Made by a program: the position numbers and the translations under genes. Shown in pieces: positions 1 to 64,000 of a stretch of 64,000 bases of DNA (within the stretch, counting starts at the first letter, position 1; each line of letters opens with the position of its first letter). Source of the DNA: Squalus acanthias. Lineage: Eukaryota. The notes under the pieces were generated by a model. That model made no database searches and had not been told where the DNA came from. It worked only from the letters and a program-made list of their open reading frames with translations. The stretch is from contig CM059449.1 of NCBI GenBank assembly GCA_030390025.1, positions 21,390,001 to 21,454,000 of the forward strand, given 5' to 3'.

Positions 1-1280
1 GATACCCGTTGTCCCCGAGAAGCCAACCAACTGGCTGATGCGGTGCCTCGAAAAGTTCTGCCACAGCAGTCTGGCGCAGGATGAAAGCATCGTGGCAGCA
101 GCCAGGATAGTGGGCATTGACAGCGAGTATCAGCTGTCTGTGGTCACAGACCAACTGAATATTCAAGGAATGGAACCCATTCCTGTTCCGGAAATCCTCG
201 GCATTCTCATGCGGAGCACGCAAAGTCACATGCGTGCAGTCAATGGCGCCCTGCACCATGGGGAAGCCCGCTATCCTCGCAAAGCCCAGAGCGCGTTCTT
301 GCTGCTTGTCTGGGGTCATGGGGAAAGAGATGAACTCTCGTCTCCTTTTAAAGAGGGCATTTGTGACCTTCCGGATGCAGCAATGCACCGCGAACTGGGA
401 GATATTGGCGTTGTCCCCAACAGCAGATTGAAATGAGCCAGTAGCATAAAAGTTCAGAGCCACTGTGACCCTCACTGCCACCGACAGAGACGTCCTGGAC
501 CTCAGTTGAGGCTGCAGATCTGGCTGCAGCAGGTGGCAGAGCTCAGTGACCACCTCCTTGCTGAAGCGCAGCTTTCGCAGACACTGCTCCTCAGACATAT
601 GAATGTAGGAGAGCTGTTCACGATATACCCTGAGAGGGTAAGCTCTCCTGTACAGACGCCTGTTGGCCCTCCTCCGTCTGGCCATCATTGCCACTCTCTC
701 TCTGCGTCTCTGTCTCCTCCGATTCAGCTGGCGCAGGACGACGCCCCCCATCAGTGCAGCCCCCATATCTCTTAGCAAGCAAAGTTATGAATGCCAGAAA
801 CCAAAGTACTAGCGAAGTTAGGATGAGTAGCCAAAACTACCTCACACAGCGTTGACTCAATGCAGAAGTCTCTCTTTCTCTCTCTCCAAATCTCTCTCTC
901 TCTCTCAGAACGAGTGGTGGAAAAATGTCAACCACAGAGAAAGACAGGAAGAGGCCCCCTTTAAATAGCGCCCCCCCCCCCCAGCCCCACAGCGATTGTT
1001 AGCGTTCCACTCTAACGGTCGTTGGATGCGCCAGGCGGTAAGGATGGGGGCGCCACTGAAATTCTGCTCCAGGGCGCCACAAGGGCGTTGCACTCTCGTA
1101 TGATGTCACAATCTGCGCGCGCAGGAGATCACGGCGATAAAGTTTAGCGCCGCCGCAAAATGTCTAGTTAAGTTCGCGAGCGGCGCAAACATCGCTGCGC
1201 CCGGGCGCTAGCTGCTTTGCACCCCATTAGCGCCCTCTTAAGGCGCTAACGGGAGGCGCAACCAACTGAATTTTTGCCCC
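1..1280 (-). mobile_element. PIF/Harbinger DNA transposon remnant (HARBI1-like DDE transposase plus terminus), cut by the window start
   Basis: The minus strand reads GDNGY, HDAFIL and GFPMVQGAIDCTHV-type transposase motifs in 1-760. The GC-rich subterminal region matches 45100-45450. It ends in CTGAATTTTTGCCCC followed by TTA, a Harbinger-type TIR and TWA target. Confidence 0.85.
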
Positions 1281-2095
1281 TTATTGTCCTCTACCGTAAA
1301 GACTGAAACAAAATATTTGTTCATCATTTTTGCCATCTCCATGTTTCCCACCATTAATTTCCCGGTCTCATCCTCTAAGGGACCTACGTTTGCCTCAGCC
1401 ACCCTTTTTCTTTTGATATAACTATAGAAACTCTTGCTATCTGTTTTTTGTATTGTTTGCTAATTTATTTTCATAATCTATCTTCCCTTTCTTAATCAAT
1501 CTTTAATTACTTTTTGCTGCCTTTTGAAGACTTCCCAATCTTCTATCCTCCCACTAAGTTTGGCTACCTTATATGTCCTTGTTTTTAGTTGGATACTATC
1601 CTTAATTTCTTTACTTAGCCACGGATGGCTGTCATTTCTTTTACACCCTTTTTTCCTCAGTGTAATATATATTTTTTGAAAGTTGTAAAATAACTCTTAA
1701 ATGAACACCACTGCTCATGTACCGTCTTATCCTTTAATCTATTTTCCCAGTCCACTTTAATCAATTCCGCTCTCATACCATCATAGTCTCCTTTATTCAA
1801 GCTCAGTATGCTTGTTTGGGAACCAACCTTCTCACCCTCTAATTGGATATGGAATTCAACCATGTTATCGTCACTCATTCCAAGGGGATCCTTAACTAGG
1901 TCATCATTAATTAATCCTGACTCATTACACAATACCAGGTCCAAGGTTGCTTGCCCCCTTGTCGGATCAGTTACATACTGCTCAAGAAATCCATCCCGAA
2001 TACACTCAATAAACTCTTCCTCAAGGCTGCCCTGCCCAATTTGATTTGTCCAGTTAATATGATAGTTAAATTCCCCATAATTATAGCTGTTCACT
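1281..2095 (-). mobile_element. CR1 LINE ORF2 fragment (end of endonuclease domain)
   Basis: ORF 1657-2094: GEFNYHINW...FLEQYVTDPTRGQATLDLVLCNE...PLGMSDDNMVEF, the typical CR1 APE domain. Confidence 0.9.
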
Positions 2096-2109
2096 TATTG
2101 CATTACATA

Positions 2110-3140
2110 GATCAAACATAGTAGACATGATCAAAGGATGTAAGTGGACTCATTACTTAAGTTGGTTGCTGATGAAACATTAACTGTATTATCACAACGG
2201 AGTAAGAATTGCATTGGCCGATATGCGTCAGTGATATAACAAACAGTTCAGAAATTTTTCGGGTTTTTTCTGTTGTTCGAGAAATTTCCGAAACATTCTG
2301 AAATTACAGATTAATGATTTCTCTACAAATAGCACAAAAGTGAATAATCCTGCTTGGTTTAAGATATCACCAACAACATGGCAATCAGTGGCACTCTTAC
2401 CCCAGTATAGAAAGACGTTACCAAGGCAGAGACAATATTTGGATGTATCAGGAAACAACTATACAGAGATATAATAAGATTACCAAACGGTGAGGCCTGC
2501 TGTTACTTTATTTCAATCTATGAACGATGTGTTTTTGATTTTGTCTCGGATAAAATAAAATCTGTCCTGAAGGATTGTTTATTCTAATTCAGTGATGTGT
2601 AATGGGACAACTTCATTTAACAATTTATTTTTCAGAACCAGATGGAGGAATACACAGTTGGAATTATATATTTCTACAGCAAAAAATGCTTCTATCTATA
2701 CTTCCATATTTCTTTCTAATTGGAATTTCTTGCTTAAAAATAATACATTCGTTAATGTACCTTATGCACAGTTTCAACATAACTTTCAGAGATCCCCTGT
2801 CATTGTTCACCTTATGTCAGAATTTACACCATTGCAAGTGGGAAAAGATTCGTTATCTCTACAGGAAGGCCATGGAAGGAAGTTTCAAATATATATCTTT
2901 ATAGACAGTGGCATGAATATATTTGTGTGTTCCTGGTGGATAAATAAATAGCCCTAGATATTTATCTTTGAGGGCAGCCCGTTGTACCACTCCCAGATAT
3001 TCATTTGTACTTACTTGAATCGAATTGAATATCGTGGTGGGCGAGCGCTAAAACATGCAGCCGTTGCCATAACACCCGTTTAAAACTACTGTCCAACACG
3101 AATATCTAACGTATGTTGTTTTCCTCACTCATTGTGCTGA
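2110..3140 (+). repeat. Copy 1 of a ~1 kb tandem duplication unit carrying a 21-nt micro-exon
   Basis: Collinear similarity with 5130-6290: CATTAACTGTATTATCACA, GTCAGTGATATAACAAACA, TCTTACC, TTTTCAGAA.CAGATG, TATAGACAG, ATAAATAAATAGCCCT. Confidence 0.85.
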
Positions 3141-3559
3141 GATAATCGAAAGTTCTCCCTCTCACATATCACAGAGATTAATAAATGCAAAAAAATGGGG
3201 TAAGTTTAACTTTGGGCACTGGTGTGAAACGTGTGATATAGAATGAGCCACGCATCGAAAAGCCATCCTGATTTTTCTTTCAATTACGTTCAATGAAAGG
3301 GAAATCGGGCATGGTATATAATAGGCGCTCAATTCAATATTACCCATTTTGTATAACCGCCCAAAGGTACATTTACACACCACTGAATGTAATACAAATT
3401 GATGCCTCTTGACAGTTGCCCATTGTCCATAACTTTGGGGCTTGGGTTGGGTTACAAAGAAATATATCAATTGCGAGAAGAAAAAAGATTATGATCCATT
3501 CATTTCGCCTTTTACTATACTTGTAGACCAATGATACAACGATAATGGAGTTGTTGACA

Positions 3560-4440
3560 ATCCTATCTATCAATCTCTATCAAATAGTTTACAATAGACC
3601 CAGGCATGAGACAACAAAACTTCCAGTTGTGGATGTTTTTGCAAACCATAGGTCTAAACTCATCTGTTCCTTCCAAGCATGCCACGCTTACCGTATTCCA
3701 TGTGTCAGATTACTCGTAAACTGTATCCAAAAATACTATTTTATGAAAGTATTATATCTAATTTTCACTTGAATGCATCGATACTATCTACTTCCACCGT
3801 CTCCCTAGGAATCCTGTTCCATAGATTCCACAGTAGCTTACTGAAATAATGCATCCACGGATCAGTTTTGAATTTACCCTTTTTAATGCAGATTATATCC
3901 TCTGGTTCTGCCTTTTTGGACAAGCTGAAGCAGCTTTACATGGTCTACATTATCTTGTCACTTTACAATCATTAAAGACGGCAGTCATATCACCTCTCAA
4001 ACATTTATTTTCCAGTAAGAACATAACCAATATACATAATCGCTTTTCATAATGCGGGATACCTCCATTTCTTCAATCATTCTGGTTGCTTTCTTCTCTA
4101 TATTTTCAATAGCTCCAATATCCTTTTGTACTTTGGCAAACGGTACTACACGCAATATTCTAATTACAGTTACGCAAATGATGTATAGAGTGTTAGGATT
4201 ACGTCACTATTGCGGCTCAATAGTGACCTTTTAATATATTTGACATCTGATTTGCTTTACTTAATGTTAGCAAGCATTGCAGTGATAACTTCAATTGGTT
4301 CTCAATCAGGACCCCACACAACTTCATTTTCCATTCACATTACTCCCTTTCCATTAATGTAATAGTCCCTTCCTGGACTGTTCGTTCCCATGCGTTAGAT
4401 TTCATTTACCAACTGTCTGGCCAATTCCCAAGTATATTCC
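3560..4440 (-). mobile_element. Old, degraded CR1-type LINE 3' fragment
   Basis: Similar to the CR1 ORF2 C-terminus and 3' UTR seen elsewhere in the window (e.g. CTTGAATGCATCGATACTATCTACTTCCACC...GTTCCATAGATTCCAC). Confidence 0.5.
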
Positions 4441-5129
4441 AGTCCTCCTATGCCTTATCCTGTGTATCTTTTGAGTGTGCTTTACTTTCTCAAAGAACCG
4501 CGCACACAATAGGTGAAATGTCAGTGAAGCAGCGGGTCGACCAGCTTTAAAAGATAATTGTACCTGTGTATTTTGATAACTGACAGATTTCCACAAAAAC
4601 ATGCGTTTTGAAACCACTGGTTCCCACAATTTAATTGTTGTTTCCTTAACATTGCTATATTTCCTGGTCAGTTTCCCTCTTTAATACAACAGCAAGTATA
4701 CTGTCCCCAATGCGGTTAGACTTCTACTTCTTCTCTAATTAGTGGTGAATTCCCAGCGCTGTCTTTCCATCACAGACTGGCTGTCCCTCTAGTCCTGACC
4801 TATCACCCAGTAAAGATGAATATAATGTTTTCTACATGGCAGCAGCGGAGGGTTAGAGGGCGAAGCAAATAAAAGAGCAAGTAAATAAATAAATGTAAAT
4901 GACGGCTGATTTAATGGTTCACCAGAGCCCACTCTGCTTCCCCATGGACAAGTGTCGCTCAGATAGTTTGTAAATGAAAGAATAAAGAGCAAAGTGTGAA
5001 TGCATACTGATGGACAGTAATGTTTTAATGGAAAGGGAAACAATGCAATTAATGAGAACCAGAGTTATTGATCATTTATGCAGACGTTTCATGAAATGCC
5101 ATTAATGCAGTAAATATGCTATATTAAAT

Positions 5130-6290
5130 CTGATCAACAAGCAGAGCAAGCATGATAATAACATGAAGGTGAACTCAATAAATAAGTTGACGTTGGTGAA
5201 GCATTAACTGTATTATCACACTGGAGTAATACTTGCTTTGATGGATATGTGTCAGTGATATAACAAACATTGCAGGAAGATTTCATATTTGTATACTATT
5301 CCTGGCAAATTTGCAAAAAATATTAGAAAATAATAGAATCACGATTCCTCTAGAAATAATGCTGAAAGGAATTCTCCCGCTAGATTTATGATGTCAGCAA
5401 CATAAGGCAAACAGTGAAAATCTTACCTCAGTGTAGACAAGACGTTCTTAATATTTGAGTGATTCAGTAAACAGACATACCGAGATATAATACGATTAGC
5501 CAACTCTGGAATCTGTTACATCTCGATTTCAAACGAACAATATTTTTTTTCAACATGGACATTGCCAGTGGCAAAACAAAATTTGTCCTTAGAAATTATA
5601 CATTACGGGCACAACCTGGAGGTCAATGCTCTTGAATCAGAGAACAATCGTTTTAAAAGTTATTTTCAGAAACAGATGAGGGGACAAAAAGTAAGATTGA
5701 TATATTTCTCCAGCAAATCTTTGCTTGTCTCCGCCCGTTCATCCATCCATCCATTCAACCATCCATCCATCCATCGATCCATCCATCCATCCATCCATCC
5801 ATCCATCCATTCATCCATACATCCATCCATCCATATTTGCATCCAATTGGAATAACCAGTTAGAAATGCTTTGATTTGTTTCTGTATTTTATGCAGACTA
5901 TTTACCATAACAAACAGCGTTCCCTACTATTCCTCTTGATGGGACAAAAGTCACACCATTGCAACTGGTAGAAGGATCTAAATCACTACCTAAAGCATAT
6001 GGAAAGAAGCCTCTAATTAATTTCTCTATAGACAGCGACATGAACATTTGTATTGCTTCCTTGGAATAAATAAATAGCCCTCGAGCTCGTATTGGGCGCC
6101 GACCTCGTACGCCCACCCAATATTCAGTTGTATTGACTTCAATAGAACTGAATATTAGCTGTGGTGTAAAAGACACGGCCGGTATGGTACCAAACGTATT
6201 GGGCTAACGAACAAGCTTAACTTCTACAACACGAAATCGTCATGCGGAAATTGTCGCAGAAATGTTGCACCTCCCAACTCATTGCACATA
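5130..6290 (+). repeat. Copy 2 of the micro-exon tandem duplication unit
   Basis: Collinear with 2110-3140. Contains ttttcag|AAACAGATGAGGGGACAAAAA|gtaaga. Confidence 0.85.
5739..5833. repeat. (ATCC)n microsatellite
   Basis: Directly visible tandem ATCC. Confidence 0.97.
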
Positions 6291-7747
6291 AACTGAGTAA
6301 ACTTAAAAAGTAAACACAAAACAATTAATTAAAATAGTGGATATTTTTCAATTGGAAAAGAGGAATTTCAATCCCTTGCTGTTTTTATGTTTTCAGCAAC
6401 AGATATTAGATGATAAGAGTTAGGTAAGAGTAAATTAGTGCATCTTGTCAAGCTGCTTTGTGTTGTTTGAAACGCTGTCTGCGATTACCTGTTTCAAACA
6501 ATGGATGATTAGGAAAAATTATAAAGTGATGTAATGTCAATGCAGAATCTATACAGATACAGGTTTGCCAGTAATCAATTTCTAAAAGGATTTTTACAAC
6601 TTCTTGAATCTATAACAAACTAAGACACACCGATGGAGTAGAAATTCGTTGGACTGTAATGCGAAACTGCAGGTCTATTATACTCCCCGCCCATATTCAG
6701 TTATAGTGCCTTCAATACCGGTGCATATAATAGGCTTCGATGCCATACCGCCTGATTAGCGCTACCGGCAAAGATGCATTTCTTGCCCACTTAGTAAGCA
6801 GAAAGAGATTCCATGCAGTCATTTACTGTTCACAGAGATAATATCTTCATTAATCTATAAAATGTTTCTGCGCAAGAAACATGTTTAACCGACTACTTAC
6901 CGACTTTCATTAATCAGCAGATAACATTGTGATGTGACTGTTCCAGGTCATTTAAATAACCACTTAAAATAACATTACAGAGTCCTTGCCTGTAATTATC
7001 TCATATGCTTCCACAGCACTTACTTAGTTCCACTTGTTAATGATAAGTTCATCGCTAATGGAGGATAATTTTAACTTTGGGTGATAGTGTAAAATGGGCG
7101 CTATGGGATTGGCAACCCAATAAACACCAAGCCCCATTTTCTTTTTCATTGAAGCCAATGGCAGACAAAATTGTCCACGGCGTATAGTAGGCAGCTAACT
7201 CGCTCATGTAAAGCCTCTTGGGTCGTTTTTACTATATTAAAGGCCTCAGATAAATGCAAGATTATTTTGTTGGTGTTGCAATATACAATAACCTGAGGAC
7301 ACTTTCCCCTCCCCACTCCATTGTGTATTTCTTATTTCACCAAATTTGTCATTATGTGCAGAAGAAAAGCTCAAAGAAAAAGAAGCAGTTCAGAGAAGGC
7401 ATAACATTATAAATGTTGTCTCCTCAATTGTGCGCTTTTCCTCTTCATGGCGAAAGTGGGGTGTTGCGTGTCAGGTGGACATGTACTTCGATGACATTTA
7501 TTTTAAAAGGCTCAATGCTTCTGAAAAGTATATTAATTGCGTAGAAACATATTAAGCAATTGTACGTTACACTCTAAAAATGATGCAATGTCTTATCAGC
7601 ATGCAAATGGTTGCATGAATTGTCTTACTCCATTATTTTCATAATAAAATTCTTCAGTTGCTAAAGCTTGTCATAATTATACGGCATTTGTCACACTTCT
7701 GTGACATTGGCAAGGTCTAAGTTAATACTTGCTTACAATAGCCTATT

Positions 7748-8155
7748 TGGCGGTCGTGGCTCAGTTAATAGCGCACTCGCCCTCGAGTCAGTCCCACTCC
7801 AGAGGCTTGAGCAAGAAGTCTTGGATGACACTGGAGTGCAGTACTGTGGTAGAGGCCGTATTTCGGATGGGACATTCAACGGAGGTTACCTCTAATGTCA
7901 TAGTTGTTTCTAAATGATCCCACGGCAATACTTGGTAGTACGTCACGGGAGTGCACACATGACGTCCTGGCCAATATTTATCCCTCAACTAACAGATTAA
8001 CTGGTCATTATCTACCTGCTGTTTGTGATACCTAGATGTGCACAAGCAGGCGGCTGTATTTCTTACAGTTCAAACGTATCTCATTGATTGTAAATGACTT
8101 CGGGAGTTCCCGATTTCATGAAAGTCGCTGTATTATTGCAAATTCCTTCTTTACT
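7748..8155 (+). mobile_element. tRNA-derived Deu-domain SINE (SacSINE1/AmnSINE1-like)
   Basis: tRNA-like head GTGGCTCAGTT, Deu core GATCCCACGGCA...TCCTGGCCAATATTTATCCCTCAAC, and tail GTAAATGACTTCGGGA...TGAAAGTCGCTGTAT. Confidence 0.7.
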
Positions 8156-10221
8156 TACAATTGATAAACGCACAATGCCTGTTAGACTTGCCATTATACT
8201 TCACTGTAGGTGGTCTATTGTTTCGCCCACCACTGGAGACATCCTGGCACAAGTCACCCAGCTCCACTCATAGTTTTCTTACCTTAATCTCTGTCAACAA
8301 CTTTCTTCGCCCCCCGAAAATGGTGATGCATGATTTACTGCCATGATATCCACCGTCACTGCAGCCCCCACTGTACTTCTATAACAACCCACTGGGTGAC
8401 CAGTGGGCAGCCTGATTAAGGCGGTGCGCCCTTATAATATGCTAGGGATATACTATGTCTTTCATATGATCCGAATTACCAGTTGGCACTGCACTGAGTA
8501 GATCATACACCATGGAAGCTCCGCTGAACTTTCTTGGGACAGGGAGGAGCAGGAGTGCTGCACCGGGTTCCATAAAACTCGTTTAACCTGCTGCCGCTCC
8601 GGGTTTCCCTTCCCTGAAGATCGTAGCTCCTCCCTCCCAACACGCCTATCTACCTTCATCCGGCTTGTAGGCCAGTCGGGGTTTGCTTGTTTCCTGCCCA
8701 CAACACGCCAGCTAAATATTAATGAGGGACCAACCCGCAAAATGAACCAGAGTCCCAACAATATTATCGAGCGGCCGGCGTTCGCGCTCTCTTTGCTGCC
8801 CGCTCAAAGACCGTGCCGTAGGAATATGTACCCCAACGATTTCAGTGGCAATTAACATCTTTTAAAACTGAGCTGCAAGTGGAAATGTAGCTCTGTGGGA
8901 CTGACAATCAACTTCAGCGGAGGCGTAAAACTGACGGTAGCAGATTAGCATCAACGGAAAGGAAAGGAAAATCGGGAGGGTTAAAGCGGGATATTCTACC
9001 GGCCATTTTGTTTCCCCACCGCAGTTGGATTTCACCCAGATTTGGGTCCTGGTCAGATCTCATCCCATATCTTGCTTCGGCCAGGTTCCTATCCCTATCT
9101 AGCACTCAGCCTGCGGCTTCTCACTCACCACTGCCATACTCCTCTGTGCCAGTTCCCAACAATAAACTTTTATAGCCAACCAGTCTCTGTCCCTACCACA
9201 ATCGCATTCCACACCATACTTCACCGGGTCTTCTGCTCCAGCCCAAGTCGTGGTAATTTTCTTTCTACAGCCAGACTCCCAGCCCAATCTCAACATTCAT
9301 CCCCATTATGGAGCTGCCTCTCACCAATATGTTTTCTTTCCAGTCTGGCGTTACACTCATGTCCACTTCTACTGCATTGCACTTCATCAGTTCCTATCAC
9401 GAAGCTGTGAGCCAATAAGATATCTATGTGGGTCTCATGCTTTACAAAAGGAGTGACAGGGTGATTGCATTTGCCATCGTCTTTCGATTGTACACTCATT
9501 TAGCCGCATCCTACCTCCTCCCATTCAGTTATCTAATGTTCTAATAACAAACTACATGCCTGCTTCTGGCTCTACATTGCTACTCAGTCCACTTCCTATC
9601 TGGTCCTCACACTCGCAATGCTCTCTACCCTCCCTCATATTCACTAGCAACGCGTTGCGCAAGGTTCACCCAGTCCACTCCTACTACCACTTACCACTGT
9701 CATTAAGGTCGCAGCCCCAAACCCAACACCATCACTTACCAATGTTTTTCCCTCCTCATCCGCCACCTCCCCGCCATAGTACTACAGATCGACCACAGTC
9801 CACACAAATACGCTACATCTTCCTCTGCCCTGCATCTGTCTCATCCCCAAACGCAACCTACGCCATGCTCGTTTTGTCAATGCTCTCCAATACACTGAAA
9901 AACTGAAAAATGACAGCCCCACATCATGCATCCACCTAATTACTCCCATATCGCGTAAAAGATCAAAACTAAAAAGGGAGAATTAGCGGAAAACACAAAC
10001 AGAATGAAAAAGAAGTAACAGAACCAAAACAAAAACAAAAGACTAGACGAAGACGCCTCAGAAGCTATACATAAAGAAAACCATCACCAAAAAGAACATA
10101 GCAATTACTTCCGCTAACTTTCCATAATCAATGTCACGTACGAATCATTAGTTTACTTTAAACAGTAAAAGTGAAAATAGAGGGTGATGAAATGTCATTA
10201 GATATTTTCAGATATGTTGTT

Positions 10222-10789
10222 GGACCGGATTTTCCGATCGGAAGCTTCCTGCGTGCTTCCTGGCTCGGTAGGTCCCGACACTTCCGATCCTGGGCTGCTC
10301 GTCTTCCGCGCACGCAGAGACCCAGGTATCCCAGGGGGCATGCGGTTCTCAAGCGTCCCTGGGATCACGTGGGCCATGGGGAAACAACCAAAGAAGGAAA
10401 TTCCCCCTTCACACTTTTGACAGGTCTCTACGCATAGATCTGTCAAAAGTATGAATGGGGATCACAGTGCAAAACACAATAAAACTTTAAGTAAATTTAA
10501 CAACAACATCACGTATTTAAAATTAGCTAAAATTACTTTAAATTAAATATTTTAGAAGTAAATCTTATCTTTTAAAAAAAAATATTAAAGTTTTTTACGG
10601 GTCTAAAAATAAGCTTATCTTTTTTAAAGTAATTTAAAATTATAAATGAGTGAAAAAAAAAATTAAACTGATGCTGGTAAAAGCAGGTGTTCAGCGCAAG
10701 CGCATCACATGCCTGAAACCGTCACTTGCGCGGTCCCTACGCGTGCGTACACACCTCATACCCACCGTGGGGCTCGGAATATCCGGCTC
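10222..10789. mobile_element. Non-autonomous TIR element (MITE), same family as 60722-61486
   Basis: Imperfect TIRs GGACCGGATTTTCC and GGAATATCCGGCTC. Shares CCCTGGGATCACGTG and CTGGTAAAAGCAGG with 60722-61486. It interrupts sequence that is contiguous in the paralogous arm (~63770). Confidence 0.7.
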
Positions 10790-13560
10790 ATTGATGCAAA
10801 ACATTGGGGAAGATTATCCGTAACTTCGTCTGGAACTATTTAATCACCTGGGCGCAACAAATACAGAAAAATCAGGCAGTGCACACCCAATATCAATCAA
10901 TATATTTAAATGGGCAGAAAATAGAGTGGATTCATTGCTTGATTTCATTTATTTGCTGTTCTCAGCTGATCTCCCATCCAAAAAACATGGTTAAGATGCC
11001 TCTTTCGTAGCAGAAATGTGGTGCTGATTGTATTTAAACAATGCAATATAGATTGAAGCCTTGCCTAACAGATGCTGACTAAGGGAGTGAAAAACATTTA
11101 TAAAAGATGTTAGCTTCGCTACTGTGATATTATGCAATGCTGAATCCTTTACTCATTTTCAGGCGTCTCTGTACTATGGAAAATCTAGGTGAGGCAAACA
11201 ACAGCTTGATAGGGCCGATTAGGATAGCATTAATTACCAGTTTCATAACACTGCAATTTGCACATTTAAAATTGGCTGTGCTACTTTTCCTGTTTCTTTA
11301 TCAAAAATGCAATGGATTACCTTCGAAGTCCAATGGCATACATGTGCCAATGGACCGCCTGGTGTGATTTTGAAAGCAGACTAACCAGGAAGATTCCAGG
11401 CTCTGCAGTTTTCTCTGAGTTGAGTTAACTAATCTCAGACAGCGCGGGTTTTGAAGGCACAGTTGAAGTCAGTGTTCCCATTCGATTCTTGGACCGGAGA
11501 TTACATTTTTTTTCCATTATTGAACGTTGCTAGCAGCAACTAAAACGACAATTGGAAACTATTTATTATGATAATTTCTTGTCATTCCTGAGCAACAGAA
11601 TTTTCATTAAGTTCAGGAATTTATAAACAACATTCGCAAGGATATACTGTTATGCACAGATACATCAAAATATGTTGCTGGTGCAACTACAAAGAACATT
11701 AGATCTGTGCGTGTTAGAAATGTATCTTGTCGCATCTCTCACCTCTTATTTGCCCAAGCCAGATATTTAGTTGAATTGCAGTCAATAGATTTGAATATGA
11801 GGCGTGGCGTAGAAAAGGCCAGTGAATCCTATAATACACATTTTGAGCTACCGCCCGAGGCGAATTTCTACCCTTTTTACCCTATCACTAGTCTGACAGA
11901 CAACTACGGTGAGGATGCCAAACGAGCTGGCCAAATGGTTGGCCATTATACATCCCATCTGATTTTCATTTCCATTATAATGAATTGAAGCAAGTCGGGA
12001 GATTTGTATCATAGGCGTCTGAGCAGATGTTGCCCTTTTACAGCATTGCAAAAGTAAAAAAATACCCCACTCTGTTCATTATTTGTTTATTCCAGGATTT
12101 AGGAAAGCAATGAAGGCGAAAAGTAAGAGTTTGGATATGGAATGAATGCTCAAATGTATCTTAAGACCGAGAATTATTTTTTTGCTGGAACTAATGAAAA
12201 GGTGCTTAACGGAGGCAATAGTAACTTTAATTGACATGTGTTAAATGGATTATAGCAAATCACAGTCCGATATTCCTTTCCATGTAAATCAATAGTACAG
12301 ATAAATGAGCAGGGTGCAGAATTGGCTGCCAATTCGCTATCGCCAGTTTTTTGACGAGCAATAAAATTTCAAATGATTTCCAATGGAGGTACTTCTGACC
12401 TATAATGATAATGAAAAATGATATTAGGTCGGCCACACTTTATGCAAATCTTTTGATTTTCGTTCCATTTGATGCCAATAGAAATTAAAATCAAGAGAGC
12501 TATGCAACGGACAGCTGATCCGATATCGCCTAATTTACACGATTGCACAAACTGAAGATCTACCCCAGCACCTCCACTGATGTATTGGCAATCTTATAAG
12601 TGGGCATAAAGTCTGCTCATCCTAATTCAAATTACTGGTTAATTTAATTTAATTTATTGTAAAAGACTACTTCAAATTAGTGAGATTAGACTGTAACATA
12701 CTTCATTTGTTGCAGACATGAGAATTTTAATCAGCCATATTAACACTTCATTGAGTTTATAAGTGGGAGAAAGTTTACACACTTAAACTATTGATTATAT
12801 AGGAGCACAATTGTGCTTAGTATGTAACAGGGACTATGCATGCAAGTGGATCATAAGAAATACACATTACAGATGAGGCATGAGTGGAGATTAAACAATG
12901 TGTATATGTACTTTGAGATATGTTGATGCTAATAGAGCATGTCAGGCCATACTTAATCCAGATTCATATCTTAGCAGCCAAAACTTAAAAATATGCACGT
13001 TCAATATACTCTAGTATACCCTAGATTATCCGCGGCTAAAATGTGTTCAAATATTGGGTGTTTGTATGGTGTGAATTATGACTTTCACCGCCAAGTGGAA
13101 AACTGATGGTAGCGGATTGGCCGCCCGTTTTACACCTCGCCAGATTTTCGATTGCACGAAAGTGAATGAGTAGAAATTCATCAGTAAAAATGAAAATTCA
13201 CTCCTATATAACAGCAATGTAGCTGAAAGTAGAAGGGCAGTGGGGTAGATCTTGTTTTTGTGCGACAGTGTATAATGGGTGATAGAGAGTCGGCGGTCCA
13301 TGTTAAACCTCTTCCGACTTTTAGTCCCAGTGAAGTAAATGGAAACGAAAAATGGATGTAATATAAAATGAGCAGCCCATCCGCTACCAACCGTTTCTCC
13401 TTCCGACGATCAACATGAAAATTTACCGCTCTGTCTCCAAAATGCAGAGCAGAAAATAACTTGACCATCACCTGTCTGCAAAATAAGGGAGGAGCACAGT
13501 GCACAGATGTCACTTCTCCAGACATAAACCAACAAAGTCAAATCACCTTAGCAGATATGG

Positions 13561-13754
13561 GGGGTGAAATTAGACGTGGCCAGCAACATAAATCAGGCGG
13601 AATCGCGTTTGCCAAACGTTATCCAACGCGCCCAATATTTAGTTCTACTGATTTCAATTGAAGTCAAAGGAACAGAATATCGGGCAGGCCGGTTAACAAG
13701 CGGCAGTTGCGATTCAGCACGTTTTCCTTCACTGCAATTGTACAATTTCACCCC
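13561..13754. mobile_element. Hairpin MITE, representative of many short palindromic elements
   Basis: Perfect 11-bp TIRs GGGGTGAAATT and AATTTCACCCC; central palindrome TTCAATTGAA. A paralogous copy lies at ~60070-60256. Confidence 0.75.
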
Positions 13755-14261
13755 ATTATTATTAACTCAATTTTCAGAACTGACAGGACAAGTGTGACAA
13801 TAAGAGAGGCAGAGATAAAAAGTGTTGAAGGGCGAGAGACAAATGGAAAGAGAGCAACATATGCAGAGAGAAAGTGAGAGAGCAAAATAGAAATAGATAA
13901 AGAGACAGGGAGAATAGATATTTTATCTTTGGGCTATGGTGTAAAGTGGGTGATATCCAGTTAGCCACTCATAATACATCACGCCCGATTTTCCTTTTGA
14001 TTAGACGGGGAAGTGGGGCGGGGTGTATATTGGAAAACCAATTGGATATTTCCAACTTTACATAAATCCCAAAGTTAAACTTGCCACCAGCGAAGGAGAA
14101 ATAGAAATAAACCGTGATAAATTGGCAAAACAAGATAATGATTAAGAGGCAGGGGTTGGGTGAGAGACAGAGATGGAGAGAGGCAGAAAGCAAGAGGGAT
14201 GGACAGATAATGTAAATTTTGGTGCCAGCTAATATTGATTGATCCTTTTCTATTTCTCCAG

Positions 14262-14806
14262 TTGCTGTCAAACTCAACGAGTCGATGTCGGATTCAAGAT
14301 TCCTGATGAATGCACAGCAGATCAGTAACACATGGGGCGATGACCCCGGGAAGCCCATCAACGCTCAGAAGATGCACCTCGCCACGTTATATTTATTTGG
14401 TCATGAATGGTTCACCTCCGGAAATCATTATTAGCAGGTGCAAGTGGAGAGCGGATCTGTCTGGTTTATGGCTGCATCTGCAGGTTCGTACAGATCGAAG
14501 AAGTGGCTAAGGTCTTTGCGTAGCAGTGGATTATGGACTTTGATGCTGTAGAATGTCGGGAAAGAAAATTAATTGAGGGGGAACTTTGTCAATGCGATCA
14601 ACACTACTGGCCTGCCGAAAATCGGAACGTACCCGGACTTCCATGAAGGGACAGTGACCTTTTCTAATCCCGAAGACGATTCCATAGTCCACTCGACTGA
14701 AGGAACATTCAATGCAAGTCTTATCCTTTCTGCATGTTTTGTATTTCTGAATCAAACTAATTCCAACAATCACCATAACCTAACGTCTCCGACGTTAATT
14801 CATTAG
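14262..14806 (+). pseudogene. B30.2 (PRY/SPRY) terminal exon, left arm, disabled
   Basis: Polypyrimidine tract plus AG at 14260-14261. SPRY motifs FTSGxHY(W>*)xVxV and KIGxYxDFxEGTVTFxN. TAG, TAG and TAA in frame. Confidence 0.9.
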
Positions 14807-16574
14807 ACATATGTATACAGTGCTGTCGTCTGCCATATAGATGAGGACGGTCACCAGATTCCTTGCTTAGATTGGATTGAATTAGCCGTCATCAGCCAGC
14901 TGAGATGGACAGATTAAAAGAGACTGCTTTACCTTTGGTGCTTCCTTAGTTTTGACTGTCAGTGAAAAGTGACATCCCAATGCTGGCCGCTTGTACTTTT
15001 GTGGATCTGTCATTCTGCCCATCAGGATAAGGAATCTGGGTTTGGCAACACAAGCATGGGTGCTACATTCGTTAATCAAATGAAGATCACCAAATGTAAA
15101 AGGGTATTATAACTGGCCACATGCACCAGTGGTAGAAACGGAGAAACTCATCCAGACGTCCAAGGGTTATTTGTATGACTTGGAGAAGCATCCTTAGACC
15201 TCTGGATGATTTTCTTCTAGCTTTGTCTTTAACTATCTCCACCTCTCCGTGTATCTCTTTCCTTCTCCCATACGTTCATTGAACTGAAGCATTATAGAGT
15301 TTTGTTAATAGGGCCAATTTTTCCCCTGATACATGCAGTCGGTGAGCAGCCTCCATCACTGCCTATCTGCAAATTACAGGTGCGCAGCCAAAATATTACA
15401 CCACAAGCTCCGAAAAACAGCCAAAGCGTAGCTCTATGGAGTGACGTTTCAAAGGAAATTGTCAAGACTTACTTCAGGGAAAATAGAGTTCAACTCGATT
15501 CTAATATGTATGTACTTCAGATCTGCATTTTTAGAACGCAATACATTTAAAGATCAATAAATTATAAGAATGAAATACTTTGTTAATCAAAGCCTTCAAA
15601 AACATTGACGAAGACCCTGTAAGGCTATAGATTTTAGGCCTTACAGGATACAGTTGGAGTTATTGGTACTGAATGCTACACATGTTTATATGGCATGTCG
15701 CTGTCTTATATTTTAACGTAGGTCTTAACCCGTTTCTTATAATTTTATTAAAAAGTAGCTGACAGATGATCGACCAGTGAATGCGTTAGACGTCCTTCGA
15801 TAATATCACCGGCATTTTTGGCATTGCACAGTTATGAATGGAACTTGACGGAGGCCCTGTGGCCGGGTGCGTAGCCTACAATTTTCCGACCATTAATGTC
15901 AATAGACAGATCATTACCGGCAAGCCAGCCCTGATTTTCCAATAACTTTCCCGTTGCTTTCAATTTCTTAACAGGGGCCTCGGGAAATCTTCACCTTCTT
16001 CTCACGGGAGACTTAGATTCCTCTCAGTTATACTGGCCTTGACATTACACTGTGTGCGCATTGACATACAAATGCACTGTTATGGAATTCCTCTGTTAAT
16101 CAGTTTAGTCTACCTGTCAGGTGCCTCAGATAAGTAGCTGTCAAAGGACAACCGCATAAAAACATTAAAGGCAAATTGCACAATCAAACAGTCGCAGTGA
16201 TGAACCGCACTTGCATAGAGAATGAGTCAATGAATCACTGCAACAATGTTAATCAAATCCGCCAGTCGGGAAGCTGACTTGATCAGGTATAACGCTAATT
16301 GTAAAACCCTGCACGAATTTGTTCTCCGTTGAAGTCACTGAAGAGCAATATCAGGCGGGCGGCAAATCCAGCGCTCCGCCCGATCGTGTGGGTTTCCCGC
16401 ATGATGAGTTAGGTTAAAACAGTCGTCGCCATCTCCAACCCCTGCTGCCTGTGACCGTACTTTCCCAGTGGGATTACGGAATTGTCCCATTAGTGTTCAT
16501 ATGGTAGTATTTACAACTTATAGGCTCATGGCCTTCTGGATTTATTTTTGGATAGAATGGCAGGTCCATCCACG

Positions 16575-16746
16575 ATTGGAGTAATCAAATGCTGAAAACG
16601 AACAAAATAAATGTTGAGATCTTCCCTGCCTGAGAATTAGTATAAAAAGCGTTGTGTACCTCCAGCTCTCTTTATTTCACTCCGTCGCTGTAGCTGTAGC
16701 CCACCAGCTGTTGAGTGAGTGTGATAGTTTCAGACCTGAGATTCAG
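16575..16746 (+). promoter_or_regulatory. Putative Pol II promoter (inverted CCAAT 16575-16579, TATAAAA 16641-16647) and non-coding first exon ending at the donor 16746|GT
   Basis: The CCAAT box, a 41-bp block and TCAGACCTGAGATTCAG|GTAC are conserved in the inverted copy at 50777-50942. Confidence 0.6.
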
Positions 16747-17269
16747 GTACAAGTTTCCTTCTCGCTGTTTGATATCACATTGAACAATAAGCAGTCTATG
16801 TAGCAACACGATACAATTGCATAATTCGAGGTTTTGTATTGTGCATGAAACGAGAGCATTTAGTTCATAAATTGCTTTGTGCTTATCTTAATAAAAACTG
16901 ATTATTCCGCCTGCAAATGCGTCCTGTGTTGCAAGAAAATTTGGTTGCATGAAACGGATATGAAAGTGAAGCTTGTAGTGGAGCCCGAGCCTAAATATGA
17001 AAACTTCTCTGACATTCATCTTCTACTTTACTCTCTGTACACCAGGCACTGGTTCTGGTATTAATACAATATTGTGGCTGAACGGCTTGTTAAATGTATT
17101 CATCCACAATTCTGCTGAAACCGTTCTTATCCCTGCCTCTGGCGAACATCGGAACACAATCCGGTTGACTCCTGCTTTCATTGTGGCTTCTTCCCTGGTT
17201 CCACATTTGTAATCTTTTATGATGTCACTGATTGAAATACGAACATGCTATGTGGTGAAATATGTATAC

Positions 17270-17702
17270 AACCTGATTCTTACCATTTCATAATAACCAT
17301 CCGGCATTCAATGACAACCATATTACTATTCCATGATAATCACATTACACTGAATGGTAAACATCTTACCATCTCCTGATAACCATCTTACAATATCATG
17401 ATGACCAACTTACATGCAATAGTAACCATCTTTCCAGTTCCTGATAATCATCTTACGCTCAACGGTAAACATCTTACCATACCATGATAATCACTTTATT
17501 TTCGATGCTAGCCATATTACCATCCCATGATAACTGTCTTTAATTTGCGGGAACCATCTTTCTATACCACGATAAACATCTTACACTCAATGTTAACCAA
17601 CTTACCATCATATGATAAGCTTCTTACATTCAATGACATCAAACTTACCACTCCATAGTTATCAATTAACATTGCATGGTAATCACCTCAGAATCCATGG
17701 TA
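17270..17702 (+). repeat. Degenerate minisatellite of mostly alternating 21-bp and 22-bp units (43-bp higher-order repeat)
   Basis: Units resembling TAACCATCTTACATTCAATGG alternate with TAACCATCTTACCATCCCATGA, about 20 units. Confidence 0.85.
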
Positions 17703-18039
17703 CATAATTACATGCGTGTGTCTGTAGGATGTATCATTTCCTCTTCTTTTTCTTCATGTGACACCATGGGTTTACAAAAACATCTTTTTGTGTATTTTGA
17801 GGAATAATTTCTGTTTCTACTGCCCTCTCTGCATTGCTGAGTTCCAGCGCGAAAAAAATGATATCAACTTATTTGGAATAGGAGCACATTTTTCAGACTC
17901 AGGTCCTAATATATCTGCAGCAGACAGATGTGTGTGAAGTCTTTATCTGCTAATATCGCTAACAATACGGTCGAGGTTTATAAAGCTGAACATTAGTGTT
18001 CACCTCAGGAGTTGGAGTTCAGGGACTGCATTCGAGATC

Positions 18040-19100
18040 GTCTCCTGCAACAATACGTCATGGAACCATTCAGATAACAGGCTATTTTAGATCTTATATT
18101 GTGCAATGAGACAGGGTTAGTAATCTCATATTAAGGATCCTCTGAGGAAGAGTGATTATATTATGATAAAATTTCACGTTGAGTTTGAGAGTGAAATACT
18201 TCAGTTAGAAACAATGTTCTTAAACTTAAATAAAGCCAATTACATAAGTACGAGGGGCGAGCTAGCTAACGTAGATTAGGAAATTAGATTGAAAGATATG
18301 ATGATAGATATGCAGTGGCAAACAATTAAAGAAACATTCCAAAATTCTGAACGAAAATACATTCCACTGCGAAATAAGAACTCCATGGGTAAAGTGATAT
18401 AACTAAGGTGATAACTAAAGAAGTTAAAAATAGTATTCATTTAAAAGGAAAGGTTTTACTTTTGTGCAGAATATTAGTAGGCCTGAGGAATGGGAGAGCT
18501 TAAGAAACCAGCAAAGGATTACAAAAAAATGATAAAAACGGGAAAAAATAAGAGTAAACTAGCAAGAAATATAAATACAGGTTGTAAAAGATTCCACAAG
18601 TATGTAAAAAGGAAGAGCGCAGCAAAAGTAAGCCTTGGTCCCTTAGAGGCTAAGGCAGGTGAAACTATAACGGGGAATAAGGAAATGGCAGAGAATTTAA
18701 ACAAATATTTTGCATCTGTCTTCATAGTAGAAGACACACAGCATACAAAAATATTGGGGAGGCAGCGGGTTAATAAGAGTATGGATCGTAAAGTAATTAA
18801 TATCAGTAGAGATAAAGCACTTGAATAAATAATGGGACTAAATGCCGACAATTCCCCTGTACCCGAAGGCCTACATGCTAAGATTCTAAAAGAGGTGGCT
18901 GCAGAAATACTGGTTGTATTGGTTGTGACCTTGCTAATGGTCCTAGATTCTAAAATGGTCCCAGCGGATTGGAAGGTAACAAATGTAACCGCACTATTCA
19001 AGAAAGGAGCGCGACAAAAACAGGGAACTACAAGCGAGTTAGCCTGACATTAGTCGTCGGCGAAATACTGGAATCCATTATTAAGGAAGTGATAAGAGGT
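18040..19100 (+). mobile_element. CR1 LINE ORF2 fragment
   Basis: ORFs 18490-18828 (KRFHKYVKRK...EMAENLNKYFASVF) and 18832-19047 (PEGLHAKILKEVA...VPADWKVTNVTALFKKG). Confidence 0.9.
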
Positions 19101-19169
19101 GAAGTAATTTCTCCTCATCTCAGTCTAAAATGGTAGACCACTTATGCTGAGATTCATGGGTCGATAATA

Positions 19170-21706
19170 ACAGGGCATATTTGTAAGTTGATTGCCAAAA
19201 AGGTCAATACGGTAACCATGGGGGACTTTAAACTACATATTGACTGGGCAAATCGAATTACCACTCATGGTGTGGAGGACGGATTCTTGCAATGCTTGCG
19301 AGATGGCTTCCTGGATTAGTATGTGGAGGAACCAACCAGGGGACAGGCTGTTCTGGATCTGGTACTGTGTAATGAGAAACGGCTAATCAATAATCTTGTG
19401 GTAAAGGGGCCTTTAGGGACAAGTGACCATAATATGATTGAATTTTACATTAAGTTTGAGAGAGATATAGTCCAATCTGAAACTAAGGTCTTCAATCTAA
19501 AAAAAGGAAACTACAAGTGTATGAGGGACAAGTTGGCCATGGTAGATTGGGAGACTACACTAAAAGGTATGAAGGTGGATATACAATGGCTAACATTCAA
19601 GGAAATAATGCATAATTTGTAACAAACATATATTTCTCTAGGGCATAAAAACCCAAAAGGAAAAGTGATCCAACCATGGCTAACAAAATAAATTAAAACT
19701 CTTGTTGAGTCAAAGGAGGAAGCTTATAATGTTGCCAGAAAAAGCGGTCAGCCTGAGCATTGGGATCTTTTTAGAAATCAGCAAAGGGGGACCAAGAAAT
19801 TGATAACGAAAGGGAAAATGGAATATGAGCACAAACTAGCGAAAAACATAAAATCTAATTGTAAAACTTCTATATGTACGTGAAAAGGAAAAGACTGGCG
19901 CAGGTAAATGTAGGTCTTTCACAGTCAGAGACGGGATAATTCATAATGGGGAATGAGGAAATTGCTGAGAAATTAAATAAATACTTTGTTTCTGTCTTCA
20001 CGGAGAAAGACACAAAAAACCTCCCAGAAATACGAGAAACCAAGGTTGTGACGAGAATGAAGAGCTTAAAGAAATTAATATTAGTAAAAAAACAGTACTA
20101 GCAAAATTAATGGGACAAAAAGTCGATATACCCCAAGGACCGGATGACCTACATCCTAGGGTTTTGAAAGAGGTGGCCATTGGAAAAGTGGACGCATTGG
20201 TTGTCATCTTCCAAAATTCTATAGATTCTGGAATGGTTCCTGCAGATTGGAGGATAGCAAATATAACCCCTCTATTTAAGAAAGGAGGGAGAGAGACAAC
20301 GGGAAACTACCGACCTGTTAGCCTCACATCAGCAGTTGGGAAAATGCTGGAAACTATTATAAAGGATGCAATAACTGGGCACTCCGAAACTAATAGTAAG
20401 ATTGGTCAGAGTCAACATGGATTTATGAAAGGGAAATGCTGTTTATCAAACCTATTGGAGTTCTTTGAGTTTGTAATTAGTGGAGTAGACAAAGGGGAAC
20501 CGGTAGATATGGTGTATCTGGATTTTCAGAAGGCCTTCGATAAGGTCCCACACAAGAGGTTGGTGAACAAAATTAGGGCACATGGAATTGCGGGTAATAT
20601 ACTAGCATGGATAGAGAATTGGTTAACAGACAGAAAACAAAGAGTAGGGCTAAACGGATCGATTTTAGGATGGCAGGCAGTGATTGGTGGGGTACCGCAA
20701 AGATCGGTGCTTAGGCCCCAGCTATTCACAATCTATATCAATGATTTGGATGTGGGAACTTTATGTAGCCTTTTGCCTTTTCAAATTTGCTGATGATACA
20801 AAGCTAGTTGGCAGTGTCAGTTGCGAGGAGGATGTGAAGAGGCTTCAAGGGGATCTCGACAGGCTCAGTGACTGGGCGAGAACATGGCAGATGAAATATA
20901 ATGTGGATAAATGTGAAGTTATCCATTTTGGTAGAAAAACAGAACGGCAGCGTATTTCCTAAATGGTGTAAGATTGCAAATGCTCAAAGGGCCCTGGGTG
21001 TCCTTGCACATGAGTCACTGAAAGTGAATGTGCAGGTGCAGCAAGCTATTAGGAAGGCAAATGGTATGCTGGCCTTCATTACGAGAGGATTTGAGTACAG
21101 TAGTAAAGAAGTCTTACTCCAATTATATAGAGCCTTGATGAGACCACACCTGGAGTACTGTGTACAATTTTGGTTTCCTTTCCTAAGGAAGGATATACTT
21201 GCCATAGAGCGAGTGCAACGAAGTTTCACGAGATTTATTCCTGGGTTGGCGGGACTGTCGTATGAGAAGAGATTGAGTCAACTAGGCCTGTATTCTCTTG
21301 AATTCAGAAGAATGAGAGGGGATCTCATTGAAGCATACACAATTATTACAGGGCTTGATAGGATGGATGCTGGGAGAATGTTTCCCTTAGCTGAGGAGTC
21401 TGTAACCAGGGCCACAGCCTCAAGATAAAGGGTAGTTCATTCAGGACTGAGATGAGAAGACATTTCTTCACACAGTTGGTGGTGAATCTTTGGAATTCTC
21501 TACCCCAGACGGCTGTGCAGACTCAGTCATTGAGTATGTTCAAAACAGAAGTCGATAGATTTCTAATATTAACGGCAACAAGGGGTATGGCGATAGGGTC
21601 GGTGAATGGAGTTGACGCAGAAGATCTGCCATGATCTCATTGAATGGCGGAGCAGGATCGAAGGGCCGAATTGCCTACTCCTGTTCCTATTTCTTATGTC
21701 CTTATG
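19170..21706 (+). mobile_element. CR1 LINE, 5'-truncated, EN-RT-3'UTR, frameshifted
   Basis: EEPTRGQAVLDLVLCN; NYRPVSLTS; QHGFMKG; VYLDFQKAFDKVPH; GVPQ; KFADDTKL; RPHLEYCVQFW; 3' tail CCTACTCCTGTTCCTATTTCTTATGTCCTTATGT. Confidence 0.95.
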
Positions 21707-21960
21707 TTAAAAGAACCACAGGTGATACGAGGAAACCCTTTTTATGCAATGAGTTGTTAAGACTCGATAGGATGGTTGAAAAGGAATCAATAGTAGCCTT
21801 CAAAAGGGAATTGGATAAATAATTGAAGGAGAAAAAGGGCAGTGATCTGGGGAAAGACCAGGGAAGTGGGACGAATTAGAGGGTTCTTAGACTCAGCCGT
21901 CACAGACTCGGGCCAAATTGCCTTTTCTCTGTTCGGTACTATTTCATGATTCTATGATTC
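21707..21960 (+). mobile_element. CR1 3' end of a second family with an (ATTCTATG)n-type tail
   Basis: Matches the 3' ends at ~25200-25495, ~26070-26355 and ~52130-52420. Confidence 0.75.
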
Positions 21961-22138
21961 AATTATCGTATATCTGATTCTAGTTTTCTGGTTTCTACCA
22001 TGTAACTACATATATCCAATATGCGTTGGTGCCTTGGCGGTTATTCAATAATTTTACTTTTACATCCCTGCTGATTAACTTTACTAATCATCTATTATAT
22101 GCTGCACGGCATTGCGCGTTTAGCTCCAGTGGGCAATT

Positions 22139-22245
22139 TCAACTGACTATGACCAGGATCACAAGCTGGACGACCACGGGATGAGTTTGCAAGAATGAAG
22201 TTGCGTTTAGGAATGAAATTAGGAGGAGAAGAAATCAGTGTAAAG
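22139..22245 (-). mobile_element. Env-like membrane-proximal/transmembrane remnant of an endogenous retroelement
   Basis: The minus strand at 22216-22139 reads SFLNATSFLQTHPVVVQLVILVIVS*, preceded in another frame by YTDFFS. This resembles the AT...HPVV transmembrane signature I recall from fish retroelement F-like envelope proteins. Confidence 0.45.
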
Positions 22246-22299
22246 ATCATTCATCATTCTTTCGTCCTTCATGAAATCAAATTGTTTTTATCGCAACAT

Positions 22300-23820
22300 C
22301 AATTAATTTGGCTTCTTTTTTTTCCTTTCAAGTTGTATGGATTATTTCTTTGAAGCGGCGCTTTTTCTTATATCACTTTCGAAAGTATTATTAATAATGT
22401 TCCATCCACATACCTTCATGTGGCACTTTGATGTAACAGCCTAGAATAACCCTCTTTTAACATTTAATATTGTTTGTTGAGGGCTGCATTAAAGATTTGT
22501 TCTGTGTTGCAGAGCTTAATTGTTTCTAATATTTCCTCCCAGGATAAACTCTTTATAATTGGAACCCTCCTTGTTGCTTGTTTCTTTGTGCTTTTCAATG
22601 CAATGATAAATAAGCTGCGGACTCATACAGTTCTATTTTTCAGCGTTATATGCTGGCATATGTCCTTAGATTTTCTGATATAATGCTCTTCAAGCGACAC
22701 CCTTCACTAAAATTTTCTGCGTTAAATGTCCATCATGTTTAGCACCAAAAATAGTCTTCAACATAATACCAGAAATTTTCCAGTAGATATTCAGAAATAA
22801 AAAAGACGCGAAAAACCTCGTCCAATAAAGAAATTCAAAGACTGGTGAATTACTAACTCAGTGTGCGGACCTCAGTGTTCAGCATACCTGCCTAATGACA
22901 TTCCAGATAATTCTGCATCCACAACAGCATTGACCATTTCAAGGGTGCAAAGGCTTACGGAATGTTTGGACGTCCCCAGAAACCTGCTCCGTTCTATATT
23001 CTGTACTCGATCATTAATTGCAACCCCAAGTGAAAGCACGTTCGATTTCCTTCGTTAATAACACCAATACTACTGATAAGTTGTCAAAACTTTGAAGATT
23101 CACGCTGCTTTCCATACAGGGAGCAACCTCTTCTCCATCCCCAGCGCCCCACGTAACTATTTTCTTTACCTTGCCAATCAATCCTCACAAGACTAATCGC
23201 CCTGAGAAGGAATTTAGCCTCTGATCTTGCCCCGCTCCTGACTCAGCTGCTGCTTCTCAACTACCACTTCATTGCTCAATGGCACTGCAATAATCAAATG
23301 CACGGTTTATTTTCTGCCATTTTGTCTCACTAAAAAGAACTGCTGTCGTAGCAACATTTATAGATAGGCAACACTGGATTTGTTCGTTGTCTTCAGCTGC
23401 AGACCCATTTTAAAACTAACTTTACTCTCTGATTTATGTAAACGCTCCCTTACCAGTGAACCTTCGTTTCACCTGTTGTTTGGCTATTTGCTTTGATTGT
23501 GCTCTGTCACAGTTCTTTACTGCCTACAAGATTGCGACTTTCCTGGTCATGTAATTGAAGATATCTTTTGCATCTCTGACTGCTGCACTTTGCCTTTGTT
23601 TATACTGCTCCCATGAGGAATTCATCTTACTGCATGGCGTCTCATCGATGGTTGAAATTCGTGGTATTACTTGCTCACATTTAATTTCTTCCCTGAACTA
23701 ATATAGCCAGTTTTTCACCTGTAGTAGCGCCTCCTCCCATGCCTGCATGGTATCCTCAAGCAGGAAATTTCCACAGCATTTATACTTCCAAGATATGCCT
23801 ACTCTTATTGACATCGACAT
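22300..23820 (-). mobile_element. Degraded gag-like coding remnant
   Basis: Long, stop-interrupted, purine-rich minus-strand frame: QAWEEALLQVKNWLY...KVKKIVTWGAGDGEEVAP...SLSWEEILETIKLCN...RNNPYNLKGKKR. It has no counterpart in the duplicated arms. Confidence 0.35.
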
Positions 23821-24434
23821 GTATAGGATCAGCTTCCGTTTATGTTAAATACACCTTCTTTTACGGAACCGCTACCATTTCCTGTCTAGGGCTGCGAATT
23901 GACCTTTCTGAATGCAACCTGTGGTGGAGCAGTGAATGACAGACCGCAACTTCAGGATTTACGCATTAGGCTGCGCATGCGCCAAATCCTGATGTCAGTT
24001 TCAAAGGAGAAATGACGGCGAAAGCTGCAATTTCGCCGTCATCAGGACAGCAAATTCTGGGCTACCAGTTTGGTTTTTCCCGTTATCAGCTTATTCTGAA
24101 TGTAGTGATGAATAACCTCAATACCCTGTATGGCCCTGACCAGATGCATTATATCGAAGTCCATAATAAAGCTATCTATTTCACGTGCGATGTTACATCA
24201 CATTAACACAACCCATACTAAAACTAAACATGACATTCGACATCTGCATCATTCCCCCTTATTAAGCCAGAAGTCTCGGTTTTTCGATCTTTCTGACAAC
24301 CTCCAACGGTCTGATCTGTTCTCTTACATTTCACAATGCTGAAGATATAGGATAAAGGTTGCGAAGATTTACAAATAATTGTCAGCTATTTTTAATCAAA
24401 GGATAAGGTGAATGTCACAGTCTCTACATGCCCA

Positions 24435-25497
24435 GGGAATGGGTTGAGTGCAGACATTAATCGTGCAGCCAAAATTAACAGCCACTTGGATCAGCATGGA
24501 CTAATAAATGAGAGTAAGCATAGATTTACTAAGGAAAATCGTGTTTGACTACCTTCATTGAGTTTTCTTATGATGTATCAGAAATAATAAATGAGGTTTT
24601 TGCAGTTGATGTAGTGTATATGGCCTTTCAAAAGGTTTTGATAAAGTACCATATACTAGGCATGTTACCAAAATTGACGCCCATTGGGAGAAAAATGTGC
24701 AGCAGCAGCATGGATACATAATTCGCTAAGTGATAGATAACTGAGAGATGTGGTCAATGGCTGGGTTTTTTTCGGACTGGAGGTAAGTATACAGTGGTGT
24801 TACGCAGTGTTCAGTACTAGGACAACTTTTGTTTTTGATACACATTAATGACTTGAACTTGGGGCGGTGGGGGCGAGACAAGGAAAAATTTCGACATTTG
24901 CACATGGCCCATAACTTGGAAGTGTTATAAATAGTGAGGAATGGTATTTCGGTCTGAGCTGGAGCATTGTTTCCTATTCTGGGCGCCACACTTTAGGAAC
25001 GACGTCAAGGTTTTGGAGAGGTACGGAACTGATTTACTAGAATGTTTCCAGGGATAAGGAATTGCACATTACTTGGATAGACAAGAGAGGCTCGTGTTGT
25101 TCTCCTTGCAGCAGAGAAGACTAAGAGCAGATTGACAGAGTTGTTTAAAATCTTGAAGGATTCACAATCAATAAATAAAGAAAAACAGTTTCCAATGGCT
25201 GAAGGTTCGACAACAAAAGGAAAGAGATTTACGGTGATTGGCAAATCAATCAGAGGCGACATGAGGAAAAGCTGTTTTACAAAATGATTGATTACGATTT
25301 GCAATAGATTGGCTGATAGTGTGGTGGATACAGATTCAATAGTAGACTTCAAAATTGAACTGTATAAGTAATGGATGGAGGATAATTGCAGGGATATGAA
25401 AAAAACGCGGGTGAGTGGGACTAAGTGGATTGCTCTACGAAAATGCCGGCACAGACTCGAAGGACCGAATGTGCTGTACTAATCTATAATTCTAAGA
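24435..25497 (+). mobile_element. CR1 LINE RT/3' fragment (old)
   Basis: DVVYMAFQK-like and SGVTQCSVLG-like remnants, followed by a CR1 3' UTR ending TCTATAATTCTAAGAT. Confidence 0.8.
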
Positions 25498-25504
25498 TAG
25501 TAAT

Positions 25505-26357
25505 AGACTTCAATAGAACATAGGCAGGCTGGTGGAATGGGCGGCCACAGGGCAGATGAAATTAATCGCAGCAAATTCCGAGGTGATACATTCTGGTAGG
25601 AAGTATGAGGAGAAACAGTGCAAGCTAAATGGAACAATTTCAAACTGGTGCAAGAATAGAGAGACCTGGGGGTGTTTGTGCATAAACCTTTGTGGCAGGA
25701 ATGTTAGCAAAGCTGTGAATAAAGCATAATGGATCACAGCTTTATTAATATAGGCATGGAGTACAAAAGCCATAAAGTTAAGCTAAACCTATATAAAACA
25801 CTTGATCGGCCCCAGCTGGAGTATTGTGTCCAATTCTGTGCACCACACTTTAGAAGTGACTTGGAGAGGATATTGAAGACATTTACTGGCATGGTTCCAG
25901 CGCTGAGAGATCACAGTTACGTGGACAGATTGAAGAAGCTGGAGTGGTTCTCCTTGGAGCTGAGAAAGCTAAGAGCAGACTGGATAGACGTGTTTAAAAT
26001 AAGTAAGGCTTTAGATAAAGTAAATAAAGAGAAAATGGTTCCAATTTCTGAAGGGTCGATAAGCAGAGGGCACAGATTTAAGGTAATTGACAAAAGAACC
26101 AGAGGTACATGAGGAACAACTATTTTACTCAACGAATGGTTAGGATTTAGAATGCACTCCCTGATAGAGTGGAGGAAACGGATTCAATAGTAAGTTTCAA
26201 AATGTAATAGGATAAATACTTGAAGAAGAGTAAAATGCAAGGCTATGTTAAAGAGAGGGGGAGTGGGATTAATTGGATTGCGCTACGAAAGAGCCGGTGC
26301 AGACTCGATTGGCCGATTGGCCTCGTTCTGTGCTGTACGATTCTATGATTCTATAAC
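25505..26357 (+). mobile_element. CR1 LINE 3' fragment
   Basis: ORF 25729-26112 (LYKTLDRPQLEYCVQFC...LRADWIDVFKI...SRGHRFKV); tail GATTCTATGATTCTAT. Confidence 0.9.
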
Positions 26358-26479
26358 TACTGTTTGCAAAGTTTCGGTAGTCATGCATTAGCCATTATAT
26401 TTAATGCTGGTACAGTAATATGTGAGCACGACTTAGACCAGTCAATTTCGTTCTTTCGTTCATCTTTTTTCCATTCTGC

Positions 26480-26618
26480 CTGTCTCTCTCTATATATCTC
26501 TCTATTTTTCTATATATCGATACATCAATCTATCGTATATCTATTTATCGTCTTTCTATTTCTCTATCTCTATCTATCTATCGATCTATCTATCTCTATC
26601 TTTCAGTCTATCAACCTA

Positions 26619-26665
<47 letters not shown>

Positions 26666-26740
26666 AACTATCTATCTATCCATCTATTTATCTATATATC
26701 TATCTACCATCGACCTATCATCTATTACTAGCTATCTATT
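26480..26740. repeat. Compound (TCTA)n/(CT)n microsatellite
   Basis: Directly visible. Confidence 0.95.
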
Positions 26741-26972
26741 GTGTCTGCCATAAAAGTCTTTTGGACGTTTGAAGTTAAAATTTCGAGGAACAATTTAAGA
26801 CGTTACATGAAGGTGATCGGAAAATATGTAGAAATAAATTTGCATATAAAGTTATATATATATGTCTGCCTCGGATCTCTATCTGTGCGTTAAGCCATTT
26901 ATCTTCTATCTCACAGAAGTTTTTAGTAAATTGTAGATTGTTGTTGCAGGTTCGTTTTCTTGTTGATATGTT

Positions 26973-28000
26973 TCAGCGAAGCAAAGGGTGTGTATAGGAA
27001 ATACAATTTAAAGTATTATTATCGAAGATAACAGATTTTCTGTGCTTAGCAAAGTCTTTGCGAATAGCTTTTAGTTTCTCCAGTTCTGAAATCAAATAGT
27101 ACAACCATATGTTCGTATGACAGCATGCCATATAAAAGACAGTGGCCTGCACCACGATGGGCAGCAGAACTGACAATGGGCACCATGCTTTACGGGGAAT
27201 TATTTTAGCAGTTACTTCCCATATTTTCCTTGAAATCTTTTCTATTGCAACTTTTGTCATAGCTTCTGTTTTCATCTCATACAACTCCTTATATATTTAT
27301 ATATATATATATATACTGATTAAAGTACCAATTTTAATTTTGTTTATAAATATAGAATAATTATGGTATGGTTTTTCAATTTTAGTTGAAATATCCTGCA
27401 CTGGTGACCAACTAACCATGACTATTATGACCGTCTGCATTTCTTTAAAAATTATTTCCACTAAAATATTTTAAAATGCCGCATCGGTGTCACTCCATAA
27501 TTTTAGTTGCTTCCTTATTTTGACATGTTCATTTAACTGTGCATTGCGACACGACTATAGTGTGAAATTACTGTCTGTCATATTAATAAGCTGACCTTGA
27601 TCGTGCAACTTTCATAAATCCAACCATTGATTGTTTTGGCGGACTTAGGCAAACCATGGCAGAAATCAATTGACGACGCGTTCCACTGCATTGGCCCCCC
27701 ACCACCTCCCCCCCCCCCCACACCCACATTTGTCGACGGGTAAGTGTTGCCGCTTGTGGATTGTTACATACTAAAACATAACAATGCGGGATTGATATCT
27801 CAGGCATGGTTCCCGACATTTTCAGTCGGAGTGCTGGACAAACGGGACAACTGGTATGCCTCAGTTCCGAGCATTCCTTGGGGAATCTAAAGTAACAACT
27901 GACGATAGCCTGCGAAAGTGCTTTCAGACTACTGGATTGCGAACGCCCCATCAATAAACTTATCTTCAATTTTTTATGGCATAACATGGAACAAATAGGG
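26973..28000 (-). mobile_element. Env/fusion-glycoprotein-like remnant, frameshifted and interrupted by (TA)n and poly-C runs
   Basis: Cys-rich pieces (PEISIPHCYVLVCNNP, LPVDKCG), N-glycosylation sequons (NMT, NFT, NYS), a helical stretch ELYEMKTEAMTKVAIEKISRKIW and a hydrophobic segment LSVLLPIVVQATVFYMACC followed by a charged tail. Confidence 0.4.
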
Positions 28001-28989
28001 TGATGGCGACGATATCTTCTCCTGTGGCCTGCCGCTAAAATCTCCGCGCTCATGGTGCCGACCCTCCCGGGAAGAGGCAACTAAACGCACCGCTGAACAA
28101 TCGTCCAGCGTGGAAAAACCGCTGGGATCAGCAAGGCATCTCAAGAGTGCCATGAACTTCCACGCTATAGAAGATCCCCAGCAATTCCAGAGTTTAGTTC
28201 GTAAGAAGTACAAGTCAGCAGAAAAAGCTGGTGATCCGTGGATGATAGAAACATTTAAATGAATATGAAACCGAAACTATTCAAGGCAAATATTACACAA
28301 TGATATCTAACAGAGCAGTGATCATATAGAGAAGATACAAAAATAAAAAATCAATGAAAAAGTTAATTTGAAGAATGAAAAAAAACTTGCAGGTGACACA
28401 AAGGGAGGTCGTAAAAGAATTTATAAGTGCATAAAAAGTTTAAATTAAAGGGACCGTACGACCAATTACAAATGGAATAGGAAGAAATGATGGAAACTCT
28501 AAGGTGTAAATTTGAACCTAACTTGCAAGTCAAGAAAATGAAGGGATCGGGTGCCACGCTGGTTATACAGTTATCCGATTTCACCCGCCATTTATTCAAT
28601 GGAGAGCATTATTGGACGAGGTGTGAAACCAGCGGGAGTCATTTATTTCAGTTACTGGGCGGGAATCCCACGAGGTCAGGTGGAGCGCTAGTGTCACACT
28701 ATCCAAATGTGCAGACAATACTAAATAGGCTAACCGTGAAGAGTGCGAAGAAAGTCATCCAGAGCGAAAGAGCGAGCATTCACAAAGCACCTTTTGGAAT
28801 AAATTTTCAATGATAGACTTGTCTGCGAAGTTGGCATAGCGAGCTTCCCATGATTAAATGGCTCGATTTCTTTTTTCATTGATGTAAACGAAAGCTAATA
28901 ACAGGTAGTTTCTATAACCCGGTTATTTATCCCAAAATTCCAGTTTTACGCTTGGGTGGAAGGTGAAAATGTGCATCTCTTTGCTTTAT

Positions 28990-29245
28990 GATTCCCAAAT
29001 CGGTTCACAAGCAGTGAATTACTTTTGAAGGTGGTTAGTATAATTATGTTGCAAAATTGAACAGGATTTTTTTACACAGTAAGGTCCAGACACACTGAAA
29101 TGAAATATATGATCAGATAATCCCTGGCTGAGGGATAAATGTTTGTTCGAAGAGTTCCCCAGTTCTTCGAAAGATGCCCTGGGATATCTTTTAGATTCAG
29201 TTCAACGGAACAACTTGGTTTATGACATCATATTACGAACGGATA
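28990..29245 (-). mobile_element. Deu-domain SINE fragment
   Basis: Reverse complement of the Deu core (TGAGGGATAAAT...TTCTTCGAA...CCCTGGGAT). Confidence 0.55.
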
Positions 29246-30336
29246 CAGGTTATTTAAAATGTTTAGAGGTTTGGATCAAATATTATGGCGTAAAACATTT
29301 ATATTGAATGTTGAGTTAGCAAAAATAATGCAAAGAACTAGAGTCATCACGAAAAGAGGTTACACAGAACATTGCCAGGACACTGAAAGCCGTACAGGAA
29401 GCCATAGTTGAATCTGATTGTCTAATAGTTGTATATAGATCAATATTTAAAAGGATTAATGGGAACGAATAAGAATCTGAAACAAAAGCAATCGCAATGG
29501 AATAAAATGGTGCAATCGGATGAATTGCTCCATGGCATTCCTTTGCTCAGTGATTCATGGACAGATAATCGTATTTATGTTATCCTGATAAGCGCCCTTT
29601 TTCTAACCTATGGTACCGCTTCAGCTTATTAAATAACATTATTTGGCTATCCCTCAGCATTATCTTTCCAACGAAAAGAGTCCCAGCCTGCTGAGCATTT
29701 CCTGATGGTTAAAAGCTCTGAATTCTGGTATCATACTTCTACTTCTTGTTTGCACCTTTATGTATGTATTTATTATTCATTTATTAACTTTATATATTTA
29801 TTTAAATGATAATGAGCAGTGCTCGATTGTGCAGCAGTGGCCGTTTTATTGATAGTTGGAGCTGCTTAGTGCTGCCCCTCTGAGGCACTGGAGTCAGTGT
29901 CGGATCTGCAATTGACTGCTGCTGCCTCATGATCAGTGCTATGTACGCATAGGCTAGATGCTGCCTTGCAGGATTTTGAGTACATGTTGGATATTTAAAC
30001 ACTTTGGCCTGCCTCCTGTCACCCCGTGGGTCAACATTTTACATTCTTTGGTGGCCTCACAACTACCGATCCATGTAACCTCCTCTAACTCCACAACTCC
30101 ACAAAATCTCTGTGCCTCTGATTCTAACCTCCGTTTCACATTAGTGGCTGTGCTTTCACCCACCGATGCCAAAAGCTTCATAATTCCCTCCCTAAACTCC
30201 TCTACGTCCTTCTCCTCCGTTAAGAGCGCGTACGGTACCCTAATGGCTAAGTTACTGGAACAGTAACCCAGACGTAAAAACAGAAAATGCTGGTAATACT
30301 CAGCAAGTCAGGCAGAATCTGTGGAGAGAGAAACAG

Positions 30337-30373
30337 AGTTAACGTTTCAGGTCGATGACCCTTCGTCAGAACT
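30337..30373 (-). ncRNA. Minimal type I hammerhead ribozyme in the Penelope terminal repeat
   Basis: RNA sense AGUU-CUGACGA-AGGGUCAUCGACCU-GAAACGUU-AACU: core CUGANGA/GAAA, stem I AGUU:AACU, stem II AGG:CCU, palindromic ACGU stem III. Confidence 0.8.
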
Positions 30374-33300
30374 GGAAAAAGCTGGAGATGGAACAGGTTT
30401 TTAAGCAGGGAAAGGGGGGAAGAGACGAATGAACAAAAGTCTGTGATAGCGTGCAAGGCAGGAGAGGTAAAGGGACAAAAGGGATGATGGTGCAAGGCAA
30501 AACAAAATGGTAATGGGACAAGTTAAGCAACAAAAGTTGACTCGAGATGAATTGTAAATGGCACTTGCAGAGTGAGAGACAGCTGCCATTTGAGAGAGAT
30601 TGAAAAGTGGAAAACAAAATCGGGGCAGAGGTTTTGGTCTGAAATTGTTGAACTCGATTTGAGTCCAGAAGGCTATAAAGTGCCTAATCGAAAGACGAGG
30701 TGCTGTTCCTCGAGCTTACATTGTGCTTCATTGGAGCAGTGTAAGAGGCCGAGGACTGTGAGGTCTGAGTGGGAGTGGAGCGGAGAATTAAAGTGAGAGG
30801 CGACCAGAAGCTCCAGGTCACCCTAACGGACTGAAAGGAGGTGTTCCGCAAAGCGGACACCCAATCTGCGTTTGGTCTCCCCAACGTAGAGGAAAGCGCA
30901 TCGTGAGCAGCGAATACAGTATACTAAATTGCAAGAAGTACAAGTAAATCGCGTTTTCACCTGCAAGGAGTGTTCCGGGCCCTGGCCACTGGTAAGGGTG
31001 CAGGCAAAATGGCATGTGTGCATCTCCTGCGCTTGCACGGGAAGATGTCGAATGAAGGGGAAAGGGTGTTGGGGTGATAGAGGAGTGTACAAGGGTGTTA
31101 AGGAGGGAGCGGCCCCTTCGGTATCCTGAAAGGGGAGATGTGGGGAAGATGTGTTTGGTGGTGGGATCAAGCTGGAGGTGGCGAAATGGCGGAGGATGAT
31201 CCGTTGAATGTGGAGGCTGGTGGGGTGAAAAGTGAGGACAATTGGAACGCTATCGTGGTTCCGGGAGGGAGGGGAAGGGGTGAGAGCAAAATTGCAGGAA
31301 ATAGAATGGACATGGTCAAGGGCCCTGTCAACCACAAAAGAAGGGAATTCTCGGTTGAGGAAAAAGGAAGACATGTCAGAAGCACTAGCGTGGAAGGTGG
31401 CATAGTCAGAGCAGATGCGGCGGGAATGGAGAAACTGGGAGAATGGAATAGAGTCCTTAAAAGAAGCGGGCTTGGAGAAAGCCTTGTCCAGCAAGCTGTG
31501 GGAGTCAGTGGGCTTGTAGTGAATGTTTGTCAATAGCCTATCCCCAGAGATGGAGACAGAGAAGTCGAGGAACGGCAGGGAAGAATCGGAAATAGATGAT
31601 GTGAAGGTGAGGGAAGGGTGGAAATTGGAAGCAAAGTGAATGAAATTTTCTAGCTCAGGGAGAGAGCAGTTAACAGCACCGATACAGTGATCAATGTACC
31701 GGAAAAAGAGGAGAGGGAGGGGACCTGATTAGGACTGGAAAAAATAATGCTCCACATATCCCATGAAAAGGCAGGCATAGCTAGGACCCATGCGGGTTCC
31801 CAAAGCAAGACCCTTAATTTGGAGTAAGTGAGTGGAGTCAAAGGAGAAGTTGTTCAATGTCAGAACAAGTTCAGCCAGTCGGGGGAGGGTGGTGGTAGAT
31901 GGGGACTGGTTGGGTCTATTTTCAAGGACGAAGCGGAGCGCGCTCAGGGCATCCTGGTTGGGGATGGAGGTGTAGCGTGATTGGACATCCATAGTGAAAA
32001 GGATAAGGTTGGGGCCAGGAAAATGGAAACTGTTCAAGTTCCGGAGGACGTCGGAAAAGTCACGGATGTAGGTGGGAATAAACTGGACAAGGGGAGAAAA
32101 AATAGTGTCGAGATAGGAAGGGTGAAGTTCTGTGGGGCAAGAACAGGCTCAAACGATGGGTCTACCAGGGCAGTCCTGTTTGTGGATCTTGGGAATGAGG
32201 TAGAAGCGGGCTGTGCGGGGTTCGGGAACTATGAGGTTTGCGGCCGTGGAGGGAAAATCCCCATGGGAGATGAGGTCAATGACGGTCTTGTAAACGGTGG
32301 CTTGATGCTCGGTAGTGGGGTCATGGTCCAGGCGGAGGTAGGAGGAGGTGTCGGAGAGTTGGAATCCAGCCTCCGCTAGGTAGAGGTCGGGCCACCAAAC
32401 AACAACAGCACCCCCCTTGTCAGCAGGATTAATGACAATGTTGGGGCTTGATCTGAGAGAATGGAGTACTGCAAGTTCAGAGGGAGTTAGGTTGGAGTGA
32501 GTGAGGGAAGCAGAGATATTTAGATGGCCGATGTCACGTATGCAGTTTGCAATGGAAAGATCTAGAGAGGGTAAGAGGCCTGGGGGATGGGTCCAGATAG
32601 AACGAGAATTCTGAAAACCGGAGAAAGGGTCAGCTGTGCGGGGGCAAGACTCAAGGCCAAAGAAGTGAGCACGGAGATGAAGGCGGTGGAAAAAGAGCTC
32701 AGTATCATGCCGAGCTCGAAATTCATTGAGATGGGGGCGTAAGGGGTAGAAGCTTAGGCCTTTGCTGTGGACTGATTGTTCGGGATCAGAGTGGGGAAGG
32801 TCAGAGGGGATAGTGAAAACACGGCAGGGGGTGAGATTGGAAGAAGGGATGTGGTCAGAGGAAAGTGAAGGGGAAGAAGGTTCCGGAGGGATTTTGGTGC
32901 ACAAGAGTTGTTGAAGCTTGCGATCCTTGATACCTGAAAGAAAGAAAAACGTTTTTTGTTAAAGCGCCGGATGAGGCGAAGGATGAAATGGAATTGCGGA
33001 CCAGGACAGCTTTGAGATAGAATGAGTTGGGGCTGGTGAAGCGAGAGATCGAGTGTATTTTTGTGGCGGCGCATGGCATTCAGCATGGATCTCAGGATAC
33101 GGTGAAAGCACTGGTTCGAGAAACGCTGAATATCTTGGAGATATCTGTACTCCTGGGTGGATCCAAAACACGAAGGTGGAATTTCAATTGGAATACACGT
33201 GGAGTAAGTCGGAGCCGGAGACAGTTGCTAAGGAAAGATATGTGGCTGTGAAAGCGATTTTTTGTTGATACCTGATCAAACACGAGAAGGGAGATAAAAT

Positions 33301-33515
33301 AACAATGAAGATCAACAGGGTAAAAGAGACAAACGGAAATTCCGTCGGAGAGAAGAGCAGAACATCTTCAAGGTGGGCATTCTTAGAAGAGAGGTGGCAG
33401 TGAATTAAACACTAATACAAAAGCAAAATACTGCGGATGCTGGAAATCTGAAATAAAAACAGAAAATGCTGGAAATACTCAGCAGGTCAGGCAGCATCTG
33501 TGAAGAGAGAAACAG

Positions 33516-33552
33516 AGTTAACGTTTCAGGTCGATGACCCTTCGTCAGAACT
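33516..33552 (-). ncRNA. Minimal type I hammerhead ribozyme in the second Penelope terminal repeat
   Basis: Identical 37-nt sequence to 30337-30373. Confidence 0.8.
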
Positions 33553-34127
33553 GGAAATACCTGGAGATGGAACAGGTTTTTAAGCAAGTGCAGGGCAGGG
33601 AAAGGGAGGAGGGGAGGAAAGAACAAAAGGGAAGATCTGTGATAAGTTGCAAGGCAGGAGAGATTAAGAAACAAAAGGGATGATGATGCAAGGCAAAAGG
33701 AGATGGCAATGGGACAAGTTAAGAAACAAAAGATAGCTCTAGATGAAGTGTAAATGGAACTGGCGGAGTGAAAGACAGCTGCCATGTGAGAGAGAGAAAA
33801 AAAATGGGAAAAAAAGGATATGGGCAGAGGTTATTGTCTGAAATTGTTGAACTTGATGTTGAGTCCAGAAGGCTGTAAAATGCTTAGTCGAAAGATGAGA
33901 TGCTGTTCCTGGAGCTTACGTTGAGCTTCATTGGAACAATGTAAGAGGCCGAGGACTTTGAGGTCTAGTGGGAGTGGAGCGGAGAATTAAAGTGACAGGC
34001 GACTGGAAACTCGGGGTCACCCTTACGGACTGAATGGAGGTGTTCCGCAAGGCGGTCACCCAATCAGCGATTGGTCTCCCCAATGTAGAGGAGAGCGCAT
34101 CGTTAGCAGTGAATACCGGATACTAAA

Positions 34128-35180
34128 GCCAGAGTAACTGGTGTCCCAGAGGTCTGGACTAATGAGGATCCAGCGACGTGATTTCGAATCCCACCACGGT
34201 AGCTGGGGAATATAAATTCAATTAATTCAATCTCGAATAAAAAGCTAGTATCAATAATGGTGACCATAAAATCTTCAGATAATCGTGAATAACTCATCTG
34301 TATGCCTATGTGTAACTCCAGACCACACAACAAAGTGGTTGACACTTAACTGCCCCTCTCATTTGTAACAAACGAAAAACAATAATAAGAATAACAACGG
34401 ACGTCCCTGCCATCGACAACAGCACATCCAGCCCAGTGGACCTTGAAAAGTTCATCTCAGTAACATTTGTGTCAGAGTTGGCGGCATATTGGTATACAGT
34501 CGGCAAGGAGTGGCCCTGGGAGACCTCAACATTGACTCCGGAAACCATGAAGTCTCCTGGCCTGTTCAAGGATGTGCAAGGAAACTTCCTGCTGATTACT
34601 ACCTCCCACACTTAACTGATGAATCTCTACTCCTCCATGTTGAACACCACTTGGAAGTATAGCAAGGGTACAGAATACACTCTGGGTGTCCATCTCCACT
34701 AATGACCGAACTGGCCGAGTCCTGAATGATAAAGCTGCCAGGCTGTACCTCCGGCAGGTGGTGAGAGAACCAACACGAGGAAAAACCTACTTGGCCTGTT
34801 GCCTCACCAATCATGAGGCGTTGTAGGTCATCAATAGCAGCATAATTTCATTCCACCACAATCTGTAACCTCATGGCCCAGCATATCCAAAACACTACAA
34901 TACCATTAAGCCAGGGGACCAACCCTGGTTCAATCGGGAGTGTAGAAGATAATGCCAGGAGCAGCACCAAGCTTATCTAAAAATGAGGTGCCATCCTGTT
35001 GAAAGCTGCAACATAGGACTATATGCAACCTAAAAAACAGAAGCAGCATGCAATAGACAGTGCTAAGTGATCCCACAACCAACAGATCAGATCCAAGCTC
35101 TACTGTAGTGCCGCATCCAGTCGTGAATGGAGGTGGGCAATTAAGCAACTAACGTGAGCAGGAGGCACCGTGAATATCTC
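34128..35180 (+). mobile_element. SINE fragment (34128-34370) followed by a LINE endonuclease-region fragment of the 40783-43760 family
   Basis: The SINE body matches 35187-35550. The LINE part matches the reverse complement of parts of 42500-43400 (GGCCCTGGGAGACCTCAACATTGAC, CAGGTGGTGAGAGAACCAACACGAGG). Confidence 0.75.
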
Positions 35181-35186
35181 CATATA

Positions 35187-35550
35187 GGGTGCGGTAGCAT
35201 AGTGGTTATGTTACTGGACTAGTCATCCAGACGCCTCGACTAAAAATCTTGAAACATGAGTTCACACCCCAAATTAAATTCAGTTAATTAAATAAATCTG
35301 GAATTAAAAAATTAGTTTCTGAAATGTTGACCATGAAACTATCGGATTGTCGTAAAAACACATCTGGTTCAGTAATGTTCCTCCTTACCAGGTCTGGCCT
35401 AAAAGTGACTCCAGAACCGCAGCAATGTGGTTGACTCTTAATTGCCTTCTGAACTGGTGGCTTAGCAACACCTTCTCAAGGGCAAAAAGGGATGGGTACT
35501 AAATGCAGGCCTTCCCAGCGACGCCCACGACCCTTGCATGAATAAAAAAA
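35187..35550 (+). mobile_element. tRNA-derived SINE with a LINE-derived 3' tail
   Basis: Head GGTAGCATAGTGGTTATGTTACTGGACTAGT...GAGTTCA (A/B-box-like); tail CCAGCGACGCCCAC...ATGAATAAAAAAA shared with the LINE ends at ~49280 and ~40790. Confidence 0.75.
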
Positions 35551-35977
35551 ACTGTCTCCGGGTCTGTTGCGGCCAGCCGTTCCATGCCTCCCGCTATCCC
35601 GGTAAATGCGCAGCAGCGAAAATAACGTGCTCCAGGAAACGAAAATAAAATGATCTTTGCAGAATGGAGCACTGCAATAGTGGGACGCTTTCGGTTTACG
35701 GGCAGAGTTGTAAAACTCCCCGGCGACCATCTTGGTAAAGAGCTGGACCTGGGTGTGGAGCCTCCATGTGGGTAATGGGGCTCATTCTCTAGCGCTGTGC
35801 ATTCTGCGAGAGATACGTATAGATCACCGCGCCTGTTTGGGCAGCGAGAGGAAGTCAACGGCAGCGCTGCCACAGGTAGCGTTGCGAGAGACAAAGATAA
35901 AATAAAAAATGTTTTGACATACAAGAGACTAACATGAAAATAAAGAGTGTGAATAGTTAAATTATTACATTTTTGTA

Positions 35978-36320
35978 GGGATTTGATAGTGCAGAGCGAC
36001 AGAAATTATTTCCTCTGGCGGGGTGTTCAAAAAATGCGGGCATAGCCTTAAAATGAATTCTAGTCCCTTCAGGGGTGTTGTCATGAAGCACTTCTTCATA
36101 CAAGGGGTAATGGAAATGTAGAATTCTCTTCACCCAAAAAGCGGTTGAGGTTAGTCAATTGAAATGTAAACACTAAGATCGATAGATTTGTGTCAGGTAA
36201 GGATATTTAGTGATATGGAACCAAGGTGAGTAATTGGAGTTTAAATAATCAACAGATCTGATCTAAGTGAATGGCAGAACAGTCTGGAGGTGCTGAATGG
36301 CCTACACCTGTTCTTATTCC
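35978..36320 (+). mobile_element. CR1 3' fragment
   Basis: GGATTTGATAG...TTTCCTCTGG...GGGCATAGCCTTAAAAT...GAATGGCCTACACCTGTTCTTATT. Confidence 0.8.
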
Positions 36321-38074
36321 CCTTTGTTTTCTGTGGAAGGACTGGAGAAAATAGCCTAGAAAGGAACGACTAAGCGTTAAATTTATAGTGATACGCCAAA
36401 ATTTTGCAGCGCAAATTTACCCAAGTCCCACTCTATTAGTGCGAAATTAAATGTGTACAAACCCCCGGGTCTTCAATGTGGAGAACAGCCCAAAACCTCA
36501 TTGACATGACGATACGGGGATCGAGTTCAATCCAACTGCCTTGACTAACACGTTTGAGTCCGGACCTGCTGCTCCAGCAACATCCCTCCCGATACACTAT
36601 AGCCGTGAAGAGTTATGGAGTGGGTTTATTGCGTGCTAGTTCTACTGTAGCTCCCCACGGATTCCGAACAGTTTGAGTTTGTTATATTAGGTGGCCATCT
36701 ATTGGAAATACTATTTAAGCACTAGCTATGGCTGGTGTATATTAAAAAAACCAGCAAGTTTATGATAATTTGTGCCGATCAGATTTTGGCAGCTAACACC
36801 GCCGAGGCAGTGATAGCTTTTCTGAGCCCTTGGATGTGCTGAGTTACTTTCCCCACCGCAAGTTGGATAATAGCATTTACGGCGCTTCAATAACGAATCC
36901 TGTGCGCATTCATGGAGAAAAATGCAACATCAGGCACCTTGCTGATCTAACTCCGGGAAGATATCGATTCAATTCTGCATGGGAATATCATCTCATTTTT
37001 CTCCAAGAAGACAAGGAGTGAGTAAGCCTCTTACAGGCGTGTGGAAGATCCTTATTGAGATTTGGAGGTTGCTCGGCGAAATGACAAGCCTGGGATAATT
37101 TCAGTGTAAAATTGACGAGAACGTATCGGCAGCCCGTTATCCGCCCCTCCCGATTTTGTTTTGCATTGAAGTTAATCATGATATGGACCATTTTACACTG
37201 TTAACAAACGTTAAACATACTGAAAAGCAGTGCAGCTGCGCCGCTTACTGGACATCTTCGGTCTAACAGAACAATCCACTTGCCTTGCCAACTCATATGA
37301 AAATAAAATCCGGCGCAATCAATGACTAGATCACCGCCAAACTTCTAGGTTCAAAGTTGATCAGAATGGGAATTTGACGTCTTCTTGCTTGGGATCACGA
37401 AAACCGTTGGATCTAACGTGTGCACATATTATTATGCAGGTGTCTGTTCAGTGTTGCCTGCTTTAAGCTTCCTCTTTCCATTGCTGTTGGGGAAGGCTAG
37501 CCATCAGTCACTTTACATGTATTCTTATCTGCCCGAGCTTGCAGATCGTGGCTGAAGTGTTTTTTCGCTGTCAGTAATGCTGAATTTCACTGAAATTGTG
37601 TTTCTGCTACCAGATAAGTTTCCTTTCCCAGTCCTGTCTTCCAGAGTTCGACTGCTTAAAAATGACAGCTCACAGTTGCTTTAAAAGAATTGGACGTGGA
37701 AATTGGATATATCAAAGAAATGCGCAGTGCAAAGACTATTTGAGGTTAAGCTACGCCACCTGAATATGGGCTACGCAGCTCGCAATATTCGTGCCCACTC
37801 TTCAATAACGTGATTATAGCCATGATTTTAGTGTTAATAGTGGTGCTCCAGGCTTTTTACTAAACCAGCGGACCAGTATCGGGGCGAGTCTAATACAGAG
37901 TAATGATTGCCACAGGCCTTTTCCATTACTTAAACGGGAGCTACATTAATGTTGCAGCACCTCATTGGCAGTGTGGTTGGATGTTTACCTGCCCCAACAG
38001 TAAAGAAGCTTCAGGAGCAGGAACATAATTTGCAAGTGATCATGACAGAACCTAAACTGAGGGAGAAAGCCCGT

Positions 38075-38412
38075 GAGTTCAACAATTTCAAACTGTAACC
38101 TCTGCCCCCATTTTACATGCTGTTTGATTTTGTCATTCCCATTTGCAACATTTTATCTTTCCTGCCTATTACAAAAGCACAGTATATTCCTTGAATTCCT
38201 TCATCCCCCCCTTCCCCACCCGCCCCCGTCTCTGCACCTGCTTAATATCTGTACAATCTCCAGCATTTTTCAGTTCTGATGAAGGGACCCAGACCTGAAA
38301 CGTTAACTCTGTTTCTCTCTCCACGGATGCTGCCTGGCCTGCTGAGTGTTTCCACCGTTTTCTGTTGTTATTTCAGATTTCCAGCATTCGCAGTATTTTG
38401 CTACTGTATTAA
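38075..38412 (+). mobile_element. Solo Penelope terminal-repeat fragment with a hammerhead motif at 38272-38308
   Basis: Reverse complement of 33405-33850 (CAGTTCTGATGAAGGG...ACCTGAAACGTTAACTCTGTTTCTCTCT...CAGATTTCCAGCAT). Confidence 0.85.
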
Positions 38413-38707
38413 AAAGTGGTGTTCGGAGAGATGTAGGAGTCCTAGTTCATTGGGGCAAAATTCATTATCGCCCAGGAATGCGTGCTAACTTCTGAAACGT
38501 CTGCGATTTAGTGCCCGGCGCTTAGGAATCTCACTGCATGCAAAATTCAGTGTCATCGCTCAAAGAAAGGATGGGAGTGCTAAATCAAGGACTAATGACC
38601 TAACTCAGTGGCGGTAAAGTAAAAGTGCTAAGCAATTTCAGGTGCAGTCTCATCTCTAGAGATCAGTGCAACAGGCTCTTTCCATTTCTTAAAGTGCAGG
38701 TTCAAAC

Positions 38708-40680
38708 ATGCTGCAGAATCTCATTCTCAGCATTGCTGGTTCTGCAGCTGTCTCAGCAAGCAGCAGAAGGCCAAGGAGAAGAGCCGGTTCACTGAAGGAG
38801 GTGTCATTATGGCAGATCAAAGGCCCAGGGCATTGGAGGCGTTGGTCTTCGCTGTGGAGAGACGGAAGGTGGTGCTGTACCCAGCAAGTGGCAGGAGGCC
38901 CTCGCCGCAAGTCTTCCATGCCATGTGGAGGGAGGTAGACCAGCAGGTCTCGGGCAGCACTGTGGTCCCCAGGACCCACACAGTGAAGGAAGAAATTTAA
39001 CGGCATCACTTGGGTGGTCAGGTTGAGTCAATACTTCAACAAATGCTAAATACCACCTTCTGAACAACAGTCTGCAAACACTGCCCAAAGCACCACAGCC
39101 CCAGCACTCACCCACCAACAATCACCAATTATCAACACTCACACCCACATCTCACACCTTGCACACATTGACAGCTATTCAACTATGGCAGGCACATCTC
39201 CCAAAAATGCTGCTCCACACTCACTCACACACTATCCTCTCTCTTGCAAGACAAGGTCGCTCACAACAGGAAGGAGCAGGAGCGCATAGGCGTGGGACAA
39301 TTTTAGACCCAACCACATTCTGAGTTGGATGAAAGAGTGTTGCAGGTGGTGGCAGCCGTGGCCACCGGCGACGTGAACCTCTTGAGGACAACAATGGTAT
39401 TTTCATCCCCACTCCTTCTCACATCCCACTTCCCCCTCATCCCACAAGCCTTTCCCACTTTCCAGCTAATCATGCAGTATGCATGTCTTTCTCCCTCCCG
39501 ACCCCCGTTCCTCACTTTAACACGACGCCTGTACCTTTTATGGTACCCTCAGGGACAGGTTGCTCAGCTGCTTGCTGATTATCTGAAAGCATAAAGTCAA
39601 GCAGCTGGGCAGCCTGTGCCTGAGAGTACCATAGAGAGTGAGGCGGAAGAAGTTGAGGACCAAGAACACACCGCGTCACTGCATGTCTCACCCGCAGGCA
39701 ACAGCTCAGATACTGGCACTTTGCATTCTGTAGAGGCTAGTGTAGTAGCAGGATCTGCAAAGTGTGATGCACAGGGAACGAGCAGGCTGCAGCAAGACCG
39801 GGGTAAAGGGTAGGTTTGGAGTCAGGTCTCAAGAGCGCGAATTTGCGCGTGAGTTCTGCTGCACAGGACTCAGATGACGACCTCGTTGGGGAGGCCTTTA
39901 GAAGAAGGGTGATGGGCATGCACAGGGAGTTGATAGGTGCAATGTCAAGTGTGCCTGAGAGCCTCACGGCAAAGCTAAGGAGCGTGGATGAGTCCGCCTC
40001 CTTGCACAGACCTCTGCTCACACCATGGAGCACATCATTTGCAGTCTGCAAAGAATGGTGAACTCCCAGAGAAAACGTGGTGACCCAGACCTGATGCCGC
40101 GGGTGATGGGCGATGTCGCAGCTTCAATTGCAGCACAGGCAGAAGCCACATAATGTCTTATTGCAGTAATGTAATCAATGCTTGGTGCCATCGATTCTAA
40201 GACTGCTCTCCGCTTTCTCAGCTTGATGCCATGCAAGCTCTGAATGCTGCCATCGTGGCTGTGTCTCGAACAGACCTCCGGGGCTTTCACGGTGTCGCAA
40301 CAGCTTGGCAGTGATGCTGAGTTGCTTCACCGGAGGAGTGCCAGTGAGTCAGTGGAGCAGGAAGCTGCTATCCTCTCTGCGGATGACAGAATTCCTGTTC
40401 CCACCACTGGCACTCCGACATTGCCCTTGACGCTGCCTGACATCCAGCCAGCCCAGACTGCTGCCACCTATGCTGAGTGGTGCCGTCTAGAGCCGGGCCT
40501 TCAATGCCCAGTACTGGTCGAGGACGTCTTGCAAGGACATCCGAAGTCTCCCGCACGGGCACTCAGCAGTCTTCCACCCGCCGTGCTGCAGCCAGTGGCC
40601 CATTATTCGTAGGAGCACTAGAGTCGGCAAAGGCACTGTAACGAGGGGCACTAAGGGATTGCACAAGGGAGAATAGTTAA
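38708..40680 (+). pseudogene. Harbinger Myb/SANT-like DNA-binding protein gene remnant (spliced)
   Basis: RFTE...ALEALVFAVERRKVVLYP...WREV...VS...RT; donor near 39022; next exon KVAHNRKEQERIG (near 39251); acidic linker further on. Confidence 0.7.
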
Positions 40681-40782
40681 TATTGTTGTTGTAAGTATGT
40701 GTTCACTGATTATTGGTCAATGTATTAATTGAATTCGGATGATTTTGTAGTGTCTGTCATTTTTTTAAAATTCGGTAATTGG

Positions 40783-43760
40783 ATGTGGACGTCGCTGGCA
40801 AGGACAGCATTCATTGCCCATCCCTAGTTGCCCTAGAGTAGGTGGTGGTGAGCCGCCTTCTTGAACCGCTGCAGTCCGTGTGGTGAAGGTACTCCCACAG
40901 TGCTGTTAGGGCGGGAGTTCCAGTATTTTGAACGAACGACGATGGAGGAACGGCGATCTACTTTCAATCAGGAGGGTGTGCGACTTGGAGGGGAACTTGG
41001 AGGTGGTGGAATTCTCATGCGCCTGCTGCCCTTGTCCTTCTAGGTAGTAGAGGTCGCGGATTTGGGAGGTGCTGCCGAAGAAGCCTTGGAGAGTTGCTGC
41101 AGGGCATTTTGCAGATGGTACACACTGCAGCCACGGTACGCCTGTGGTGTAGGGAGTGAATGTTTAAGGTGGTGGATTTGGTGCCAATCAAGAAGGTTGC
41201 TTTGTCTTGGATGGTGTTGAGCTTCTTGAGTGTTTTTGGAGCTGCACTCATCCATGCAAGAGGTGAGTATTCCATCACACTCCTGACTTGTGCCTTGTAG
41301 ATGGTGGAAAGGTTTTGGTAGTTCGGAGGTGAGACACACGCCGCAGAATACCGAGCCTCTGACCTGCTCGTGTTGCCACAGTATTTATATCGCTGATCCA
41401 GTTAAGTTTCTGGTCAATGGTGACACTCAGGATATTGATGGTGGGGCAAAGTTAGCGGCAGCTGTGGTTAGATGCTGGCTTATTGGAGATAGTTATTGCT
41501 TGGCACTTGTTTTGCGTGAATGCTACCTGCCATTTATCAGCCAAGCCTCAATGTCGTCCAGGTTTGCTGCATGTGGGCAAGGACTGCTTCATTATCTGAG
41601 GAGTTACGAATGGCACTGAGCACTGTGCAGTCGTCAGCGAACATCCCACCTTCTGTCCTTATGTTGGAGGGAAGCTCATTGATGAAGCAGCTGAAGAGGA
41701 TTGGGCCTACGACACTGCCCTGAGGAACTCGTAGAGCGATGCCGTGGGGCTTTGATGATTGAACTCCAAACAACGAAAACCATCTGCCTTTGTACTGTGT
41801 ATGACTCAAGCCTTTGGAGTGTCCTCCCCCGATTCCCATTGTTTTCAGTTTTACTGGGGTTCCTTGATGCAGCACTCGGTCAAATGTTGCCTTGTTGTCA
41901 AGGGCAGTCACTCTCACCTCACCTCTGGAATTCAGCTATTTTCTCCATGATAGGATCAACGCTGTAATAACATCTGGAGCCGAGTGGGCCTGGCGAAACA
42001 CAAACTGGGCATCAGTGAGCAGGTTATTGGTGAGTAAGTGCTGCTTAATAAAAATGTCGACGACCCCATCCTTCACTTTGCTGATGATTGAGAGTAGACT
42101 GATTGGGCGGTAATTGATCGGATTGAATTTGTCGTTTTTGTGGACAGGACATACCTGGCAGATTTCCACATTGTCGATAGATGCCAGATTTATAGCAGTA
42201 CTGGAAGTGCTTGGCTTGAGGCGCGGCTAGTTCTGGAGCACACGTCTTCAGCACGACAGCCGGGATGTTGTCGGCGCCCTCAACATTTGCTGTATCCAGG
42301 GCGCTCAGCATTTCTTGATATCACGTGGAGTGAATCCAATAGGCTGAAGACTAGCTTCTTTGATGGTGGGGGACCTCAGGAGCAGACAGATATGCATGAT
42401 TCTCTTGGCACGTCTGGCTGAAGATGGAGGCACACACTTCAGCTTTGTCTTCGGCTGGGCTTCACCATCATTCAGGATGGAGATATTCATGGAGCCTACT
42501 CCTCCCGTTATTTGCTTAATGGTCCAATACCAATCACGACTAGATGTTGCAGACTGCAGAGCTTTGATCTGATTTGTTGATTGTGGAATTGCTTAGCTCT
42601 GTCCATAGCATGCTGCTTCCGCCATTTAGCATTTAAGCCGTCCTGTGTTGCAGCTTCCGCAGGTTTGCACAATATTTTAAGGTACGCCTGGTGCTGCTCC
42701 TGGCATGCTCTTCTACATTCCTATTGAACAAGTTTGGTTTCCTTGGCTTGTTGGTAATGGTAGAGTCAGGGATATGCCGGGCCATGAGATTACAGATTGT
42801 GGTGGAATACAATTCTGCTACTGCTGTTGGCCCAGAGGGCATCATGGATGCCCAGTTTTGAGCTGCCAGATATGTTCTGAATCTATCCCATTTAACACGG
42901 TGGTAGTGCCACACAACACGATGGAGGATGTCCTCAGTGTGAAGGCGGGGTTTCATCCCACAATGACTGTGCGGTGGTCAACGCTCCCAGTCCTGTCATG
43001 GACACATGCATCTGCGACGGGTAGATTGGTGAGGACGAGGTCAAGTAGGTTTCTCCCTCGTGTTGGTTCTCTCACCATCTGTCTCATGCCCAGTCTGGCA
43101 GCTATGTCCTTCATGAATCGGCCAGCTCATCATTAGTGGTGCTACCGATTTACTCTTGGTGATGGACATTGAAGTTCCCCACTCAGAGTACATTCTGTGC
43201 CTTTGCAGCTCTCAGTTCTTCTTCCAAGTGTTGTTCAACATAAAGGAGTACTGATTCATTAGCTGAGGAATGGCGGTAGATGTTAATCAGCAGGATGTTT
43301 CCTTGTCCATGATTGACCTGAAGTCATGCGACTTCATGGGGTCCTGGATCAATGTTGAGGACTCCCAGGGCCAATCCTTCCCGATTGTATACCATTGTGC
43401 CGCCACCCCTGGTGGGTCTGTCCTGCCGGTGTGACAGGACATACCCAGCGAAGGTGATGGAGGTGTTTGGGACATTGGATGAAAGATATAATTCTGTGAT
43501 TATGATTGTGTCAACCGGTTGCTTGACTAGTCTGTGGGACAGCTCTACAAATGTTGGCACAATTCCCCAGATGATGGTGCGGACTTTGCTGGGTCGACTG
43601 GCCTGGGTGTGCCATTGTCGTGACCATAGCCGTTGCAGAGATCGAAACCCGGGTGGTGCGTCCGGTTTTATTCTTTTTGCTTTTCGTAGCAGCTTTTTTT
43701 ACAACTGAGTGGCTTGCTAGGCCATTTCAGAGAGCAGTTAAGAGCCAACCACATTTCAGC
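40783..43760 (-). mobile_element. LINE (CR1/L2 group) with EN+RT, inserted inside the Harbinger element
   Basis: IIITELYL...GYVLSHRQDRPTRGGG; NYRPISLLSIISKV; VPQGSVVGPILFSCFINEL...MFADDCTV; MEYSPLAWMSAA...IHSLHHRRTVAAVCTICKM. Confidence 0.9.
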
Positions 43761-43829
43761 TTTGCGCTGTGAAATGGCCTGCGACAGGGATGGAATGATG
43801 GGGATGTGGTGTGCAATGGAGATCTGGGG

Positions 43830-44990
43830 TTTAATTTATTGAAACCGCAGCCTGATGAGGCAGTCATGGACCGTCCTTCCAGAAGGCCGATTGAGTGGTT
43901 GCCTCCTCCCTCACTCTCTTACTCCTCCGCCTCTCCCTCTTCCTCCTCCTGAGATCATCCCACAATCTCTGGTGGCAAGTGTTGCACCCTCATGATGGCT
44001 AATTTGTGGAGCATGTGCTAGACCACGATGAAATGGGACACCCGCTTCGGCGAGTACTTGATGGCTCCTACCGTGCGGTGAAGGCAGCGGACCGTTGCTT
44101 GAGCACAGCGAAGGTATGCTCGATGATGTTCCTGGTGGCACCATGGCTCTCATTATATGAGTTCTGAGCAGAAGTGCTGGGGTTGCGGAAGGGAGTCTTT
44201 AGCCAGGTGGAGAGTGGATAGACATTGTCTCCGAATAGCCAGCCGCGAGCTTGATGTGGCACCTGGAAGCATGCTGGCAGAGCGCTCTGGCGTAGGATGA
44301 AAGCATCGTGGCTGCTGCCAGGAAAATGGTCATTCATATTGAGGATTTGCTGTCTGTGATCGCACACCAAATGCACATTAAGTGAATGGTAACCTTTGCG
44401 GTTACGAAGACCTCAGATTATTATCCAGTGCCCGCAAAGCCACGTGGGTACAGTCAATGGCGCCTTGCACCATGGGGAAGTCCGTTATCCTGGCAAAGCC
44501 ACATGTACGTTCGTTCTCGCTTCTCTCTGGTAATGCCAAAGGAAAGGCTAGCCCTTTGTCCTAATGTAGAGAGCCTCTGTGACCTCCTGGGTATACCAAC
44601 GGATGACGACTGCCAGATGTTCGCTATATCGCCTGCTGCAGACTGGAGGGAACAGCCGACGAAGAAATTGAGGCTCACGCTGACCTTGACTGCCACTGAC
44701 AGTACTGTGGTCGACCTGATATGAGGCTCGAGGTCTGGTTGCAGGAGGTGGCAAAGTTCGGTGACCACATCCTTTCTGAAGTGGAGCCTTCTAATGCACT
44801 GCTCCTCGCTTAATTGGAGGCAGGAGAAGTGCTGTTGGAATACCGCGGAGGATACGGCCTCGGTTGAGAGCCCTGATGGCCCTCCTCAACCCTGTGGACA
44901 CATTTTGCAATCTTTCCCACAGCCTCTGCTCCGTCGACAGTAGATCCTGGAGGGCGAGGTCGTCTGTCAGTAAAGCCCCCATTTTGTCAG
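43830..44990 (-). pseudogene. Harbinger (HARBI1-like) DDE transposase remnant
   Basis: VTELCHLLQPDL...LSVAVKVSVSLNFF; GAIDCTHV; LVCDHRQQIL...FPGSSHDAFILRQS...GDNVYPLSTWLKTP...YNESHGATRNIIEHTFAVLKQR. Confidence 0.92.
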
Positions 44991-46109
44991 AATAAATGTA
45001 ATACATTTTTATTAGCCACAACACTTCTGATAGTAAAGAACGTTTAAATGACTCAATTAAACTCTTGCACAATCGAAAACTAACAAGGAAGCAGTGAAAC
45101 AGAAATAAACTGACAGCTGCGACTGAGCCCTTTAAATAGCGCCCCTAAAGCCGCCATCGGCATGCTTCACGCTTTCTCTTCCTGTTGTTGGGGTGAGGCA
45201 CTATAGCAGGGGCCGTTAATCGATTTGGCAGATCGAGCGCTGACTGAGCGTTGCTGACATCTCGAACTGCCTAGCGCTAAAGCCCCCGCCATCAACGCGT
45301 AGCGGCGGCGCTAATGGGCGACTCTATTTGGTGTGCGGTGCTGAATTCGCCTCGCACCAGTGGTAATTCCTTAGCGATCCATCAGCGTCCTAGCCAGTTG
45401 CTAGGCGGAGGCTTCCAGCACCCGAGGGAGTACTAACGGGGCGCAAAGCAACTAGCGCCCAGGTGCGGCGCCGCTAACGCCGTCCACGAAATACAGCAGG
45501 AGCTTAGCAGCGGCAGTAGCCGGTAGCACCCCGTGGCGCTTGGCATCCGGGGATGACGTCATCGCCGTGCGCAGTGGCCTGCTCGCGCCCTGGCTGCGAA
45601 CTTGGCTGGCGCCCCCTGACCTACTGCCGGACGTTAAGTCCGCCAGGGACATGGGGACGTTCATGCGGCCGGGCTGGCCATAATTAGAGAGCAGGTGCTA
45701 GGTGACCATTTTCTTTAGTCCCGCCTGCCAGTGCATGCCCCCTCTGGTCTCCTGCTGCGGGTGCCGGCCGCCATCCGTCAGCCAGGCTCTCCTCTTGAGT
45801 GCAGGGCTCTTTTGCCGGCACCCTGCTTCCTGATGGACCAGCAGGGCCTCGGTTCACGCAGCTCTGGGTCCCGCCACTCTAAACCGAGGAGGGAGGCCTG
45901 CAGTGCCACGCCGTGATATTCCATGGGAGCACCCTATGAGGGAGGGGGCGTGCTTCCAGTAGCACCCCGCCTCCTCCTTGGGGCGCTACAATTGAATTTC
46001 GGGCGCGGTGGTGCTAACTTTTTCGGGGTGCTTAAAAGTAGTATCCCGGCGAAGTTAGTGCCCCAAAGGGGGAGCGAGTCAATTTGCCCCCGCCCCCCAT
46101 AAGTTTCTG

Positions 46110-46482
46110 AGGGGGATTGAAAGGATAAACGCTGAGAGATTGTTTCCCCTTGCTGGAGAGTCCAGAACTAGGGGTCATAGTGTCAGGAAAATGGGTGGGC
46201 CTTTTAAGTCTGAGATGTGGGAATTTCTTCATTCAGATGGTTGTGAATCTTCAGAAATCTCTGCCCTAAAGTGCTGTGGATGCTCTGTCGTTGATTATAT
46301 TCAAGGTCGAGATAGATAGATTTTCTGACTCCAGAGAAATCAAGGGATATGTGGTTAGTGCAGAAAAGTGGAGTTGAGGTCTAAGATCATCATGATCTTA
46401 TTGAATGGCGGATATGGTTCGAAGGGCCGGTGGTCTACTGCTGCTGTTAATTATTTTGTTCTTATGTTCTTCTGTTCTTATG
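46110..46482 (+). mobile_element. CR1 3' fragment
   Basis: GAGTCCAGAACTAGGGGTCATAG...GAATTTCTTCATTCAGATGGTTGTGAATCTT...TTCTTATGTTCTT tail. Confidence 0.85.
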
Positions 46483-46964
46483 AAAACAGGATATTTCTGG
46501 TAAACAAACGGGAGCAATGACTCCCAAAAATCATAGCAACCTACAGTTTCCTTATGATTTACCGGAATAGTTTTTTTATTGAGATTTATAGATAGATTTT
46601 GTTAATACTAGCAGATAAAGGAGGTGAATTGGACTAGGGTAGTCAAGCAAAAGAGGCATTATTGCATCGGTTGTCCATTCTACACCCTGCCCAATATTCA
46701 TTTATATTGACTTCAATAGAACTGAATCGGGTGTGTCCTATAAGGGCGCCAAATGTGATTCCGCCTGCTCTGCTGCCACGCCCATGAACACGTTCACCCC
46801 CATACTAATGCAGGCATTTGTATTACGTTGAGGAAGTTGTTGACGCACTTACAATTAATTGGTTAACGCCCACTCTTCAAACAGTAGTTAGATGATTGTC
46901 TCAGAAACACGCTACACGTTAATCTATTATCGCTAAAAGTATTTTCTTAACTATAGTTTCATCT

Positions 46965-47340
46965 TGGTTTAGTGTGTCTCATTCTCGCCTCTCAGTTAGT
47001 AACTTTGGGTTTGAAATCACATTCCAGGAATTGAACATATAATCTATACTGACACTCCTGTGTAGTACTGAGGGTCGGTAGACCTGTACATTAAACGGAG
47101 GTCCTGTGCATTCTGTTCCAGTAGTGCAAACCGATGTTAATAATCCCATGACACTATTCGAAGCAGAGCAGGAAGTTGACCCAGTTTCCTGGCCAGCATT
47201 CCCTCCTCAGTCAACATCACCAAAATACAAATCGACTGAACACTTGGCTTAACTGTTTATGTGATCTTGCTGTGTGAAAATTCTCTGCCATGTTTATGAG
47301 AGATGTGATAAGCTGCTGCAGAAATGCAAGACATTCTTTC
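46965..47340 (+). mobile_element. Deu-domain SINE
   Basis: GACACTCC...GTACTGAGGG...TAAACGGAGGTCC...ATCCCATGACACTATTCGAAG...CCTGGCCAGCATT. Confidence 0.65.
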
Positions 47341-47664
47341 TATAGCTGCCCTGCATGTATATGATCAAACCAATATATTTGAGCAAATCTTGCACAAAAG
47401 TTAATTAAAAGAGCTAAAATACTTCCGGATTCTATTGCATATATAGTCGTACCAGAGTTTGAAATGTGTGCTCCCATTTCAAGCCCATGGACTGACTCTG
47501 CGTTTCTTAGGATCGCGCTGCAACTCAAAAATGCAGAGTACAGCAGAAACAGAAAAAAATACTCAATTCACGCAAAAGGATTATGTTATAAACCCTTGGT
47601 AACACATTAAGAAATGTAAGAGGAAATGACAGATCGTAGAGACACTCGCGTGTACGTATGTGCC

Positions 47665-48065
47665 ATGGAATGTGAAGTGATTACCATGGAATGTTCAGCG
47701 ACTATTATGGAATGATAGGGTGGTTATCATTGAATCTGAGGTGGTTAGCATGAGAAGGTAAAATGGTTATCATTGGATGCAAGATGGTTACCATTGAATA
47801 TAAAATATTTGTTTAGCGATGGCAAGACGGGTATCATTCAGTATAACATGCGTATCAAGAGATTGTACGATGGTTATCATTGAAAGCAAGTTGTTTGTCT
47901 TGGGATGGTAAGATTATCATTGAAATTAAGATGTTTATCCTCAGATGGTCAGATTGTTTTCATTGAATGTAGGATGATTCTTATGAGCTAGTTATAATTA
48001 GGTGTAAGATGATTATCGGGCGATGTTAAGATGGTTGTCATTTATTGTAGGATGGTTATCATGAG
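47665..48065 (-). repeat. Inverted copy of the 21+22 bp minisatellite
   Basis: Repeats of (G)TAAGATGGTTATCATTGAAT / ATGGTTATCATG. Confidence 0.85.
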
Positions 48066-48377
48066 ATAGAAAGCTGCAGGTTGTATTCCCATTTCACCAC
48101 ACAGGAATTTCGTCACTCAATCAGTGAGATCATAAACGTTTCCAAATGTGGACCCTTGGAAAGAGCCACAATCAGAGTATAAGTCAGCTGAGTTGTGTCA
48201 GCATGTTCCTCAGAGCCAGGTCTAGGAACGGTTACAGCAAAAATGTGGAGGAGCTAAATTGATCAGCCAATTAGCCAAAAGATTGTTTAAACATTATGGC
48301 TCAGATTTTGTGGTAAAGATAACAGTGAGGCTATCAGTGTTCACCGTTATTAAAGTCTAAATTGGACTGCAACTTGG

Positions 48378-49316
48378 CAGTGTCCTAGGCCCAACCATCT
48401 TCAGCTACTTCATCAATGACCTTCCCTCCAACATAAGGTCAGAAATGGGGATATTCGCTGAAGACTGCAGTGTTCAGCGCCATTCACAACTCCTCAGTTA
48501 ATGAAGCAGTCCATGCCAGAAAGCAACAAAACTTGGACGATGTTCAGGCCTTTGCTGAAAAGTGGCAGGTAATATTCGCGCCACAGAAGTGCGAGGCAAT
48601 AACTATCTCCAACAAGCGAGAGTCTAACCACCGCCCCTTGACAGTCAATGGCATTACCATCGCCGAATCCCCCACCATCAAAATCCTGTGGTTACCATTT
48701 ACCAGAAACTTAACTGGACAAGCCACATAAGTACTGTGGCAACAAGAGCAGGTCAAAGGCTAGGTGTAATGCGGCGAGTGTCTCACTTCCTGACACCCCA
48801 AAGCCTTTCTACCGTCTGCAAGGCCTGGATGAGTGCAGCTCCAACAGCACTCAAGAAGCTCGACACTATCCAGGACAAAGCAGCCCGTTTGATTGACACC
48901 CCATCTACCACCTTAAAGATTCACTTCTCTCCATCACTGGTGTGCCGTGGCTGCAGTGTGTACCATCTACAAGGTGCACTGTAGCATCTCGCCAAGGCTT
49001 CTTCAGCAGCACCTCCCAAAACCGCGACCTTTTCCACCTAGAAGGAGTAGGGCTGCAGGCGCATGGGAACACCACCTCCAAGTTCCCCTCCAAGTCACAC
49101 ACCATCCTGACTTAGAACTTTATCGCTGATCCTTCACCGTCGCTGGTTCAGAATCCTGGAACTCCCTACCTAACAGCACTTTGGTAGTACCTTCACCAGA
49201 CAGTCCGCAGCGGTTCAAGCAGGCGGCTCACCACCACCTTCTCAAGGACAATTAGGGATGGGCAATACATGCTGTCCTGCCAGCGACGTCCACATCCCAT
49301 GAACGAATAAAAAAAA
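48378..49316 (+). mobile_element. 5'-truncated LINE of the 40783-43760 family
   Basis: SVLGPTIFSYFINDLP...IFAEDC; WMSAAPTALKKLDTIQDKAARLI; 3' end CACATCCCATGAACGAATAAAAAAAA. Confidence 0.9.
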
Positions 49317-50776
49317 CTTCCGGCGACTGCACATGCGCAGTTACACATGGAAATCAGGACAGCTGACTTCAGATTTACCTTGCTCCCAGGCTATAACAGT
49401 ATCCCTCCCAGAGGCTTGGCATTTAAAAGCATGGAACGCTTTCATTTTCTGTTGTTACCTGATAGATATACACTAAATTCGACGGAAATGCCAGGATTTG
49501 TGCATTCTAGAGTAAATACATTTTTAACGGTGTGATACCTCTTAATTACTTTCACGCAACCTCTCTGTCACTGAAAAATAACTTTTACGTGTGTGGAGTC
49601 TCATTCCTTTAGTTTTTGATTAATGTTGGTGATTGAAAAAAACATGTGAATAAATCATTTTTTTCTTTTTCTTTCTGTCACTTTTATCTCTCTTAATCCT
49701 TTTATTCTTTTCCTCTCTTTATTTTGCTTTCTGTACAGATTGGCAATGAATTGCCCAAGAATTTGCGGCAGTTGTGATGGCGAGTCTCTCAGTGCTTGCC
49801 ATTATTACTGGATAAACCTGACTACTTCTGGCGTTCGCACGTGTGCAGTTAAACCCGGTAATCTGGAAGGTCCTGTCAGAGTTACCCTGCTCCTCCATAG
49901 GGTACACTGATGCCGTCTTCGCAGAATCAATACAACAATAAATGTTAAGGCATGAAGTTGAATTATTTACACACTATTCTGTCCCTAAATACAAACGAAA
50001 AAATTAAGCCTTTCTTCAATCCGAGGTAATTGATATTTTAACTGCATACTAAGTAATAATTACTGCTGAAAAACCTCGCTGGCCCAGAAAAAAATAATTT
50101 TACATGGAGTCTCATTCCCTCAGTAGAAAATTTAAAAATTTCTGCTTTTTAGAAATATAAAAACATATTTTTTAAACGTTTGTGTTTAGCTATTTAAGAT
50201 TATCACTAAATCCCAAGTATATGTCCCAATCTTTATTTTGCTTTCTCTACAATGATTTTAACTTAAATTGTGCAATCTGATTGCTTGATAAGCCTCCCTG
50301 CTGCATGCCCTGTTGCTTGACGCCACAGATCCCCTGCAGAATGCGCCGAATTCAAGCTGACCATGTAAAAGACGAAGTCTGCGCTCTGCAACCTCCTAAA
50401 ACTTGGTGGGCAGCTTTCTTCTAGGTGTACGGCGAGCGCTAGTGGCTGCAACATCTGGCATGATAACCATGGCCTGGTATACAGGGACTAAAAGATACAT
50501 TTAATTTAAGATAAATGTTCAGACATTCAGGCTGGCCTGCACCACGAGCTTTACTTTCATGTTAATTTCCTCCTAACCGGCCTCGTATGTAACACAGGAC
50601 GCATTTGTAGGAGGAACAAAGCAGTTTTTATTGAGACAAGCACAAAGCAAATTGATCAACTGAATGCACTCGTTTCATGCACAGTATACAACCTAGTACT
50701 ATGCAAACACAGAGTTTTGTTACACAGAATGCACATTGATCAGTGTGACATTAAACAGCAAGGCTCAGACATGTAC

Positions 50777-50942
50777 CTGAATCTCAGGTCTGACACTATC
50801 ACATTCACTGAGCAGCTGCTACGCTACAGCTATAGCGACACAGGGAAACAAAGGGAGGGAGGTGCAAAGCATTTTTAACTAATTCTCAGGCAGGGAAGAT
50901 CTCAACATTTATTTTGTTAAATGGCATGTTTCGTCGACCAAT
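50777..50942 (-). promoter_or_regulatory. Paralogous putative promoter and first exon, right arm
   Basis: CCAAT at 50938-50942, the 41-bp block at 50878-50918 identical to 16601-16641, TATA decayed to TTAAAAA, donor ATTCAG|GTAC at 50777. Confidence 0.55.
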
Positions 50943-51949
50943 TGTGGATGGGCCCTGCCTTTCTTTCCCTGAATAAAACCAGAAGCCCTTGAGGCTGCAA
51001 GGTGTGAATATTACCACATGAACACATATGGGCAACTACGTGTGCTCAGTGGGAACCTATGGATACAGACAGCAGGGATTGGAGCTAAGGGTATCGTTTT
51101 AACGTAAATCGCCAGGCAGGAAACCCGCGGAATCCAGTGGTTCTACGCCTCACCCAATATTACTCTCCACTGATTTCAATAGAGATTTAAATCGGGTTGT
51201 GTGTAAACCTATCGTCACATGGTGGGTAAAGTTAAAGTTACCACATGGGGGTCTCCACTGGGACTCTTGGATTTTGCAAATAGGCTTCTTAATGAATTCG
51301 TGTGGATATCCTTAGACTGCTATTAACGTGAGTTACCTTTACAGTGCAGTAAGCAGTTTAACAGAGGAAGTCCATACAAGTGCGTTTGTACACCAATACA
51401 CACACATAGTTATTCCATACCTTACTTAATTGTCATAGGTGCAATTGAGCATAATCGAAGTCTTCTTTCAGAAGAAGATTGGAGTTTGCAAGCGGACCAT
51501 GGTGAGGACTTTTAGGCAATAGGCGAATAACTAGAAAATCATGATTAGATTGCAAAAAAAATAGTGTATTGATATTACTTAAAGGAAAATTGTAGGCAAC
51601 GCACCCGGTCATAGAGCTTCAGAAGCCTCCACGTTATATCTGTATTATGCACAAACGTTGGTGATATAATCAAAGGACGCCTAACACATTTACAGAATGT
51701 TTCTGCATCTGCCTAAAAAAAGCAAAAAAGCGAGTTAGGACCTGTGCTAAAATAGCATACACGGGAATTACTTATGAACATGCATTGTATTACGTGCGAA
51801 TATCAACAACTGTCTAATTTAAAGTCTAAAATCTAGAGTCTTACAGGACCGGCGTCAATATTTTCTGGAGCCTTTGGTTAACAATATTTCAATCTGCAAT
51901 TTGTTTGTCCATTTAACGTATTAGGTTCTAAATGCTCAGATATGAAGTA

Positions 51950-52420
51950 AATTTACCAGAATGGTCCAGAGATGAGGGAATTCAGTTAGGTGGGCAGATC
52001 AGAAAAGTTGGGATTCTTCAACATAGATCTAAGAAGATCAAGGGGAGATATAATAGAGTTGTTCAAAGTTATGAGTGGTTTTGATAGAGCAGAGAGGGTG
52101 AAACTGTTTCCATTGGCAAGGGGGTCCACAACCTGACGACACAGGTTCAAGACAGTTGGCAAGATAATTGTGGGAGTGAGAAGACATTTTTTTGCGCAGA
52201 AGTTATCATGTTTTTGAGTGCACTGACTAAAATGGTGGCGGATGCGGATTCAATAATTACTTTCAAAAGGGTAGTGTTTATAATCTTAAAAGGAAAGAAA
52301 TGCAGTGCTATGGCGAAAGAGCAGGGGGTCGAACTAATTGGAAAGCTCTTTCAAAGAGTCTGCACCAGCAATATGCTTCGAATTGAGTCCTTCTGTGGGG
52401 TATCACTCTATGATTCTAGA
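51950..52420 (+). mobile_element. CR1 3' fragment, specific to the right arm
   Basis: TTTACCAGAATGGTCCAGAGATGAGG...AGGGGAGATATAATAGAG...CTCTATGATTCTA. Confidence 0.85.
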
Positions 52421-53874
52421 TGGATGTTAGAACATTATTAAACTATGTCCCCTCTTCTCTTCAGTAAGAATTACAAATTCCTTGGAAAGCTCACTGAAAA
52501 GAACTATGAACAGCTGATTTTACGAGTTTGCGGTATAAATATGTTGGCAACACGCCTGTAATTTCCAGATAGGCAGTGGCGGGGAATTCTCGCCAAAAGG
52601 ATATATCATTAGAAAAATGTGCCCTATTAGCACAAATTACAAAAATCAGGAACAACCAAAGTGTTTGAGAAAGAAAGAGATAGACAGAGACGAGGAGAAA
52701 GAGGAAAGCAAAGGGAAGGATAGCAAGGCGAATAGCATCCAGAGGTGCAAGGATGGTACTCCAGTTCGAAGAACTATCCCTTGGACCTCGGGATGATTGC
52801 TTACCTATCCAGCACTGGTGCATCAGGCCAGTTAAACTCACTTTTATAATTGATCTTGTGATTTCTACAAGAATGTGACACCCATGTTTGTAAAGCCAAA
52901 CTCAGCTTCATTTTCCTGATGATCAGAATGGCAGACCCATAAAAGCACAAGGGGCCAGCATTCTGATGACACTACTCGCTGACCGTCCAAGCTAAGGAAG
53001 CGCCAAATTTAAAAGTTTATTTTGTAAACTGCCCCTGTCACCTGGATGAGATCGTCTAATTCAAACGGAATTAACCGAGACAGCTTAGTGTGGCTCTGTA
53101 CCGCAATGTACAGTGCACCTGTTCACTGAATTAACGTCGGAGGCACCAGATTATGGTGACAGTTGGATTATTTTGGATTCAGAAATAAAAAATTGAAAAT
53201 AGGATACAATCTTTCATCGAATTTGCCATCAGTCGAGTGGACTGTGGAATCATCTTCGGGTTTGGAAATGTCACTGTCCCTTCATCACAGTCTAGGAAAA
53301 TTCCGATTTTTGTCATTTCAAGAATTTTGACGGGTTGCCAAAAGTCCTCGTCAAGTATTTTTTCTTTCCCCACAATACACAGCACCATAGTCTAATATCC
53401 ACTACTAGGCATTAGCCATGTCTTCCATGTGTATTAGCCTACAAGTACACCCACAAACCAGACACAGCCGCTCTCTACTTGCGTCGCCCAACAATAAGTT
53501 CCGGAAGTGACATGTAACATGCCGAGGTTCATTTTCTGAGCGTCCGTGGGTTTTCCGGGGGGATTGCCTCATGTGGTGCTGATATTTTCTGCATTCACCA
53601 GGAATCATGGATCCGAGATGGACTGGCTGAATTTTACAGCAACTAGGGCAATGGAAAGAAAACAATCAATATTATCTGGCACCAACATTTTACAATGTCT
53701 GTCCATCTATATTTATATCAGCCTCTCCCCATCTCTGGCTCTCTCCCATCCCTGGATCTCGATCTAACGTTAACTCTGTCCATTAATATATATTTCTGTC
53801 TGTTCTCGCTTTGGGCAATCGTGTAAAATGGGGGATGTCATATTGGACGTCCCTTATCGACCCCACCCGATCTC

Positions 53875-56800
53875 ATAAAAACATAAGACACTGGAGCAAG
53901 AGTAGGTGATTTGACCCCTCGAGCCTGCTCCGCCAGTCAATAAGATCATGGCTGATCTGATTTGGCCTCGACTCCACTTCCTTACCCGCTAACCATAACC
54001 CTTGATTCCCTTATCGTTCAAAATTCTTTCTATCTCCACCTTAAATATATTCAATGACCCAACCTCCACAGCTCTCTGGGGTAGAGAATTCCAAAGATTC
54101 ACGACCCTCTGAGAGAAGGAATTCCTCCTCATTTTCGATTTGAAAGGTTGCCCCCTTATTCTGAAATGATGCCCCCTAGTTCTAGATTCCCTCTCTGCAT
54201 CTACCCTGTCAAGCCCTTTCAGAATCTTATATGTTTCAATAAGATCCCCTCTCATTCTTGCAAACTCAATGTGTATAGACCCAACCTGCTCAACCTTTCT
54301 TCATAAGATAACCCCTTCATCTTCGGAATCAACCTCGTGAACCTTTTCCGAACTGCCTCCAATGCAAGTATATCCTACCTTAAGGATATAGGCCTTGGAC
54401 AACGTGGACCACTTTCCATACCACTGGAGCCTACTGTCAACAAGGGCAGACGTCGACGACGAAATCCAACACCGCCTTCATGGTGCCAGTGCAGCATTCG
54501 GCCGCCTGAGGAAGAGAGTGTTTGAAGACCAGGACCTCAAACCCGGCACTAAGCTCATGGTCTATAGAGCAGCAGTGATACCTGCCCTGCTGTATGCCTC
54601 AGAGACATGGACCATGTACAGCAGGCACCTCAAAGCACTGGAGAGGTACCACCAACGTTGCATCCGCAAGATCCTGCAAATCCATTGGCATGATAGGCGC
54701 ACCGCCGTCAGTGTTCTTGCTCAGGTTTGCATCCCCAGCATCGAAGATATGTCATCACTCGATCAGCACTGGTGAACGGGTCACATTGTCCGCATGCCCG
54801 ATACGAGCGTCCCAAAACAAGCGCTCTACACTAAGCTCCGGCATGGCAAGAGAGCCCCAGGTGGGCAGAGGAAACGCTTCAGGGATACCCTCAAAGCCTA
54901 TTTGAAAAAGTGTAAGATCCCCACTGACACCTGGCCCAAGACCGCAGAAACTGGAGGAGAAGCATCCGGGAAGGCGCTGAACACCTCGAGTCACTTCGCC
55001 GGGAGCAAGCGGAAGCGAAGCACAGGCAGCGCAAGGAGTGCACGTCAACCCAAGCACCCCACCCACCCGCCGCTTCAACCACCGTCTGCCCCACCTGTGA
55101 CAGAGACTGTAGGTCCCGCATTGGACACATCAGTCACCTGAGAACTCATTTTTAAGGTGGAAGCAAGTGATCCTCGGTTCCGAGGGATTGCCTAAGAAGA
55201 AGAAGGAGAAGTAGAATCCTTCCTTAAATAAGGAGGGCAAAACAGTACGCAGTACTCCAGGTGTGGTCGCATCAACTCCCTGTACAGTTTTAACAGGACT
55301 TCACTTACTTTTATACTCCATTTCCTTTGCAAAAAAGGCCAACCCTCCATTTGCCTTCCTAATTATTTGCTGTACCTGCATGCTAACTTCTCGTGATTCA
55401 TGTACAAGAATCCCCAGATCCCTCTGTACCTCAGCATTTTGTAATCTCTCCCCATTTAAATAATAATTTCCTTTTTTAATTTTCCTACCGAAGTGGAAAA
55501 CCTCGCATTTTCCCACAGTAAACTTCATCTGCCAGGTTTTTGCCCACTCACTTAGCCTATCTATATTCTTTGGAGATTATTTTCGTCCTCCACACAATCT
55601 GCTTTCCCACCTATCTTTGTATTATCAGCAAATTTGGCTACATTACTCTTACTCCCTTCTTTTAAGTCATCAATATAGTGTGTAAATAGTTGAGGCCCCA
55701 GCACTGATCCCTGCGGCACCCCACTAGTTACAGTTTGCCAACCTGAAAATGACCTATTTATCCCGACTCTCTGTTTTCTGTTAGTTAGCCAATCCTCTAC
55801 CCATGCTAATATATTACCACCCAATCCTGTGAGCTCTTATCTTGTGTAGTAACATTTTATGTGGCACCTTATCGAATGACATTTGGAAATCCAATTACAC
55901 GGCAGCTACTGTTTCCCCTTTATGCACCATGCTCGTTACATCTTCAAAAAACTCCAGCATATTTGTCAAACATGATTTCCCTTTCATAAAACCATGCTGA
56001 CACTGCGTTACTATATTATGATTTTCTAAATGTCCTGCTATCACTTCCTTAATGACGGACTCCAGAATTTCCCTAATGACAGATTTTAGGCTAACTGGTC
56101 GATAGTTGCCTGCTTTCTGTCTCCCTCCTTACTTAAATAGGAGCGTTACATTTGCGGTTTTCCAGTCCGCTGGTACCACTTCAGAATCCAGGGTATTTTG
56201 GTAGATTACAACCAATGCATCCGCTATCTCTGCAACCACCTCTTTTAAGACTCTAGGATGCACGCCATCGGGTGCAGGGTACTTCTCCACCTTTAGTTCT
56301 ATCAGTTTGCCAAGTACTTTCTCTCTAGTGATAGTGATTGTTTAATTCCCCCCCCCCCACCACCCCAATAGCCCATTGATTATCCATTATTGGGAAGCTT
56401 TTAGAGTCGTCAACCGTTAAGACAGATACAAAATATTTGTTCAAGGTCTCCGCCATTTACCTGTTTTTATTATTAATTCCCCAGACTCATCCTCTAAGGG
56501 ACCAACGTTTACTCTAGCTATTATCTTCCTTTTTATGTACCTGTAGAAACTCTTACTGTCTGTTGTTATATTTCTTGTTAGCTCATTCTCATAAGCTATC
56601 TTCTCTCCCTTTATCATTTTTGTAGTCGTCCTTTGCTGCTTTTTAAACATTTCCCAACCCTCTGGCCTTTCACTATTCTTCGCAACATTGTATGCTTTTC
56701 TTTTCAATTTGATGCCATCCTTTACTTCCGCAGTTAGCCCTGGATGTTTCATCCTTCTCTTAGAGTCTTTCTTTCTCACTGGAATATATTTTTGCTGAGA

Positions 56801-57610
56801 GTTATGAAGTATCTCCTTAAATGTTTGCCATTGCTTTTACTGTACCATATTTTTACAGTCTACTTTAACCAAGTCTGCCATCATAATTTTGTAATTACCT
56901 TTATTTAACTTCAGGACACTGGTTTGAGACCTAGCTTTCTCACCTCAAACTAAACTTGAAATTCTACCATGCTATGATCACTCTTCCCAAGAGGATCCTT
57001 CACTTCGAGATCATTAATTAATCGAGCCTCGTTACACATTACCAGATCTAAAATAGTCTTCTCCTGTGTGGTTCCACAACATATTATTCCAAGAAACAAT
57101 CCCGTATACACTCTAATAACTCTTCCTCGAGTCTACCTTTGCCAATTAGCTTTGTCCAATCAATTTGAAGATTAAAATCTCCCATGATTTTAGCCGTACC
57201 TTTCTTTGAAGCCTCTATTATTTCTTGATTTATTATCTGTCCTACAGTGTGGCTGCTGTTTGGGGGCCTGTAGACTGCTCCCACTAGAGACTTTTTACCC
57301 TCATTATTTCTTATCTCCACCCAAACTGATTCTACATCTTGATCTTCGAGTTCAATATCAATTCTCATTAATGCACTGATCTCATCCCTTATTAACAGAG
57401 CTACCCCACCTCCTTTTCCTTTCTGCCCATCCTTACGAAGTGGCAAATACCCCTGAATGTTCAGTTCCCAGTCTTGGTCTCCTTGCAACCACGTCTCTGT
57501 AATGGCTATCAGATCATACCTATTTATATATATTTGAGCTTTCAACTAATCTATCTTGTTACAAATGCTGCGTGCGTTCAGATATAGAGCATTTAATTTT
57601 GTCTTTTTAC
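53875..57610 (-). mobile_element. CR1 LINE with nearly complete ORF2, inside the last intron of the right-arm pseudogene
   Basis: YDLIAITETWLQ...KGKGGGVALLI...VGAVYRPPN...MGDFN; SGVPQGSVLGPQLF...KFADNTKIGG; MRGDLIETYKIL...FSQRVVNLWNSLP. Confidence 0.95.
54384..55208 (+). mobile_element. RTE-clade LINE 3' fragment nested in the CR1
   Basis: ASAAFGRLRKRVF...TKLMVYRAAVIPALLYASETWT...LERYHQRCIRKILQIHW; PKQALY...GKRAPGGQRKRFRDTLK; (AAG)n tail; degenerate TSD at 54366-54383 and 55209-55227. Confidence 0.92.
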
Positions 57611-57869
57611 CATTCTATCGGGCGTAGTGTATTATGTGCAGCTAATTGTATATCGTCCACTTTGCACCATAGCCAACGTTAAGACAACTCCCTCTGTCTT
57701 TTCCTTTTTATTCCGTATGGCTCTCTCGATTTCTCTAATAGAATAATAGAAATTAACGACACCGAAGGAAGCCTTTAAGACCATCTTAGTTGTGCAGCCA
57801 AAAAGAACTATCAGGCGAATCGCACTCTGCAGCTTTTGGTACGTAGCCTTGCAGGTTACAGCACTTCAA

Positions 57870-59950
57870 GTGCGATGAGGGATTCTGCCTCTACAACCCC
57901 TACAGACAGTGAGTTCTAGCCCACCACCCTCTGGCTAATAAAAGTTCTCCACAACTCTCCTCTATTCCTTCTATCTAATACTTTAATTATTTCCCTCCAT
58001 AATATTGAGCTGTCTGCTAAGGGAAATATGTCCTTCCTATCCACTCTATCTAGGCCCCTCATAAGTTTATACACCTCAATTAAACCTGCCCTCAGGCTCC
58101 TCAGTTCCAAATAAAACAACTGAAGCCTATTCAATCTTTCCTCATTGCTAAAATTCTCCAGTCCTGGCAACATCCTTGTAATTCTCCTCTTTACCCTCTC
58201 TAGTGCAATCACACATTTCCTATTTTGTGGTGATCAGCACTGTACGCACTACTCCAGCTGTGGCCTAAATAGTGTTTTATACAATCCAAGCATAACCCCC
58301 CTGCTTTTATATTATATGCCACGGCTAATAAAGGAAAGAACCCCGTATGCCTTCTTAACCACCTTATCTACCTGGCCTGCTACTTTCAGGGATCTGTGGA
58401 CATACACTCCAAGGTCGCTCTGTTGCTCTACCCTTCTCATTATCATACCAATTATTGTTTATTCGCTTGCCTTGTTAGCCCTCCCCAAATGCATTACCTC
58501 ACACTTCTTCGTATTGAATTATGTTGCCACTTTTTTGCCCACCTGACCACTCCGTTGACATCTTCCTGCAGTCTACAGCTCTCTTCCTCACTATCAACCA
58601 CATGGCCAATTTTGTATCATCTGCAAAATTCTTAATCATTCCCCTTAAATTGAAGTCCAAATCAATAATATATACCACAATATGCAAGGGAACTGGTACT
58701 GATCCCTGAGGAACCCCACTCGAAACGGCATTCCAATCACAAAAACTCCTGGCGCCCATTACCCTTTCCTTCATGCCACTGTGCCAATTTCGGTTACAAC
58801 TTGCCACTTTCCCTCGGATCCCATGAGCTTTTACTTTTCTGAACCGTCTACCACGCGGGACCTTGTCAAAAGCCTTGCTAAAATCCATGTAGACCACATC
58901 AAACCCGCTACCCTCTTCGACTCTCGTTGTTACCTCCTCAAAAAATAAAATCAAGTTAGTCAATCATGATCTTCCCTTAACAAATCTAGACTGACTGTCC
59001 TTAATTTTTGCTGCCTTTCGAACTGACGATTAATACTGTCCCTCAGAATTTTTCCAATAATTTTTCCACCACCAAAGTTAGGCTGACTGGCCTGTAATTA
59101 CAGAGTCTATCCCTTTATCCCTTTTTAAAAATCGTACAGCGTTAGTAGTCCTGCAGTCCGCCGGCACCACACCTGTAGGCAGAGAGCATTGGAAAATAAT
59201 GGTCAGAGCCTCCACTATTTCCTCCCTTGCTTCTCTTAACATCCTGGATTAAATTGCATCCTGCCCTGACGAATTATCTACTTTAAAATATGCCAAAACC
59301 AGTAAAACCTCCTGTCTCACTATGTTTATCTCATCTAATATTTCACACTATTCTCCCTTAACTAAAATGTTTGCGTTGTCCCTCTCTTTTGTGAAGACAG
59401 ACGCAAATTATTAATTAAGAATTTTATCCACGTCTTCTGCCTGCAAAGAGGTTACATTTTTGGTCTCCAAAAGTCCCTACTATTTCTTTAGTAATTCTCT
59501 TAGTCTTTATGTATTTTAAAATCATCTTTGTGTTTTACTTCATGCAACTTGCCAATATTTTTTTCATGACCACTCTTCGTTTTCCGAATTTATTTTAAAA
59601 TTTAACCCCTGCAGTTTCACTCCTCTAGGCCTTCTGTAGTATTTAGCTCTCGATATCTGACAGGAGCTTTCCTTTTTAGTCTTATCTTACACTGTATGCT
59701 GCTTGACATCCTCGATTTGGGAGTACCGCCCTTTTTCATTGTGGGAACATATTTACTCTGAACGCTTACTATCTCCTTCTTCAATGACTCCCACTGCTCT
59801 GGCACTGATTTACCTTCAATTAGTTATTGCCAGTCCGCGTTTGCTAAATCACATCTCAGCTTCGTAAAATTGGCCTTTCCACAACTGAGAACTTTTATTC
59901 CTGGTCTATATTTGCTCTTTTCCAGAATTACGCTATATCTAACTGAATTT
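57870..59950 (-). mobile_element. CR1 LINE ORF2 fragment
   Basis: TNLILFFEEVT...VVYMDFSKAFDKVP...SGVPQGSV...NFADDTKL; LERVKRRITRMLPGL. Confidence 0.92.
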
Positions 59951-60721
59951 AGATCTCTGTACGTCTTGATCTCTTTCCATTTGTCTCTTGCCTTCTTTTT
60001 CTTCCCCCGTGTCTCTTTTCTCACTTGTGCGTTGTCATTTATGAAACTTGAAATAGTAAAACGTTGATGAAATGGGACACGGGTAGAGGCGGTAAACGGG
60101 CGGTATCGCATCGCTCGCCTATTATACGCCCTTCAGTACTCAGTTCGATTACTTCAATAAAGCTAATTAGATCTGAATGCCGAGCTTCTTGTATAACGTT
60201 CGGGAAATACGATTCCGCCTGTTTTACGTTGCTACCCGTGTCCAATTTCACACCCTATACCTCCTAAGGTGCTTTAACATTGTTGGTTTATGTCTGGGGA
60301 AGTGACCTCTGTGCACTATGCTCGCCCCTTATTTTACGGTTAGCTGCCGGTCAAGCTATATTCTGCTCTGCATTTTTGTGTCAGAGCGATCAATTTTCAT
60401 GGTTATCGCTAGACATAAATGCATGGTGATGGATGGGCTTCCCATTTTACACTGCACTAATTTCTCGTTTGCATTTACTTCACTGGAACTAACAATCGGG
60501 ATAGGTTGAAAACTGGCTGCCGTCTCGATATCATCCTTTTTAATATATCATACAAAGGCAAGATCTACCGCACTGGGAGATACGCATTACATATTACAGA
60601 TATATATGTAATGTGTATGTTCCACTTTTATAGGCAGTTCCTACAGCATACTAAGCTTATTCTGATCTTACATATTCCACAAGTACATTGTGTAAAATTT
60701 CTCCCAATCATAAACATAATT

Positions 60722-61486
60722 GCCCTGAATTTGCGGGTCGGACGCTTCCCGCGGGGAAATGCCTCCGGTCCGCAAAGACGATCCGCGCCTATCTGGCACC
60801 TCGGGTTCACGGCGGCTCGCGCTCCTGGGCCTCTCCGGGTACGCATGGGTAGAGGCCCACGTATCGCAGGGGCACATACGGTTCGCAAGTGCCCCTGGGA
60901 TCACGTGAGCTGGCCCAATGAATGACAGAAGGGGATCCCCATTAATTCTGATGGGGATTACATATGTCGTGAGTTCCCATAAACATGAAGAGGAATACGC
61001 AAAAGAAATGCATGTACACTTCAAATAAATAAATAAAATTACATATTTAAATAATTAAAATGCCATTTAATTAAATATTTAAAACAAAAATGTAATTTCT
61101 TGTGAAATAAATGTAAATGTTTCAAAGCGGCTGAAAATAAACTTGCTTTATTTTACAGTTGTTTTAATGTTTAATGATTGAAAAAAAAATATTCATTCAA
61201 ACTCTTACGCTGGTAAAAGCAGGCCTTACGCCTGCATTTACAAGGTCTAAGAATTTCACGAGCATGCACTGCGCAGAAACTCTCCCCCAGCGGATGCCTT
61301 TTATCCGGGGTTTGCGTTGGATCTGTCAAGAAAATTCTTGACGAATCGCAAGTTCCTGGTTTTCGCGCATGCGCTTCACGCGCGAAAACCGGAACGTGCG
61401 CGACCCGTGGTGGGGTGGTGGGGGCTGGGTGGGGTGGTGGGGCGGGGGGGACTGGACGCAACCGTCGGGGCCGCAAATTACGGGCC
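60722..61486. mobile_element. Non-autonomous TIR element (MITE)
   Basis: TIRs GCCCTGAATTTGCGG and CCGCAAATTACGGGC; internal similarity to 10222-10789. Confidence 0.75.
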
Positions 61487-63865
61487 ATTCAATTATTAAT
61501 ATGGTCTAATTAGAAATCCAAAACGTACAACATATGATGGATGGCACAGTCTATTCTCGATAATTTGAAGTAGTCTTCTGTTCTAAATTATTTTATATTA
61601 ATTTTATATTAATTTTATATTAATCAATAATTTGAATTACGAGGAGCAGTCTGTATTTCCACTTGAAAGGTTGTCATCCACATCACTGGAAGTGGTAGGG
61701 TGGATCTTGAGTTTGTGTAATAGTGCAAAATGGGCGATATTGGATCAGCTGCCAGTTGCACAGGTCTCAAGTTTTTAATTTCCATTGACACCAAAGGGAA
61801 CGGAAATCAGGAGAGGTGTATAATCTGTGATCAGATTGATATCGCCCATTTTACACTATTACAAAAAGTCACAAGAACTCCTTTTGGGAGTAATCTGAAA
61901 TATTATTGCTGGACAAAAAAACGGGCTAAAGACAATCGACAGCCTGTTTCACTAACAACTTATTTTTCTTTTCCATTGACTTCAGTGGAATCGATAATCG
62001 GACTCCCGATTTGCTATCACCCATTTATCGCCAGCCGATTAAAGTAAAAATTGCTCCAATAAGCACTTTTTTTATTCGTGTCACCAAACCAAAATTTCTA
62101 GGACTTAAGACCCGTATAATCATCCATCCCCTATTCAAACTCTTACTTGTGGTCTTTATTACGTTCCGCGATCCTGGAATAAACACATAATTAACAGGCT
62201 GGGTAAAATGTTACTTTTACCATGGCGTAAAAGGGCCGATATCTCACCGGCCTCCTTTTGCATAACTCTTCCGATTTCTTCAATGGATTTCAGTGGAAAG
62301 GAAAGTCAGGCGAGTTCTATAATCTGCGGCCACTCAGCTCCTGCATTGTGTGCCCCCGTCAAAGATAATTTTCACTTTAATGATAGAGTAAATGTTCTAG
62401 AAATTGGTCTTTGGTGGTGGAGCAATATGGGTGGTTGCGCATCGACTGCCCCTTACATGCCTCTCGCCTGATATTCAATTCCATTGTCTGGAATGCAATG
62501 CAATTGAATATGGGGCTGGGCATCTCACAGGCGGTCGATGCAAAAGACGCCGAATTTACTCTGTTGCTCAATACGAATTGCTACTGCACCGAGTCTTAAT
62601 GGTGTTGTTAGTTGCACAAGCAATATATTTTGACCAATCCCTATATAAAAATCAACTTTTGTGTATGGTCTTTATGATTCACTGAAATTAATGACATTTT
62701 CTTTGCTCGGGGAATAAATACTCATAATAAATGTTTTTTTAATTGTGATTATGATAGTGGCTGTTGGAAAACTTTGATATGGATAACAAAGCAGAAATCC
62801 CAGTTCCTTGATGCTGTTATTGACAGGAACTGGGCCCTCATATCCCGCTGCGGCTGAGATAGGTAACTTACTTCAGAGGAATGTGTGGATCCTGGAATCG
62901 TCCTTGTTAGTTTGGCTGCCAACATCACGCCAGGTGGTCCATCGACCCTAGCTGGACATTCGACTTGGAAAGGATTGGCTTTATATTTTAGATCCAAACA
63001 AGTAAAAAAGCAGCTCAACCTATCTCACTCTAACTCGCCAGGCAGGTAACCCACTGGATTATGTGGCACTGTGATTTTACTCCCTGCCCACATCGGGCGG
63101 GGTGAAAAAAACAACTTCGCATTGGATCCTGTCAGTTTCCAGACGTTCAGATTAGATTAAAGTTGCCCCCTGCAATGTGCAACGTGCTTTAAAATTAAAC
63201 TAGCTGTTAATGCTATCCTACTAGGTAATATCAAGCTGCATTTTGGTTCACCTTTTTTTCTGTAGTTCAGAGACCTCTGACAATAAGTAAAGTATATAGT
63301 ATTACATAAAGCCACAATACAGAAGGGAACATCTTTTATATCAGTCGATCACTGCCTTATTCAGAATGTGTTTGCGAGAGATCAAGCTGGAGGGCAATGT
63401 TTCAACACAATTTGCACAACATGTGTGGCAAGAGACAGCCATCGTAGACAGACATCGTAACCCATTTTTCGGGAGGGGCAAGGAATTACAAACGCTGTTC
63501 TAACTTCTAACTTTTTAAATTGTTAGAATATTTTTGGGGAATAGATTTTCCTGCTATCGAGCCTGGGGCCAATTGGATTCGCTTAACGCAGCGAATACTG
63601 GAAAATCGGTCAAGGAGACTTCTCGACTTTCTGTCCAGTTAACTATCTTGATTGAAATTTGGATGTGCTCCGTTTGTGCTATTCCTCGTTTAATTTCCCC
63701 GTATTCACTGCTTAAGGGTGATCTCATAGTTCTATGCAAAAAAACCAGGTAAATCAATCATCCCCAATAGTGTAACATATCTTATGGAATTTCTAATTCC
63801 TTTATTTACCCTTTACTATTTAATGTAAACTAATGGTTCCTCTGTGTTTTTGATTATGAAAAATA

Positions 63866-64000
63866 TTGTGGATGGAGAAGAATTTGAAGTGGGAGGGGAA
63901 TGATCTAGTTGTCGTCTTCCACGTAGGAACTAACGACACATGTAGAACCAGGAATGAGGTTGTGCTGAGCGAGTTTGGGGAGCTAGGTTCCAAGTTAAAA
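63866..64000 (+). mobile_element. CR1 ORF1 (SGNH esterase-like) fragment, cut by the window end
   Basis: Translates as WEGNDLVVVFHVGTNDTCRTRNEVVLSEFGELGSKLK; the HVGTND motif is typical of CR1 ORF1. Confidence 0.8.

Follow-up and report, generated by a model that had tools for sequence, protein, structure and literature searches.

The window, a 64,000-nucleotide stretch of Squalus acanthias DNA (positions 21390001–21454000 of the contig termed C26 here), carries six plus-strand micro-exons of 21, 21, 27, 27, 26 and 27 nt followed by a B30.2 exon at positions 2636–14806. All six micro-exons align, splice sites and flanks included, to exons of an intact paralogue (copy B), which bears out the initial annotation's proposal of short exons feeding a B30.2 exon. 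Four of the six are damaged, those at 5670–5690 and 12096–12122 being the intact ones. The phase-1 exon copy at 2636–2656 aligns to 21-nt exons of copy B and has a donor decayed to GTTGGA; it forms a local duplication with the intact 21-nt phase-1 exon at 5670–5690, whose acceptor is weak in copy B as well. Two in-frame stops (6411–6416) interrupt the 27-nt exon at 6397–6423, where the reading frame of this copy likely ends. The 27-nt exon at 7362–7388 has lost its donor GT, and that at 11163–11188 is one base short of the paralogues' 27 nt and is homologous to the nine-residue exon by which the bamboo shark RefSeq isoforms X1 and X2 differ. The last 27-nt exon (12096–12122) encodes GFRKAMKAK, and homologous peptides sit before B30.2 in the database proteins P0006 and P0174. 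Two other candidates (10211–10237 and 10966–10989), lacking a homologue or usable splice sites, were rejected as micro-exons.

A single plus-strand exon at 14262–14806 encodes the B30.2 (PRY/SPRY) domain, with stops at codons 58, 97 and 104. It matches the B30.2 domain of BTN3A1 (E = 1.3e-10) and is 56% identical to its counterpart in copy B; a Pfam search returned no match of its own. Stops had been noted in the initial annotation, but the broken state of most of the micro-exons had been missed. The closest named relatives of the window sequence are shark, ray and chimaera proteins, in agreement with the cartilaginous fish source suggested earlier.

A DNA search of the 3.7-Gb genome with the window B30.2 exon returned three paralogous exons, all on C26. 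The window's gene, copy A, is on the plus strand, spans 499 kb and has its B30.2 end in the window. Copy B (463 kb) has an intact B30.2 of 173 amino acids at C26:23226026, 1.8 Mb away. Copy C (670 kb) is on the minus strand and ends inside the window, tail-to-tail with copy A; its B30.2 exon (53149–53642) is broken by stops and frameshifts, its last 27-nt micro-exon (62147–62173) is open, and a further micro-exon (63252–63276) is a damaged 27-nt exon of 25 nt. Copy D (578 kb) has kept its last two micro-exons, and its B30.2 at C26:22164372 is frameshifted. A fifth, more distant intact B30.2 exon (37% identity) belongs to chain T at C26:20259373. Copies A and B are collinear over at least 150 kb, and copies B and D lie head to head, mirrored about a point approximately 10 kb upstream of each head. 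Immediately upstream of the copy A head, on the plus strand, runs another series of micro-exons, chain E (C26:20331342–20860097), in which 80 of 80 candidates of 27 or 36 nt were open at fixed splice-score thresholds. Neither a B30.2 exon nor intron collinearity with copy B or chain T was seen for chain E, which is a paralogue devoid of B30.2 or else the genuine 5′ portion of copy A. No head was detected for chain E or chain T in the stretches examined, outside which lie the 59 kb before chain E.

Genome searches with two exon patterns gave 35 and 23 matches, compared with 1 and 0 for the reversed patterns, and all matches fell in three clusters, on C26, C30 and C1. The compact-looking copies at C30:9.6–9.8 Mb proved to be tandem 3′ ends without a chain and therefore gave no view of a head.

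The micro-exon chain and its head exon

In copy B, phase-1 micro-exons continue upstream for approximately 455 kb, with no larger coding exon in between. At fixed splice-score thresholds and with no frame filter, the sense strand of copy B held 69 candidates of 27 or 36 nt (67 open) and the antisense strand 11 (7 open); the last 214 kb of copy A held 21 such candidates in sense compared with 1 in antisense, and a 200-kb control held 4 and 0, so that chance does not account for the micro-exons. A looser, filtered set for copy B comprised 108 candidate exons over 463 kb with 1,036 predicted residues: 61 of 27 nt, 27 of 36 nt, 10 of 24 nt and 10 others, three of 21 nt among them. This filter required open, charged peptides, so that the set is free of stops by construction; it lets in some spurious exons and passes over weak ones, among them both 21-nt exons. 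The phase-1 coiled-coil chain anticipated before B30.2 was confirmed, but it consists mostly of 27- and 36-nt exons rather than exons of 21 and 27 nt. A 30-nt splice-like motif occurred on both strands and was treated as a mobile element, not as an exon.

The predicted chain of copy B is 16% Lys, 16% Glu and 14% Leu. Its 3.5-residue hydrophobic period (0.43) exceeded that of shuffled exon orders (0.26 ± 0.04) and was reached by none of 200 shuffles. The commonest exon succession is 27–27, and 36 + 27 nt amount to three heptads. There was no transmembrane-like window in the predicted chain, the maximum 19-residue hydropathy being 1.09. Copy B is thus predicted to encode a coiled coil of approximately 1,000 residues with a C-terminal B30.2 domain.

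The order of these exons is mirrored in a catshark RefSeq protein of 945 amino acids (XP_038671249.1) identified by a profile search, whose B30.2 domain is 55% identical and in which SPRY is the sole Pfam family over the cut-off. It aligned to the copy B chain with 39% identity over 687 columns, with homologous exons in the same order; the alignment score was 730, compared with 425 ± 29 and at most 544 in shuffled exon orders (n = 200). This model lacks the first approximately 20 exons and the head. When single exon peptides were placed by their best ungapped match on the catshark protein, 55 of 108 matched at 55% identity, compared with 30 on the reversed protein, and no order signal emerged (Spearman 0.15, p = 0.13), because the repeats resemble each other; order was apparent in the whole alignment. 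Outside B30.2, a short-word tblastn search with the bamboo shark model as query yielded nothing but noise.

The chain is preceded by a 132-nt exon whose ATG lies in good context; in copy A this exon is approximately 484 kb before the window. Its acidic, hydrophilic peptide carries the motifs DEYINI, QVYDGE and KYKSM, and had no match in the protein collection, Pfam or the Atlas. Four open copies and one broken copy of this head exon were found, all on C26, with dN/dS values of 0.21–0.62. The exon could be internal, since its length is divisible by three and it stays open from the acceptor onwards. Approximately 1.3 kb upstream of the head, 5 of 5 copies share a conserved donor that closes a conserved block; this block does not keep one frame, and we infer that it is a 5′UTR exon.

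Decay of the window copy and loss of B30.2

Damage to copy A appears to be concentrated at its 3′ end. Among exons homologous to copy B, 22 of 23 were intact upstream of the window compared with 1 of 4 inside it (Fisher p = 0.005), a count that leaves out 270 kb of the gene's middle; with narrower flanks, 20 of 22 upstream exons were intact. Simulated neutral change left a fraction of 0.48–0.64 of exons intact, under which 22 of 23 would have a probability of at most 5e-4. These counts suggest that copy A has likely lost only its B30.2 end. Copy D gave a similar picture: 23 of 24 exons in its first 100 kb were intact, and the flagged one was intact in another comparison. Across the family, the sequences indicate that three of the four copies have lost B30.2 and that at least two have kept the predicted rod. 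Three sequencing runs mapped to copy B covered repeats rather than its B30.2 exon and gave no splice joints; they provide no evidence either way.

On balance, the window probably holds the decayed 3′ end of one of four half-megabase paralogues, the intact one of which is predicted to encode a soluble protein composed of a short head, a rod of approximately 1,000 residues and a B30.2 domain, whereas the window copy is likely to encode the rod without B30.2. The piece in the window, which the initial annotation took for the cytoplasmic half of a receptor, is a decayed end and not a working half.

It is unlikely that the family is as described but the window copy wholly dead, having lost its B30.2 end first and the rest recently, or having its transcript destroyed by nonsense-mediated decay, to which the stop in an internal exon may send it. 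The internal-exon stops, the lost donor, the frameshift and the three B30.2 stops would fit such a gene, and no terminal exon was identified for copy A. Nor does dN/dS separate its broken from its unbroken parts, at 0.58 in the upstream exons (205 codons), 0.64 in the window exons (24 codons) and 0.56 in the broken B30.2. However, the number of intact upstream exons is far above the neutral expectation, the head exon is intact as well, and copies C and D have also lost B30.2, with copy D keeping nearly all exons of its first 100 kb.

Upstream searches and the B30.2 clade

If the predicted rod belonged instead to a butyrophilin- or BG-type membrane receptor, as initially proposed, Ig and transmembrane exons should lie upstream. 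No Ig, transmembrane or RING exon came to light in the 1.669 Mb examined around the locus, a span that takes in neither the 59 kb ahead of chain E nor 270 kb in the middle of copy A; approximately 0.5 Mb of further micro-exons and the hydrophilic head were found in their place. The best six-frame profile matches over this span were E = 1 for IgV, 9.7 for IgC and 0.44 for RING/B-box, the last from a profile of 11 fish TRIM N-termini run without a positive control locus. The Ig control gene was part of the Ig profile, so that this control is no measure of sensitivity. In copy B, a weakly IgV-like stretch 2.3 kb upstream of the head was at chance level (E = 0.69) and missing from the other four copies, and hydrophobic ORF stretches above the heads were not common to all copies in an exon.

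Genome-wide, Pfam PF22705 gave 79 matches (150 of 175 candidates scored) and a shark butyrophilin IgV exon gave 116 (150 of 185 scored). On C26, the matches of both searches form a cluster at 0–7.6 Mb, together with one gene at 31.58 Mb, and among the scored candidates the interval from 7.6 to 31.5 Mb had neither IgV nor IgC of butyrophilin type; a general V-set search covered the best 150 of 2831 candidates. The cluster contains a true butyrophilin at C26:7.12–7.18 Mb with signal, IgV and IgC exons, then exons of 33, 27 and 27 nt and B30.2. MHC class I-like exons on C26 accounted for 16 of 50 matches, at 30.7–38.4 Mb; these alpha-2 exons lie 9–17 Mb from the locus, and unplaced contigs carry the best class I matches.

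Trees of 31 B30.2 domains placed 14 family members on one side of a long branch (support 100), and 5 butyrophilin and 12 TRIM domains, mixed together, on the other; the trees are unrooted and their sequences were picked from our own matches. The family includes ray and chimaera proteins. Across sharks, rays and chimaera, its B30.2 domains make up a clade distinct from butyrophilins and TRIMs, at odds with the initial assignment to a butyrophilin-like family. The presence of the family in all three groups indicates that it is old. A model of the copy B B30.2 domain (pLDDT 68) matched BTN3 and TRIM B30.2 structures equally, with BTN3A1/A3 as the best PDB entries. W350-H351-Y352 of BTN3A1, in which the histidine is described as key for phosphoantigen sensing (PMC7348870), aligns to G-S-W, and the ligand of the domain is likely to be a protein rather than a phosphoantigen. 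Named database models carry PRY/SPRY only, and none of seven has a window of transmembrane strength before B30.2 (maximum 1.52), although these models are 5′-incomplete. Look-alike clusters of 1,277 and 1,579 amino acids in the Atlas contain SPRY/PRY and no Ig or RING family.

We therefore regard as quite improbable a receptor with an enormous tail, in which a divergent Ig and transmembrane exon would sit a long way upstream (the 59 kb preceding chain E, for instance), copy A would form one gene of more than 1 Mb with chain E, and copies B–D would be 5′-truncated duplicates. Phase-1 27-nt exons before a single B30.2 exon do occur in the true shark butyrophilin, the best structural matches are butyrophilins, the tyrosine motifs of the head would suit a receptor tail, and the missing B30.2 of chain E and missing heads of chains E and T also fit. 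Against this stand the negative Ig searches, both local and along C26, the lack of transmembrane-strength windows in the database models and the approximately 10 kb of upstream room available to the sole one of the four copies with an intact B30.2. A TRIM-derived gene, with RING and B-box exons upstream or lost and an expanded TRIM coiled coil as its rod, is very improbable: TRIM-like B30.2 exons abound on C26, several members carry the database names TRIM39-like or zinc-binding protein A33-like, and many mammalian TRIM genes have one 27-nt exon before B30.2, but the RING/B-box search over 1.669 Mb was negative, in line with the earlier view that this is not a RING TRIM, the database models show no more than PRY/SPRY, the family clade stands apart from every TRIM sequence in the tree and, to our knowledge, TRIM coiled coils are not made of dozens of symmetric micro-exons. 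Among TRIM-like loci tested for a 27-nt exon at most 1.5 kb before B30.2, 1 of 10 had one, and that locus is inside the butyrophilin cluster.

A proposed giant rod family and its relation to known systems

The exon chain suggests how a soluble protein of head, rod and B30.2 domain might work. After the short acidic head, about a hundred 27- and 36-nt exons would spell the rod; two such chains would come together in a coiled coil, as long as approximately 150 nm if continuous, and hold a pair of ligand-binding B30.2 domains far from the head, where the tyrosine motifs DEYINI and KYKSM could recruit signalling proteins. Tandem duplication or skipping of the symmetric phase-1 exons could tune rod length in frame, and the B30.2-less chains (A, C, D and E) might act as partners or decoys, by analogy with BTN3A2 or the soluble BG tail. 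More broadly, and tentatively, we propose a family of 'butyrophilin tails', giant and receptor-less, that extends across the chondrichthyans and consists of soluble rods of more than 1,000 residues whose length would be set by duplication and skipping of 27/36-nt exons, with one B30.2 sensor chain, paralogues that independently lost B30.2 while the rod stayed under selection, and a head that signals through tyrosine motifs. New in this analysis are the head exon, the limit set by the head-to-head arrangement and the selective B30.2 loss.

If true, the family would offer, in addition to butyrophilins and TRIMs, a third way of presenting a B30.2 domain, and would bear on how chicken BG tails and the heptad exons of butyrophilins arose. 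A rod kept through repeated losses of B30.2 would be a testable parallel to BTN3A2 and BG. Genes of 0.5–0.7 Mb composed almost wholly of micro-exons are also being truncated and misnamed by automatic annotation. The models XP_038671249.1, XP_043533988.1/89.1, XP_069775384.1–90.1 and XP_042191566.1–68.1 share the coiled-coil peptides and the B30.2 type and belong to the same family, and their isoforms differ by a few residues, as single micro-exons would; they are 5′-incomplete, and they are named BTN1A1, A33 or TRIM39/58 by similarity only. We found no description of the family in the open-access literature, although supplementary gene tables could list its loci. The available text of one report describes butyrophilins of conventional type from cartilaginous fish, with no mention of this family (PMC12841164), and that of another adds nothing on it (PMC11788884).

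Like TRIM-B30.2 proteins (TRIM39/A33-like), the predicted products would be cytosolic, with a coiled coil followed by B30.2, and their genes are clustered on the same contig; unlike them, they have no RING or B-box that we could find, a different exon layout and a separate B30.2 clade. With butyrophilins (BTN3A1/A2/A3 and the shark cluster at C26:0–7.6 Mb) they share phase-1 exons of 21–33 nt leading into one B30.2 exon, the B30.2 fold and the chromosome. Each group also has a B30.2-less paralogue, which among butyrophilins is BTN3A2 (PMC6790196). By contrast, no IgV, IgC, signal or transmembrane exon was found in the shark family, approximately 100 rod exons extend over 460–670 kb compared with about three over approximately 20 kb, and the B30.2 domain falls in a separate clade with the phosphoantigen histidine replaced.

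Chicken BG genes likewise build a long coiled coil exon by exon from split-codon micro-exons in variable number, and a soluble BG tail, the 'zipper protein', is reported to displace tropomyosin (PMC5938342, PMC8813856 and PMC4046983). However, BG has an IgV and a transmembrane exon, 27–38 exons of 21 nt and no B30.2, whereas the shark family has mostly 27/36-nt exons, about three times as many of them, and a B30.2 domain in copies B and T. Ig and transmembrane parts are required of a butyrophilin, and IgV, transmembrane and 21-nt exons of a BG protein (PMC4046983 and PMC8813856). As no Ig or transmembrane part was found in it, we file the family under neither group, although its tail is built alike.

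Inverted copies and repeats in the window

Copy A, the plus-strand gene of the window, and copy C, its minus-strand paralogue, are tail-to-tail inverted duplicates with approximately 70% identity. The duplication takes in positions 10992–17919 (+) of copy A and 47436–63446 (−) of copy C, including, in both, a 43-nt tandem repeat downstream of the B30.2 exon. LINE fragments are numerous (18.5–21.7, 30–33, 41–43 and 54–59 kb), and positions 1–629, 38632–39000 and 44068–44885 hold remnants that we take to resemble Harbinger-type transposon genes.

The stretches L087, L088, L124, L125 and others share a small repeat in which strong splice-like signals flank a 30-nt segment. This segment, present on both strands, mimics a micro-exon and was rejected as one.

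A 36-nt exon array in chain E

Chain E, the plus-strand micro-exon run upstream of the head exon of copy A, contains 25 near-identical 36-nt exons at G000:C26:20455000–20530000 (L209–L216; C26 is the contig bearing the window), mostly spaced 2.1–2.6 kb apart. The recurring exon encodes a 12-residue repeat that is out of step with the heptad pattern, no 27-nt partner being found in the one repeat unit examined. Exons of this 36-nt type are also clustered on two other contigs, at G000:C1:102078542–102437088 and G000:C30:8.4–13.4 Mb.

Gene ends and MHC class I-like matches

At G000:C30:9600000–9810000 (L160–L179), a family gene is present in tandem copies of its 3′ end alone: a 27-nt exon encoding DYIPLYETP accompanies a B30.2 exon, and the rod chain is absent.

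Separately, 16 MHC class I-like matches occur at G000:C26:30.7–38.4 Mb, all confined to the half of the profile that represents alpha-2.

Upstream of the head exon, a conserved block (L097:1480–1760) holds a conserved donor and a short upstream ORF, whose ATG is conserved in all five of five copies.
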